Assembly: GCF_036365525.1 (NCBI RefSeq)
Contig: NC_090377.1
Location: forward strand, 103,368,265-103,432,264
Direction: 5' to 3'
Source: Heterodontus francisci
Taxonomy: Eukaryota
Length of the DNA: 64,000 bases
Numbering within the stretch: the stretch's first letter is position 1; each line of letters begins with the position of its first letter. This document shows positions 1 to 64,000 of the stretch, piece after piece. The translations under genes and the position numbers were made by a program. Under the pieces are notes generated by a model. That model ran no database searches, was not told the DNA's origin, and worked only from the letters and a program-made list of their open reading frames with translations.

Positions 1-170
1 ACAGAGACCTCAAACATTGGTTGCCGCTGAGGTTCAGGTAGGAGAATTACTCCCTGAATGCCCTCTGTGGATAAGGCTCCCTGAGAGCCCTTCTCCTTCC
101 TCCTCCTCCCTCTTCTAGCAGCTTGCCCTGTTCGATGTGGCCTCTGTTCATTCTCCTAGCCATGCTCAAT
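1..170 (-). mobile_element. Harbinger/PIF transposase 5' remnant (continues beyond window start)
   Basis: Reverse complement aligns by eye to 26045-26215, the start of the Harbinger transposase in this window (e.g. GGGCAAGCTGCTAGAAG...TTCTCCTACCTGA); reads ..FSYLNLSGNQCLRSL. Confidence 0.65.
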
Positions 171-214
171 GCCAAGAGGTATGCTTACTAAGGGAACCCA
201 GGTCTAGGAACAAC

Positions 215-1175
215 TAAAATAAAAGCAAAATACTGCAGATGCTGGAAATCTGGAATAAAAAGCAGAAAATGCTGGAAATACTCAGCAGGTCTGGCAGTAT
301 CTGTGGATTGAGAAGCAGAGCTAAAGTTTCAAGTCTGTAGCCTTTCATCAGAACTGGCAAAGGTTAGAAATGTAATTGGTTTTAAGCAAGTAATGCAGGG
401 GTGGGGGGGTGGGGTGGGGGTGAAGAGGACAAAAGGAGTTAGTGGACAGTCTATCCCCAGAGATGGAGACAGAGAACTCGAGGAAGGGAAGGGAAGGGAA
501 GTGTTGGAGATGGACCACGTTAAGGTGAGAGAAAGGTGGAAATTGGAAGCAAGGTTGATGACTTTGGATGTTCAATCTCTCTGCACCTCTATCCCCTTCC
601 AGGATGGTCTGAGAGCTCTCTGCTTCTTCCTTGAACAGAGGCCCAACAAGTCCCCATCCACCACCACTCTCCTCCGTCTGGCTGAACTTGTTCTCACATT
701 GAACAACCTTCCTTTCAACTCCACTCACTTCCTTCAAATAAAAGGTCTTGCTATGGTACCCACATGGGTCCAAGTTATGCCTGTCCTTTTGTGGGGTCTG
801 TCAAACATTCCTTGTTCCAGTCCTACTCAGGCCCCCTCCCGCAACTCTTTTTCCAGTACATTGATGACTGTATCGGTGTTGTTTCCTGCTCTCGCCCCGA
901 ACTGGAAAACTTAATCAACTTTGCTTCCAATTTTCACCCTTCTCCCACCTTTATACGGTCCATCTTCGACACTTCCCTTTCTCAACTTCTCTTTCTCCAT
1001 CTCTGGGGATAGTCTGTCTACTAATATTCATTATAAGCCCACCGACTCCCACAGCTACCTCGAATACACTTCCTCACACACTGCTTCCTGTAAGGACTCC
1101 ATTGCATTCTCCCAATTACTCCGTCTCCGATGCATCTGTTGTGATGATGCAACCTTCCACAACAGTGCTTCTGAT
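215..1175 (+). mobile_element. Penelope-like element fragment: inverted terminal repeat (215-~420) plus degraded reverse transcriptase
   Basis: Frameshifted PLE RT motifs in ORFs 393-914, 764-1012 and 921-1208 (LAELVLTLNN, GLAM/MGPSYAC, FFQYIDDCIG, HYKPTDSHSYLEY); terminal repeat shared with 28920, 30166, 32817. Confidence 0.8.
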
Positions 1176-1449
1176 TGGGATACCCATTCCCAGCTTATTA
1201 CAAACTAATACTAAAGAAATCTTAAACCCATTGAACAATACCTAACCATCCCAGACCAACCTCAAGGGAAAAAGGGAAGTTTAAATCAGCGCTACTGCAG
1301 AGAGAAAAAGGACAAACTGCAACAATTTTAAGATTTCTGCGTGGATGAGAGTGAATGAAAAAAGGCATGTGTATCTTCCTGTGATTATCTTTTTAACTCC
1401 TATAATGAAATGCTCCCATTGTTGCATTTCATTCTATGTGGTACGGTGG

Positions 1450-2454
1450 TGTGAAGGAAACCCCACATGCCAAATGGAAATATTAATTTTGTCGTGTGGA
1501 ACTTTGCCTAAGTCTTTTATTGAGATTGCTACAAATAACTTTGAAAAAACAGTATAATGAACAGCCAAGATGGCCAGACACAATTTGCACATGAGAAGTC
1601 AAAGGCCGGCTGGAGACAGAGGTGATTACCCAGTTTAGCCAGAACAAAGGGGTGATCTAGGATTGAATTACCTAAAATGTTTTTGTCAACACGGTCATCA
1701 AAAGCCATCGACACCCATTGACTGTGAAAGAGCCAAACCCCCCTACCAAGTATGTCTGAACAGCCTTGAATTTCAAAGATCATTCCAGAAGATGTTGTTG
1801 CAATCAAAGAGCTGGTCACATCACATGAGTGTGTGTGTAACTCTTGGAGTGTGAATTTTGCCTCAGAAGGAGACTGTAACTGTAAGTCAGCAAGAGAGCT
1901 GGCTCTCCCTCTTTCCAGTAAAGTTCCAGCACAGCCTCAGCTGCAAACCTACAGCCCAGCACAGCCAGCAACCAGGGGACACAGATAAAGCCCCTCTGCT
2001 GCCTTCCAGAACCTGAGAAGTAAGCCAGAACCATGTGTGATCTAGTGAGGACCTCAGGGCTACAACTTCAACTAAGGATTCTGGGACTAAATTTCAGTAT
2101 TTAAATTCCATTTATTACGGACTTTACTCCAACCTCCCAACTCTGTTTTTTCCTCTGTAATCTATTTGTGTGTGTTTATGCTTCTCATGTGAATGTGAGC
2201 ATGGATGCTTTGTGTATTTTAGTAATTTTAACTAGTTTAGAGTGATAAGGTTAATAAACTAACATCTGTCTTGTTTAACCTCAAGAAAACCTGTCTGATT
2301 GGTTCATTTGCAATTATGTTAGAAGAACAGGAGCAAGCGCTCACTGAGGGTGGTAAGTTCATTCACTGTGTTAAAAAGGATAAACCCTGTTGCAGTCAAA
2401 CCAGAGAAGGGGCTAAAGGAGAACCTGAGGCCTGTTCCTCACCCGGTTATAACA
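1450..2454 (+). mobile_element. LTR (3' LTR of a Gypsy-like element) with preceding internal 3' remnant ~1180-1449
   Basis: Begins TG after a purine-rich tract whose upstream context resembles 9040-9090; ends CTCACCCGGTTATAACA like the LTR end at 5894; internal AATAAA. Confidence 0.6.
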
Positions 2455-2705
2455 GAAGTCATAATACTTTGTATGAAACATGTGGGGGAACTGACTATCT
2501 GAATAGCTATCTGAATGAATAGTCACTGGTTTAAATAAAGATTCTGTTGCAGAAACTTACTTTGCTATATATTTCCTTATTTTCAATGTTGTGGGAAAAA
2601 TGTATTTCTCGGTAATTATTGTCATCTCAAGGTCATAAAATATCTGTAGTAGCATAGGCACAAAAACACAATCCAAGAAAAGAAATTAGTTCTGCTGATA
2701 GCACG

Positions 2706-2711
2706 TTTATT
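2706..2711 (-). terminator. Polyadenylation signal of gamma-crystallin gene 1
   Basis: AATAAA on minus strand ~50 nt after the stop; same position in all three paralogs. Confidence 0.8.
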
Positions 2712-2759
2712 ATGTTTCAGAATATTGCAGCATGACAAAATTTAGTTTCAAACAAGGGA

Positions 2760-3035
2760 TTAGAAATCCCTCATACGTCTGAAAGATCCAACAGTTGAGT
2801 TGTAGCCGCCCCAGTCACTGTATCTCCTGTATTCACCGGGTCTCAGGAAGTACTGTCGGCCTTTGTAGTTGGGATGTTCATAGAAGATCCAGTAACCGTC
2901 CATCACATGGCAGGAGTGGATGTCACGGTAACGGAAACGATCATAGACAGATGGACAGTCATCCGTGAATTCCATCATCTGTCCTCCAAAGTCAGGTCTT
3001 TCGTAAATCCTCATTCTGTAGGAGCCTCCTCGGTA
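2760..3035 (-). CDS. CRYG: Gamma-crystallin gene 1, exon 3 (C-terminal domain, Greek keys 3-4)
   Basis: Acceptor TACAG at 3036-3040; 276 nt, [23 protein letters not shown]...[47 protein letters not shown]. Confidence 0.97.
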
Positions 3036-4228
3036 CTGTAATAAAGCATATAATATGATGTAGCAGCAAATATGTGTGTAATATGAATTGAAGAGTATTC
3101 CAGAATTAGAGCTCTTTAGAACAAGAAACATGAAATATGTATACCTATGCCTATTACCGAAGGTAGAAGTTAAAAAGGATTCAGAAATAGATTATTAACC
3201 ATTCACTAAAATGCATCCAATTACTGTGAAGTCATTAGAAACAATGCTGATACCTTATAAAAATGTAACACAAGGGCAATTGAGTCTATTGTGAGTCACA
3301 ACATTTTACTTTAATTGTGTATCGATCATTATTGAAATTACATCTGGATTGTTGCTGGTAGTTCTTGGCTTTCAGAGAAAAGTGGCAAGAATTTCATGAT
3401 GGAACTAAGGTTTCTCTGTTATGAAAAAATATCAATTCATTGGACAAAAGGAGATATGAGATGGGATATGAGCCTTTAAAGTGCTGAGAGGTAGCAGGCT
3501 ATTTCCTTTAAACTTTATATCTTTAACAGATTATCTTGGAGATCAGGGGAAACTGCTGAACCTTCCACTTAGGGACTAAATAGGTTTGGTCAAGTTCCCA
3601 GCAGGGGAAAGAGAAAGTTTGTTAGGTGAGGGCCAGGCCTAATTATGATGGTCACCATCACTGAAGAGCTTTCCTACACTCACTGTCTCAGCAAACGTTT
3701 CAACAAATGTTCTTTAAGCAAGTATGTCTGCCTGAGCTTTGGCACAGTTCATCCGCAGTACTGTCTACAACAATGTTAACACAATTACTTGGAGCCCTGG
3801 GCAAATTTACCAGGAGGTAGTGAAGGACATATGAGCACAATGAATGATTCTGCAGCACTTTTGCGTTCGTTTTTCTGTGTACCTAGTCCAAACTAACAAC
3901 TGGTTAGACACATTCAATATAGTACAGACAAGATTTTTGGTTCTATCTTTCTAATTCTGGTTGTTTATTGCTGTAGTTCAATCTTTTTCCTGATATTTGA
4001 AATAGCACAAAGCAGAATAATACTTTAACTAAACATGGATTTGTCACTAAAGAAAAAAAGAGTAAAAATAGTAATCTTTCAATTTAATATAAAAGACTGC
4101 TACATAATTAATGAAGGGCTGACAATAAATTGCATAAAATGACAGAAAATTATTGATGGGTTATAAAAAATATGAATCACATCAGAAAATGATTTGAAAC
4201 TCATAATTAACATGTAATTATAACTTAC

Positions 4229-4471
4229 GTGTGGGTAGCTGCGACATGACCTGACACAGTCATTGAATCCCATCCAGCGCTGGTAGTCAGGATATTCTCC
4301 CCTGCTCAGAACATACTGGTATCCCATGTAATTGGGTTTCTCATACAGCACCCACCAGTCACTGTCAACACGGATGGAGTTACAGCGATTGACATAAGGG
4401 GACAGGTCAGCACAGTCACTACTGCACTCATAGTGTCGACCCTGGAAGTTCCTGTCCTCGTAAAAGATGAT
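4229..4471 (-). CDS. CRYG: Gamma-crystallin gene 1, exon 2 (N-terminal domain, Greek keys 1-2)
   Basis: CACAG acceptor, GTAAGT donor; canonical 243 nt; [81 protein letters not shown]. Confidence 0.97.
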
Positions 4472-4575
4472 CTGTGGGGGATAAAATAAATCAATTTAAT
4501 CAATAATTTACCAAATTTGATGTATTTCCAAAACAGGTTGTTAACAAATGTAAAAATTATGAGAGTTAACCTTAC

Positions 4576-4584
4576 CTTTCCCAT
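4576..4584 (-). CDS. CRYG: Gamma-crystallin gene 1, exon 1 coding part (MGK)
   Basis: ATG GGA AAG then GTAAG donor; 104-nt intron 1; typical 3-codon first exon of gamma-crystallins. Confidence 0.95.
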
Positions 4585-4644
4585 TTTGAGCTTCACAGTC
4601 AGTTAAACAACCGCCTGAACACAGCGCTGTTTCATACTGCTCGA

Positions 4645-4725
4645 TATTTATACGCTGGACTGAAATGCCACTGTAGGGAATACTTTTGTTATTCTAATGA
4701 TTTCAGCAGTGGATATCAGCAAAAA
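4645..4725 (-). promoter_or_regulatory. Gene 1 proximal promoter: TATAAATA (4645-4652), SOX-like AACAAAAG (4683-4690), AT-flanked half-MARE TTTTTGCTGA (4716-4725)
   Basis: Motifs and spacing conserved in all three paralogs; SOX and large-Maf control of lens gamma-crystallin promoters is established. Confidence 0.75.
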
Positions 4726-4985
4726 AACAAATTAGAAAATACGTATAGTCATTGCAGACAAAATCCCCTTATTCAGGTTTATAGATCGGGCACTGATTCT
4801 TTTCATTTTGCTTTGATGCTGTTTTAATTGTTCTGTGAAAATTTCAAATGGCTAGAATCCAAAGTGCATTTATGTTGAGTCCAGTAAAGGTACTGTTACT
4901 TTTTAGAAGCAGATTTTTTTACTTTGTTTATAGGAATGAATTGTTACTCTCTCAGTTCATGACTAACAAACCTTCATTAATGTTA

Positions 4986-7900
4986 TGTCGTTCTAGGCCT
5001 CCACCTGCCAAGAATGAGACACATTCATTTTGTCATGAACATTGATCTTAAACTGGCACTGGAGTGAAGAAAGGACTTGTTAAATAGATCAGCCGAGCCT
5101 GGAAAAGACACTTGCATATTAACAGACAATGTTTGGGAGGACAAAGCGGCCATTCCCTGACACATTCAACTCACAAAGGACTTTTGATCACCAGACATTG
5201 AAGGTGGGGGTGCTCGCATTCCAGGTTGACTGCTAAGAAGGCCAAATGCACAAACGGACATGGTCAAACCAGCTAGTCACATGACTAGCCTGCTGGGCAA
5301 CCTGAGTTTATTGAATTTGTACAAACAGATTGGGCAGAAAGTCTGCTTGCTCCTGGACTGAGAAGATCTCTCTCCTGTCCACTCCCATCTCTTTCTCACA
5401 TGCCTCTGAATCCACTGAAGACACATGAACCCCAAGAAAGAAAAGTCTCCTACAGTGAACAAGGTTTAAGAAGAATACTGGGCCCCAATGAAAAGCAATA
5501 TCTACCTACAATCAAAGACTCTACAGTGAGCTTGAAGAACCGTAACGACAACTCTCCAGATATTGCCTCAAACCTTTCCACTTTATTTTCAATCTGCTCT
5601 TTTCTGTCTCTATTTGCATGTGTGTATCGTGTATGCATGCTAGCGTGGGCGCGTCATGTAGGAATCAACCGAATTAGAGGTTAAGTTTAAGTTTAATAAA
5701 TTTCAACTTTTCTTCTTTAAACCTAAGAAAGCCTGTTTGTGCTGGTTTCTTTGCCTTATAATTGGAAAGCGGTGAACAAGGATTCACCAAGGGGGAGCAG
5801 AAAACACAATGTGTTTAAAATTAAACACTGTTACAGTAAGACTAGGTGAAAGCTAAAAAGCAACCCTAGACCTCTTTCTCACCTGGTCATAACAGAAATT
5901 TGGGTTCGAGCATCCGGAATTGATCCACAGACAAATGTGAAATTGGAAGTGGGAAGCCAAATTATTCCCAAGCAAACAAGAGCAAAATTTCAATACAGGT
6001 TTTCTTGTGGTTGTGTGTGCTTGAATACTAACATGTCTGCAACTGAAGTTAATAGCTCTCCAAGTCACTTGGGATGAGTTAAAAGCACTGTCTATGGAGG
6101 AGTTGAGGAAAATGGCTGAGCAGCATGGGATCACTGTATGTGGCAAGGCCAGGAAGTCTGAATTCCTAAGGCTAGTGGCCAACCATTTTTCCCTTGAATC
6201 TGAAGAAGCAGAAACAGGTTTAGAAGCTGACTCCGACAGGGTATTGTTAGCAAAGATACAATTGGAACAAAGGAAACTTGAATTTGAGGAGAGGGAGAGA
6301 GAAAGAATATTCCAGAAGGAATGCGAAGAGAGAGAGAATTGAAGCAGCTTGAGTTAGCTATGGGATAACAGAGTAACCCGAGTGAAAGCATGGCCAATAT
6401 GGAGGAGCTGGGTACAAAATTGTTAAAACTAACTCAACTGATTCCAAAATTCAATGAGGAAGATGTAGAAAAATATTTGGGGTCCTTTGAGAAACAAGGC
6501 AGCTAAAATGGCCAGCTGAGACCTGGCCTCTTTTACTACAAAGCAAGCTAACTGGAAAAGCCCTGTTGCCAGATGAGAGTTCATCAAATTATGAACTGGC
6601 CAAAAATGCTATCCTCGAGACATATGAATTAGTACCTGAAGTCTATCATCAAAAGTTTAGAACCCTCAAGAAGCAAGCGAATCAAACTTATCTGCAGTCT
6701 GAAAGACGTAAGCAGCTGGCTTTTGACCAGTGGTTGAGAGCTCTTAAAGTACAGCTCAGCTATGAGAATCTCAGAGAAGTAATTCTGTTAGAGGAATCTA
6801 AACACTCTCTCCCACTCTCCATAAAGACCCATGTAGAGGAGCAGCGCATCCAGAGAGCCTGGCAAGTGCCCGTCCTGGCCGATGAGTTTGCTTTAATTTA
6901 TAGGTCAGTTTCCCAGGGGAGAACCTTTCCTAGTCATCCCCACAAATCCGAAAGGGACAAAGGGTGGGAAGGTGATAGGAGCCCAAGCAGTCCTGGGAGA
7001 GAAAGGAAAGCAGGAGACACAGGGGGCCCTCCTCTAGCCAAGAAGGAAGATGCTGTGAGCAGGAGTGAGATCCGGAGACCTGCTTCCATTATAATAAAGC
7101 AGGGCATTTAAGAGCTGACTGCTGGAAACTAAAGTGAAAACCTGTAGGTTTATTCAACGCACACCCGCTCAGTGAAGAAGGGAACCTGATGGAAAGCACA
7201 GTAGAACAAGCTGTGGCTTTAACTGCAGTAAGAGTAAGACCCAGGAAGTCTACCACTGCAAGTACAGGAAAGTTTAATAAGGTTCCTGAGGGTTATCAGG
7301 GTTTTATGTCTGAAGGGAGAATAACCCCATACCCATTGAGTGGGAAATGCAAGCCCATAGTGGTTCTCAGGGTCACAGGGGCCACTAGAACCCTTTTACT
7401 GGGAAAAGGCTTGACCTTTCCCCCAGAGAATGCAGTGAACACCAGAATAGTGGTGAAGGGTATTGGAGGGCAGTGTATGCCTGTACCTGTACACCGGGTG
7501 CACCTGGAGTGCAGCCTATTTTCGGGACTGGTGACCCGAGGGATTGTCCCTAGTTTGCCTGTGGACAGGGTTGACCTGCTCCTAGGTAATGATCTGGCAG
7601 GGGTGAAGGTGGTAACCTCCCCCCACAGTAGTGAAATAAAGACTGCAGGAGGTCAGAGAGACAGGGCAGTGGCAGCAGACGGACCTCTGCAGTTTCCCTG
7701 AATGTGTACTGGATCAGGCCATGATCAAACCAGCTCACCAGTGGAGAATGCATTGGCACTGCAGGCAGATGACCATGAAGTTCCCCTAGTGCGAGACTTA
7801 TCTTTGGAAAGTTAGGAGACCCAGGGAATTAATTAAATGGATTTTCCCTAAGTGAGGCTCATTAAGCCGACCCAGTATTGCGAGAGTTAGCAGAGGCTGC

Positions 7901-9376
7901 CCAGTCTGAAAGTGAAGCAGAGGGAGTCCCTGATTGCTACTATTTAAAGAATGAGGTACTGATGAGGAAATGGAGTTCTCCTCACAGAGCTGAGACCAAG
8001 GAGTGGGCAGTAGTTCACCAGTTAGTGGTGCTGCAGAGGTAGCGGAGAGAAATATTAAGAAGGGCCCACGAGACTACAGTGGCTGTACAAGCCGGTATAC
8101 GAAAGATCTAAGCCAGCATAAGACAGCAGTTTGACTAGCCAAAACTCCACAAAGATGTGGTGGGGAACTGCAGGAGTTGCCACATGTGCCAGGTTGAGGG
8201 GAAATACAAACCATGCAATGAAACCTGCACCCCTATGTCCAGTGTTAGGAGGACCCTCCAGGAGAGGGCTGGTGAACTGTAAGAGGCCCTCGCTGAGAAC
8301 AAAAAGGAACAGGCAGGCACAAGGCTGGCCAAAGGTTCGACAGAGAAGGGGGGAAAAGTGACCAAGACGGCAGGTTAAAGGATGTCCTGGAGGAATCCTG
8401 GATGAAAACCCCTACTGTCCGGTCAGCCAATCCTGGAAAATGTGAAAGGTTAGACCCCACATCCTCCTACATAAATACAAACACTAGAAGTACGCCGCCA
8501 GAGTTGCTAACAGCATTTACAGGAACCCACAGAGACAAAGAAAGACCTCTAGGGGGCAGAGAAACCATGAGTGTGATGCCTAACCTAGTTGAAGTGTCAC
8601 AGGGGAGTGCAGTAGAGGCTGCACAAATACCTGCAGGCAGGAGTGTGCTCTGGGACAAAGGGGAGATTAGCAAAGAATCCTCCCCCACAGTCAGAAAAAA
8701 AGCGAATCATCCGTCCCCTGAAGTCAAAAGCCTTTGCATGATTCAGCAAAGCACTGAAAGAGAGTTCAGGATGGACCCATTCACTGCTGAGACTTTAAAA
8801 AACAATACCTCAGCGGGAACAAAGACCCTAGGCAGCCATGGAAATGGGCAAACAGAAGAGAAACTTCCCCCAAAAAAAGAACCACATGTTTATTGGGATG
8901 CCAAAAAGGGGGCAATTAAAGCAGCACTGGCATCAAGGGAAGACAGGCTGTAATAAGTTTTAGGATTTATGAATGAATGGGAATGAATGAGAGAAATGCA
9001 TGTTTTTTTCTGTATCTTACATTCTTCTCTCAACCCTTTTAATGAAATGTGCTTTTCTCAAATCGCATTTCATTCCATTGGGTGTGGAGGTGTCTTGCTG
9101 GACCCCCACCTGCCAAGAATGAGGCGCATTAATTTTGTCATGAACATTGATTTAAACTGTTACTGGAGTGAATAAAGTATTTGTTAAACAGATCAGCCAT
9201 GGCCGGAAAAGACATTTGCATATTAACAGATAGTGTTTGGAAGGACAAAGCAGCCATTCCCTGACACATTCAACCCACAATGGACGTTTGATCACCAGAC
9301 GTTGAAGGTAGGGGAGCTTGCATTCCAGGTTGATTGCTAAGATGGCCAAATACACAAATGGACATGGTCAAACCAG
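4986..9376 (+). mobile_element. Degenerate, internally deleted Gmr1-like Gypsy LTR retrotransposon: 5' LTR 4986-5894, gag (SCAN-like capsid, CCHC), protease, integrase Zn-domain; truncated 3' LTR 9091-9376
   Basis: TG...CA LTR repeated at 9091 after PPT GGGTGTGGAGG; degenerate PBS resembling tRNA-Pro type at ~5900-5920; ORF 6566-7111 capsid-like (YELVPEVYHQKFR...LLEE...LADEF); TCFHYNKAGHLRADCW; LRVTGA...LLLGNDL protease; AHET...CRSCHMCQ; no RT/RNaseH seen. Confidence 0.85.
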
Positions 9377-9740
9377 AAGCCTTAATAAAGGATAAAATTA
9401 AGGCACCTAGAAAATCATGAGTTAATTGAAGACAGCCAGCATGGATTTGTATGTCATGCCTGACAAATGTAATAGTTCTTTGAGGAAATGCCAGAATGTC
9501 TTGGTCGGTTAAATGCAGTGAGTATTAAATAAATGGATTTTCACAAGCCGTTTAATAAAGCGCCACATAGGAAGGTTATTGATCAAATAAAAGCAAATAT
9601 TATTCAAGCAAATGTGGCCACATGGGTAGGAAGTTGGTTATATGACAGAAAATGGAAAGCAGTAGGTTATGAATGGACGAGTGGAGTTTAAACACTGGTG
9701 TCTCCCAGGGTCAGTGTTGTGACCGTTGCTCTTCTGATTA
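9377..9740 (+). mobile_element. CR1 LINE RT fragment
   Basis: Degenerate SQHGF, MDFxKxFxKxPH and GVxQGSVL motifs; abuts the truncated LTR. Confidence 0.7.
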
Positions 9741-9829
9741 GAGGCAGAAACAGTGGCAACTGATAAATCAGAGAACACCTTCCAAGGCATATTCCAAAAA
9801 AAAGCAAGGAGTAACATTACAGGACAGCA

Positions 9830-12705
9830 GGTAGGTGATTGGTTGGTGGGTTTTAAGGGTTTTTTTTCCTCTCTTTGCTAGAGCAGTGGTTTAAATTAAG
9901 ACTGGAAAACTATAAAGTACTGCTCTAAATTTACAGCTTAGCCAGTTAAACTGATTAATAACATTTCAACTGGTGTAAGTATAACAGCAAGTGAATTAAT
10001 AAGGGTACTAGCAAAGAGCAGATCTAGAGACATTAATTAAAATTTATCCAAGATAGTAACTGTATTCTAAGAGAGGAAACAGACACTTTTTTAGATCATG
10101 AATGGGCAGCTGAGAGTGTTGCTTGCAATTCCTGCACCATGTGGGAACTTCAGGGCACTGCTTGGGGGGCACATGGAAGTGTCTCCAGCTACTTGAGCTT
10201 GAGCTGAGGAATTTCTGAGCTTGAAGGACAGCTGGAGTCACTGCAGAGCATCAGGGAGGAAGAGAGCTTCCTGGATCGTATGTTCCAGGAGATGGTTACA
10301 ACAGAGGCAGTGAGAGTTCAGGATAGTAGAGGAGAAGTGTAGTAGGAGGCAGGAGATGCAGGAGTTTTAGGGATGTCTGCCACTCTCAAACTGATACTCA
10401 GTAATAGAGACTGCTGGGAGTAATTTTGGAGGAATGCAGTCCAGATCATGGCTGCAATGGCAAGGGACTGCACAGGAGGGAACAGCAAAGAGTAGAAATG
10501 CAGTTGCTGTAGGAAGTTCCAAAGTTAGGGGGACAAACAGGCATTTTTGTAACCATCATCCTGAGTCCTGCATGGTGTGTTGCCTCCCTGTTGTCAATGT
10601 AAAGGAGATCACAGGGAAGGTGCAGAATATTCTGCAGAGGGAAAGGAGTGAGCCAGAAGTTGTGGTTCACGTTGGTGCCATGACACAGAAGGGCAGGCAT
10701 TGAGGCACTATGGTCAGATTTTCTGGAGCTAGGGAGGAAGTTAAATGTAGGACTTCAAAAGTAGTAATCAGAATCAAAGAATGTTTATGCCACAGAAAGA
10801 GGCCACTTGGCCCATTGTGTCTGTGCTGGCCGCAAAACGATCCACCTATTCTGATGAAAGGTCACTGACCCGAAACGTTAACTCTGCTTCTCTCTCCACA
10901 GATGCTGCCAGACCTGTTGAGTATTTCCAGCATTTTTTGTTTTTATTTCAGATTTCCAGCATCAGCAGCATTTTTCTTTTATTCCACCTATTCTAATCCC
11001 ACCTTTCAGCATTTGGTCCATAGCCCTGCAGATTAACAATTTCTGGATTACTCCCAGTGCTACTCACTGGCAAGTGTAGAAATAGGAAGATAGGGATGAT
11101 CAATGTGTGGATTGAGGCATGGGTGCAGGAGGGAGGGCTTCAGATTCTTTGGGGCGTTGAGACCAGTTCTGGGGCAGGAGACCTATTCAAAAGGGACAGG
11201 TTGTACCTTCCTTGTGGGGTGGTTCAATAGTGTGGTTGGGGAGGGTTTAAACAAAGTTGGCAGGGGGATGGGCACCAGTGTATAGAAGTAAAAAAGAGGA
11301 ATAAGGTGCACAAAGTGAGAGCATTGGATCGTGCTAGAGAAGGAAATAGTACCATATCAGAAAGGAGCTGACTAAGAAGGACTATGAGAAATACAAAGAC
11401 AGGTTTAGAATGCATGTATGTAAACGCACAATGTGTGGTGAATTAGGTTGGTCAGCTACAAGCACAAGTAGCCATATGGGAATATAATATAATGGCAATA
11501 ATGGGAATATGGCTTTAAAAATGTTGAGGACTGGGTATTTAATATTCAAGGATATAAAATGTTTAGAAAATATAAGGAAGGAAAAGAAGCGAGGTGGGGT
11601 GGCCGTACTGATTAGGGGTGACATTGTAGTGTTGGAAAGGGATGATGTCCTTGAGGGGGAAAAGACAAAATCCATTTGGTTGGAGTTGAGAAGCAAAAAG
11701 GGTATGATCACGCTACTGGGAATATTCTACAGACCTCCAAATTGTGAGAGAGAGATAGAGGAGCAAATCTGCAGGGAAATCTCAGAGATGTGCAAGAGCT
11801 ACAGACAGGTGATATTTGGAAACTTTAATTATCCAAATCTCAATTGGGATAATGTTAGAATAAAGGATAAGAAGGGGGAGGAATTTATCAAATGTGTTCA
11901 GGAGAACTTCCTTGACCAGTATGTTTCTGGTTCAACTAGGAAGGAGGCATTGCTGGATCTGGTGCTGGGGAATGAGGTGGGCCAAGTGTCTGTGGGAGAA
12001 CATTGGGGCAAGAGTGATCATCATATCATAAAGTTTAGATTAGTAATGGAATTAGTAATGGATTAGCAAGAAACAATCTAAAGTAGAACTTCTCAATTGG
12101 AAGTGGGCTAACTTCAATGGGATGAGAAGGGATCTAGCCAGGGTAAAATGAAACCAAAGATTGACAGGAAAATCTGTAATTGAAAAATGGATGATCTTTA
12201 AGGAGGAGATGTTTCAGCTATGGGATAGGTAAATTCCAATAAGAGGGAAAGACAGGGAAGCAAAGCCAGGGCTCCTTAGATGACAAGGGAGATACAGAAT
12301 ATGATGAACCAATAAAAGAGTGTGTATGATGCTTGTCAGGTGAATTCTTCAAGTGAGAACCAGGCCAAATACAATAAGTTGAGAGGGGAAGTGAAGAGGA
12401 AAATCAGACTAGCAAAGAGAGAATATGAGAATAGAATGGCAGTTAACATAAATACGAAGCCAAAAATCTTCTCCCGGCATGTAAGTAGTGAACAGGTAGT
12501 AAGAGGCGGATCCTATTAGGAGCAAAGAGGGCGAAATCTGCTTAGAAACACAGGGTGAGGCTAAAATACTTAATGAGTACTTTGTATCCTTGTTTACTAA
12601 GGAAGAGGATGCTGATAAAATATTGATTGAAGCAGAGATGGTAAAGGAAATAGATGAGGTGAAAATTGATAGGCAGGATGTACTGGAAAGGCTGGCTATG
12701 TTTAG
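9830..12705 (+). mobile_element. CR1 LINE 5' half: ORF1 (SGNH esterase-like) and ORF2 APE endonuclease, degraded
   Basis: VCCLP...EPEVVVHVG (ORF 10434-10703); GGGVAVLI, YRPPN, GNFNYP, LDLVL, SDHHII (ORF 11509-12066). Confidence 0.85.
10853..10982 (+). mobile_element. Short PLE-terminus insertion carrying a hammerhead motif, 12-bp TSD, nested in a minus-strand CR1 3' tail (10769-11036)
   Basis: TCCACCTATTCT at 10841-10852 and 10983-10994; core CTGATGA-A-AGGTCACTGACCC-GAAACGTT. Confidence 0.8.
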
Positions 12706-14117
12706 TGTGGATATTTCAGAAGGTCAGGAAGCTAGGAAAAGATGGTGGGGTAGCTCTGTTAATTAATGCTAATATTAGGACAAGAGTGAGCGATGACCTT
12801 GGTTCTAAAGATCAAGATGTGGAATCAGTTTGGATAGGGATAAGAAATAGCAGAGGTAAGAAGTCACTTTTGGGACCAGTTTATAGGCCCCCTAACAGTA
12901 ACTACACTGTAGGATGGGGTATACAGGAAAACTAATGGGGGCTTGTAAGAAAGGTACGGCAATAATCATGAGTAATTTTAATCTCAATATAGATTGGACG
13001 AATTGGATCAGCAAAGGTAGCCTGGAAGATGAGTTCATCGAGTGTTTTCTGGAATATTTCTTAGAGCAGCATGTTCTAGAGACAACCAGAGAGGAGGCTA
13101 TTCTAGACCTGGTAGTGTGCAATGAGGCAGGAATACTAAAGACCTTTTCGAAAAGGAGCCTCTTGGTGGCAGTGATCATAACATGATTGAATTTTGCATT
13201 CAGTTTGAGGGAGAGATGAATGGGTCTAAGACGAGTGTTTTAAATTTAAATAAGGGAAATCATAAGGGTATGAAGACTAAGCTGGCTAAAGTAAACTGGG
13301 AAATTAAGTTAAGATTTTTTTTTAGATTAGATTAGAGATACAGCACTGAAACAGGCCCTTTGGCCCACCAAGTCTGTGCCGAACATCAACCACCCATTTA
13401 TACTAATCCTACACTAATCCCATATTCCTACCAAACATCCCCACCTGTCCCTATATTTCCCTACCACCTACCTATACTAGTGACAATTTATAATGGCCAA
13501 TTTACCTATCAACCTGCAAGTCTTTTGGCAGGAAACCCACGCAGACACAGGGAGAACTTGCAAACTCCACACAGGCAGTACCCGGAATTGAACCCGGGTC
13601 CCTGGAGCTGTGAGGCTGCAGTGCTAACCACTGCGCCACTGTGCCGCCCTAGGGTAGGTCAGTAGAGATGCAGTGGCAGTCATTTAAGGAGCTATTTCAT
13701 AACACTCAGCAAAGATATATTCCAGTGAGAAAGAAAGATGCTAGGAGAAGGAGGCACCATCCATGGCTAACTAAGGAAATTAAAGAAAGTATCAAATTAA
13801 AAGAAAAAAGTGTACAATTCTGCAAAGATTAGTGATAGGTCAGAAGATTGGACAGAATTTAAAAACAAGCAAAGAATGACTTAAAAAGAAGACGGGAGAA
13901 ATTAGAGTATGCGAGAAAGCTAGCTAGAAATATAAACAACAAATAGTAAGAGTTTCTGCAAGTATTTAAAAAGGAAAAGAGTGATAAAAGTAGAGAGTGA
14001 GTCAGGGGAATTAATAATGGCAAAAAAGGAAATGACGGAAGCATTGAACAGCTATATTCTGTCTTCACCGTAGAAGACACAAATAACATCCCAGAAATAG
14101 TTGTAAATCAAGAGGTT
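12706..14117 (+). mobile_element. Second CR1 ORF2 fragment (APE endonuclease to linker), interrupted by a SINE
   Basis: GGVALLI, VYRPPNS, ILDLVVCNE, SDHN motifs (ORFs 12666-12935, 12914-13186). Confidence 0.8.
13316..13649 (-). mobile_element. tRNA-derived V-domain SINE (HE1-like)
   Basis: GGGCGGCACAGTGGCGCAGTGG head with A/B-box-like motifs, GTGTGGAGTTTGCA domain, CR1-like tail with short tandem repeat; near-identical to 14806, 20008, 44626, 61265. Confidence 0.85.
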
Positions 14118-14805
14118 CACAGACTTTTCCACCCTGCACTTAATTTGGGTGGAGGCGGGAGAGTGGTGGGGTCCTCATGTATTGTTATTTTCCAGTGGCC
14201 ATCGATTCTAGCAGCCAGAACTCTTGCCAGAACCAGGTGGGAGCCTCATGTACAAACCCCTCACGTATAAAAGCAAATCAAGGCTGATGACATAGCAATG
14301 ACCCCGGGTGCCATTTTTATCTCTGTCCATGCTACACCTGCTCACTAAACACAGGTGGTAGATATCAGGATGCAGCCAGTTTGAGTGTATTTTAAGTGAT
14401 CTTTAGATGCCATGGAAAGGTGGAAGCCGGTTTGGCATTCATTTTTGCTATGTTTTGTTGTGGGTTTCGAACTGTAAAAGCTTCCAATAGTTGATCTTGC
14501 TGCTGTAGGTGCTGCCAAAATGTTTCCTGCCACTATAAACTGCAGCTCCCTTTTGCTCACTGCTTCCAGCCCTCCCTTTTTGGGGCTTCTGCAGGACCAT
14601 CAAAATTGGCCACCCCATCAGACTGGTCCCTGTTCCCTACCAGTATGGAATTCATTTTGAGCCAGAATTATTTAAATGTTGCCTGATGATGAAAATGGTC
14701 CAGGCCCTATCTCATTGGGTGGACGAAATACAAACCCCACCACTCCATTTACAGTATCTAGGAAAATTAGCCCCTATTTTTGAGTCTTAACAGTACATGC
14801 TCATC

Positions 14806-15152
14806 CACAGTGGCGCAGTGGTTAGCACCGCAGCCTCACAGCTCCAGCGACCCGGGTTCAATTCTGGGTACTGCCTGTGTGGAGTTTGCAAGTTCTCCCT
14901 GTGACTGCGTGGGTTTCCTCTGGGTGCTCCGGTTTCCTCCCACATGCCAAAGACTTGCTAGTTGATAGGTTAATTGGCCATTATAAATTGCCCCTAGTAT
15001 AGGTAGGTGGTAGGGAAATAGAGGGACAGGTGGGGATGTGGTAGGAATATGGAATTAGTGTAGGATTAGTATAAATGGGTGGTTGATGGTCGGCACAGAC
15101 TCGGTGGGCCGAAGGGCCTGTTTCAGTGCTGTATCTCTAAACTAAAACTAAA
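14806..15152 (+). mobile_element. tRNA-derived V-domain SINE (HE1-like)
   Basis: Same family as 13316; (CTAAA)n tail. Confidence 0.85.
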
Positions 15153-15602
15153 CTGTCAGGGTGTTAGAGTTGGCCGCAATTTTGTCAGACAAAAGCAATT
15201 GGCTTCCAGGAGGAAAAGGTTTTCATTTATAAAGTTAATGGCCAAGAGTTTCCGCTTTGGACACAATCAGCAATCTGGGTACAAATTGTGCTCAAAGTTG
15301 TGTTAAGTTTCGAGAAATGTTTTAGTTTTCTCAAGTTTTGTTCAAACATATTTACATACTGCAAGACTCAACCATGAACCAGCACAATCAGGCAGCATAT
15401 TAGAATGTCAGTTTTTAATAGACATTTTGCGTTAAAAAGTATTCCTTGAAATATTTTAGAATGGTAACCTGGTGCAATTTTATTGATGCAGCTGAAAATC
15501 AGTTCATCTCAAAAAATAAGCATTTCATTCAGGCTGTCTAATCCATTACTTGTGAGTAATCTGATTTTTAAAAAATTTTAAATGACTTTAAAAAATCTAT
15601 GC

Positions 15603-16545
15603 TGTTATGACCGAGGTGGGAGTAATGCACTGTTAATTCAGTCCCACTACTGCACAGGTCACAGCATATTAGTAAAGTTTCCCACCTAGGAAAAATAGCC
15701 AAGTTAAACACTTTATTTATCCCCCAGAATAAAGCATACCAAACCAGGTTTCTTTAAACAATAACAAAATTAACTATTTATTAATAAACCAAGTTTTAAA
15801 TGATAATGAGATAAATCTATATCTATACAAATATTTTATAACTCCTTATTCTTCCTAACCCTTATACACACACATACATTCAAAAAACAACGATTAGCCG
15901 GTTTTAAAAGGATGTTTTAAATTAGAACGGTTTCTTAGGAATAATAGAATAATTGGGTAACTTCTGGTTGGATATTTCTGTATCAGTGAGGTATCCCAGA
16001 GTTGAATAGTGGAAGTCTGTCCAGGTGAGATTAATGAACAGTCCGTGATAGGTAGGTGATCAAGGCAATTCATCAGCAGCAGGTGTCACACAGGTCTTTC
16101 AGCAAAAGGTTGTAGCAACAGGTCTACTTAAATTTTAAAGTAGCAGTCTAACAGTAGAAACTTTCTTGAGATTTCAGGATCTTACAAAAACACAAAAGGC
16201 AACAGGACTCACTCTTGAGGCAGGTATTCTTGAGATTGGAGGCAAAAGCAATCTGCCACACCCGAAATAGAAGGCTTCCTTTCTCCAAAGCAGTGTTCCT
16301 CCACAGAGTGTAGCAACTCTTCCTGGGTCTTTTCTCTTTCTTCAGGCAGATCAAAACCACATCTTAAATGTAGAATTTATTTCTAAGAGATGAAAAGCTT
16401 ATTTTTCAGAGAGAGTAGGTCTTTGTTCTGGTCAATCAGCGAATCACAGACCCAGCCAGCTCACTGCTAGCTGCTCTCAGCTCCCTGGTCTGCTTCACAC
16501 TGCAAAACAGAGACTGAAGCTCTCCAACATCCAAGTCAAAAGACA
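15603..16545 (-). mobile_element. LTR-like repeat
   Basis: Starts TGTTATGACCGAGGTGGGAG, the reverse complement of the LTR end at 43714-43733; right boundary uncertain. Confidence 0.5.
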
Positions 16546-16639
16546 ATCATAAATCTTCCTGTTGCTTGAATTCATTTGGAGAGGTGGAGACCATGAAGCA
16601 GGTTGGAGACCATGAGAGTACCTCAAAATGAGGTTTCCT

Positions 16640-17050
16640 CGGAGGCATAAAATTAATCAGATAATACTGAGGGGAAAAGCTGGTAGTCCCCTTGAGCGAG
16701 GGGGGAAAGTCCTCTGTGTGGATTATTTGGGTCATGGGTGCATCCATTCCTGCCAGTGGCCCTGTCATTGGGGTATGGAGCCTCTGGTTTCAATGGACCC
16801 CCGGCCTGCCACTGGAAGCCCACCTCCATTGAGTTGTCCACCTCCGCATGTGGCGGGCGCTGCTCCGCCACCAGTAAAATGCCAGAGAGTCCACAAAGTC
16901 GCCCCTAATCGGGGCCTTAACAATGTTCTGCAGCAGCAGGAGTGTGTCGGGTAGGCACCCTGAGATGTGGCTCCCCCAATTATCCCGGCCATCAGCCCCT
17001 CCATCCACCTCCCCCCGTCCCATCATCACGAGGTCAGAGAAATTCAGCCC
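16640..17050. mobile_element. GC-rich non-autonomous DNA element (MITE-like)
   Basis: Ends AAATTCAGCCC (reverse complement of the GGGCTGAATTT terminus at 49030 and 59467); internal similarity to 63700-63775. Confidence 0.45.
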
Positions 17051-17164
17051 TGTGTATGATTAGTTCTGCCAAGTGTCACAATACAGCTTTGTTATACCCA
17101 ATTGGGATTGACAAGACAAATCATTAAGAGGATAACTGAGAACTGAGCATCCCAGACATGAGGG

Positions 17165-17745
17165 AGCCCTGCAGCAGTGTAGTGGTAATGTCACTGGGTT
17201 AGTAATCTGGATGTCTAGACTGATGCTTTTGTGACATGGGTTCAAATCCCACCAAGGCAGAGGGTGAAATTTGAATTTATTTAATAAATCAGGAATTAAA
17301 AGCTAGTCTAATGGTGACCATGAAACCATTGTCGATTGTTGTAAAGACCCATCTGATTCACTAATGTCCTATAGGGAAGGAAATGTGCTGTCCTTACCTG
17401 GTCTGGCCTACATGTGACTCCAGACGCACAGCAATGTGGTTGACTCTGAAATGGTCTATCAAGCCACTCAGTTGTGTAAGAAAAGGAATGAAATCAGACA
17501 GACTGCCTGGCATTAACCTAAGCATTGGATACCATGCTGATTTGGAGCTATATCACCGTTCCTTCACTGTCACCGGGTCAAAATCCTGGAACTCCCTTCC
17601 TAACAGCACTATGGGTGAACCTACACCCCAAGGACTGCAGTGGTTCAAGAAGGCAGCTCACCAGCACCTTCTCAAGGGCAATTAGGGATGGGCAATCAAT
17701 GTTGGCCTAGCTAGTGACACCCACATCCCATGAACAAATAAAAAA
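17165..17745 (+). mobile_element. Second tRNA-derived SINE family plus LINE-derived 3' tail
   Basis: GTAGTGGTAATGTCACTGG...GGTTCAAATCCC head; homologous to 51105-51478 (minus); tail shared with the LINE ends at 30760 and 62900. Confidence 0.7.
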
Positions 17746-18233
17746 AGGAGTAACACAACACAGTTAGCACTGAAAGGCCCAAATTAATTCAAATAAAGGC
17801 AACTGAATTTTCTCTTGCTGCCTTTTAGAAGTGAATGAAAAGTTTTAGTGCTATTTGCTGCCTCTGGGACATGAATAGGTCAGTCAAATTTTATTGCAAA
17901 TGACGTTAAAGGCCTATGGAAAGGAATGGGCTCTATTAGCTGGATGATACTTTCTTAAAATGTGATCTTACAATTTCTTTACATGGTGGTTTCAAGTTAA
18001 GCCATGTCACTTTGCATAAAACATGGTAGGGTCCATCCATCTGAATAGCTGTCTGAATGAATAACTGAAATAAAGAAAATTAACATCTGTTGTTATGTAT
18101 TTTCTTATTTTCAGTGTTATGGCCAAAATGTATTTCTCCATAATTTCTCCTTTCAAGATCATAAAATGTCTGTAGCAGCAGAGGCTCAGAAATACAATCA
18201 AAAAAAAAGGAAATCAGTTCTGATGATAGTACA

Positions 18234-18239
18234 TTTATT
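18234..18239 (-). terminator. Polyadenylation signal of gamma-crystallin gene 2
   Basis: AATAAA ~50 nt after the stop. Confidence 0.8.
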
Positions 18240-18287
18240 ATGTTTAGGAATATTTCAGCATGACAACATTTAGTTTTCAACAAGGAA

Positions 18288-18563
18288 TTAGAAATCCCTC
18301 ATACGTCTGAAAGATCCGACAGTTGAATTGTAGCCGCCCCAGTCACTGTATCTCCTGTATTCACCGGGTCTCATGAAGTACTGTCGGCCTCTGTAGTTGG
18401 GATATTCATAGAAGATCCAGTAACCGTCCATCACATGGCAGGAGTGAATGTCACGGTAACGGAAACGATCATAGACAGATGGACAGTCATCCTGGAATTC
18501 CATCATCTGTCCTCCAAAGTCAGGTCTCTCATAAATCCTCATTCTGTAGTTTCCACCACGGTA
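18288..18563 (-). CDS. CRYG: Gamma-crystallin gene 2, exon 3
   Basis: TACAG acceptor; 276 nt; [27 protein letters not shown]...[12 protein letters not shown]. Confidence 0.97.
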
Positions 18564-18984
18564 CTGTAATAGAAGTAAATTACACATTTGTGTGCAGGTA
18601 CAAATATATCTATACAGTGCTCAACAAAATTATTGTAAAAGGGTTGTTAGGCATGCAACATCATCAGGGAATCCATTGACTGTTTTGATGAAAATTGTCC
18701 ATACGAAACATTAACTTGCCTTTTCTGTTTCCGGATGTTGACAGACCGATTGTGCATTTCCAGCATTTTGTGTTGGTAAACTGATATTCAGCAATCACAA
18801 TTTTACTATTTCATCAATATTATCAAGCATTCAATCAATGTTATTAACTGTTAAAATCTATGAGCTGGAAGATTTTGGATTGAAGTCTCACTCCAGACAG
18901 TCCTGGTGAATAGAAATGGAGAATTCAGTCTCTGAATACTGATTTGCATTCAGTGGGATACTTGCATTTGATGGGAACATAGGC

Positions 18985-19280
18985 CCATATGAACAGGAAT
19001 GGGCCATTTAGCTCCTCAAGCCAGGTCCACCATTCACTGAGTTCATGGTTAATCTGTGACCTAACTTGCCTTCACCCCATATCCTGTATATAACTTTGTT
19101 CACCAAAACTAACAATTGACTAGCAGTAATTGCCATTTGTCGAAGAGAGTCAAACTTCTACCACTCTTTACATGTAGAAATGTTTCCTAATTTTATTCCT
19201 GAAAGGTCCAGCTCTAAATTTTACACTATGTCCCCAACTCCTCAACCAACAAAAATACTTACTCTCTATCTACCCTATCT
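18985..19280 (-). mobile_element. CR1 3' end remnant in gene 2 intron 2
   Basis: Similar to the CR1 3' end at 22368-22700. Confidence 0.55.
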
Positions 19281-20007
19281 GTTGCGCTATAATGGTGTGT
19301 CAAACCCCCATAGCACCTAGTCAGTGCCTCCCAGCCTGGGTCAGGCTGATGATACAGCTACATAAAAGGTGTCTGCATTACAGTTACAATCCAAAGTGTC
19401 ATCTGCTGGATGTAACAGTAGCGAAAGTCATGAGTTACCTCATGTGCCACTGGACATGGAAGAGGAGATGGTGATTATTATCATAGTTTGATTTTTGTAG
19501 CCATAATTCCAACTTTGAAACCCTCAATATGAATCAGTTTGCATTTTCTTCTGTTGTTTGCTCTAAGGCTATTTCAAGATAGTTAGTTTGACCAGTCCTG
19601 GATCCATCACCTGGGAGAGGAATGGAAGAAAGTCTGAGGACGTCTTCTATTCCATGTTTCCTGGTGAGTCACTCATTCAGTAGTGCCAGCTATATCTATG
19701 AATATGTTTGTGGACTGAACCAATTCAAGTCAGATTTCTCTCACCTTTGTGCAGAGGTAATCTTTCATTCGTTCTTTTCCTAAGACATATTTCATTGGCA
19801 ATTTGCTCAGAGATTGTCCTGATTAGTTGCCATAAATTCTATGGAAGATTGGCAGAAATACCCCACCCCCAACTCCCGACCGGTGTATCCAGCGTTTCCA
19901 TTGATCTTCCATCTATTTACAGCAATCAATCAGGACAGCCCTCTATAATTGTCAAATGTTACAGTATAAGGCCAAAATTTGCAGCTTACAATTTAAATTT
20001 CAAATTA

Positions 20008-20376
20008 GTTTTTTAGTTTTAGTTTTTAGTTTTAGTGATACAGCACTGAAACAGGCCCTTCGGCCCACCGAGTCTGTGCCGATCATCAACCACCCATTTA
20101 TACTAATCCTACACTAATTCCATATTTCTACCACATCCCCACCTGTCCCTATATTTCCCTACCACCTACCTATACTAGGGGCAATTTATAATGGCCAATT
20201 AACCTACCAACCAGCAGGTCTTTGGCATGTGGGAGGAAACCAGAGCACCCGGAGGAAACCCACGCAGATACAGGGAGAACTTGCAAACTCCACACAGGTA
20301 GTAAGTACCCAGACTTGAACCCGGGTCGCTGGAGCTGTGAGGCTGCGGTGCTAACCACTGCGTCACTGTGCCGCCC
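20008..20376 (-). mobile_element. V-domain SINE in gene 2 intron 2, TSD CAAATTA
   Basis: Family sequence as above; CAAATTA at 20001-20007 and 20377-20383. Confidence 0.85.
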
Positions 20377-20540
20377 CAAATTAAAATTAGGATTTATGAT
20401 TAAGGAAATCCATTAAAGTGGGAATGATAAACTATTGGAATTTTTGATTATTAAATAAATAATAGATAAACAGCCATTACAAATATAAATCAATGAACAA
20501 GTTCATTTATGCCTATAAGGACCGTGAATTCATTACTCAC

Positions 20541-20783
20541 ATATGGGTAGCTGCGACATGACCTGACACAGTCATTGAATCCCATCCAGTGCTGGTAGTC
20601 AGGATATTCTCCCCTGCTCAGAACATACTGGTATCCCATGTAATTGGGTTTCTCATACAGCACCCACCAGTCACTGTCAACACGGATGGAGTTACAGCGA
20701 TTGAGGTAAGGGGACAGGTCAGCACAGTCACTACTGCACTCATAGTGCCGACCCTGGAAGTTCCTGTCCTCGTAAAAGATAAT
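20541..20783 (-). CDS. CRYG: Gamma-crystallin gene 2, exon 2
   Basis: CACAG/GTGAGT; 243 nt; [32 protein letters not shown]...[19 protein letters not shown]. Confidence 0.97.
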
Positions 20784-20864
20784 CTGTGGGGAAAGAAAAT
20801 TTGATGAATTTTTTTTTCCTAAGAATTGTGAATAAAATGTGAAAAATATGAGAGGTAACCTTAC

Positions 20865-20873
20865 CTTTCCCAT
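20865..20873 (-). CDS. CRYG: Gamma-crystallin gene 2, exon 1 coding part (MGK)
   Basis: ATGGGAAAG-GTAAG; 81-nt intron 1. Confidence 0.95.
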
Positions 20874-20931
20874 TTTGAGTTCTCAGTTGGAAAAGCAAAA
20901 GCCTGGATGTATGATTGCTCTGGATGCTCAG

Positions 20932-21010
20932 TATTTATATGTCTGACTGAGAAGCCATTGCAGAGACTACCTTTGTTATTTCATCAATCCCAAGCACACA
21001 TCAGCAAAAA
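20932..21010 (-). promoter_or_regulatory. Gene 2 proximal promoter: TATAAATA (20932-20939), SOX AACAAAG (20971-20977), half-MARE TTTTTGCTGA (21001-21010)
   Basis: Same order and spacing as genes 1 and 3. Confidence 0.75.
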
Positions 21011-21369
21011 GGAAGAATTAAAATGTATCACAGATATTTCAGTAAAACACCTTTATTCAAAGCAGTAGATTCCTATTGGTTCCTTTCATTCTGCTTTCAT
21101 GTCATTTTGATTGTCCTGTAGGAAAAAAAGAAACAAAGGATGAGAGGCCAGAGCTATTCCCAAAGTAGAATATACAAAAAACATTGAACTGTGAACTCCG
21201 CTGAGCTGTCGTAACCTGGATATTATTGTTTTGTTTATTAGTTATTTTGAATACAAGTATGGAGTAAGTGAATACTTGTCACTTTGACTAAGCTTTATAC
21301 TGACACAACTATTTTGATGTTCTAGGGTTGCATAATCAGCAGACTATTATGTCGTAATTCACCATCACC

Positions 21370-22172
21370 TCTCTCGACCCTTCCAATGCCTTTGGTTTTT
21401 CACACTGCTTGATTATTCCAATGCACTCCTGCTGCTTCCCACCTCCTATCCTTAGTAAAATTCAACTGATCTAAAGCCCTTTTTCCCGTTCCCTAACTTC
21501 CACCAAGTCCCATTCACCCATTACCCCAGTGCTTGGCTCCTGGTCTAGCAATGCCTCAATTATAAAATTCTCATCTTATTTTTTAATCCCTCCATGCCTT
21601 TGCCTCTCCATGTGCTAAAACTCAGATAGCCAGGTGGTGAATGATAGAACTGGAACTTAATCTTTATACACTTGCAAACTGTTATTTACGGACACACATT
21701 ATAATTGGCGCAACTGCAAACCAACAACCACAGTTTCAGCCTGCTTCAATAAACATGAGCACAGGTGAGTCCCCAATTAATGCCCACCACCTTAATATGA
21801 ATAAACAGCCAATTAATATACTATTAACACTTATCTCTATAATTTCCTGTAGCCCAGAAATATCCAACATCTCTGAATCCTCCAATTTTGGCCGCTTCTG
21901 CATACTCCATTTTAATCACTCCACAATTGGGAGCCGGGCCTTCAACTACATAGGCCATAAACTCTAGAATTCCCTCCCAAAACCGCTCCACCTCTCTACC
22001 TCTCTCTCCTCCTTTAAGACACCCTGTAAAAGCTATCTCTTACCCAGCTTTTGGTCATCAGTCCTAATAACATTTATATGGCTTGATGTCAAATTCTGTT
22101 TGATAACGTTCCTGTGAAGCACCTTGGAATGTTACTATGTTAAAAGTACTATGTAAATGCAGCCTGTTGTTG
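21370..22172 (+). mobile_element. L2 LINE 3' end remnant
   Basis: Similar to the L2 3' part at 48310-48810 (AAAATTCTCA, AATTCCCT, TGTCAAAT...GTTTG). Confidence 0.55.
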
Positions 22173-22367
22173 GTATAAAAGAATTGCTGAGAACCCAAAT
22201 AGAATAACCTTTTTCTTGTACCTGTGCTGGGGAACTGCTGACTTTTATTTGTTTCAGGCAACATCATTACTTTTTACTTACAACCAGGTGATACCCCAGT
22301 ATTCTGATTATATTGTATATATTTCCACAACAAAATGTTAAGAACCTTAAGGAATATTCTAGCATCT

Positions 22368-23433
22368 CATATGAATTAGAAGCAGTACTAGGTCACTCGG
22401 CCCTTCGAGCCTACTCCGCCATTCAATAAGATCATGGCTGAACTGATTACTCTACATTTCCACCTACCCCCGATAACCTTCCACCCCCTTGCTTATCAAG
22501 AATCTATCTACCTCTATCTTAAAAATATTCAAAGACTCTGCTTCCACTGCTTTTTGAGGAAGAGAATTTCAAAGACTCACGAAGCTCTGAGAGAAAAAAT
22601 TTCTCCTCATCTCTGTCTTAAGTGGGCGACCCCTTATTTTTAGACAGTGATCCCTAGTTCTAGATTATCCCACAAGAGGAAACATCCTTTCCACATCCAC
22701 TCTGTCAAGACCCCTCAAGATCTTATATGTTTCAATCAAGTCGCCTCTTACTCTTCTGAACTCCAGCGAATACAAGTCCAATCTTTCCTCGTAAGACAGC
22801 CTGCATTAGTCTAGTAAACCTTCTCTGTACTGCCTCCAACGCATTTACATCCTTCCTTAAATAAGGAGACCAGTACTGTACACAATACTCCAGAAGTGGT
22901 CTCACCAATGCCCTGTATAGCTGAAGCATAACCTCCCTACTTTTGTATTCCCCTCACGATAAATGATAACATTCTATTAGCTTTCCTAATTACGTGCTGT
23001 ACCTGCATACTAACCTTATGCAATTCATGCACTAGGACACCCAGATCCCTCTGCATCTCAGAGCTCTGCAATCTCTCACCATTTAGATAATATGCTTCTT
23101 TTTTATTCTTCCTGCCAAAGTGGGCAATTTCACACTTTCCCACATTATGCTCCATTTGCCAGGTCTTTGCCCACTCACTTAACCTATCTAGATCCCTTTG
23201 CAGCCCCCTTTTGTCCTCTTCACAAGTTACTTTCCTACCTATCTTTGTGTCATCAGCAAATTTAGCAACCCATACCTTCGGTCTCTTCATCTAAGTCACT
23301 TATATGAATTGTAAAAAGTTGAGGCCCCATCACAGATCCCTGTGGCACACCACTTGTTACATCTTGCCAACCAGAAAATGACCTATTTATGCCTACTCTC
23401 TGTTTCCTGTTAGCTAGCCAATCTTCTATCCAT
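22368..23433 (-). mobile_element. CR1 LINE, 5'-truncated (RT C-terminus and 3' UTR)
   Basis: GVPQGSV, KFADDTK, LYRALVRPLLEYCVQYWSP in ORFs 22732-23513. Confidence 0.9.
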
Positions 23434-23439
23434 TGAAGT

Positions 23440-24700
23440 TGAGAATAAACTATGGCAGGTTTTCCAAACATCAATCCTAAAGATTGCAAAAGATGTTTGA
23501 AGGGACTTCTCAATTTTTGAATGGTTGGACCTTATGTTTATGCCTCTGCGACTGGAGCTGTAGTGAATTATTTTCCATGATACATTTATTTGGTGAAGTC
23601 CATCTGTACTGTTAAAACCCGTCTCGACATGTTTGGAATGAGTTATAGTCTGCAAAATAACAGTGATTTTGCTTCCATGGTAATGGAACCTATCTGATCA
23701 CATTGAATCTGGAAGAGTCCTAACATGCTGAATTTGGGAAGGATAATCTTGGAGCTTCCAATACCTTGCTGTCATTAAAATTGTTTTAATAGGTCTCTGT
23801 CTGCCACAAAGGACCTTTTTAGTAATTCTGAAGTTTAATTTAAGACCTGATGGTAAAAAGGCTTTACTTTGGCATAAAATATACACCTGAATCCACAGAG
23901 CGCATATATCTCCTTGATATATAATAATGTTTATCACAGGTGCAGATAGTCACTGTTTCTGGATTTCGTTAGATTAGTATACAACCTATATTAGAGGGAG
24001 CTCACATATAAGTCAAAGGAATACTCTGAAGTGGAGAGAATGGAAAGCTGAAGTTGTAACGACTTTACTTAGTGAGGTGGGAACAATATACTGGGTTTGT
24101 TCAAGAAGAAAAATCAACTTCCCAACCTAACATTCTTCAGTTTCTTTAGATTATGTAAGTGACCAGATAGATCAGTGGTATTAAAGGTTTAGGCTAACCA
24201 ATAGATTCTGAATTGGAAACACTCACAGTACAAGAGGGAATTTAAGACAACTGTACATCAACGACACAAACATTTCTTTCTCTCATTTAAAGGTAAATGG
24301 GAAAGGTACTTAGAAATAAAATCAGACTGCATCTCATGCCAGTGAATGAGCGGGCGTCTTGATGCACCTGAGGTAATTACACCAAATTTCCAGGGCAATT
24401 GGTAAATTAGATAAGAAGTGCAAATAAGAAGGAAAAATTCAAGAAAGTTTAGATATACAGATGAAAAGGATTGCTGGAAATTTGGGTAAAGGGACAAATC
24501 TTTAAATATATGTATTTAGGTAGAATGAAAGTAGAGGAATGTGAAGCTAAGAATTACTGTATTGCCATGGGACTACTGCCATGAATCTCCTATACTTCCT
24601 TCTGTGTTTAGGTGACTTTGGCAAAGTAAGAGAAGACAATTAGGCTGCTGGAGGAAGAATTTATTGCCGAATTTCACAGAGAAATCATGTTCTCTGAGTA
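23440..24700 (+). mobile_element. Possible ancient L1/Tx1-like ORF2 remnant
   Basis: Weak, ordered motif traces (LDMFG...N, LPW.W, VIKIVL, KGKWE.YL, KR...W.K); heavily decayed. Confidence 0.35.
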
Positions 24701-25849
24701 TTCCCAGCAGGTGGGTTTCTGACAGCTGTGAGGTCATCAATTGAGAAATGAACAGACCTGTGTATCACAGTCTGGACTTTTCATCAACACTGTTGTCATG
24801 TCCTCAAATTTTCACAAGTAAACTGAATTCCTGAACTGAACTGAAAATTGTGTCTTTCTTTTCTGCTGCTGAGTATAGTTTGGGTTTAACCATGAATCCA
24901 AATCATGGCACATCGCTTACTGGAGAATATATGGGATGCCCGCCATAATCTACCATTGCATCCGAAGGCAGAAAAATAACAAATCACTAGACCAAGCTGT
25001 GAATAGTACTTGAGCACATTTATGTATATCTAAAACAATCCATTTGAAACAAAAAAACATAGTATGTTATTACTACAGTACAATAACTAAACATACTGAT
25101 ATATAAAAACTGGCATAAATGTTCCAAACAAAAATACAAAGACTTAAATGCTCACAGACCTTTTCTACAAGTTCCTGGTAACATTAAATGTGCATTTTCT
25201 TTACAACTTTGCTTTTACAGCAAGATTAATGAGACTCTCTTCCTCTAGGACCAACATTGGAAATAATCTCACCTTTGAAAGAAAAAGTTCACAAATCTGG
25301 ATGGGGAAGACAAAGAATTCAAACCTGTGGAAACACATTTAACATTCTTATTTTGTAATGAGAAAAATTTGCCCTTCAGATGACCACCCAGGCAAGGAAG
25401 ATATAAATCTACTCCTAAGGTTCAATCTTTTGATACAGTACATAAAATTTCCCGTTCCAAGCTGATGGAATGTGGGGTGTAGTCAGAGATTGCAACTCAC
25501 CTGATTTTACAGTTTTCTACCAATTGGAGGATGTCCTGAAAGTTATAACATGAAAATGGAATTGGGTAAAAAGAGAGTGGGTTTGTGCTGAAGTTGGGCT
25601 CGGTAGCACCTGTTTGATGGTGGAGGTGCATGGACAACATATTTGTAAAGGGGTTTGCGCACGAACATTCTATTCCTACCGACAGCATGCAGAGCAAACA
25701 GGTCATGGTGTCAAACAGCACGTAATGTTCATTTGGTGCCAGTGCTGCTGTTTTCAAGCTCCAGACTTCAGCCCATGACCTCTCTTAACCTCACACAGCT
25801 GATCAGAGCATTAAGCAGCATGAATGGCCCCATCTGTGATATTTAAATT

Positions 25850-28800
25850 ATTTCCAGGTTAGTTACAGGTTTATTTCTTCTGTCTGCTACTTTGTTGGGT
25901 ACTTTCTATAGTTGGTTAAATTGTCAATAGCCTACAGTGAGTGATGTGGTAGATGTTGCAGTACTTTTTTGCTGACTTAAAGGCTTCTGCACAGACCAGT
26001 TGCTCCCAGACCTGGGTGGATATCTAACCCTTCTTCTTGGCTTTGAGCATGACTGGGAGAATTAAGTGAGGCCATGAGAAGCAGGGCAAACTGCTAGAAG
26101 ATGGATGAGGAGAGGTAGAAAGGCTCTCAGTAAAAGGCCATATCTATGCAGGGTGCTCAGGGAGATATTCTCCTACCTGACCCTCAATCATGACCAATTC
26201 TTGAGATATCTGTGCTTCAGTAAGGAGGTCCACACTGAAATCTACCACCTGCTGCAGTCATGACTGCAACCTCACAGCAGGTCAAGGACTGCATTGTCTG
26301 TGGCTGTCAAGGTGACCATGTCTGTGAACTTTTATGTAACTGTCTCCTAACAAGCTGCTGCTAGAGATATAAGCAACATCTCACACTTTATTGTGCACTG
26401 TTGCATAAGGGAGCTTACTAGGGCTCTCTGTGCAAAGGGAGACAAATTCAGCTCCTCTGTCTTGAGAGAGACAAGCAGGGTGAATGAGCATAAGGGCTTG
26501 CATGGATTGCAGATTTCTCCATGGTGCAGGGTGCTGTTGATTACAAGCATATTTCTTTACGTGTACTTCATCTCAACTCTGCCATCTACCTGAACTGAAA
26601 GGGATTCCACTCCCTCAACATTCAGCTGGTGTGTGACCATAGACAGCAAATCATGCAGGTCAATGTCCAATATCCTGGCAGCAAACACAAAGCATTACTT
26701 CTGCGGCAGTCCTCGGGCCCAGCTCTATTACCACCATCACGGCAAAACAAAGAGTGGCCACTGGGTGTCAAGGGGGATCCACTGGCAACATGGCTCATGA
26801 ACTCAGTCATCAGCTCACATACACATGCACAGCAGGCATACAACAAGAGCCATGCTGCCTCAAGAAATCTAATAGAGCAGAACATTGGCAAGCTGAAGCA
26901 ATGAATCCACTGACTGCACTGCTCTGGAGCAGCCTTGCACTACTCAGTTGAGTGGGTCTCAGTATTTGTCCTGCTGCGCTGCATGCTGCACAAACTTGCC
27001 ATCATGAGGGAACAACCCTTGCAACCATCTATTAGACAAGAGGCTGAACAGCAGGATGAGGAGGGGTGGAGGAGGAGGAAGCAGAAGAGGGGGACGAGGA
27101 AAGGAGGCTGCATCCTAGAGAACCCTTTTCTGCCCAGGATCTAAATGAACAAATAATTAATGAGCGATACCATTAATCTCAGCCCCAATTCCCCAACAGT
27201 CACGTTCCTTACCTTCCCTCTGTCACTGACCATCACATTGTCTTTTTACCCACAATGGAATGATAAAAGTTCACACAGAATATATATCCCAATCCAAATA
27301 GATCAATTAAATCATGTTATAAAACATTCCAAAATAAACTAATCACCCTTGTACATTCCCTTTGACCCCCTTCCATGTGCCTTTGCTTCTCCTAGTGCTC
27401 CTACAAGGTGCTTCCGCAGTGGCTGCAGTTTGGCAGACAAGGACTGCATTGTGACCATGAACTTTTATGTGTCTCTCATGTTCTGTATCGAATTAATCTG
27501 ATCTCTATTGCACTTTCTGAAATGTCCAATTTGAATTGTTCTGTAATGTATTTTGTTTACAAATTTTATGAATTAAGTATATTTTTGGAAAAGAGAAGTG
27601 TCTAGCTCATTTCAAGATGCTGCAACATGGGGTGAAATTGGGTGCAATGGACTTCAATTGAGGAGACTGCAGATAGCTTTAGAGAATGACCTGATAGCCC
27701 TGGGCATCAAGGGCCCATCCTCAGACTACACATTTCAACCTAGGATGCAGGAGTCTGGGCTGGCTACAGACTACATCAAGGGCATGGCCAAATTGGCAGG
27801 GGTGGGAAGACAAATCTTGAAAGAGGACAGCAGGTTCATTCTCCATGGAGCCACGGCCACTTTCTTGTGACAACGCCTCAACAATCCTAGTATTCTTTTG
27901 GAGAACAAATTGCTGGAGTGCCATGATTTCCTAGAATTCCCTTTGAACAGTGGTTTCTAGAGCCATGATGGCAGCTATCTGAGCTCCCATGGTAGCAAGC
28001 TGAGATTGCATGACATGATATCTGAAAGAGAGAAGGGACAAGAGTAGAAATGTGATGAAGGATGAGGAGAAATTAAGAACTACCAGCTTACACCATCTAC
28101 AGCTTGTAAGTCAGAAGGGATTGTGAAATGAGTGAGAAGTGGGATGAGAAAATTAGCATTAGCAATGCAGATACCATCATCTTCAATGGCTTCAGCCTCA
28201 CCGCTGGCCGTGGCCTAAGCACCATCTCCTCTATGGGTGTTAAAAGATGCAGGCACACCTCTCTCCAATGAGTTAGTTCCTATTCCCTCTGGATATGCAT
28301 GACCTTGTCCTGCAGGAGAGTGGAAACTGAGTCAGTGAGTGTCATACAATTTATTTGGGTGATGTGGCTGTGATAATTGAATAGCTGCCAGTATGGGCAA
28401 GCTGTGTGTTGCGTTTGAGGCTTGCAACAGTGCTAAGTGTGAGGCCGAGGTGAAGCATATAAATGTTGAGTCCCGATTGATAGAGATTTTCGGTAGGCGA
28501 ATGTTGGTGTTGGTGAATTGAGCAGAGGCTTATACTGCAGTTGGTATCATACTGCATTTGAAGATGCATTCACTGATCTTGCCTACTCATGTGAGATCAT
28601 TAAACGTCTGTCTTCACTGCCCTGTTTTGGGATCTATACTCATAGCACTGACCCCCACAGCTATCTCTTTCCACTGCCTTCTCAGTAAACACCTGGGATG
28701 CCTCCTGCTCCTCTGAAGATACAGGACATCTCTTCTCTACTCCACCTCTTCAACCAAGATCCCCAGTCTCATAACATTAGTGCTAACTCTCTATCATGGT

Positions 28801-28915
28801 CAGCATTCTTCAAGCTTTCCCAGGTCTGATTTTCTTGCAGAACAACTGCTAGTACCTATTCAAACAACAAGGCACCTGCCTTCAAGCAGGCTAGATTTAA
28901 TTACTACTAGCCACT
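25850..28915 (+). mobile_element. Harbinger/PIF DNA transposon, decayed: DDE transposase (+, ~26030-27050) and convergent Myb/SANT gene (-, ~28560-28800)
   Basis: VAVKVT, VQGAVDYKHI, KGFHSLNIQLVCD, YPGS, YNKSHAASRNLIEQNIGKLKQ, CMLHKLA; minus strand RRQWKEIAVGVSAMS...TFNDL. Confidence 0.85.
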
Positions 28916-28919
28916 CATG

Positions 28920-29730
28920 AAATAAAAACAGAAAGTGCTGGCAATACTCAACAGGTCAGGCAGCATCTGTGGCGAGAGAAACAGAGTTAACATTTCAGGT
29001 CTGTGCCCTTTCATCAGAACTGGAAAAGGTTAGAAAAGACTTAGGTTTTAAGCAAGTGGAGAGGGTGGGGGGGGGGGTTGCTGCTGTTGGTGGGGAAGAG
29101 AACAAAAGGGAAGGTGTGTGATAGGGCAGAGGACAGGAGAGTTTAAATAACAAAGCTGTCCTGGTACAAAAGCAAAGAGCGTGTTAATGCTTGTGGTGAA
29201 AGACAAAGCATTAGTCCAGGGACAGTGTTAATAGCAGAATAATGAGTAGCTCTGTCTACATGAAAAACAGGCACATAGTTAAAAAATGAAATAATATAAA
29301 AATATAAAAAAGGCCAATCATGTTCTGAAGTTACTGAACTCAGTGTTCAGTCTGCAAGGCTGTAGAGTACTTAATCGAAAGATCAGGCGCAGCTCCCCGA
29401 GCTTGCATTGATGTTCACTGGAACACTGCAGTAGGCGAAAGACAGAAATGTTGGCATGAGAGCAGGGATGTGTCTTGAAATGGCAAGCGACTAGAAGCTT
29501 GGGGTCATGCTTTCGGACTGCGTGGAGGTGTTCCGCAAGCGGTTATCCAATCTGCATATGGTCTCCCCAATGTAGAGGCGACTGCATTGTGAGCAGCGAA
29601 TATAGTATACTAAATTGAAGGAAGTACAAGTAAATCGCTGCTTCACCTGGAAGGAGTGTATGGGGCCTTGGATGGTGAGAAGAGAGGAGGTAAGAGGGCA
29701 AGTATTACAGCTCCAGCGATTGCATGGGAT
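28920..29730 (-). mobile_element. Penelope-like element 3' part: GIY-YIG endonuclease and terminal repeat with hammerhead motif
   Basis: FTCTSFNLVYYIRCSQCSRLYIGETICRL (ORF 29491-29829). Confidence 0.85.
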
Positions 29731-30165
29731 GCTCATGATATTGGGCCCCCTGCTGATGCATGCAGTCAATGAATGGTGTTGATACTGCTGGCTGCACATA
29801 ACAATCACTATAATGCACTGGCAGCACAAAGTTGGTGTGCTGCCTACATTACACCACGTGGGGGCAGGTTATCACACAAAAGCTTGTTGAGAAAACAATT
29901 CACAGCGATATAAAGTATAAATGTGCATTGTTTGTATGTACCAGAGAAAAAAGGACACTGTACTCACTCTGCAATCCTTCTCACAGACATCTCTGATAAA
30001 AGACTCAACAAGTAGTAGAGACATAATTTTGTAGATGCTGGTGAAACCAATCAAAAAATATCTTTTGCTCTAATCAAGATGATTTGTTACAGACATGCAC
30101 AGGAGTGGAATCAATTACATGAATACCATCACTTTCAGGGCACTGACAATCAATCAGCTGGAATG

Positions 30166-30271
30166 TAATAAAAACAAGAAATGCTGGAAATACTCAGCAG
30201 GTCTGGCAGCATCTGTGGAGAGAGAGCAGAGTTAACGTTTCAGGTCAGCGACCTTTCATCAGAACTTCATC
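30166..30271 (-). mobile_element. Short hammerhead-bearing PLE-terminus insertion, 11-bp TSD
   Basis: CAGCTGGAATG at 30155-30165 and 30272-30282; empty site at 45307-45317. Confidence 0.85.
30230..30266 (-). ncRNA. Minimal type I hammerhead ribozyme motif (best-preserved copy)
   Basis: AGTT-CTGATGA-A-AGGTC-GCT-GACCT-GAAA-CGTT-AACT: core CUGAUGA/GAAA, stem II AGGUC/GACCU, stem I AGUU/AACU, palindromic AACGUU stem III. Confidence 0.7.
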
Positions 30272-30840
30272 CAGCTGGAATGGAAGTTTGAAATAGTTTA
30301 CATCTTAGTCACTTCACTTCTACCACATGAATTTGTATCATCTTCAACGTACTGAAGCAATCTGTGATCATTAAAATATATTCAGGAACCGAAAGATGGC
30401 TGTTGAAAAATAATGTTATATTGGTTGCAGTTATGTGTGGTGCTCCGAGGGTGAGGTTAGAGCACATTGTTAGAGCAGAAGAATGAAAGCTTTCTCCTGC
30501 ATTTGATGTTTGTTGTATTGGCTCATGAATGCTTGACATTTATAGAGACCCAAATGAGCTCCATTCTTTAACACTGATACAGTTCATCTCAATCACACAA
30601 AATAGTACCCCCCTTAAAACACTTGAGTGCCATTTATTATACTGAGGCAATTAGAATAAAGAATATCAGTCATGTCCATTTGATCAGAAAATATCTGGTC
30701 AATCACTATTATTTACAAACATTCACATGACATTATTATCACTGATTTTCTGTATTAATCATTCATTCACAAATTGTGGGCTTCACTGGCAAGGCCAGCA
30801 CTTATTGCCCATCCGTAATTGCCCTTGAGAATGTGGTGGT

Positions 30841-31088
30841 TGTATGCCTTTACGAGGTGTGTCTACAAGATCATGTTAGTCATGTAAGAGCCATGATGCA
30901 ACACTGCACGTGATTCTGAGTGTTTAGTAGTCTTGAAGAAAAGCCTGTACAATTAACATCTCACTGCATTAGCTGTTCTCTCAGTATTCAATAAAAAAAC
31001 CCACAATATTGTGATACTGATTCCATCTGGAGTGGTCAGTCTTTGTGTAAAATCCATAGTAGCACAGAGGTTGAAGGAACACACAACA
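30841..31088 (+). mobile_element. Short solo LTR-like insertion
   Basis: TG...ACACAACA, internal AATAAA, flanked by GTGGT/GTGTT; interrupts the LINE tail. Confidence 0.5.
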
Positions 31089-32816
31089 GTGTTGAGCTGC
31101 CTTCTTGAACCACTGCAGTCCTTGTGGTGTAGGTACTCCCATATTGCAGTTAGGGAGAAAGTTCAAGGATTTTAGCTCAGCGACAATGAAGGAACAGTGA
31201 TGTTTTTCTAAGTCAATATGGCATGTGACTTGGAGGGGAACTTTAGTGAGTTGCTGCAATGCATCTTGTAGATGGTACACACTGCTGCCACTGTGCTCAG
31301 GTGATGGAGGGAGTAAATGTTTAAGGTGGTACATGAGGTGCCAATCAAGTGGGCGCTTTGCCCCGGATGGTGTCGAGCTTCCTGAGTGTTGTTGGCGCTG
31401 CACCCATTCAAGCAAGTGAAGAGTATTCCATCACACTCCTGATTTGTGGCATGTAGATGATGCACAGGCTTTAGGAATTCAGGAGGTGAGTTAGTTGCCA
31501 CTGAATTCCCAGCCTCTGACCATACTATTTACAGGGCAGGTGCAGTTAAATGTCTGGTCAAAGGAAACCTCCAGCATGTTGATGGTGGGGGATTCAGTGA
31601 CGGTAACGCTGTTGAACATCAAGGGGAGATAGTTAGATTGTCTCTTGTTTGACATGTTCCTTGCCTGTCACTTGTGTGCTGCAAATGTTGCTTGCCACTT
31701 CTCAGCCCAATCCTGAATGTTTTCAAGTGATTGCTGCATGCGGGCACAGACTGCTTCATTATCTAAGGAGTTATGAATGGGAGCAAACACTGTGCAATCA
31801 TCTATGAAGATCCCCACTTCTCTCTTTATGATAGAGGAAAAGCCATTGATGAAGCTGCTGAAAATGGTTGGGCCTAGGACACTGCCATGACAAACTCCTA
31901 CAGTAATATCCTGGGGTACAGATCATTGGCCTCCAACAATGACAGCCATCTTCCTTTGTAATAGGTCTGTCTCCAGCCAATGGAAAGTTTTCCCTCTGAT
32001 TCCCATTAATTTCAATTTTACCAGGGCTCCTTAATGTCACACTCAGTCAAGGATTGCCTTGATGTCAAGGGCAATCAGTCACCTCTGAAATTCAGCTCTT
32101 TTGTCCATGTTTGTACCAAGGCTATAGTGAGGTCAGCAGCCTAGTTCGAGAGTTTCTCGAGGAACCCAAACTGACCAGGTTACACCTGTGTAAGTGCGAC
32201 TTAATAGCACTGTCAATGACATCTTCCATCATTTTACCATTGATTGAAAGTAGACTGATAGGCAGTAATTGGCCAGATTGGGTTTGTCCTGCATTTTTTT
32301 CACAGAACATACCTGGGCAATTTTTCAGTGTCAGTAGATCCCTATTTTGTAGCTGTACTGAAATGTACTGCAGCTAGAGGCACAGCTAGTTCTGGAACTC
32401 AAGTCGTCAGCCCTACAGTCGGGATGTTATCGGGGCACAAAGCCTTTGCAGTATCCAATGCGCTCAGCCGTTTCTTCTTGTCACGTGGAGTGAATCGAAT
32501 CAACTGAAAACTCGCATCTGTGATGCTGGGGACTTCAGGAGGAGGCCAAGATGGATCATCCACTCAGCACTTCTGGCTGAAGATGGTTGCAAATGCTTCA
32601 GTTTCATCTTTTGCTGGAATTCCTCATTCTTCAGGATGCGGATGTTCATACAACCTCCCCATTCTGTTATTCGTATAACTGTTCACCACCGTTCATGACT
32701 GTATGTGGCAGACTGCAGAGTTTGAGCTAATCCATTGACTGTGGGATCACTTAGCTCTGTCTATAGCATACTACTTCTGCTGTTGAACATGTTTGTAGTC
32801 CTGAGTAGTAGCTTCA

Positions 32817-33837
32817 ATAAAATAAAAGCAAAATACTGCAGATGCTGGAAATCTGAAATAAAAACAAAAAGTGCTGGAAAAACTCAGCAGGTCTAGCAGC
32901 ATCTGTGGAGAGAAGCAGAGTTAACGTTTCAGGTCTGTGACCCTTCATCAGAACTGGCAAAGGTTAGAAATGTAATAGGTTTTAAACAAGTAAAATGGGG
33001 AAGGAGGGGGGGTGGTGGGGGGGGTGGCGATGGTGGTGGAGCATCCAAGGCCCCAGACACTCCTTTCAGGTCAAGCAGTGATTTACTTGTACTTCTTTCA
33101 ATTTAGTATACTGTATTAGCTGCTCACAATGCAGACTTCTCTACACTGGGGAGACCAAATGCAGATTAGGTGACCGCTTTGTGGAACATCTTGCTCAATC
33201 TGAAAACAGGACTCTGAGCTTCCAGTTGCTTGCCATTTCAATACACCCCCCGCCCCCCACTGCTGTCATGCCCACATCTCTGTCCAGGGCCTGCTGCAGG
33301 ATTCCAGTGAACATCAACGCAAGCTCGAGGAACAACACCTTATTTTCCGACAAGGCACACTACAGCCTGCCGGACTGAACATTGAGTTCAATAATCTCAG
33401 AGCATGACTGGCCCTTTTTATTCTAATTTTATTTTATTTTGCTCCATCTTTTTTTTACCATGTGCCTGCCTATTATTTTTTTCATGTTTGTCCTTTTGGC
33501 TAGGGCTGCTCATTATTCTGTCGTTAACACTCCCTCTGCATGAATGCTTTGTCTTTCATCACACCATTAGCACACTCTCTTTGCCTTTGTCCCATGAGTT
33601 TGTCAGTTAATCTCTCTGGTTCTCTGTCCTATCACACATCTTCCCTTTTGTTCTCTTCCTCTAACACCCACCCCCCACCACCACCCACAACCTCCACTTT
33701 ACTTGTTTAAAACCTATTGCATTTCTAATCTTTACCAGTTCTGATGAAAAGCCACTGACCTGAAAGGTTAACTCTGCTTCTCTCTCCACAGATGCTGCCA
33801 GACCTGCTGAGTTTTTCCAGCACTTTCTGTTGTAATT
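32817..33837 (+). mobile_element. Penelope-like element with inverted terminal repeats and GIY-YIG remnant; 9-bp TSD
   Basis: GTAGCTTCA at 32808-32816 and 33838-33846; QGPRHSFQVKQ*FTCTSFNLVYCISCSQC...YTGETKCRLGDRFVEH; hammerhead motifs at 32919-32955 (-) and 33737-33773 (+). Confidence 0.85.
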
Positions 33838-35168
33838 GTAGCTTCACGAGGTTGGTATGCCTGGTGCTGCTCCTGGCATCCTTTCCTACATGCCTCATTG
33901 GACTCAGGTTGGTCCATTGGCTTGATGGTAATGGTAGAGTTAGGGATAGTCGTAGAGGTTACAGATTGTGGTGAAATAAATCTACTGTTACTGCTGGCCC
34001 ACAGTGACTCATAGTTCCCCAGTTTTGAGGTGCTAGATCTGTTCTGAATCTACCCATTTAGTACGGGTGGTAGTGCCACACAACACGATGGAGGGTTTCC
34101 TTAGTGTGAAGGCAGTACTTTGTCTCCACAACAACTGTGTGGTGGTCACACCTACCAATACTGTAATGGACAGAAGCATCTGCGACCAGGTAGATTGGTG
34201 AGGATGAGGCAAAATATGTTTGTCCTTCTTATTTTCTCACAACCAGCCACAAGTCCAATCTGACCATTATGTCCTTCAGGACTCGGCAAACTCAATCAGT
34301 AGTGGTGCTACTGAGCCACTCTTAGCGATGGACATTGAAGTCCTCCATTCAATGTACATTTTGTGCTGTTGCATCCCTCAGTGACTCTTCCAAGTGGTGT
34401 TCAATGTGGAGGAGCACTGATTCATCAGTTGAAGGAGGGCAGTAAGTTGTTATTGGTACTAAAGAAAGATTTGCATTTGTATAGCGCCTTAGGATGTCTC
34501 AAGGCTCTTCACGTGCTGTAATGTAGGAAATAGACATAATAGCAGGAATAGCTATTTTTCTTTAAAAAAACTGCTTGAGATATTTTTGTCATGTGATATG
34601 CTTCCTAGTGTGTTTTTCATTTAATGAGTCACATTCTCTTAGTGTAGTCACTGTGTGGTTGCTCCTGCCCCACTTCCCCTAGGCCACAAGGCCAAACTTC
34701 CTCTGACGATCTCCCCTGCTCTGGTCCTGATCTTGCATCTTTCTCTAATTTCTCTCCTATCACCCCTCATGCCTTCTCCAAGCTCTTCTTGTCCATGAGA
34801 ACAACCTCCTGATCCCTTGACCCTATTCTCACTAACTTGCTGAACATCAAACTTCCCTTCTTGGCTCTTCTTAATATTCTTCTATTCTTAATGGTTCTCT
34901 CTTCTTGGATACTGTCTCCCCATCCTTCAAATATACCTTCGTCACACCTGTGTTCAAGAAAACCTCAGATGAGGCTGTGCTGCAGGTGGCGACTATGTAT
35001 GTTGTAAGTTCCTGCTTTTCAAGTCTACAAATGCACTGCTGGTACACTGGAGGCTGTTAGGCCCAGTGAGTTGCAGCATACCAGCCTCAGAAAGGTGGAA
35101 GTATTCCTTATCGGAGGAAGTCCAGGCCAGGAGAAAAGTTGACAAGATGACAATGTAATAGAGAGTAT

Positions 35169-35174
35169 TTTATT
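35169..35174 (-). terminator. Polyadenylation signal of gamma-crystallin gene 3
   Basis: AATAAA ~50 nt after the stop. Confidence 0.75.
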
Positions 35175-35223
35175 ATGTTGATAAATGATTCAACAAAATC
35201 AGGTCATGTTTTACAATGACAGA

Positions 35224-35499
35224 CTAGAAATCCCTCATACGTCTGAAAGATCCAACAGTTGAGTTGTAGCCGCCCCAGTCACTGTATCTCCTGTATTCAC
35301 CGGGTCTCATGAAGTACTGTCGGCCTCTGTAGTTGGGATGTTCATAAAAGATCCAGTAACCATCCATCACATGGCTGGAGTGAATGTCACGGTAATGGAA
35401 ACGATCATAGACAGATGGACAGTCATCCTGGAATTCCATCATCTGTCCTCCAAAGTCAGGTCTCTCGTAAATCTTCATTCTGTAGGAGCCTCCCCTGTA
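35224..35499 (-). CDS. CRYG: Gamma-crystallin gene 3, exon 3
   Basis: TACAG acceptor; 276 nt; [18 protein letters not shown]...[10 protein letters not shown]...[12 protein letters not shown]. Confidence 0.97.
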
Positions 35500-36639
35500 C
35501 TGTAATAGAAATGAGATGACATTAGTGATGAAACTGCAAATATACAAAGCTGAGATGATTTAACATCAATCCAATAAGTAAATTATGCTTCAGGCTTATT
35601 ATCAACAAGTAGCTTCTGTATTTTTATACTATATCAATGAATTGTCTGTAAGAGTGCATGTGGAATTGATATTAGTTGGTGCACACCGACAGTGGTTTAT
35701 CAATAGCAGACTTTTTGTTCTTGTTATATATTCGCTGGTTGCTGAATGTTTTATATATCTGATTTATCTCAGTACAATGCAGAGATGGCACTCATTCTAA
35801 GCCAACAACAGTACTTTAAAATATCTCAGCACTTGCAAGATTTCAGCACATTGTCTCTGCCAGAACTTTCTCAATGGTTTCCATTCATTAACTCTCAAAG
35901 TCTACTCACAGGCTTAAGCAAATGAGCACAGTGAACATTGATCAGTGAACAGATTAACCCAATCTAACACAGATCAATCAAACCATTGAACAGTACAGTT
36001 CCTATTGTGAAGAGACTGTTTCTCTATGTTTATTTTTATATGTTTATTGGGATGTGGGCGTCTTTGGCCAGGCCAGGATTTATTGCCCATCCCTGCTGCT
36101 GTGGGGCTGCTTTCTCTGTCCTATAATGTACGAAGAAGATATAGTAAGACGAATGGGGTAAGTACAAATATGTCTGTCAGCTGTCGATGACTTTATTACT
36201 TTCTACACTGTCAATGTGTCAATTTGACCTTCAGTTCTGAATATCTGATTAATTATGAACAAATGTATTCAATTATATCTCAGATGTTAATGTGTTTTGC
36301 AATAAGCTGCCATCATATGACACAGAATGTCCTAACCGATTTGTGCAACGATTGATTTAAGAACCAACCTGCATAAATTAACTGCAGGTCCAAAATTATA
36401 AGGGCTGATACTAACCTCTGGCAGTGCCAGAAATGGGTGGTAGTGGATCAATAAATCAGGCAGGATGTGTGACAGTCAGACAATCCACTACCTGTTAATC
36501 ACCACTGCCGAAAGTTAAAATCAGTCCTGTGGAAGCAGCTGATGGCTCTTCACTGCTGATGCACATTGATTCAATTGTCACTGATCATTTTCTAAGTGTC
36601 AGTTTGATTGGAACATATAAACCACCAAAGATAACTCAC

Positions 36640-36882
36640 ATATGAGTAGGTGCGACATGACCTGATGCTGTCATTGAATCCCATCCAGCGCTGGTAGTCA
36701 GGATATTCTCCCCTGCTCAGAACATACTGGTATCCCATGTAATTGGGTCTCTCATACAGCACCCACCAGTCACTGTCAACACGGATGGAGTTACAACGGC
36801 TGAAGTAAGAGTGCAGGTCAGCACAGTCACTACTGCACTCATAGTGCCGACCCTGGAAGTTTCTGTCCTCGTAAAAGATGAT
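36640..36882 (-). CDS. CRYG: Gamma-crystallin gene 3, exon 2
   Basis: CACAG/GTGAGT; 243 nt; [81 protein letters not shown] (my translation; this frame is not in the ORF track). Confidence 0.97.
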
Positions 36883-36981
36883 CTGTGGAAAGATACAGGT
36901 TTATTCATTCATAATTTCTCAAACTAGGCAATACTGAATGTAGAATTCTAATACAATTTATAAGCTCTGAGTTTTCTTTAC

Positions 36982-36990
36982 CTTTCCCAT
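36982..36990 (-). CDS. CRYG: Gamma-crystallin gene 3, exon 1 coding part (MGK)
   Basis: ATGGGAAAG-GTAAAG; 99-nt intron 1. Confidence 0.95.
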
Positions 36991-37046
36991 TTTGAGGTTA
37001 TACAACTTGTAACTGACTGAATGTTTCACTGCTTCACACAGCTTGG

Positions 37047-37127
37047 TATTTATATGCTGGCAGAAAGGCTTCGCTGAGCTGTACTTTTGTTATTTTAATG
37101 ATTGCAATGGTTTGAAATCAGCAGAAA
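37047..37127 (-). promoter_or_regulatory. Gene 3 proximal promoter: TATAAATA (37047-37054), SOX-like AACAAAAG (37084-37091), half-MARE TGCTGA (37118-37123)
   Basis: Same order and spacing as genes 1 and 2. Confidence 0.75.
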
Positions 37128-37924
37128 AGCAACAAAACACATGACACATACACTGATTGTAAAGAAAACCATTTTAAGGCACCTATATATCATTGGTTGC
37201 ATTTTGCCTTCATGTCATTTTAATTGTGTGAAAGAAGGTAACAATGCATTGGAGGCCATTGTGCTCCCTATACACTGCTTCCATTGAAATTCTCAAACAG
37301 TTGTCCTTACACATTCAACCAGGTATATTTCCAGCAGTTCAGTGTAATGGCTGAAGTTTACTCCAAAACTGGTCAAGATGCAGGTGCACATGTCTAGAAT
37401 AAGTTGTTTTAATTAGTGTTCTACATAATAGACTGACATATAACCAGTGTATTTCGATTCCACATTGTGCTCCAAAGTCCATAGGCTTTTATCATTGCAT
37501 GTAAACTATTTGGAGACATTACTAGTGCGATGTTAGGGTGGTGTTTATTAACGGTGGTCTTTATTAACACTGGTTACAGACCATATTCAGCATCATATTT
37601 TAATCAGCATATTTCTGTTGCATACTACCTTTCATTTTGTTCTAACTTGCAGGTTAGCTGAAGTCATTATTAGAACAGTAAAAAGAATAATAGAAAGGCA
37701 GATGGTTCTGTGATTAAAGTCATTTTTAGAATGTGCGTACTGGGGGTGGGGAGCTGGATTCTTTAGTGGGTATTTTTTTAAAAAGGAGAAAAGTGGCTTT
37801 GGATTGACCCTGTTCAAGGCATACAGATCAACTGAAATCTAATACATTTTTGACATAATCACAAATTCAGTTACCTAAAATGGAATAAAAACAAAGATCC
37901 TGGCAATTGGGAAGGATACAAAGA

Positions 37925-40630
37925 AAAACAAAGAATGACAAAACAAATAGAACTACACAAAGTAAGTAAGAAAAGAAAGTAGTAATGAATATCAAGATCC
38001 AAACAAATATGTTTCTCAATTATTTTTGGAAAAAGAGAGTGGTCAGAAGCAATGTAAACTGGTAATGGCGATATTGTCAATGATCATAAGGAAATAGTTG
38101 ACATGCTGAATACTTATTTTGCATCAGTATTTTTAGTAGAGAAAGAGGTCAGCATGTCAGACATCCCGATGAGACTGATATTGAATCAATGACAGGATCT
38201 CACCCAGAATAACTTTAGCAAAAGAACAGTAATGATGAAAATAATGGCATGAAAGCGTGACAAATCTTTCACAAATGCTTTGCTTCCCAAGATGTAAAAG
38301 AAGTAGGTGAGGTCATTGCAATTAGAGACATTCAATAAATGTTGGCCTTGCCAGTGACACCAACATCCCATGCCCTAACTATAATCTAACGTTCTCTCGA
38401 TTTGGGAACCACTCCTTTTAATTGGAACTTGGATATGTCACCCCACTATTTAAGGAAACTGACAGAGTGAAACCAGGGAATTATAGACCAGTTAGCCTAA
38501 CATCTGTTGTCAGTAAATTACTGGAGTCTATAATTAAGGGTAGGATGAGTGAGCACCTTGAAATTTTCAACTGATCTGAGAGAGCCAGCATTGATTTGTA
38601 AAGTGCAGGTGATGCCTGACAAATCCGATTGAATCTTTTGAAGATATGACTAAAGTAGTGGACAGTAGAATGTCTATGAATTTTATCTATATGGATTTCC
38701 ATAAAGTCCTTCATGAGAGACTGCTGGCTAAAGTTGAAGTTCATGCAATTGAAGGCAAATTAATGACCTCCTTTGGAAATTTGCTGAGTAGCAGGAGACA
38801 CAGAGTAGGGATAATGGGCAGGTACTCCAATTGGTAGGATGTGACTAGTGGTATCCCACAAGGATCTGTGTTTGGACCTGAAATATTCACAGTATCTATT
38901 CATGACTTAGATGATGAGGTGGAAAGCCACATATTCAAATTTACCATGACTAAAAGATAGGAGGCTGTATAAGCAGTGCAGATGAGCATAAAATTCCAAA
39001 GAGATATGAATAAATTAAGTGAATTGGCAAAACTGCAGCAAATAGGTTTCAATAGGGGTCCAGGGCAAAGGTCATTAAGATGTCATAAAAAGTTCAGAAA
39101 ATAATCAAAAAGGCTAAAGGAATGGTGGCCTGTATATCTCGAGGACTAGAATAAAAGGGGGCAGAAGTCATGTGTTACTACCAGGTGAGAAAGGGTCTAG
39201 GGTGCCCTTTCAGCCTTCACCTGGTCTTACTGCAATAGGGTTTAATTTTAAACACACCGTGTTATTAGCTCCCCCTTGGAGAATCCTTGTTCACAGCTTT
39301 CCAATTACAAGACAAAGAAACTAGCACAAACAGGCTTTCTTAGGGTTAAAGAAGAAAGGTTGAAATTTATTAAACTTAAACTTAAACTCTAATTTGGTTA
39401 ATGCCTACGGATACATGACACACCCACACTAGCTAGGATACACAATACACACATGCAAATAGAGACAGAAAAGAGCAGAAGAAAAAAAGTGGAAAAGTTT
39501 GAGGCAATATCTGAAGATTTTTTGTTACAGTTCTTCAAACTCACTGTAGAGTCCTTGATTGTAGGTATATCTTGCTTTTCTCTGGGGCCCAGTATTCTTC
39601 TTAAACCTTGTTCACTGTAGGAGACTTTTCTCTCTTGGGGTTCATGTGTCTTCAGTGGATTCAGAGGCTTGTGAGAAAGAGATGGCAGCAGGCAGGAGAG
39701 ATCTTCTCAGTCCAGGAGCAAACAGACACATTGAGTTCAAACTGTTTGTACAATTCAGAAAACCCCAGGTTGCCAAGAAGCTTAGTCATGTGAATAACTG
39801 GTCTGACCATGTCTTGAATTGAATCACCTTAGCAGTCTCTGGAATGCTCCTCTTACACACAAAAGTCCATTGTGGATTGAATGTGTCAGGGAATGGTCCT
39901 TTATCTTTCCACTCACCATCTGTTAATATGCAAATGTCTTTTCCAGACACGACTGATCTGTTCAACAAGTCCTTTCTTCACTCCAGTAACAGTTTAAAAT
40001 CAACGTTCAAGAAAAGTAATGTGCCTCATTCTTGGCAGGTGGGGGTCTAGATGACACATGCTTCGGCAACACGAAGCCTTGATTAGATCCCACCTGGAGC
40101 ACTGTGAACAATTCTGGGCACCGCACATTAGGTGGAATATATTGATCTTGGACGGACTGCAGAGTAGGTTTACCAGAATGATACCTGGATTCCAAGGGTT
40201 GAATTATGAGGAGATATTATGCAAATTGGGGTTTTATTTCCTTGAATTTAGAAGGTTAAGTGGTGAGTTGATTGAAGTTTTCAAGATCTTAAGGGAAACA
40301 GATAGGCGAGATAGATAGAAAATATTTCCACTATCTGTGGAGTCTGTGACCATGTGGCATAGTTTAAAAATTAAAGCCAAACATTTTAGGATTGAAATTA
40401 AGAAACAATTCTTCACAGAAGGGGTGGTAGAAGTTTGGAAATATCTTTCTCAAGCAGCAACTGTTGCTGGAACAATCATAAATTTTAAATCTGAGATCGA
40501 TGCATTTATGTTAACCAAATGTATTAAGGGATAAAGGGCAAAGGCAATTGGAATTCGGTGGCAGAGCAGTCATGATCTCACTGAATGGTGGAACAGGCCA
40601 TAGGGGCTAAATGGCCTCCTCCTGTTCTTA
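37925..40630 (+). mobile_element. CR1 LINE (RT and 3' UTR), decayed, interrupted by a solo LTR
   Basis: NYRPVSLTSVV, YMDFHK, GIPQGSV, LIRSHLEHCEQFWAPH motifs. Confidence 0.85.
39173..40056 (-). mobile_element. Solo LTR of the same family as 4986-5894, TSD CATG
   Basis: Reverse-complement homolog of the 5' LTR; CATG at 39169-39172 and 40057-40060. Confidence 0.9.
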
Positions 40631-40702
40631 TGATATGCTATGTAATTCCCTTTTGAAGGTTACTATTGAGCCTGCTTCCCCCACACTTTCAGGCATTGCA
40701 TT

Positions 40703-41504
40703 TGTTATGACCAGCTGAGAAATGTGTCTAGGGGACGTTTGCTATCTTTACCTGGTCTTAGTGTAACAGGGTTTACTTTTAAATACACTGTGTTTTGAGC
40801 TCCCCTTTTTGTGAATCCTTGATCACAGTTTTTCCAATTATAAGACAAAGAAATCAATTCACACAGGCTTTCTCAGGTTTAAAGAAGAAAGATGAAAGTT
40901 TATTAAAACTTCAAACTTAAACTCTAATACAGTTCACGTCTAAGGATATATGACGCACCCACGCTAGCATGCACACATGATACACACATGCAAATAGGGA
41001 CAGAAAAGAGCAGAAAAAAGATAAGTAGAACACTTTGAGGCAATATCTTGTTATTGTTTCTCGAGCTCGCTGTAATCTTTGACTGAGGTTATGGTCTTGC
41101 GTTTTGTTGGGGCCCAGTATTCTTCGTAAACCTTGTTCATGTAGGAGATTTTTCTCTCTTTGAGTTTATGTGTCTTCACAAGATTCAGTTCCGTGGGAAA
41201 GAGATGGAGGCAGGCAGACTTCAATCCATGAGCAGACAGCTTTGTCTGAGTTCAAATCCTGTTTTCTCCAATTTAAAACTCTCTGTTCAGAACTCTGCAA
41301 CAGCCAGTTAGTCATGTGACTAAAACTGGTCTTACCACTTCTGTGTGTTGGGGAAGCAACCATGGGGTCCCCATTGTTTCAACATTGTCTGATACTATGC
41401 AAATGTCCTTCCAGACAGGTCTTGCAATTTTAAGTTTTTGTTCATGTGGTGAAAGAATTGCATGCCTCAGTCTTAGCAGGTGGGGGCGGGAGGTTTGCCT
41501 GACA
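40703..41504 (-). mobile_element. Solo LTR, related subfamily, TSD CATT
   Basis: TGTTATGACCAG...CCTGACA; CATT at 40699-40702 and 41505-41508. Confidence 0.85.
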
Positions 41505-42685
41505 CATTCCACAACAAAACAACACAAAGTTTAGATTTTATTGCTTCCTACAGACAGAGAAGCAGACAACTCGCCAAAACAATGAAGGCTTATTAAGTCA
41601 GCTTCCTTAAAAATCTAGAGTTGATCATTCTTCCCAGAGTTGGTCAGCTTCATGAAGTTATCAGCTACATCGGTGCCTGCAAATCCAAAGATGCTGCAAT
41701 GTCAGCATAGGCAGCTGTGAGAATTTCCCAATCTCACCAGTATCATGTAATGTCTTTCTTTAGGTAATGACGGTATTTATGTACTGATGAGTGACAGGTA
41801 TATGTAGAAGGAACTGATTTGGAGAGTGGAACAATAGAGCATAGATTATCTAGTAATAGTTTAACTGGATAGAAAAGCAAGAAATAACTATTCTGGCAAG
41901 CCAATCCTGTTTATGTATGTTGGGGAGAAGGTAGAAACAGCTTGTGTGAGGTTTGGGAATAACAATATTAGAGGCAGTGGCAATTAGAGATTTCAGGAGA
42001 CAAGTTGAAGAACAGTCAGAGAAATTATGGCTTCATGTTTGGTCATCAGGCAGTGGTTTAGAGAGAGATAGGAGAAGTTATCAGATAGCTAGGCATACAG
42101 CCTCAGCCAATCGAGCATGAGTACTCCTGCAGGCCCAACAAGGAAAGCTAAGCTCTCCCCTGCCCCAGACTCCCACCACTTATAGAAGGCAAAACCACAG
42201 CAAGAAGCACCTGAAAGCCGAGTCCACCACTTGTCATTTGTCAGTGGGAAGCCTCTGTGCTGTGTGATTTTCCATCACTTTCCATCAGGAATAAGGCATG
42301 GGAGTTAGAATGGCCCAGGGATCTTTTCTGGGACAATGGGAAAGTTTCCTCACTTTCCTCACTAACCTTCTGCCTAGATTTAAAATCAGTTCTGTCAGGG
42401 TGGGAGCTGAGAGTGTGGGGAGCTACAAGTTCATAGGAAGATAGATTAGTGTGGGTAAAGGGAGCATAGAAACTGAGGCAGCTGCTGTCATGATAGCATT
42501 TCTTACTGAGAGGATTCAGAGAGGAGCAGCTTGAGGCCAGAGAGAGGGAGCTGAGAAGGGTTGAGAATTTATGAGTGGAACTTTCAAATTTGATAATGCT
42601 GCAAAAAGACACTATTTGATCAATGGCCCATTATACACCTACCCCAGCACATCCACATGCAGAATTTCTTCTTTATTGTAGTCAC

Positions 42686-43733
42686 TGTGAAGGTAATTCC
42701 AGTGGGTTATATAACAAGCAACCAATACTCTATGTTGTGAGTGTTTCCATTTTTTTTGTTAAATTTGAGAATTTAGATTTTAAAATGAAAAGGGACTCCA
42801 TAGATGCTGGAACTTTGGGTGTTTTTTTAAAAAGGTTACTGGAAGGTTTGGACTGAGTTTGAACTGTAAACAGTTGCTGGAAGGCACCTATTTTCAAATA
42901 AAAACCCAGCAGGGGCTGTTTTGACTTGGAGAGATTTTTACTAAGAAATGAAAAGCCAAGATTTATAGATGTCATGAGACTGGAATTTTAGAAAGTTTGG
43001 AGTTAAATTTGAACTGTCAAAAAGCCAGTTAGTGTTTCTGCCTGCACAGAAGAAGACAGCTCATCTCTCTTTCCTGAAAAGAAACCCTATAATTCCAGTA
43101 TGTCAGATTCATATTTCCTCTTGTATTTGTAGAAATCCTACATGTTTGTAAAACCCTTTGCATGTTGAATGTGTGGAACTGAAACCTTGTTGCTGCACTC
43201 CTGCTGTAAGACCCAACTGGAGCCTCTGTAGCTGCATCTCTTGGAAAGCCTACCCAAACTGATCATCAACATCGCCTGGAAAGAACTGTTCTTTGAAGAT
43301 CCTCGTGACGGCCGCTGAAATGCCTTTCGGATGCCTAACCAAAACAAAGGATGTCTTTCCACATCTTCTTTTCAGCCTAAGTGTTTTTTATTCCTTCTAT
43401 TTCTTTATAATAGCTATGAACAAAAATCCCTTTTATTTTTCCTGGTTAACCAGTGTGAAATGAATGTACATTTATGCGAGGACAAGGGTGAATAAGAGGC
43501 TTTAATATTGCAATTTGTGTGTGTGTTTTACTTTATTATTGATTAAGACTTGGTTTTTCATAAACAGATAATTTTGTTGTTTATTAAAGAAACCTGGTTG
43601 GTGTATTTATTCTGGGGAAATATAGGGTATATGATTGACTGTATCGATAAGTGGGAAAATTTCAATATATGTTGTGACCTGTGGAGAAGTGGGACTAAAA
43701 TAAAAGGGTATTCCTCCCACCTCAGTCATAACG
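42686..43733 (+). mobile_element. LTR-like repeat
   Basis: Ends CTCCCACCTCAGTCATAAC; related to 15603; left boundary uncertain. Confidence 0.5.
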
Positions 43734-43867
43734 CCAATTACCTGTCTAAAGCTCCTGCAGAGTCACAATTCCAGCGAGTGTGATTTGTGTTTCATTCCTT
43801 GTGCAATGTACCCCAAGATGTTTTTGCATTACACAGCAATGCCTGTCACCAATGCACCCAGATACTT

Positions 43868-44097
43868 TTTTTTTCATTCGTTCTTGGGATGTGGGTGTCA
43901 CTGGCTAGGCTAGCATTAATTGCCCACCCCTAATTGCCCTTGAGAAGAGCTGCCCTCTTGAACCACTGCAGTCCTTGGGGTGTAGGTACACCAACAGTGC
44001 TGTTAGGAAGGGAGTTCCAGGATTTTGTTTCAGCGACAGTGAAGGAACGGCAATATAGCTCTAAGTCAGGATGGTGTGTGGCTTGGAGGGGAACTTC
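43868..44097 (-). mobile_element. LINE 3' tail fragment (family of 30760/62900)
   Basis: Matches 17540-17745 in reverse complement. Confidence 0.7.
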
Positions 44098-44625
44098 TGC
44101 TACATTCTGTGCAGAAACACAATTTAATTCCTTAATCTTATCACTTTGAACCTGACCAACCTGCTTTTGCTTGTTTGCCACCCTCACTTTGATTTTAGTG
44201 GAAAGTTCAGGCAGCTTTGTCTCTATTTCCACTTTCCAAATATTGGTGTACAATGTGAAGAGTAAAAGTGCCAGCTTTGACCCCTGGGGTGTCCTCAATT
44301 ATTTCTCAATACTCTGACATAGCTCCATTTGCACACTCTCCCTCTCTCTCTCTCACTCCCCCGCCGCCCCACCTCGCTCACTATCTCTTTTGATGCAGTC
44401 ATTTGCCAATCAACTTTAATAGCTGCTCACCAACCAACTATATGGCACCATATCAAAGTGTAGATAAACAATATTCATAAAGTTACTTTCATCCACAAGC
44501 TCCAATACCACCTTAAGGAATTCGAACTGGCATCCTTTATATTAAGACATGGTAATTTGTCTTAATGACTTTGTGCTCCTTGGTGTTAAATACTGGCCTT
44601 GGTTAAGAGAGTCTCTTAACATGTG

Positions 44626-44966
44626 GGGCGGCACAGTGGCGCAGTGGTTAGCACCGCAGCCTCACAGCTCCAGCGACCCGGGTTCAATTCTGGGTACTGC
44701 CTGTGTGGAGTTTGCAAGTTCTCCCTGTGTCTACGTGGGTTTCCTCCAGGTTCTCCGGTTTCCTCCCCCATGCCAAAGACTTGCAGGTTGATAGGTGAAT
44801 TGGCCATTATAAATTGCCCCTAGTATAGGTAGGTGGTAGGGAAATATAGGGACAGGTGGGGATGTGGTAGGAATATGGGATTAGTGTAGGATTAGTATAA
44901 ATGGGTGGTTGATGGTCGGCACAGACTCGGTGGGCCGAAGGGCCTGTTTCAGTGCTGTATCTCTAA
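44626..44966 (+). mobile_element. V-domain SINE (HE1-like), full length
   Basis: Nearly identical to 14806-15152. Confidence 0.9.
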
Positions 44967-46069
44967 ACATATGCCTCACAACAGACGTCAGACTCAGTAG
45001 CCTATAATTCCTAGCACCTCCCTTTCTCCCACTTTTAAAGTTGATGCTGTCTCTACCTTTGGTACAAATCCTGATACTAAAGACAACCCCCCAAAACATG
45101 ACCAATTTTCTTGGCCTTTTGCTTAAGTACCCTAGTGCTCTGGTTCTGGGGGTAGAAGCCTATTACTGTGCCTTGAACAGTTCAGTTGCTCACCTTTCAG
45201 TCGCAATCTATAATCCTTGCTTTGATCACTGTATTTTCACTGTGCGAGTACTGGTATTTTGAGTTTTCATCTGGGTTCTAATTGGTGATACACATACACA
45301 GTTAATCAGCTAGAATGGAAGTTTGAAATGGTTCACAAACATCTTCGGCACTTCACTTCTACTGCATGAGTTTGAATCCAGTTCAACGTACTGAAGCAAT
45401 CTGCAATCATTTGAACTGATCTAGAATCCAAAAAATAGCTTTTGGAAAAATAATGTCAGATTGGTTGCAGTTGTGTGTGACGCTCTGAGAGTGAGGTTAG
45501 AGCAGATTGATAGGGCAGAAGAATGAGAGCTTTCTCCTGCATTTGACTTTTGTTGCATTGGTTCATGAATGTTTGACATTCATAGAGACCGAAACAAGCT
45601 CCATCCTATAACACTGATAAATTTCACAGCAATCACACAAAATAAACCCTCCTTAAAACAGTTGAGTGCTATTTATTATTAAACGGCATTTTATACTCTC
45701 GAGATTGGATCAGAGAATATCAGCTATGTCCATTTGATCAGAAAATACCTGATAAATCACTCTTATTTACAAAGATTCATATATCCTTTTAGTATTACTG
45801 ATTGGTACTGGTTCTAAAGAAAGAAGAACTTGCATTTATATCGCGCCTCTGACAATCTCAGGATATCTCAAAGCACTTCACATATTGTAAGTAGGAACCA
45901 GTTGTATAGACTAATAGCAGGAATAGATATTTTTAAGCTTGCATTCCAGCAAAGCTGCTTGAGATATTTTTGTCATGTGGTGTGTTTCTAAATGTGTTTC
46001 TATAATGAACCTCATTCTCTTGAAGTATTCTCTGTGGAGCTGCCTCCACCATTTCCCTCCATTCCCCTC

Positions 46070-48810
46070 ACCCACAAGGACAAAATGTCTCTAAGCATCT
46101 CCCCACCCTAGCCCTGATCTTGCATCTTTCTCTAGTTTCTCTCCCATCTTCCTTCATGCCCTCCCTATGCTCAATTTGTCCATGAGACCCAACTCCTGCT
46201 CCCTGGACCCTTTTCCCACTAAACTACTGACCACCCAATTTACCAGTTTTCCCCCATGTTAGCTGATAGTGTTAGCTGTTAGCTATCATTGGCTATGAAC
46301 CCCTTTCCAACAAATCTGCTATCAGAGGGGCTGCTCAGGAAAATCCTTGATTCCTCTGTCCTTATAATCTACTGCCCCATCTCCGACCTCCCTTTCATCT
46401 CCAAAGTCCTTGTTGTTGCCTCTCACATCCATGTCTATCTTTCCCAGAACTCCATGTTTGAATCCCTCCAATCAGGTTCCTGACCCTGCCACAGTATTCA
46501 AACGGCTCTTATCAAAGTCACAGATGACATGCTATTTGACTGTGTTCAAAGTTAACTATGCTTCCTCACCCTCTTGACTTGTCTGTAGCCTTTGACATGG
46601 TTGACAACACCACCCTCCTCCAACACCTCCACTGTCATACCACTGGCTGGGACTGCACTTGCCTGGTTCCATTCTTATCTATCCAGTCATTGTCAGGGAA
46701 TTGCCTCCAATGGTTCATCTTCCCACTTCTGAAGCAGTATCTTTAATGTTCCCAAAGGATCTATCCATGGCTCTGTCCTATTCCTCATCCACATGAAGCC
46801 CCTTGGTGACATAATGTCCCTTTGTACATGTACGCTGATGGCACCCAGTTCTCCCTCACCTTCACATCTCGCGACCTCTCCACTGTCTCTAAATTGACAG
46901 ACTGCTTGTCCAACATCCAATATTGGATGAACAGAAAATTCCTCTGACTAAATATTGGGAAAACCAAAACTCTTGTCTTTGTTCCCGGCCATAAACTCCA
47001 TTCCCTAGCCACCATCTCCATCCCTCTCCCTAGCAAACTGTCTGAGGCTCAGACAGACACTTTGCAGTTTTGGCATTGTATTTGACCCTGAAGTGACCTT
47101 CCCACCACAAATCCACACCTAACTAAAACCATCTATTTCCACCTCCGTCACTCGGCTGACTCTGCCCTGCCTTGGCTCATCGACTGCTGAAAGTCTCATC
47201 CATGCTGTCACACTCACAAAAGGAACAGTGATGGAATATGAAATGAACTGGAGGAATTATGAACTAAAAGTCAACCGTCGAACTGAATTACAAGAAAATG
47301 GACACATTTGCGCCACAGACAAAATGGAGTCCAGGTCCTGTACTATCAATAAACATGTTTGTCTGAAGAAGATGGAACCTATTATCCCCATCTGAATTAG
47401 CTTTTTGGAAAACACACTGAAATGGAAAAACAGCCCATTCCATGCAAACAACTCCTATCTGCAGGAATGGAGCGAACAAAGACTTTTGCAGAGAGACTGA
47501 CTTCAAAGCTAAGGCCAAAATTAAAAGTGTCCAATAAGACCTATTTATCAAAATGGGCCACATTCAGACACTATCATGTAACAATGTTCCCTTATCCTGG
47601 AACATTGTATGAATCACTCCAGGGGAGAAAACCCTTAATCACCTGACTGACACCCTAACGTGACAAGTTGCTATCTTAAAAGTCATCTCTCTGGAGAGAG
47701 AGGGGGGGAACAGCAAGGGAACAGCCAGAGAGGTTTCTTCCGCCAGAACAGCTGTGAGCGTGTTCCAACTAAGCAGGAGCCCTGTTGATAAGATCCTTTA
47801 ATTACTGCAACAGAGAAATTGCAAGGTGACTTTGGAATTCCTCATCTGCGAAAGTGAACCAGGATTTCCCACCTCTGACTTCTGGTGAGGCTTAAACACA
47901 TGGAGCCTGCAACACTTCATCCTTTTCAAGAAAACAAATATTCGGGGCTGCACCACTGAAAGATTTTCTCCTGAAAAGCTTCCAAAGTTTTTTTTCAAAC
48001 AACAAACTCTTTTACAATAATTGGGCTCAAAATTGCACACTACCCTTTACACTCTATCTTTTCTTGTATGTGTGTGTGTGTATGTGAATGCATGAAGTGA
48101 GTGAAGTCATGAACATTTTCCAATTATTGTGTAAAAATAAATATCTGTCTTTTTTTTTAACCTACAAGAAAACCTGTTGTTTTTCTATTTATTTGACCCG
48201 TAAAGCACTCAGGGAATACAACACTATTTTTAAAAACACTATCTGCAATCAGTTGAGAGGTGAAAAGTGGACACCACCCACACCACTTTGATCAGTCCTT
48301 TGTTACCTCTAGATGTCACTATTGCAATGTGCTCCTGGCTTGGCCTGCCACATTCCACCCTCCATAAGTTGGAGGTCAATCAAAACTCTGCGGCCTGTGC
48401 CCTGACTCACACTAAGTCCCATTTTCTATCACCACTGTGGTCATGACCTACTTTGGCTCTCAGTTAAGCAACACCTCGATTTTAAAATTCTCACGTTTGT
48501 CTTGAAATGCCCACAAGGCCTCGCCTCTCTCTATCTCTGTAATCTCCTCCAGCTCTGCAATTATCCAAGATATCTGTGCTCAACCAATTCTGGCCCCTTG
48601 AACCTTCCCAAATTTGATCACTAGACCATTGGCAGCCATGCCTTCAGCCAAACCCCGAAGCTCTGGAATTCCCTGCCTCACTTCCACTTTTTCCTCCTCT
48701 AAGATGCTCATTAAAATCTACCTCTTTGACCAGCCTTCTGGTCTTTGGACCTCCTATCTTCTTACGTGGTTCAGTGTCAAATGTCGTTTGCTAACGTTCA
48801 CCTTAGGACG
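46070..48810 (+). mobile_element. L2 LINE (RT to 3' tail), interrupted by an LTR-like insert at ~47206-48294
   Basis: YCPISDLPFISKVL, LDLSVAFDMVD, YADGTQ motifs; L2 sequence resumes CTTTGTTACCTCTAGA after the insert. Confidence 0.8.
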
Positions 48811-49249
48811 TTTTCCTCGGAAAACTGAAATGCTCAAGAATTGACCACCTTTGATTCCACCTTAGGACAAGCAGTTCTCGTTTATAGAGAGTTACATTTT
48901 CAGTCTCTGCTTCTTGAAGTCACTTGAAATGTCAAAGTAATTGGCTGAATTTACTGGGTCAAATTCCTTCTGATGTTCCTGGGAATCTGGCTGAAAGGTT
49001 GAGGAAAATGACTGGGTCTTGGATACATTGGGCTGAATTTTCCCAGCCCATTGGAGAAGGGCTGGGTGGTCGAAAGCTGGCAATATGGCGGGGCAAGGTG
49101 TCGGGACATTGTATTATTATTTTTTTAAAGTCCTGCTGTTCCTTTCTTAATTATGGATTCCAGCATCTTCCCAATGACAGATATCAGCTGAACTGGTCTA
49201 TGGTTTCCTGAGTTCTATCTCCCTCCTTTCTTGAATAGGTGAATGACGC

Positions 49250-50300
49250 CTGACACAAACAGGATGGATACTATAAAGAGGCTACTATTTCCAGCATCAA
49301 AGATAGCTCTTCAGTCATTTCTGAGGCTTACGAGGAACCAATGATCAATCATCCCAAAGTTTGCAGAACTCACTAATCTGATACCTGACTTACTCAAGGG
49401 AGATGATGATTCAGTTCAGCAGGATTGATTGGATGGGCACACTGATTCAGTCACCAGGCTGACGCAAGCAGCTGTGCTGGTTATGTGCTTGATCTCTCCA
49501 GACCAAGTTCAGCTGTTTACTTACTGAAAGCCTGGCAACCATACACTGCCGGGAGGTGCATGGCAGACTGACATGGATCACATATACAGCCCACATCCTG
49601 ATGGGAGTCAGGAAGACGATCAACACATGTGAGTGACACCTTCTGGCAACTTTCTTGACAGTACAGCATTTTCCTTATATCACCTGCTACAGCCTTTGGT
49701 GTTACATTCCCCCCACAACCTACTGAAATTATTACTAAAACCTGATGACACAATGTTCTCACTGAACCACGAGTTATTGTTTCTGATGGAGCATGAATTC
49801 CAGATCACGCCAGAAATGGCAATGCTCATTCCGCAACTTTCTTTGTACCAAGGGGAGTCACACACATGCCACTTTCCCATCATCCAGTTTAATTATCATC
49901 CAGTCCTAAAGACCCCGATAGATGATGCACAATGTATCCACAATGCTGGCTCATCCTATCACATGAATAGAAAACCACATCAGATTCACGGTGGTTACTC
50001 CTGCATGGATATTTCTGTATAAATATAACATGCACTCAACACAGCATATTAATTACTGCATTAGTTCTGGGTGTTCACATCATATCTGGTGTGGTTACCA
50101 ACATCTATCCGGACACTGCTTATGTCATCAACACAGCACTGTAGTTATTGCTTTGCTAACCAGCAAAGATACTGCATCACGGACTGAAAACCGCTGGTAT
50201 GAGCAGCAATGCTCTCCCAACATTGGATGGTACTACAAAACAAGAAGGTGCCTATCTACCTCAGGAAAATCAAACTTCATAGGTAAACAGGACATCCACA
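49250..50300 (-). mobile_element. Gypsy RNaseH/integrase remnant
   Basis: Decayed ..PWYK...SI..GVIW.., GDIRKML...CDPCQ resembling the region before and within the integrase H2C2 domain. Confidence 0.45.
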
Positions 50301-51104
50301 AGCACATGGAAACTCTTTAGCTGATCAATATGCTAAGGTGTCAGTACAAAATGCGACGCCATGTGAATCTACTCCCTTGCATCAGGTGTCAGTGAGGGGC
50401 TCTCCAACCACCTGTCTCCTACCCACCTCACCTCCCACCTCCACTGTTGACCTACACACCTTACAGAATGAATATGAGCCCTACTGCCAGACACACAAGT
50501 GGCACGGCAAAGGGAAACCTCTTCCACAACCCATGCTGTATGCCCACTGTACTGATTCTGCTAATGCATGAGTCATACTCATGTATGAAGTGACTGGGTG
50601 CCACTTCCCAGTTGTATGTTTACCCAGAGTTACACAGATGACTTCTTAATGTTTCACTTATCACCTCTGGTCAGTCAAGTGTCATTGGAAACTGCTATCT
50701 CTAAAATCAAAAGATCAGCCTGATGGACTCTAAATCTGATATTGCTCACAGAGTTAGTCGATGTTCAGTTTACCTGCAGCATAACCCAGGTGCTAGTGAT
50801 AATTGAGCATTTTTAAGGTTGGTACCTCTGCCAGACTGTTCTTGGGCCACATTCAAATTGATTTTATTGGGCCACTACCACAACCTCCAGGTGGTTTTGT
50901 TCACTGTCTGGTCATCTTAGATCAGTTTAGTTAATGGATGGAGGATTTCCTGGTACAGAACAACACAGTTTTAACTGCAGCTTGTGTATTATTATTCAAG
51001 GTAATCTGCAGGTGGGGAATACCACTACTGGTGGACAGTGGTCAGGGGGGTCATATCTCACAGGGAAAATTTTGCTGAGCTGCAAGTAATGGTGGGAATT
51101 TTTT

Positions 51105-51478
51105 TCTTTTATGGGATCTGGATCTAGGCCAGCATTTATTGCCCATCCCTAATTGCCTTTGAACTGAGTGGCTTGCTAGGCCATTTCAGAGGGCATTTTA
51201 AGAGTCAACCACATTGCTGTGGGTCTGGAGTCATATGTAGGCCATACCAGGTAAGGACGGCAGATTTCCTTCCCTAAAGGACATTAGTGAACCAGATGAG
51301 TTTTTACAACAATCGACAATGGTTTCATGTTCACAATTAGACTTGCTTTTAATTCCAGGTTTATTAATTGAATTCAAATTTCACCATCTGCCATGGTGGG
51401 ATTCGAACCCATGTCCCCAGAGCATTAGCCTGGGCTCTGGATTACTAGTGCAGTGGGATCACCACTATGCCACCACCT
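51105..51478 (-). mobile_element. tRNA-derived SINE (family of 17165)
   Basis: GGTTCGAATCCC B-box on minus strand; shared core and tail. Confidence 0.75.
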
Positions 51479-51789
51479 CTCAAACAGAAGGTATACATTT
51501 TCTATCATTGTATCAGGCTATGACCAGAAAGTTGATGAGGATACCCGGGTGGGGCGGGGGTGTCTTATTTTGACAAAGAGAGAACACAGATGCCAAATGG
51601 ATTCTGTGCTAATAAGATATGCCAATTTGAAGCTCTGGATTTAGCGCACAATCTTGGTCCTAATTGCTGATTACCATAATTCCAACTTGCTTGAAAGTAC
51701 CTAACAAAACACCTGCAGTTTTACTACTCAAGTGGCGATTAGCCACAATTTTTGTGGAGCTGTATATGTGGGCTCCTCGCACCCACTTC

Positions 51790-52145
51790 CACTGATGGTG
51801 TAGGGACCAAAGCTCCGCTTCAAGGATGCTTACAAGCGTGATATGAAGGCCCTAACTGTCGGCTATTACACCTGGGAGTCACTAGCTGGTGAAAAAGGGA
51901 AATGGCGACACATCCTTTGGACTGGTGTGCCCTATCATGATGACCAGTGGCTACAGCAACTTGGCAACAGGTGCTAATGCTGAAAAGAACTCATAGCGTC
52001 ACTTGGCACCTTCATGTGCGGCACTTGTGGCAGAACCTGCCCCTCAAGGATTGGGTTTCACAGCCATCAGCAAAGGTGAACCAAGTGAAGACACCCCACC
52101 TAAATGCTGTATGTCCATCATTTTCGTAGATGGTCGGATGCCATG
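51790..52145 (+). mobile_element. RTE-clade LINE 3' end
   Basis: PKLRFKDAYKRDMKA and C-terminal FMCGTCGRTCPSRIGFHSHQ. Confidence 0.7.
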
Positions 52146-52304
52146 GACTCACTTCCACTGAAGGTGTGGAGTGCATTGTCCAGCACACATTCGCATGTTT
52201 CAAGATGGCTCAGGAACCAAAGGGGAGGCCACACAGATTCTCAGATGTGGTACTGATGTTGGTGCAAGAAGACCAGAGGAGGAAGGAGGATGACCAAAAG
52301 GCAG

Positions 52305-53510
52305 ATCATGCTTCACTAATCTAACTGAATTTTTGGATGAAGTAGCAAAGATAGTCGATGAAGGGAATACGGTGGATTTTGTCTATATGGATTTTAAGAA
52401 AACGTTTGATAAAGTACCACATAAATGGCTGCTTAACAAAATTGTTCATGGAATAGGAGGGTCAGTGTCCAGATGGATAAAAAATTGGCTTAAGGAGTCA
52501 TGGTAAATGGTTGCTTTCAGACTGGAGGATGGCAGACAGTGGTGTTCCCCAAGGGTCAGTGCTAGAACCACTGCTTTTTTTGCTATATATAAATGGCCTG
52601 GATCTTGGAATACAGAGTAGAATTTCAAATTTGCCAATAATACCAAACTTGGAGGAGTGGCAAACAGTGAGGATATGAATCGTCTGCAACAGGATATAGA
52701 TAGGCTAGTAGAATGGGCAGACAAGTGGCAGATGGAATTTATTGTGAGGTGATGCAATTTGGCAGAAGGGATAGGGTGAGGCAATAAAGACTTAACAGCG
52801 CAGTTCTAAAGAGTGGGCAGGAACAGAAAGATCTGGGAGTGCATGCACATCAATATTTGAGAGTGGCAGGACATATTGAGAGATTGGTTAGCAAAGCATA
52901 TGGAATCTTAAGCTTCATAAATAAAGGGATAAAGTACAAAAGAAGTGAAGTTATGCTAAAACTTTATAAAGCTCTGGTTAGGCCCCAACTCGAGTATTGG
53001 GTTCAGTTCTGGCGACCACACAGAGGATATGAGGGTGCAGAGGAGATTAACAGAATGATTCCAGTGATTGGGGTTTTCAGTTACAAGGTTAGGTTTGAAA
53101 AGCTGGGGTTTTTCTCCCTGGAGCAAAGGAGATTGAGGGGAGATTTGAAAGTGGTGTACAAGATTATTACAGACTTAGATAAGTAGACAAGGAAAAACTG
53201 TTCCCATTAACTGATGTGCAAGGACTAGGGAAGACAGATTGAAGGTTTTGGGCAAGAGACACAGGGGGAATGTGAGGAAGCACTTTTTTAAGCAGCAAGT
53301 GGTAATGACCTGAAACTCGCTGCCCATGAGAGTGGTGGAAGCGGAGAAAATGAATGATTTCAAAAGGAAATTGAATGGGCGCGTGAAGGAAATAAATTTG
53401 AAGGGCTACGGGTTCGAGGGAAAATGGGACCGACTGGAATTCTCCCTGGAGAGCCTGCATGGACTCAATGGGCCAAATGGCCTCTTTCTATGCTATAAAT
53501 GACTATGACT
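52305..53510 (+). mobile_element. CR1 LINE 3' fragment
   Basis: YMDFKKTFDKVPH, GVPQGSVL, LYKALVRPQLEY; ATGACT tail repeat. Confidence 0.85.
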
Positions 53511-54879
53511 CTATGTCATGTACCGACAGAGAGGAAGTATACACCCTTGCCCTCCTCTTCCGCCCTCCTGCAGCAGCTGGCGCTACTCTGCCTCACCTCA
53601 TGTCCTCCTAACATTCCTTGTCCAGTTTGGGGGGCGACCCCTAACAAGATACCCATGACCAAGCACTCCCTTTCTCCTGGTGTCTCCTGTAGGTTTTCCA
53701 ATAAGGTGGAATAGCAAAGATCTTGATCTTGTTAGGCGAAGACCTCAGAGAATTTCTGGAATAAATGTTGCTAGAGTGTTGGCACAGTCTTGACAAAGTG
53801 TCCCAGAAAGTTAACTGATATGTTTCAGACGTCCTCTTCACAGCTGCGGCTACAATGATCATGACATGTTGAGTATCCCTTTAAGTAGCCCTCGAATCGC
53901 ACATCAGCACCTTGCTTACTCCCAAACAACAGGTCGCCATGAGGAGAGGGTGTTAGGACAAGTGCAAGCCACGAAAATACCAAGCAGCTTCCTTAATGAG
54001 TGCTCACCGGCTCCTTTACCAAGATGGCATCTTGTGCTAAACCTGCGATAAACTAGCGATTCAGGTTATAACCCCACCTTAGCCGCACTGGAGGAAATTT
54101 AGTGTCTGAAAGTGCTGCTGAAAATCACTCCCCTGATCACTTGTTCAACCCAACAACTACAAAATGATGCAGGCAGCAGTTATTGCAATTGGGTACAACA
54201 AATGTAATAATCAATCAGAACCACAAACATGTAAGTGCCTAGACAATTGGGCAAATCGAACAAAACAAAATAGAAGGTATTTCAACAAAGACTTATTACC
54301 TTTAGAGTATCAGCTCGGCGGACAACAGTGGCAGAAAGGAACATCACTTTGCACCTGGATAGAAGGGACTGTTCCCTATAGTCAATAAAGCTACCCTGTC
54401 AGTATACTTGATCCAGGGTACCAGGAAGAAGAATGTGATGGTATCATGTCAACCAACTTAAAACAGCGGGTTGACAATTATGTTTAAGACTGAGATAGTA
54501 ACAAGCGCTGTGCTTGGTTATTACCAAATTAGAAAAGGAGATTCAACAGCATCTACTGCTGGGGCTGATATCTGACCTGGGGTGGGACCACAGCCAATGA
54601 CTCGAGTATATTACATCAAGGTTGATGGAGATGAATTTCAGAGAGGAACCAACACATGTGGATGAGCCACAATCAGGTCTACATAATGGGAACAGAAAGC
54701 TTATGAACTCTGCACTGAATGAAACCAAAGTGATAACATACCAGATCCTGAAAGCCCGTATTCAATGTTTTTATGTTTGTTGAGACCCGACTCTTGCAGA
54801 GGCAATGTGTACACATTTCTGGTCAAGAAATAACAACACCACAGATAGAATTAAACTTGGGAGAATGAGAAAAGTTGGC

Positions 54880-57467
54880 AAGGAATTTTGGGTGGACATT
54901 AGGAATAGCAGGAGTCAGAAAACACTGGTGGGAGTAGTTTATAGGCTCCCTAACTGTAGTTATATTATTGGACAGGTCATTAAACAGGAAATTTTTGGAG
55001 CATGTACAAAAGGTAATGTATTAATTGTTGGCGACTTTAATCTGTATATAGACTGGAACAATCAAATTGGCAACAGCGGTCCAGAAGATGAATTTGTAGA
55101 ATGCTTTCATGACAGTTTCTTGGAGCAATACAAGGGATAAACTAGGGATAAAGCCATCTTATATCTTGTATTGTGTCATAAAGCAAGGTTAATAAGCAAT
55201 GTCATAGTACAAGATCCACTGGGGAATAGTGGTCATAATACCATTGAATTTCATTTTAAATTTGAAAGTGACTCATTTCAATCACAAACAAGGATCTTAA
55301 ACTTAAACAAAGTCAATTATGAAGGTATGAGGGGAGAACTGGCTAAGGTTAATTGGGTAAATAGACTGGAAGGTATGGTGGTAAATGAACAGTGGGGAAC
55401 ATTTAATTAACAATTCAAAGGGTTCAACAAAAGTAGATTCCGTTCAAAAACAAAAACGCATCAAGAAACACCCATCCGTGGCTCACTCAGGAAGTTAAGG
55501 AGAGTATTCAACTAAAAGAAGAGGCTGACAATGTTGCAAAAAATAGTAGCAAGTCTGAGGATTGGGAGTGCTTTTGAAACCAGCAAAAGGTCACCAAAAA
55601 GTTGACAAAATGGGAAAAAATAGAATATGAGAGTAAACTAACTAGGAATATAAAAACAGATTGTAAGAGCTTTTATAAGTACATAAAAAGGAAGAGAGTA
55701 GCTAAAGTAGACATTGGTCCCTTAGAGGCAGAGACAGGGGAAATCATCATGGGGAATGAGGAAATGGCAGAGGCATTGAACATATATTTTGTGTCTGTCT
55801 TCACAGTAGAAGACACAAGTTCCATACCAGAAATAGGCAGTACCCGGGGGATAAAAAGAGTGAGGAAATTAAGGATATTGATATCAGCCGAGAAAAAGTA
55901 TTGGAGAAACTTGAGGGACTAAAATCTGACAAGTCCCTGGGACCAGATGGCCTACATCCTAGGGTTCTAAAAGAGGTAGCTGCAGAGATAGTGGATGTGC
56001 TGGTTATGATTTTCCAGAATTCCTTAGATTCAGGAATGGTCCTGTCGGATGGGAAGTTGGCAAATGTTACACCGCTTTTCAAGAAAGGAGGGAGAGAGAA
56101 AACAGGGAACTACAGGCTAAGTTAGCCTATATCAGTCGTTAGGAAAATGCTGAAAACTATATTAAAGAAGTCTTAACACTGCACTTGGTAAAACATAGTA
56201 AGATTAGAACAATTGCTTGGTTTTACTAAAGGGAGATCCTGTTTGACAAATTTATTAGAGTTTTTTGGGGATGCAACGAGCAGGGTAGATAAAGGGGAGC
56301 CAGTAGGCATAGCATACCTGGATTTTCAAAAGGCTTTCATTAAGGTGCCACATAAAAGATTCATAGCCAAGTTAAGGGCTCATGGCGTTGGGGTAATATA
56401 TTAGTGTGGATAGAGGATTGGTTAACAGACAGGAAGCAGAGAGTGGGCATAAATGGGGCATTTTCAAGTTGGCAGGCAGTGAATAGTGGGATGCCTCAAG
56501 GATCAGTGCTGGGGCCTCAGCTATTTACACACTATATTAATGACTTGGATGAAGAGACAGAGAGTAATGTATCTAAGTTTGCTGATGATACAAAACTCGG
56601 TGTAAAGGTAAGCTGTGGGTTGGAAATAGAGAGGCTGCAAAGGGATATAGACAGGTTAAGTGAGTGGGCAAGAAGATGGCAAATGGAGTATAATGTAGGG
56701 AAGTGTGAAGTTGTTCATTTTGGTCATAAAAGTAGAAAGCAGAATATTTTTACAAGGTGTGAAACTGGTAAGTGTCTATGTTCAGAGAGACTTGGGTGTA
56801 CTCGTACAAGGAACGCATAAAGTTAACATGCAAGTGCAGCAGGCTATTAGGAAGGCAAATGGCATGTTGGCCTTTATTTCAAGGGGATTGGAGTACAGGA
56901 ATAAAGAAGTCTCATTAAAATTGTACGGGGCTTTGGTGAGACCGTATCTGGAATACTGTGTGCAGTTTTGGTCTCCACATTTAAAAAAGGATATACTTTC
57001 ATTGGAGGCAGTGCAGCAAAGATTTACTAAATTGATCCCTGAGATGAAGGGGTTGTCCCATGATGAGAAGCTGAGTAAATTGGGCCTATATTCTCTGGAA
57101 TTTAGAAGAATGAGAGGTGATCGAATTGAGATATAGAATTGAGATTGTTCCCATTGGTCAGGGACTCTAGAACATGGAGACACAGTCTCAGGATAAGGGG
57201 CCAAACATTCAGGACTGAGATGAGGAGAAATTACTTCACTCAAAGGGTTGTGAATCTTTGAAATTCTCTATTCCAGAGGGTTGTGGATGCTCCAACATTG
57301 AATACAATTAAGGCTGGGATAGATAGATTTTTGGTCTTGCAGGGAATCAAGGGACATGGGGAGCGGGTAGAAAAATGGAATTGAAGCCCAAGATCAGCCA
57401 TGATCATATTGAATGGCGGAGCAGGCTCGATGGGCCATATGGTCTATTTCTGCTCCTATTTCTTGTG
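54880..57467 (+). mobile_element. CR1 LINE ORF2 (APE, RT, 3' UTR), frameshifted
   Basis: GVVYRLPN, GDFN, GPDGLHPRVLKE, YLDFQKAF, PQGSVLGP, KFADDTK, LVRPYLEYCVQFWSP. Confidence 0.92.
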
Positions 57468-59106
57468 AATTCCCATTAGGTGAAGTAGCACAGACAAGAA
57501 GAACACTGAAGTAATATATTCGCCCTGGTTTTGGGAGTGTAATGAGGGTTTTGTCACATGATTACTGAGGCTAGCAATCAATGGCTAGTTGAATGTCTTA
57601 CCACCTGATAAATGCCCAACATGTACACTAATGTCCTTTAGGGAAGGCAATCTGCTATTATTAACCTGTCTGGCCTATATGAGTCTTAACCCTCCTCCAA
57701 TATGGCTTGGTAAGCTACTCAGTTGTAACAATTATCTATGAAAAAGTCGAATAAGAATAAAGCCAGAGGAAGCACCGAGCAATGGATACGACAAAGGCAC
57801 ATCCAGCAACATGAACATACAAGTTCTTGTTTACTATAATCTGGGGATTTATGCCAAAATTGGGAGATCTGTCCCACAGACTAGTAAACCAACAGGCTCA
57901 CATAGTCGTAATCATAAAATCATAGAAACATAGAAAATAGGAGCAGGAGTAGGCCATTCGACCCTTCGAGCCTGCTCCGCCATTCATTATGATCATGGCT
58001 GATCATCCAGCTCAGTAACCTGTTCCCGCCTTCGCCCCATACCCTTTGATCCCTTTAGACCCAAGAGCTATAATAGAAAACCCAAGAGCGATAATAGAAA
58101 ACCCAAGAGCATAGAAGAGGAATGTTGTGTGATAGCTTACAGCCAGCATCCCAAATTCCTCCACCACCATCCCTGGGTATGTCTTCTCCCACAACAGGAC
58201 AGACCGACCAGAGGTGGCAAAACAGTGGTATATAGTTGGCAGGGAGTGGCTCTGGAAGTTCTCAACATTGACTCTGGTTCCCACGACGTTCCATGACATC
58301 AGGTCAAACATGGTCAAGGCACCTCATTCTGAGTAACACCTACTTTCCTTCCTCAGCTGATGAGTCAGTACTACTTCACATTGAACACCACTCGGAAGAA
58401 GTACTGAGTGTAGCAAAGGCACAGAATGTACTTTGGATGGGGTCTTCAATGTCCATCACCAAATGTGCCATGGTAGTACCAATACTCACCCAGCTGTCTA
58501 AGTCATGAAGGGCGTAACTGCCAGACAGGGCCTGCGGCAGGTCGTGAGAGAACCAACACGAGGGAAAAACCTACTTGATCTTGTCTTCACCAATCTACCT
58601 GTTCAAGTTCTACCTTCCCATGACAATATTGAGAGGAGTGACCCCGCACAGTCCTAGTAGAGACTAAGTCCCGTCTTCACACTGTGGATACCCTCCGTTG
58701 TGTTGTTGGGCATACCACTGTGCTAAGTGGGATAGATTCAGAACAAATCTTGCAGCTCAGAGCTAGGCATCCATGAGGTGCTTTGGGCCATCAGCAGCAG
58801 CAGAATTTTATTACACCACAATCTGTAAGTTCATGGTTTGGCATATCCCTCACTCTAGCATTACCATCAAACTAGGGGATCCACCCTGATTCAAGGAGGA
58901 GTGCAGGACAGCATGCCAGGCGCAGTACCAGGCATACCTAAAAATGAGATGCCAACCTGGTGAAACTAAAATACAGGACTACCTGCATGCTAAAGAGTAA
59001 AACCACATGCTATAGACAAAGCCAAGCAATTCATCAGGACAAAGCTATGCAGTCCTGTCACATCCAGTTGTGAAATGTAATGGAAAATTGAACATTAATT
59101 GAATAT

Positions 59107-61175
59107 TGTCATGCCCATGCAATCCGAAATTATGAGCTATAAAATGAGCTTATGAAGTAAACCCAAAATGGACATTTTTCTTGTAAACCAAGTGGAGTAA
59201 GAGGTCAGGTGACCCTTCCTTTCCTGCCAATACGCATAGAGCTACATCCTTTCTGTGGAAATGACTGATTCTCTCCAACTGAATGGGTTAACAATACTGT
59301 CACAGATGATTGACACCAAACTCAAATTCCAAAGGATGGGTGTGAAAAGCCTTACTTTATCAAGGTGAGATGAGGATGAATGGCACCCAGACTCCATTGT
59401 CTTACCATCAGCAACCATTTATGAGGACAATGGAAGGAAAAACTATGGTCACATGACAGAAACTAGGGGCTGAATTTTGTGGGAGGCATCCCGCCTCAAA
59501 CTTAAAAACTTCAAAGGGATGGGTATTCCCACCTCCAAGAGCTGCCAGACAATCAGAGGGCTGGCAGCTCAGCGGTATTGGCAGCACCACCGGGAGCGGT
59601 GGCCACTGCCATTATTGCAGAAGCCTTGGATCCAGGCCCAGCAGTGGATCCTTGGTACAGAGGTAGGTGAGGCGGGGTGGCAGGGGCCAGTTCGGAAGGC
59701 CCTGGCAAGGGGGGTGGGGAGCTTCTCATTCAGTCTGGGGGGGGAGGGGCGGTTCCTGGGGGGGTAAAGTTGTTCCAGTAGGGGGCCTCCGGTGGCCACA
59801 AATTGCCCAAGGTGGAAAGATGCCCCCCCACCCCCAAGCCCGCAGCAAAAGTGCCTAATTTTAAATGGCATCCTCCACATGCGGCGGAGGCACCACCCAC
59901 TACTGGTCGGTTCCCACCCAGCGGCGGTGGGACAAGGCCCTGAATTGGCCATGAAGAGGCCATTTAAGGGCCTCGATTGGTCTCTGGGCGGGTAGGCCAT
60001 TGTCGGTCTAGCCTGCCCCTGAGAAGATTGCTGGGTGACAGAGAGGAGACAGGCCCTCCGCCCCACCACCACCACCCCCACCAGCCATCACAATTCTCCG
60101 TGCTCCCCACCTCCCCACCTTCGATCCCACCTCGGAGTGGCCTGTAAAATCCCAGCCTAGGTATCTGATAAGGAGCTTTAATCAAGGTATATTCTGGGAA
60201 GACAAAGAAGATCCATCTATGCCATCTATGGAGCAGGTAACATTTGCACCACACAAGTGCAAGGCATTAACCATCTCCAACAACAGAGAACGGGTGGGAA
60301 ACTCAGGAGGAAGCCAAGATGGATCATCGGCTCAGTACTTCTGGCTGAAGATGGGTGCAAAATGCTTCAGCCTTGTCCTTTGCACTGAAGTGCTAGATGC
60401 CGCCATCATTGAGGATAGGGATATTGTTACGGACAGGTGAAAGATGATAGGGACGGTTCTTCCTTTCAACCTTTCGACTGACCAAAAACAGTATGTTTCT
60501 TTTTAAAAACAGTGTTTCTTAATCCTGAGTGCTTTTGTGATCAAGAACAGACAAATGACAGGTTTTCTTATAAGTTTAAAGAAAGATGAATGATTATTAT
60601 CCGACACTTGAAATATATGCAACAACACCCACTCTCTCACTCATACAGATAGACACACACTCAAGAAAAGATAGAGACTATAAAGATAGCATGCATTAGA
60701 TCTGACGATTTTAACAAGTTATCTGTTGAACTTGCTTTCCCCCGGGGTGAAGACTTGAAACGGTGCAGACCTGTAATCTTTTCCCTTGTTCACTGAAGAA
60801 CTACTTGGGAGCTTCAGGAAGATGGATGCATTGTTGCAGACTGCTCTTGTTATATTCCAGCCAATGGTCAATGGCAAAGTCCTGGTATGATTTCTTAGGT
60901 CGGGAGATCAAGGCCAAACTTCAGTCACTGCTGACATGAGGTTCAAAGCTGGTAATCTTGGGTAGGGTTCTTCCTCTTCGATCATAACACTAGTCTTCAG
61001 CCAATTCTACTTACTCCATGTGATATGAAGAAATGGCCATACACACGGGGTTCAGCAATGATTATGGATCACAACAACATCCGTGCTGAAGACTTGTGCT
61101 CCAGAACCAGGGGCACTCATAGCCAATCTGTTCCAGTAGAGCTACAACACTCACATCCAGCTGACAAAGTGAAAA
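59107..61175. mobile_element. LTR split by an inversion: 5' part from 59107 (+), 3' part 60425-~61175 (-), TSD ATAT
   Basis: ATAT|TGTCA at 59103-59111 and ATAT|TGTTAC at 60421-60430 (reverse complement GTAACA|ATAT followed by the expected LINE continuation). Confidence 0.6.
59467..60157. mobile_element. GC-rich MITE, probably Harbinger-derived
   Basis: Imperfect TIRs GGGCTGAATTTT / AAAATCCCAGCC; 3-bp TAG on both sides. Confidence 0.6.
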
Positions 61176-61264
61176 GTTTTTCAGGTATGTCCTGTCCACA
61201 ACAAGCAGGACAAATCCAATCCGGATAATTACAATCAGCAAAGTGATGGAAGGTGTCATCAATG

Positions 61265-61595
61265 GGGCGGCACAGTGGTACAGTGGTTAGCACTGCAGCC
61301 TCACAGCTCCTGGGACCCGGGTTCGATTCTGGGTACTGCCTGTGCGGAGTTTGCAAGTTCTCCCTGTGACCGCGTGGGTTTTCGCCGGGTGCTCTGGTTT
61401 CCTCCCACCTCCAAAGACTTGCAGGTGATAGGTAAATTGGCTGTTGTAAATTGCCCTGAGTGTAGGTAGGTGGTAGGGAATATGGGATTACTGTAGGGTT
61501 AGTATAAATGGGTGGTTGTTGGTCGGCACAGACTCGGTGGGCCGAAGGGCCTGTTTCAGTGCTCTATCTCTAAATAAATAAATAAAAATCAAATA
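61265..61595 (+). mobile_element. V-domain SINE (HE1-like)
   Basis: Family sequence; (TAAA)n tail. Confidence 0.85.
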
Positions 61596-63329
61596 AATAG
61601 TGCTATCAAGCAGCACTAACCAACCAATAACCTGCTCATCAGTTCTCAGGTGTGGTTCTGTCAGGATCACTTAACTTGAGACTTCATTACAGCCTTGATC
61701 CAAACATGAACAAAAGAGATGAATTCCAGAGATGAGGTGAGAGTGAATTCCCCTTGACGTAAAGGCAGCATTTCACTGACCCTGGCATCAAGAAGTACGT
61801 AAAATTGAAATCAATGGGAAGCAGAGGGAAAACGTTCCACTCACTGAAGTCATACCTGGCACAAAGGAAGATAGTTGTGGTTTATCTCAGCCTCAACACA
61901 TTGAAGCAGGAGTTTCTCAGGGTATCGTCCTAGGCCCAAATATCTTCATCTGCTTCATCAATGGCCTTCCCTCCATCATAATGTTAAAAGTGGGGATGTT
62001 CACTGATGATGGCACAGTGTTCAGTTCCATTCACAGCTCCTCAGATACTGAAGTAGACCGTGCCAGCATGCAGCAAGACCTGGACAACTTTCAGGTTTGG
62101 GTTGCTAGGTGGCAAGTAACATTTTCGCCATGCAAGTGCAAGGCATTAACCATCTCCAACAACAGAGAACCTAACCACCTTCCACCAAATTTTCAACAGC
62201 AATACCATCGCTAAATCCCCCACCATCAACATCCTGGAGGTCACCACTGATTGGAAACTTAACTGGACTAGCCACAGAAATCCTTTGACGTCAAGAGCAG
62301 GTCAGAGACTGCCTTTTCTATGGCAGGGTGCTCACCTCCTGACTCCCCAAAGCCTTTCCACCATCTACATAGCAAAAGTCAAGAGGGTGATGGAATGCTC
62401 TCCACCTGCCTGGATAAGTGCAGCTCCAACAACACTCAAGGAGTGCAACATCATCCAGGGGGCAGAGCAGCCTGTTGATTGTACCCCATCCACCAGTTTA
62501 CACATTCACTCCCTCCATCACTGATGCACCACAGCTACAGTGTGTAGCATCTACAATATGAACTGCAGCTACTCACCAAGACTTCTTTAACAGCACATTC
62601 CAAATCTGTGATCTCTATCACCTAGAAGAACTAAGGCAGCAGGTGCATGGGGAAACCACCTGCACGTCCCCGTTCAAGTCACACACCATCTTGACTTGGA
62701 AATATATCATCTTTCCGTCATCGTCACTGTGTCAAATTTCGACATCTTCTACCCAACAGAACTGTGAGAGACCTACACCACACAGACCGTGGAGGTTCAA
62801 GAAGGTGGCTCATCACCACCTTCTCCATGGCAAGTAGAGATGGACAATAAATCTGGCCTTGCCAGAAAAGCTCATATCCCATGAACAAATGAAAAAAAAA
62901 ATGGTCGAAAGTAGACAGAGTGGAGCCATTCAGGGTACGTACAATACCTCAATGCCTGTTAGATGGCCTTCGTCGGCCTTAACATTGTCAATTGTTATCA
63001 ACTTATCAACTGATGCTTTGACAATTGATTTAAATGGAAGTTAGACCTAATTCGAGACAAACCTGGAGACATAGTCTGTGGAAGAGAATGGCTGGTTAAA
63101 ACTAGACAGAGTGGAGCCAGTGATTTACAGCTTGATAGGAGAATATTCATACACCACACAATATAAGGAAAAGGCTTTAAGTGTAAGAGCACGAACAGAA
63201 TTAAACACAGCAGAGTTTTGAACAGGACAGTCCATGCTGCACTGTTGACAAAGGTTTGGGTAGTACCACCCTTGAACACTTTAAGCAGAACTTTTCTGCA
63301 GGCTTTGTGACCCTAACATTGGGACCAAA

Positions 63330-63790
63330 TTGGGGTTCTGAGCCCCCACTTGCCAGCAATGAGACCAGTGGCACAATCTTCCCGAAAGGGGCCTCCTAAA
63401 TGGCTGACTCTGCACTCCCGTTCAATTAAGGACAGTGGGTGGCTTCTCAATCAGAGAACTGGCAGCTTTAGCGTCTTGGCAGCCTCATGGGCACTGATGT
63501 GGCAGTACAGAGACTGCAAGAGCACCTCAACATGGAGGCACCCTTGAAAGTGTAAAATTAAATAAACAATTCTGAGGGACAAAGATAATCGTCCCCTTAG
63601 AGCGGAGGAGAGTACCCTGGGGTGTATTGTTTGCATCTTTTCCTGCCGGCAGCCCTATCAGTGGGGCATGGAGCCTTTGGTTGCATTGGAACATGGACTT
63701 GCCGTAGGGAGGCCACCTCCATTGAGCTGGCCGACTCCGCACATGGCGGGGGCCCCTCCGCTGCCAGCAAAATGATGGCTGTCATGATTG
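63330..63790. mobile_element. GC-rich MITE-like remnant
   Basis: CCACCTCCATTGAG...CTCCGCA...GGCGGG shared with 16820-16860. Confidence 0.4.
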
Positions 63791-64000
63791 TATGTGTGGG
63801 CTTGAGTGTTAGAGAATGCATGGTGCTTGGAAGGAAAACTGAAAGTAGCTTTGTGCGTTGGGGAAAACACCTGACCTGCGGGTTGTTGTAAGGTCAGATA
63901 AGCTTATGCTACTGTAGTGAGAATGGTGATCAGAACTCCACAGAAGTCTATAATAAAACACTTGTTAAATCTTTGTTCAAGTTAAAGCTGTGATTTCAAG

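What the first reader, a model, noticed from the sequence alone, without database searches (positions are those of the whole stretch)
30155..30282. ~105-nt ribozyme-plus-tail mini-element with TSD and an in-window empty site
Seen: the insert 30166-30271 is only the hammerhead and a short 3' tail, flanked by CAGCTGGAATG twice. The paralogous segment has a single CAGCTAGAATG (45307-45317) running straight into GAAGTTTGAAAT, so this is a true insertion made after the segmental duplication. Its 5' boundary lies within a few nt of hammerhead stem I, as in the 10853 copy and apparently the 18682 copy. Inference: a recurrent boundary suggests a defined non-autonomous, retrozyme-like or PLE-dependent mini-retroelement rather than random 5' truncation. 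The inserts keep the whole core upstream of the predicted cleavage site, implying an uncleaved, multimeric or circular template.
Basis: partly seen in the sequence, partly recalled or inferred. Interest (0 to 1): 0.7.

Follow-up and report, generated by a model that had tools for sequence, protein, structure and literature searches.

The report
Run-off stubs of a Penelope retrotransposon
This 106-base insertion is one of very many short copies of the front end of a Penelope-type jumping gene, not a self-copying element of its own, and the copies pile up at one starting base just before a tiny ribozyme motif, likely because copying runs off the start of the parent RNA, which would help explain how these poorly understood elements build their repeated and mirror-image ends.

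Summary
The insertion is real: 106 bases, a perfect 11-bp target duplication and a minimal hammerhead. The in-window 'empty site' at 45307 matches on one flank only; a true empty paralog lies about 200 kb away (L032). The stub is the 5' leader of an endonuclease-bearing Penelope-like element (PLE), and in the parent this leader runs straight into the ORF. In 1.16 Mb of unselected genome, 37 of 81 5' ends fall in a 17-nt window at stem I (10-25 times background). Stubs form no lineage of their own, and spliced templates are rejected. In five of 17 ORF-to-leader junctions the leader starts exactly at the A of an initiator-like CCAGTT, three with an extra G. Best reading (about 0.65): reverse transcription starts at one of two internal sites and runs off a capped RNA start, a 'strong-stop'-like by-product. 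Inverted pairs nearly always join one short-end and one long-end arm (29 of 32). Two private junctions recur within a single locus only, which suggests copying round one RNA. The scan noted the same stubs before, in this and other genomes. No RNA start was mapped here.

The parts
30166..30271 (-). The stub: PLE leader from -4 to about +96 (0 = C of CTGATGA at 30262), plus 5 extra bases at its 5' end; short-end type, without the ~35-nt tail
30272..30282 (.). Target-site duplication, copy at the element's 5' side
   Evidence: single copy in empty paralog L032
30155..30165 (.). Target-site duplication, copy at the element's 3' side
30267..30271 (-). Five extra bases (GATGA), inferred partial re-copy of the element's own first bases after reaching the template end
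   Evidence: 58 exact genome-wide matches of this context; 16 of 30 fetched extend to CTGATGA|AGTTCTGATGA (counted by eye)
30230..30266 (-). Minimal type I hammerhead: stem I 4 bp, CTGATGA, unpaired A, stem II 5 bp, GAAA, palindromic ACGT, predicted cut after 30234; the A at 30266 is the inferred RNA start
   Evidence: sequence; pair counts; no Rfam match; architecture as in PMC4209133
30166..30229 (-). Leader between the ribozyme and the first (short) 3' end, the inferred first internal start of reverse transcription
   Evidence: 3' ends bimodal near +97 and +133
45307..45317 (.). Paralogous single site, homologous to the filled site on the right flank only
10849..10983 (+). Second stub, -2 to +132 (long-end type with tail), duplication of about 12 bp
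18673..18774 (+). Old, diverged related copy; 5' boundary not determinable
28918..29729 (-). 5'-truncated PLE copy: GIY-YIG end of ORF, 3' UTR, hammerhead, short end
32814..33837 (.). Head-to-head pair: minus arm from about -49/-65 to +138 (long end) and plus arm from about -730 to +96 (short end)
213..437 (-). PLE copy from about -55/-80 to +137, next to ORF fragments at 439-1175

Best explanation
The insert is a short copy of the 5' leader of an endonuclease-bearing Penelope-like retrotransposon, likely made when the element's reverse transcriptase started about 100 bases inside an uncut, likely capped transcript and ran off its first base. Shown: the leader (hammerhead, then two 3' end sites near +97 and +133) runs directly into the RT-GIY-YIG ORF and is repeated behind the 3' UTR; 5' ends pile up at -4 to 0; stubs carry 9-18 bp duplications and share alleles with long copies. 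Inferred: the endonuclease cuts the target, and reverse transcription primes at the two internal sites, probably one per strand. Where the RNA begins at the A of CCAGTT, only 100-140 nt lie upstream of the priming site, so the cDNA ends there. That free end then joins the target (solo stub, as here), joins the opposite arm (head-to-head pair), slips back a few bases (the extra GATGA here), or jumps to the RNA's 3' end and goes round again (permuted tandems). Stubs are dead ends. The hammerhead marks the place but is not inferred to make the end.
For: 5' end hazard 37 ends/783 nt at +8..-8, against 15/3516 downstream and 2/1155 upstream (p 1e-16 and 7e-13). 51 of 89 distinct young copies end at 0..-7, 2 between -8 and about -15, and 36 run far upstream. 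9,246 exact genome-wide matches have a non-template base right before AGTT (includes mutated long copies). The tail-to-ORF junction has 2,172 exact matches. Of 17 ORF-to-leader junctions, 5 land at this site (p 3e-6 against uniform); all 5 begin at AGTT and 3 carry an extra G, the mark read as a copied cap in L1 and SVA (PMC4859970, passages). In 3 of those 5 loci both passes end at the site (L321, L350, L365). No stub lineage. Short and long arms pair in 29 of 32 inverted pairs (p 1e-6). In vitro, a Poseidon PLE starts internally at two sites, extends both strands, needs ORF sequence beyond the tail and uses uncut RNA (PMC11167929, parts 1-2 read).
Against: No RNA start was mapped: the runs are assembled contigs of guessed RNA and show no start. 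G before AGTT is only weakly enriched: 33 of the first 100 listed (p 0.16), 25 of 64 in the youngest subfamily (p 0.04, chosen after seeing the list, hand count), 3 of 5 junctions (p 0.07), 4 of 19 in the young edge set. Many templates extend upstream: 36 of 89 young copies, and in ORF-bearing copies only 7 of 28 that reach the site stop there (against 37 of 61; p 0.003). In Drosophila Penelope the start lies 46 nt before a 75-nt intron whose end is at helix I (PMC2377424 passages, PMC4209133), so a start at helix I itself would differ. CCAGTT as an initiator is a recalled consensus. The in vitro model is Poseidon clade; this parent looks Neptune-like.
Confidence: 0.65

Rival explanations
1. 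The boundary is a roadblock, not an RNA end: the enzyme copies longer nuclear RNA and stalls at a 3' splice site bound by splicing factors (branch-like CTAAY, pyrimidines, CAG|TT lie right there) or at a fold-back of the short CAG-TT-CTG palindrome.
For: The acceptor-like signal and a donor-like GTCAGT about 110 nt upstream are conserved among 73 long copies. The Drosophila intron ends at the same spot (PMC4209133). Many copies read through. Exact-match lengths peak at both -2 (12) and -4 (11) of 51.
Against: RNA-to-RNA junctions start exactly at -4 with an extra G in 3 of 5. The cut-off upstream of about -6 is sharp. No spliced joint among the joints listed (one search hid 68 joints).
Confidence: 0.15
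2. The RNA does end at -4, but by processing (a nuclease or small-RNA-guided cut) rather than by transcription start.
For: Explains the sharp end and the junctions without needing a promoter that differs from Drosophila Penelope.
Against: Extra G in 3 of 5 junctions and the initiator-like context; no known cut motif at -4; the ribozyme cut site is 32 nt away.
Confidence: 0.1
3. The stubs are a self-propagating SINE- or retrozyme-like family copied from their own 100-130 nt (circular or multimeric) RNA.
For: Very high copy number (about 21 solo stubs per Mb), own duplications, and signs of copying round one RNA elsewhere in the family.
Against: No separate lineage. No tandem arrays of the stub seen among 90 unselected pieces. 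A circle made by ribozyme cutting would be joined at +28/+29; none of 17 junctions lies there (nearest +33). Stubs lack the ORF stretch that the in vitro PLE needed (PMC11167929). The monomer's predicted fold buries the core.
Confidence: 0.07
4. Stubs are copies of spliced RNA, the boundary being the exon junction.
For: Conserved donor- and acceptor-like signals.
Against: The predicted junction has only 7 matches genome-wide, 5 of them explained by inverted arms (judged by eye). Bases between duplication and core are short and unrelated in 20 of 20 stubs with a duplication.
Confidence: 0.03

Closest known systems
5'-truncated, solo-pLTR and inverted-pLTR insertions of EN+ Penelope-like elements with a 30-40 bp tail (PMC8557442, PMC3846280; passages)
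   Same: RT plus C-terminal GIY-YIG ORF, hammerhead in the pLTR, optional tail, head-to-head inverted copies, duplications of about 9-18 bp
   Different: The passages read describe truncation as frequent but report no sharp 5' end at stem I, no short-plus-long rule for the two arms and no repeated private junctions
Poseidon PAc of Anolis carolinensis, internal initiation in vitro (PMC11167929; parts 1-2 of 4 read)
   Same: Two internal start sites bracketing the tail; both strands extended; uncut RNA is the template; hammerhead at the pLTR-ORF junction
   Different: That text does not map the RNA 5' end or describe run-off stubs; the parent here has a Neptune-like CxxxxCxxC linker
Solo minimal hammerheads of metazoan PLEs (PMC4209133; parts 1-2 of 4 read)
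   Same: Minimal type I motif, mostly single and dispersed, ascribed to truncated PLEs; circular templates proposed
   Different: No boundary statistics; circles proposed there arise from ribozyme cutting, whereas junctions here lie elsewhere
Non-LTR retrozymes (bioRxiv 10.64898/2026.07.22.740005; parts 1-3 of 5 read)
   Same: PLE pLTR-derived, non-coding, hammerhead-bearing
   Different: Defined there as tandem repeats with at least two hammerhead units and own families; these stubs are solo or inverted and have no lineage of their own
Minus-strand strong-stop DNA of LTR retroelements (recalled)
   Same: Works like it: internal priming near the RNA 5' end, run-off, then transfer to the 3' end
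   Different: Here primed by cut target DNA, not tRNA, and the short product is itself integrated

Membership tests
EN+ Penelope-like element (parent) | Single ORF with RT and C-terminal GIY-YIG endonuclease | tested here: met
   L197 translation shows DKG, YIDD and a C-terminal YCIRC..LLYIGET..R GIY-YIG-type stretch (motifs recalled); Pfam RVT_1 only E 0.001, below cut-off, and no Pfam hit for the EN part
EN+ Penelope-like element (parent) | Partial tandems forming pLTRs, inverted 5'-truncated copies, 30-40 bp tail | tested here: met
   Tandems of about 3.3 kb (L313/L314), inverted pairs, 3' ends at about +97 and +133
Neptune clade | [quoted passage not shown] | tested here: met
   CxxxxCxxC before the EN; feature named in PMC8557442, shared with Nematis
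Neptune clade | Placement in an RT tree | not tested
   No reference PLE proteins were at hand
Minimal type I hammerhead of PLEs | Core boxes, stem I 4-5 bp, stem II, unpaired base, palindromic 15.2-16.2 | tested here: met
   83.8% of 179 cells paired against 12-46% for slid controls; no Rfam match at E up to 1
Minimal type I hammerhead of PLEs | Covariation beyond column make-up | tested here: inconclusive
   3 of 9 pairs with two-sided change; shuffles reach the values in 29-430 of 500
Minimal type I hammerhead of PLEs | Self-cleavage | not testable with these tools
   Monomer fold z 0.22, core mispaired; weak pile-up of 7 ends at +37..+46 in ORF-bearing copies, not at the cut site
Non-LTR retrozyme | Head-to-tail tandem units, each with a hammerhead | tested here: not met
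   This copy is solo; none seen among 90 unselected pieces (by eye)
Non-LTR retrozyme | Own lineage apart from the autonomous element | tested here: not met
   37 stubs against 22 long copies: statistic 0.47, null 0.52, p 0.79; about 95 nt only, so power is limited
Non-LTR retrozyme | Circular RNA of unit length | not testable with these tools
   Only contigs were available
SINE | Internal Pol III promoter and own master copies | not tested
   No tRNA or A/B-box scan run; all of the stub but 5 nt is PLE leader and it has no lineage

The most novel reading that the evidence does not exclude
PLEs transpose by a target-primed version of the retroviral strong-stop and strand-transfer cycle. A dimer primes both cut strands at two fixed internal sites (one short, one long) near the capped start of the RNA, runs off, and either integrates the stub or jumps to the RNA's 3' end and rolls round the same molecule. 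This one rule would yield pLTRs, tails, tandems and inverted ends without ribozyme cutting, and the roughly 10^5 stubs would be its fossil intermediates.
Probability: 0.35. Interest if true: 0.8.

Novelty: new variant of a known kind. Interest (0 to 1): 0.48.

Why it matters
How PLEs, the closest mobile relatives of telomerase, make their pseudo-LTRs, tandems, tails and inverted ends is described as undefined in PMC8557442. The stub itself is an ordinary by-product and no new element. But its family gives base-level predictions that the existing in vitro system (PMC11167929) can test: an RNA start at -4, one short and one long arm per event, and end-to-end jumping on one RNA. Roughly 10^5 such stubs (extrapolated from 24 in 1.16 Mb) also matter for repeat annotation, where they could be misfiled as SINEs or retrozymes.

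Tried and rejected
Rfam scan of the window: no match. In-window empty site at 45307: left flank not homologous. 'TGAAG is an upstream exon': rejected, it extends as a repeat of the element's own first bases. Spliced leader from the conserved donor: 7 matches, 5 from inverted arms. RNA runs: contigs of guessed RNA; loose ends at -2 to -4 in three runs (two organisms) repeat the boundary but may be genomic copies inside transcribed introns, so they show no start; no GT..AG joint among those listed; runs with small shares were not used. Cap G test: weak. Peak at the ribozyme cut site: none in unselected copies (hazard 0.004-0.005); the +37..+46 pile-up in ORF-bearing copies lies in a CT-rich stretch and may be an alignment effect. 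Folding of the stub: no better than shuffles. Literature: 8 searches found no paper reporting this boundary in sharks or a run-off model; the library lacks most subscription journals and Repbase. Supplements were not opened; Fig. S2 of PMC11167929 (genomic coverage of the PAc leader) may show a similar 5' edge.

Full report
Numbering: 0 is the C of CTGATGA in element orientation (window 30262, minus strand). The genome holds 6.0 Gb in 2,306 contigs. The repeat resembles ones I recall from sharks; that label was not tested.

1. The observation. The insert 30166-30271 is flanked by two identical 11-mers, the only two in the window. It reads as five extra bases, then AGTT, a minimal hammerhead, and leader to about +96. 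The 45307 site shares the right flank (79% over 498 nt) but not the left (score 18, random median 20, 95th percentile 27). A search with the flank gave five matches, all on contig C7. One, L032, aligns on both sides (82% left, 92% right) with one 11-mer: a true empty site. The window holds seven copies of the repeat: two clear stubs (-4 and -2), one old diverged copy, and four copies that run 49 to over 700 nt upstream.

2. What it is part of. Upstream of the long copies lie a UTR of about 380 nt and the end of an ORF. Long loci L196-L199 encode RT-type and GIY-YIG-type sequence with a CxxxxCxxC linker (Pfam RVT_1 only at E 0.001). PMC8557442 (passages) names a linker Zn-finger-like motif for the Neptune and Nematis clades. 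Downstream, the leader runs straight into the ORF; that junction has 2,172 exact matches. So hammerhead plus tail is the element's 5' leader, repeated behind the 3' UTR.

3. Is the boundary real? I took 116 stretches of 10 kb at round coordinates on 34 large contigs. They gave 90 pieces, about 73 insertions or 63 per Mb. Nine pieces were dropped for a 3' end below +85 or clipped at an edge; one duplicated pair (L212) is counted twice. Of 81, 37 have their 5' end in +8..-8. The hazard is 0.047 per nt there and 0.001-0.005 in the seven other bins (p 1e-16 and 7e-13 against the two neighbouring stretches). It holds for solo copies (24 of 51) and inverted arms (13 of 30). A second set, the first 91 of 4,064 exact core matches (89 distinct), gave 51 ends at 0..-7, 2 just beyond, and 36 long copies; this set requires an intact core. 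Duplications of 9 bp or more were found in 9 of 24 unselected stubs, 2 of 14 internally truncated and 1 of 11 long copies, against 5 of 300 shuffled flank pairs. They were found in 20 of 32 young solo stubs (wider search window, so not matched to that null). 3' ends are bimodal near +97 and +133, matching the two internal start sites and tail of PAc (PMC11167929, parts 1-2 read).

4. Own family or by-product? Over 0..+95, 37 stubs and 22 long copies are intermixed (0.47 against null 0.52, p 0.79; mean distances 0.143, 0.153 and 0.147; no column associated at p < 0.02). Rare alleles are shared across the two classes. The focal stub scores 88 of 92 against two short copies and 86 against long copies. 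No tandem stub arrays were seen. The retrozyme definition in the 2026 preprint (parts 1-3 read) needs tandem units. The membership claim fails; dependence on a PLE holds.

5. What makes the end? It is not the ribozyme cut, predicted after +28: unselected copies show no peak there, and the monomer folds with its core mispaired. It is not a spliced exon. A donor-like and an acceptor-like signal are conserved in 73 long copies, but the predicted junction has 7 matches, 5 of them inverted arms. The extra GATGA occurs in 58 exact matches and in 16 of 30 fetched extends to a direct repeat of the element's first bases, as expected from slippage at a template end. Among 50 ORF-start loci (one tandem twin dropped), 17 have a piece of ORF joined directly to a second leader. 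Five of these joins land at the boundary (p 3e-6); all five begin at AGTT and three carry an extra G where neither side has one. Untemplated G is read as a copied cap in L1 and SVA (PMC4859970, two passages). Against this: G enrichment is weak overall (33 of 100, p 0.16; 25 of 64 in the youngest subfamily, p 0.04, post hoc). Only 7 of 28 ORF-bearing copies that reach the site stop there. Drosophila Penelope starts about 120 nt upstream of helix I (PMC2377424 passages; PMC4209133 parts 1-2). RNA contigs show loose ends at -2 to -4 but cannot show a start.

6. Two further regularities. In 29 of 32 classifiable inverted pairs (4 of 36 dropped) one arm has the short end and the other the long end (p 1e-6). 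In 4 of 13 junction-bearing loci examined the same junction occurs again in the locus. The two I searched genome-wide occur only there: three times in L331 and twice in L328. This fits copying round one circular or end-jumped RNA; local DNA duplication after insertion is not excluded. These junctions are not at the ribozyme cut site.

7. Mechanism. Shown: insertion, duplication, boundary, two 3' ends, shared lineage, junction positions. Inferred: internal priming on both cut strands, run-off at a likely capped start at -4, then joining to the target, to the other arm, or to the RNA's 3' end. Long copies would come from RNAs that start upstream or from transfer to the downstream repeat. Odds: run-off from a transcription start 0.65, roadblock 0.15, processed end 0.10, own family 0.07, spliced 0.03.

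8. Novelty. Solo hammerheads of truncated PLEs, tails and inverted pLTRs are published (PMC4209133; PMC3846280 passages; PMC8557442). Eight searches found no report of this sharp boundary or of a run-off model; other papers listed were seen as listings only, and supplements were not opened. Earlier notes of this scan describe the same stubs in this and other genomes (seen after I had written my reading); they are not independent support. Verdict: a new variant of a known kind, ordinary as an element and useful as a record of mechanism. Interest 0.48.

Noticed in passing
L331 (G000:C1:67248746-67251272) and L328 (G000:C1:63198912-63199188): A private ORF-to-UTR junction occurs three times (one inverted) in L331 and twice, 254 nt apart, in L328, and nowhere else in the genome: a sign of copying round one RNA molecule.
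   Followed up: partly
inverted pairs in L038-L296; window 32814-33837: Head-to-head pairs nearly always have one arm ending near +97 and the other near +133 (29 of 32), suggesting one priming site per strand.
   Followed up: yes
L306-L335, L348-L367: Seven of 49 ORF-bearing copies begin at +37..+46, just downstream of the predicted ribozyme cut; a hint of cut templates or an effect of the CT-rich stretch.
   Followed up: partly
long copies, about -113 to -3 (e.g. L255, L266; window 33600-33739): Conserved donor-like GTCAGT and branch/acceptor-like CTAAY...YAG would define an intron of about 110 nt ending at stem I, as in Drosophila Penelope; at most 2 possibly spliced genomic copies (L336, L339).
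   Followed up: partly
window 30272-30750 and 45307-45803; L032, L034: Low-copy local duplication: four paralogous segments within about 210 kb on contig C7, 79-92% identical, falling into two left-flank types; gene content not examined.
   Followed up: no
L199 (G000:C1:204228000-204236000): Very young inverted pair with arms of about 2.1 and 2.3 kb, 99.8% identical to each other.
   Followed up: no
G000:C1:104038120-104044733; L313/L314: Head-to-tail arrays of whole elements with a period of about 3.3 kb.
   Followed up: no
L316:1416-1629 in runs X1, X2, X3, X5: One ORF-to-leader back-junction appears in contigs of two organisms, so some permuted copies are old and shared.
   Followed up: no
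window 13332-13649, 14806-15152, 20018-20381, 44621-44968, 61263-61593: Five copies of another repeat of about 340 bp, 76-97% identical; not identified.
   Followed up: no

Follow-up and report, generated by a model that had tools for sequence, protein, structure and literature searches.

Hammerhead motifs in a crystallin cluster of Heterodontus francisci as probable passive copies of a Neptune-type Penelope-like element

Minimal type I hammerhead motifs (min-HHR) have been described in the pseudo-LTRs (pLTRs) of metazoan Penelope-like elements (PLEs) by Cervera and De la Pena (2014, PMC4209133), and the family reported here is a further member of this published motif class. As far as the accessible portions of that paper go, its motifs and ours share the type I arrangement with a 4-bp stem I, the lack of a helix III beyond the palindromic 15.2-16.2, an extra base between positions 9 and 10.1, presence in both terminal repeats, and thousands of solo copies. 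They differ in that the older subfamilies here carry A-U or G-U at 10.1-11.1 and the youngest carries U4C; that paper describes the G10.1-C11.1 pair of PLE hammerheads as highly conserved without making it obligatory. The supplementary lists examined from it hold no entries for sharks, skates or Callorhinchus, and its accessible text contained no treatment of where copies end relative to the motif.

In the available part of Craig et al. (2021, PMC8557442), the role of the hammerhead in PLEs is called unclear. For the PAc element of Anolis carolinensis, the accessible sections of Frangieh et al. (2024, PMC11167929) describe two internal start sites of reverse transcriptase (RT) that make the tail, an unprocessed RNA as the main template, and a ribozyme that cuts only with protein; they also describe the hammerhead as dispensable for insertion in vitro, with no RNA ends at the cut. 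Here we analyze a stretch of 64,000 nucleotides (the window) from H. francisci in which seven such motifs lie. In our view these are probably passive copies of a pLTR hammerhead, and the short ones are likely run-off cDNAs of uncut RNA.

Motif copies of the window and their host element

The sequence-only reading of this DNA had listed seven dispersed motif sites, and reading each at its coordinates revealed the motif or a decayed version of it in every case (Table 1). It had also called the best copies intact, which applies to two of the seven, the other five being decayed. The complete motif, written AGUU / CUGAUGA / extra A / 5-bp stem II / GAAA / CGUU / AACU, survives undamaged only in 30230-30266(-) and 32919-32955(-), which are the sole copies with the core and both stems, zero broken pairs, and a pass under the strict descriptor. 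From 5' to 3', the focal copy at 30230-30266 consists of stem I (AGUU), the core segment CUGAUGA, the extra A, stem II (5 bp, closed by a loop of 3 nt), GAAA, C15.2-G16.2, U16.1, U17, and the 3' strand AACU (hammerhead numbering after PMC4209133), with the predicted cut between 30234 and 30233. The core C3-U4-G5-A6-N7-G8-A9 ... G12-A13-A14-A15.1 ... U16.1-H17 is complete in both intact copies. The copies at 319 and 28985 have each lost one stem II pair and the ACGU palindrome, the copy at 33737 has two broken pairs and an altered 15.2, and the copy at 10847 retains its palindrome. The copy at 18682 is tied to the family by its 3' flank alone (76% over 71 nt, E 5e-8). A palindromic AACGUU had been proposed in place of stem III; the palindrome is present, but the part capable of forming helix III is ACGU (15.1-16.1). 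A14 and U17 belong to the core, and related families carry C at position 17.

Table 1. Coordinates of the features in the window
Feature	Position	Strand	Remark
Intact minimal type I hammerhead motif	30230..30266	-	U4, A10.1-U11.1; oldest subfamily type
Solo insertion of ~100 nt, hammerhead plus 3' part of pLTR	30166..30266	-	5' end coincides with initial base of stem I
11-bp target-site duplication, 5' copy	30272..30282	-	Read from sequence; 5 extra bases between copy and element
11-bp target-site duplication, 3' copy	30155..30165	-	Read from sequence
Intact hammerhead motif	32919..32955	-	U4, G10.1-U11.1 wobble; middle subfamily type; within inverted pLTR 32818-33027
TATA-like box, putative promoter element	32980..32986	-	31-25 nt upstream of first base of stem I
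5'-truncated element	33040..33837	+	GIY-YIG remnant 33040-33404, 3' UTR, decayed hammerhead 33737-33773
5'-truncated element	28918..29778	-	GIY-YIG remnant 29324-29778, decayed hammerhead 28985-29021
Rearranged element	215..1178	.	pLTR 215-436(-) with decayed hammerhead 319-355, RT remnants 438-559(-) and 555-1178(+)
Solo insertion plus tail	10847..10983	+	Intact core with three broken pairs; 5' end 2 nt inside stem I; 12-bp target-site duplication
Old, heavily decayed pLTR fragment	18682..18774	+	C3 and stem II lost
Gamma-crystallin-like gene 1	2763..4474	-	Two large exons; host bystander
Gamma-crystallin-like gene 2	18291..20786	-	Two large exons; host bystander
Gamma-crystallin-like gene 3	35227..36885	-	Two large exons; host bystander

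The model or descriptor search that had been proposed as a check gave a divided answer: the strict descriptor passes the two intact copies, and an Rfam scan returned no hammerhead match at E up to 5, a miss that would be expected for motifs without helix III. In arbitrarily placed stretches totaling 610 kb, the strict descriptor found 5 matches, against 0 in each of 5 shuffles. Genome-wide (6.0 Gb), the exact focal form matched 6,534 times, the pattern with stem II left free 21,700 times, and the pattern with ten variable positions free 64,030 times, the reversed control pattern yielding 0 each time. The motif matches thus exceed chance.

The motif lies in the pLTR of a recently active Neptune-type Penelope-like element. 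Starting from a GIY-YIG remnant of the window, we reached intact frames, including one array (L084/L085, G000:C2:92976000-92991900) of four consecutive 3,296-bp units with 0 differences among them. Each unit holds an intact 916-aa frame and one motif between frames, placed 377 nt past the stop and ~170 nt ahead of the first Met of the RT/GIY-YIG frame; the assignment of the motif to minimal type I hammerheads of Penelope-like termini, with a predicted cut after GUU, is supported. The 916-aa frame matches the Pfam families RVT_1 (E 1.2e-5) and, at its C terminus, GIY-YIG (E 0.0018), both under the Pfam cut-offs, and a PDB sequence search bearing on a telomerase-like RT gave no relevant match. 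Between RT and endonuclease (EN) lies a C-x4-C-x2-C linker, a sequence feature that points to the Neptune or Nematis type.

Identity of the window remnants to the young unit is 83-88%, and their 5'-truncated and inverted arrangements are the usual ones. As had been read, the motifs at 28985(-) and 33737(+) each have a GIY-YIG remnant on their 5' side, in the same orientation, and the element that ends at 33837 stands head to head with the inverted pLTR. Tandem and partial-tandem pLTRs, inverted 5' copies (an inverted partner accompanies 53 of 166 copies), and an optional tail are all present in the family. At many loci (e.g. L193, L148, L212) we also observed short head-to-head fold-back insertions that pivot in or just before the hammerhead. 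The L084/L085 array further indicates that the family was active very recently, and its units carry U4C. Between hammerhead and first Met (L084:4143-4275) there are four successive pyrimidine-tract/AG motifs and an upstream frame of 30 codons, which is in frame with the main frame and closed by one stop; the contigs revealed no splice joint in this stretch.

The setting of the motifs in a lens-gene cluster had also been pointed out, and three closely related beta/gamma-crystallin genes, gamma-crystallin-like and ~16 kb apart on the minus strand, are indeed present; a link to the motifs is what failed to appear. Copies might be kept near these genes or act on them, for example by co-transcriptional cleavage downstream of a poly(A) site, and the intact motif at 32919 does lie 2.3 kb downstream of gene 3 on the same strand. 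We nevertheless regard such a role as extremely improbable. By one method, the window holds 6 copies against 36 in 540 kb of arbitrarily placed stretches (4.3 expected, p 0.26), which is an ordinary density that leaves enrichment near the gamma-crystallin genes unsupported; five of the seven motifs are decayed, the core is not conserved above the flank, and the sole intronic copy (18682), the most decayed of the seven, is antisense to the middle gene, within the intron that separates its two large exons. By extrapolation, the genome contains ~400,000 copies of the family. The window copies are ordinary debris of the element, presumably with no role for the crystallin genes, and the family is well suited to tests.

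Other repeats share the window. We noted an LTR-retrotransposon-like remnant (5030-9380) with a SCAN-domain frame (6491-7108) and related terminal repeats at 39194-41019, a DDE_Tnp_4 (Harbinger-like) transposase remnant (26351-26951), and CR1/L2-type LINE fragments (11488-13240, 22937-23950, 52788-53190, and 54784-57270), two of which have endonuclease and RT matches.

Variation of the fold among copies and families

Pair 10.1-11.1 is G-C in 44, G-U in 36, A-U in 27, A-C in 1, and other in 2 of 110 copies that were selected by their downstream flank, most of them from the first 12 Mb of one contig. Mean divergence orders the three main classes by age, from A-U (4.7%, oldest) through G-U (2.0%) to G-C (0.6%, youngest); the focal copy is A-U and lacks the G10.1-C11.1 pair of the youngest class. 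U4C is found in this youngest class (45 of 110 copies). CpG decay was considered as the source of U4 and U11.1 in the older copies and rejected, because the partner G rarely changes (G5 and G12 to A in just 3 of 110 each) while the CpG at 15.2-16.2, taken as a control, is seen to decay in either direction (15 and 12 of 110 copies). Within the family, the covariation amounts to a few events on one lineage.

Between subfamilies and families the stems do covary, and the selection signal lies between masters. The covariation check that had been suggested accordingly found compensatory changes in stems I and II at this level, with few independent events. A sister subfamily with a 6-nt loop, retrieved with the stem positions searched as N, carries A10.2 in all 16 copies and U11.2 in 15 of them. 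Among eight representatives hand-picked for intactness, 13 columns are invariant, every one of them core, and in 8 of the 9 pairs both partners vary; ACGU is unchanged and an extra nucleotide stands between 9 and 10.1 in all eight, the extra A being present in 106 of the 110 flank-picked copies. Rare older sister subfamilies (L275-L300, L268, and L271) combine the same 3' flank with other stem II sequences, and most copies of the 6-nt-loop subfamily likewise begin near stem I.

Within the 110 copies, mismatches affect 28 of 1,098 core positions (2.6%) and 127 of 5,918 positions in the flank (2.1%), which was itself partly used for selection. The core decays as fast as the flank, and integrated copies therefore decay neutrally. 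This, together with the broken pairs or core in five of the seven window motifs, leaves the suggestion that all seven are working self-cleaving RNAs unsupported.

The motif of the window family might no longer be catalytic, its stems being retained as a protein-binding or promoter-proximal RNA or DNA signal while the core drifts, as in U4C. This U4C, which lowers activity in vitro yet permits viroid infectivity according to the accessible part of PMC3088659, did not hinder a burst of near-identical copies, and the fact that it marks the subfamily that is both youngest and most active is in keeping with weak or absent selection on the ribozyme. The older classes, moreover, carry A-U and G-U in place of the usually conserved G10.1-C11.1, and insertion in vitro was unaffected by ribozyme mutants in the portion of PMC11167929 available. 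We nonetheless consider a loss of catalysis unlikely, given that the other core positions are invariant across subfamilies and in a family with 33% RT identity and that 10.1-11.1 passed through a wobble to a canonical pair. Selection acting on master elements would instead maintain the fold, in the form of a ribozyme that is slow or depends on protein.

Copy ends and the predicted start of the RNA

If a cut RNA serves as template, the cut should coincide with one of the ends of the copies. In 166 copies chosen without regard to the motif, 49 of the 5' ends fall at -35 to -30 from the cut, 8 within -3 to +3, and 1 at the cut itself, so that clustering of 5' ends at the cut was rejected for the window family. 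The pile-up coincides with the first four bases of stem I and is seen in all three age classes. After removal of inverted copies, 31 of 85 copies at risk end at the start of stem I (0.061 per nt vs ~0.01 beside it, p 1e-17), and 5 of 106 end at -3 to +1 (p 0.2; 0.009 per nt at the cut). Target-site duplications of at least 7 bp accompany 10 of 33 copies vs 5 of 660 controls, and these duplications abut the stem I ends. As for the 3' ends, 151 of 166 fall in two clusters, 65 and 105 nt past the predicted cut, and none lies at the cut in 58 upstream-anchored rows (two of which are the same window copy) kept after 58 of 116 rows were dropped as reverse matches to inverted panel members. Finally, 127 of 128 distinct motifs run uninterrupted through the cut. 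The window family thus shows no trace of cleavage, and its integrated copies likely record uncut RNA.

Two further observations were set aside. A GUC just ahead of stem I in the young class might have marked a second cut, but the older classes have GCC or GCU there. A depth step at the motif in contigs was not used, as it tracks copy number and the likeness threshold.

Dimer processing of tandem transcripts has been proposed in PMC4209133, as far as its text was accessible, and the motif could in principle cleave as a dimer, with ACGU forming helix III between two motifs, to yield unit-length or circular templates from tandem transcripts. ACGU is invariant in all eight representatives, perfect multi-unit tandems exist, and dimers of the Schistosoma motif gave low activity in the accessible portion of the same paper; four joints at the cut in another family (see below) suggest that in this genome a cut RNA is likely able to serve as template. 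We still hold this to be quite unlikely for the window family, in which no excess of 5' or 3' ends occurs at the cut (circular templates would leave none), 3,296 nt separate the two motifs that a transcript carries, and cofolded monomers are predicted to prefer a swapped stem II over helix III. With such spacing, and with the one vertebrate PLE hammerhead that was assayed together with its protein cutting only when this was present in the part of PMC11167929 available, the assumption that cleavage as a dimer is the only route is not supported.

In the long copies of all classes, a TATA-like box, imperfect and AT-rich, occupies -31 to -25 relative to the base that opens stem I, at equal spacing, and an initiator-like site spans this base. 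The first base of stem I, where 5' ends pile up 30 nt past the TATA-like box, is likely the transcription start. TATA and Inr elements have been described in a rotifer pLTR (PMC3846280), and an internal, TATA-less promoter in the Penelope of Drosophila virilis (PMC2377424), in the sections of these two papers that were accessible. An extra G ahead of the start, expected from a cap, is unsupported (5 of 28 copies, p 0.46).

Instead of a transcription start, the 5' pile-up could reflect a 3' splice site, with a branch-like site and a CAG at -33/-32. A CTAAY-like word and CAG do precede -31 in long copies, and the intron end of the D. virilis Penelope abuts helix I according to the accessible part of PMC4209133. 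However, the duplications abut the element, and no shared upstream exon or other sequence precedes the pile-up in 31 copies, of which 15 keep A-33 and 19 keep G-32, with -34 being random. Similarly, a pyrimidine tract with CAG 3' of the motif gave no sign of being a used splice acceptor, no GT..AG being found among the 15 joints listed of 19; this check used the contigs of four runs, which lose rare forms and cannot show ends, and it weighs little. We therefore regard splicing as a very unlikely origin of the pile-up.

Returning to a transcription start at stem I, the TATA-like box and the initiator-like site would start transcription at its first base, and RT would prime internally at either of two sites. 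Priming in the 5' copy of the terminal repeat would reach the RNA end after 100-140 nt, and the resulting stub would be integrated. A cut would remove the first 33 nt, and cut RNA would thus rarely or never be an insertion template. None of ten full-length frames starts at -33, their starts lying further upstream or inside an inversion, and therefore longer templates or template jumps must also occur. The family supplies intact near-identical elements, a natural ribozyme series (A-U, G-U, G-C; U4 to C4), and a map of copy ends, and such material renders models of the start site and of protein-assisted cleavage directly testable.

A subtelomeric family and comparison with known systems

A search for further hammerheads turned up a distant family, with an RT 33% identical, whose motif has an unchanged core, a stem I of 6-7 bp, and a stem II of another sequence. 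Its pattern matched 230 times vs 10 for the control; 98 of the first 100 of the 230 matches lie within ~0.25 Mb of a contig end, on the plus strand at left ends and on the minus strand at right ends. Oriented subtelomeric arrays were observed at many contig ends of G000, e.g. L234-L242 and L264-L267 (C1:66000-95700, C2:66000-75900). The cut is followed by a base other than G in 75 matches; 70 of these can be sorted into four types of joint (56, 6, 5, and 3 rows), the remainder being 3 point variants and 2 internal matches that are probably due to chance. The four types enter different points of the family's own RT coding sequence (L267 9832, 9289, 9889, and 9596), with no microhomology in three types and one base in one. 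Within the first 100 of the 230 rows, no joints occur at +1 to +10, save one 2-nt insertion at the cut; the pattern is blind to joints 5' of the cut, and the rows represent four events amplified by array duplication. Since the first base of all four partners is A, and the motif also occurs in a variant whose cut is followed by A, a joint may be one base later. The family carries the Zn-linker and the start of the GIY-YIG domain, and no intact endonuclease was seen in the loci examined.

The simplest reading is that an older, 5'-truncated copy at the chromosome end received a new copy made from an RNA whose end was the ribozyme cut. Four joints exactly at the cut are likely a trace of the subtelomeric ribozyme working in the animal, as judged from the genomic joints. 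It is conceivable, at somewhat short of even chances, that one genome puts the hammerhead to two uses: the transcript of the dispersed family would start with the ribozyme and insert only as uncut RNA, whereas in the subtelomeric family the cut would form the template's 3' end, and new copies would be added head to tail onto 5'-truncated ones at chromosome ends. If this is true, the four joints are evidence that a PLE hammerhead cleaves in vivo, and they suggest that this vertebrate has a HeT-A/Terminon-like array of retroelements at its chromosome ends; if the joints hold, they also supply the missing positive case and, with the window family, a matched pair of cutting and non-cutting families in one genome. 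Literature searches, with most subscription papers outside their scope, found no shark case of such subtelomeric joints.

The comparisons that follow draw on the accessible parts of the papers cited. The window family resembles PAc in two internal RT start sites (putative here) that give an optional tail, in the likely use of uncut RNA as template, and in the absence of ends at the cut (PMC11167929). PAc, however, is of the Poseidon type with a motif that overlaps the start codon, whereas the family here has a Neptune/Nematis-type linker and a motif ~170 nt before the Met; cleavage of PAc was demonstrated, while the cut of the window family is predicted. With the Neptune-clade EN+ PLEs of Craig et al. 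(PMC8557442), our element has in common a single frame of RT and C-terminal GIY-YIG, a CX2-5CxxC linker, partial tandems, inverted 5'-truncated copies, and a tail, although the Neptune assignment rests on the linker, which is common to Nematis.

The non-LTR retrozymes of Li et al. (2026, bioRxiv 10.64898/2026.07.22.740005), present in one chondrichthyan, are likewise non-coding, related to pLTRs, and equipped with a type I hammerhead. Retrozymes are defined by short non-coding tandem units, each bearing a hammerhead, whereas the window copies are solo or sit on truncated coding sequence, and the short copies of our family share their diagnostic states with the long ones in every age class.

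The subtelomeric family resembles the Terminon/Athena elements (Arkhipova and Yushenova 2019, PMC6431247) in its head-to-tail 5'-truncated arrays at chromosome ends and in the hammerhead at the 3' end of the unit. Terminon/Athena elements have no endonuclease and bear telomeric repeats after the hammerhead, whereas the subtelomeric family carries the Zn-linker and GIY-YIG start, and its joints pass from the cut directly into RT coding sequence.
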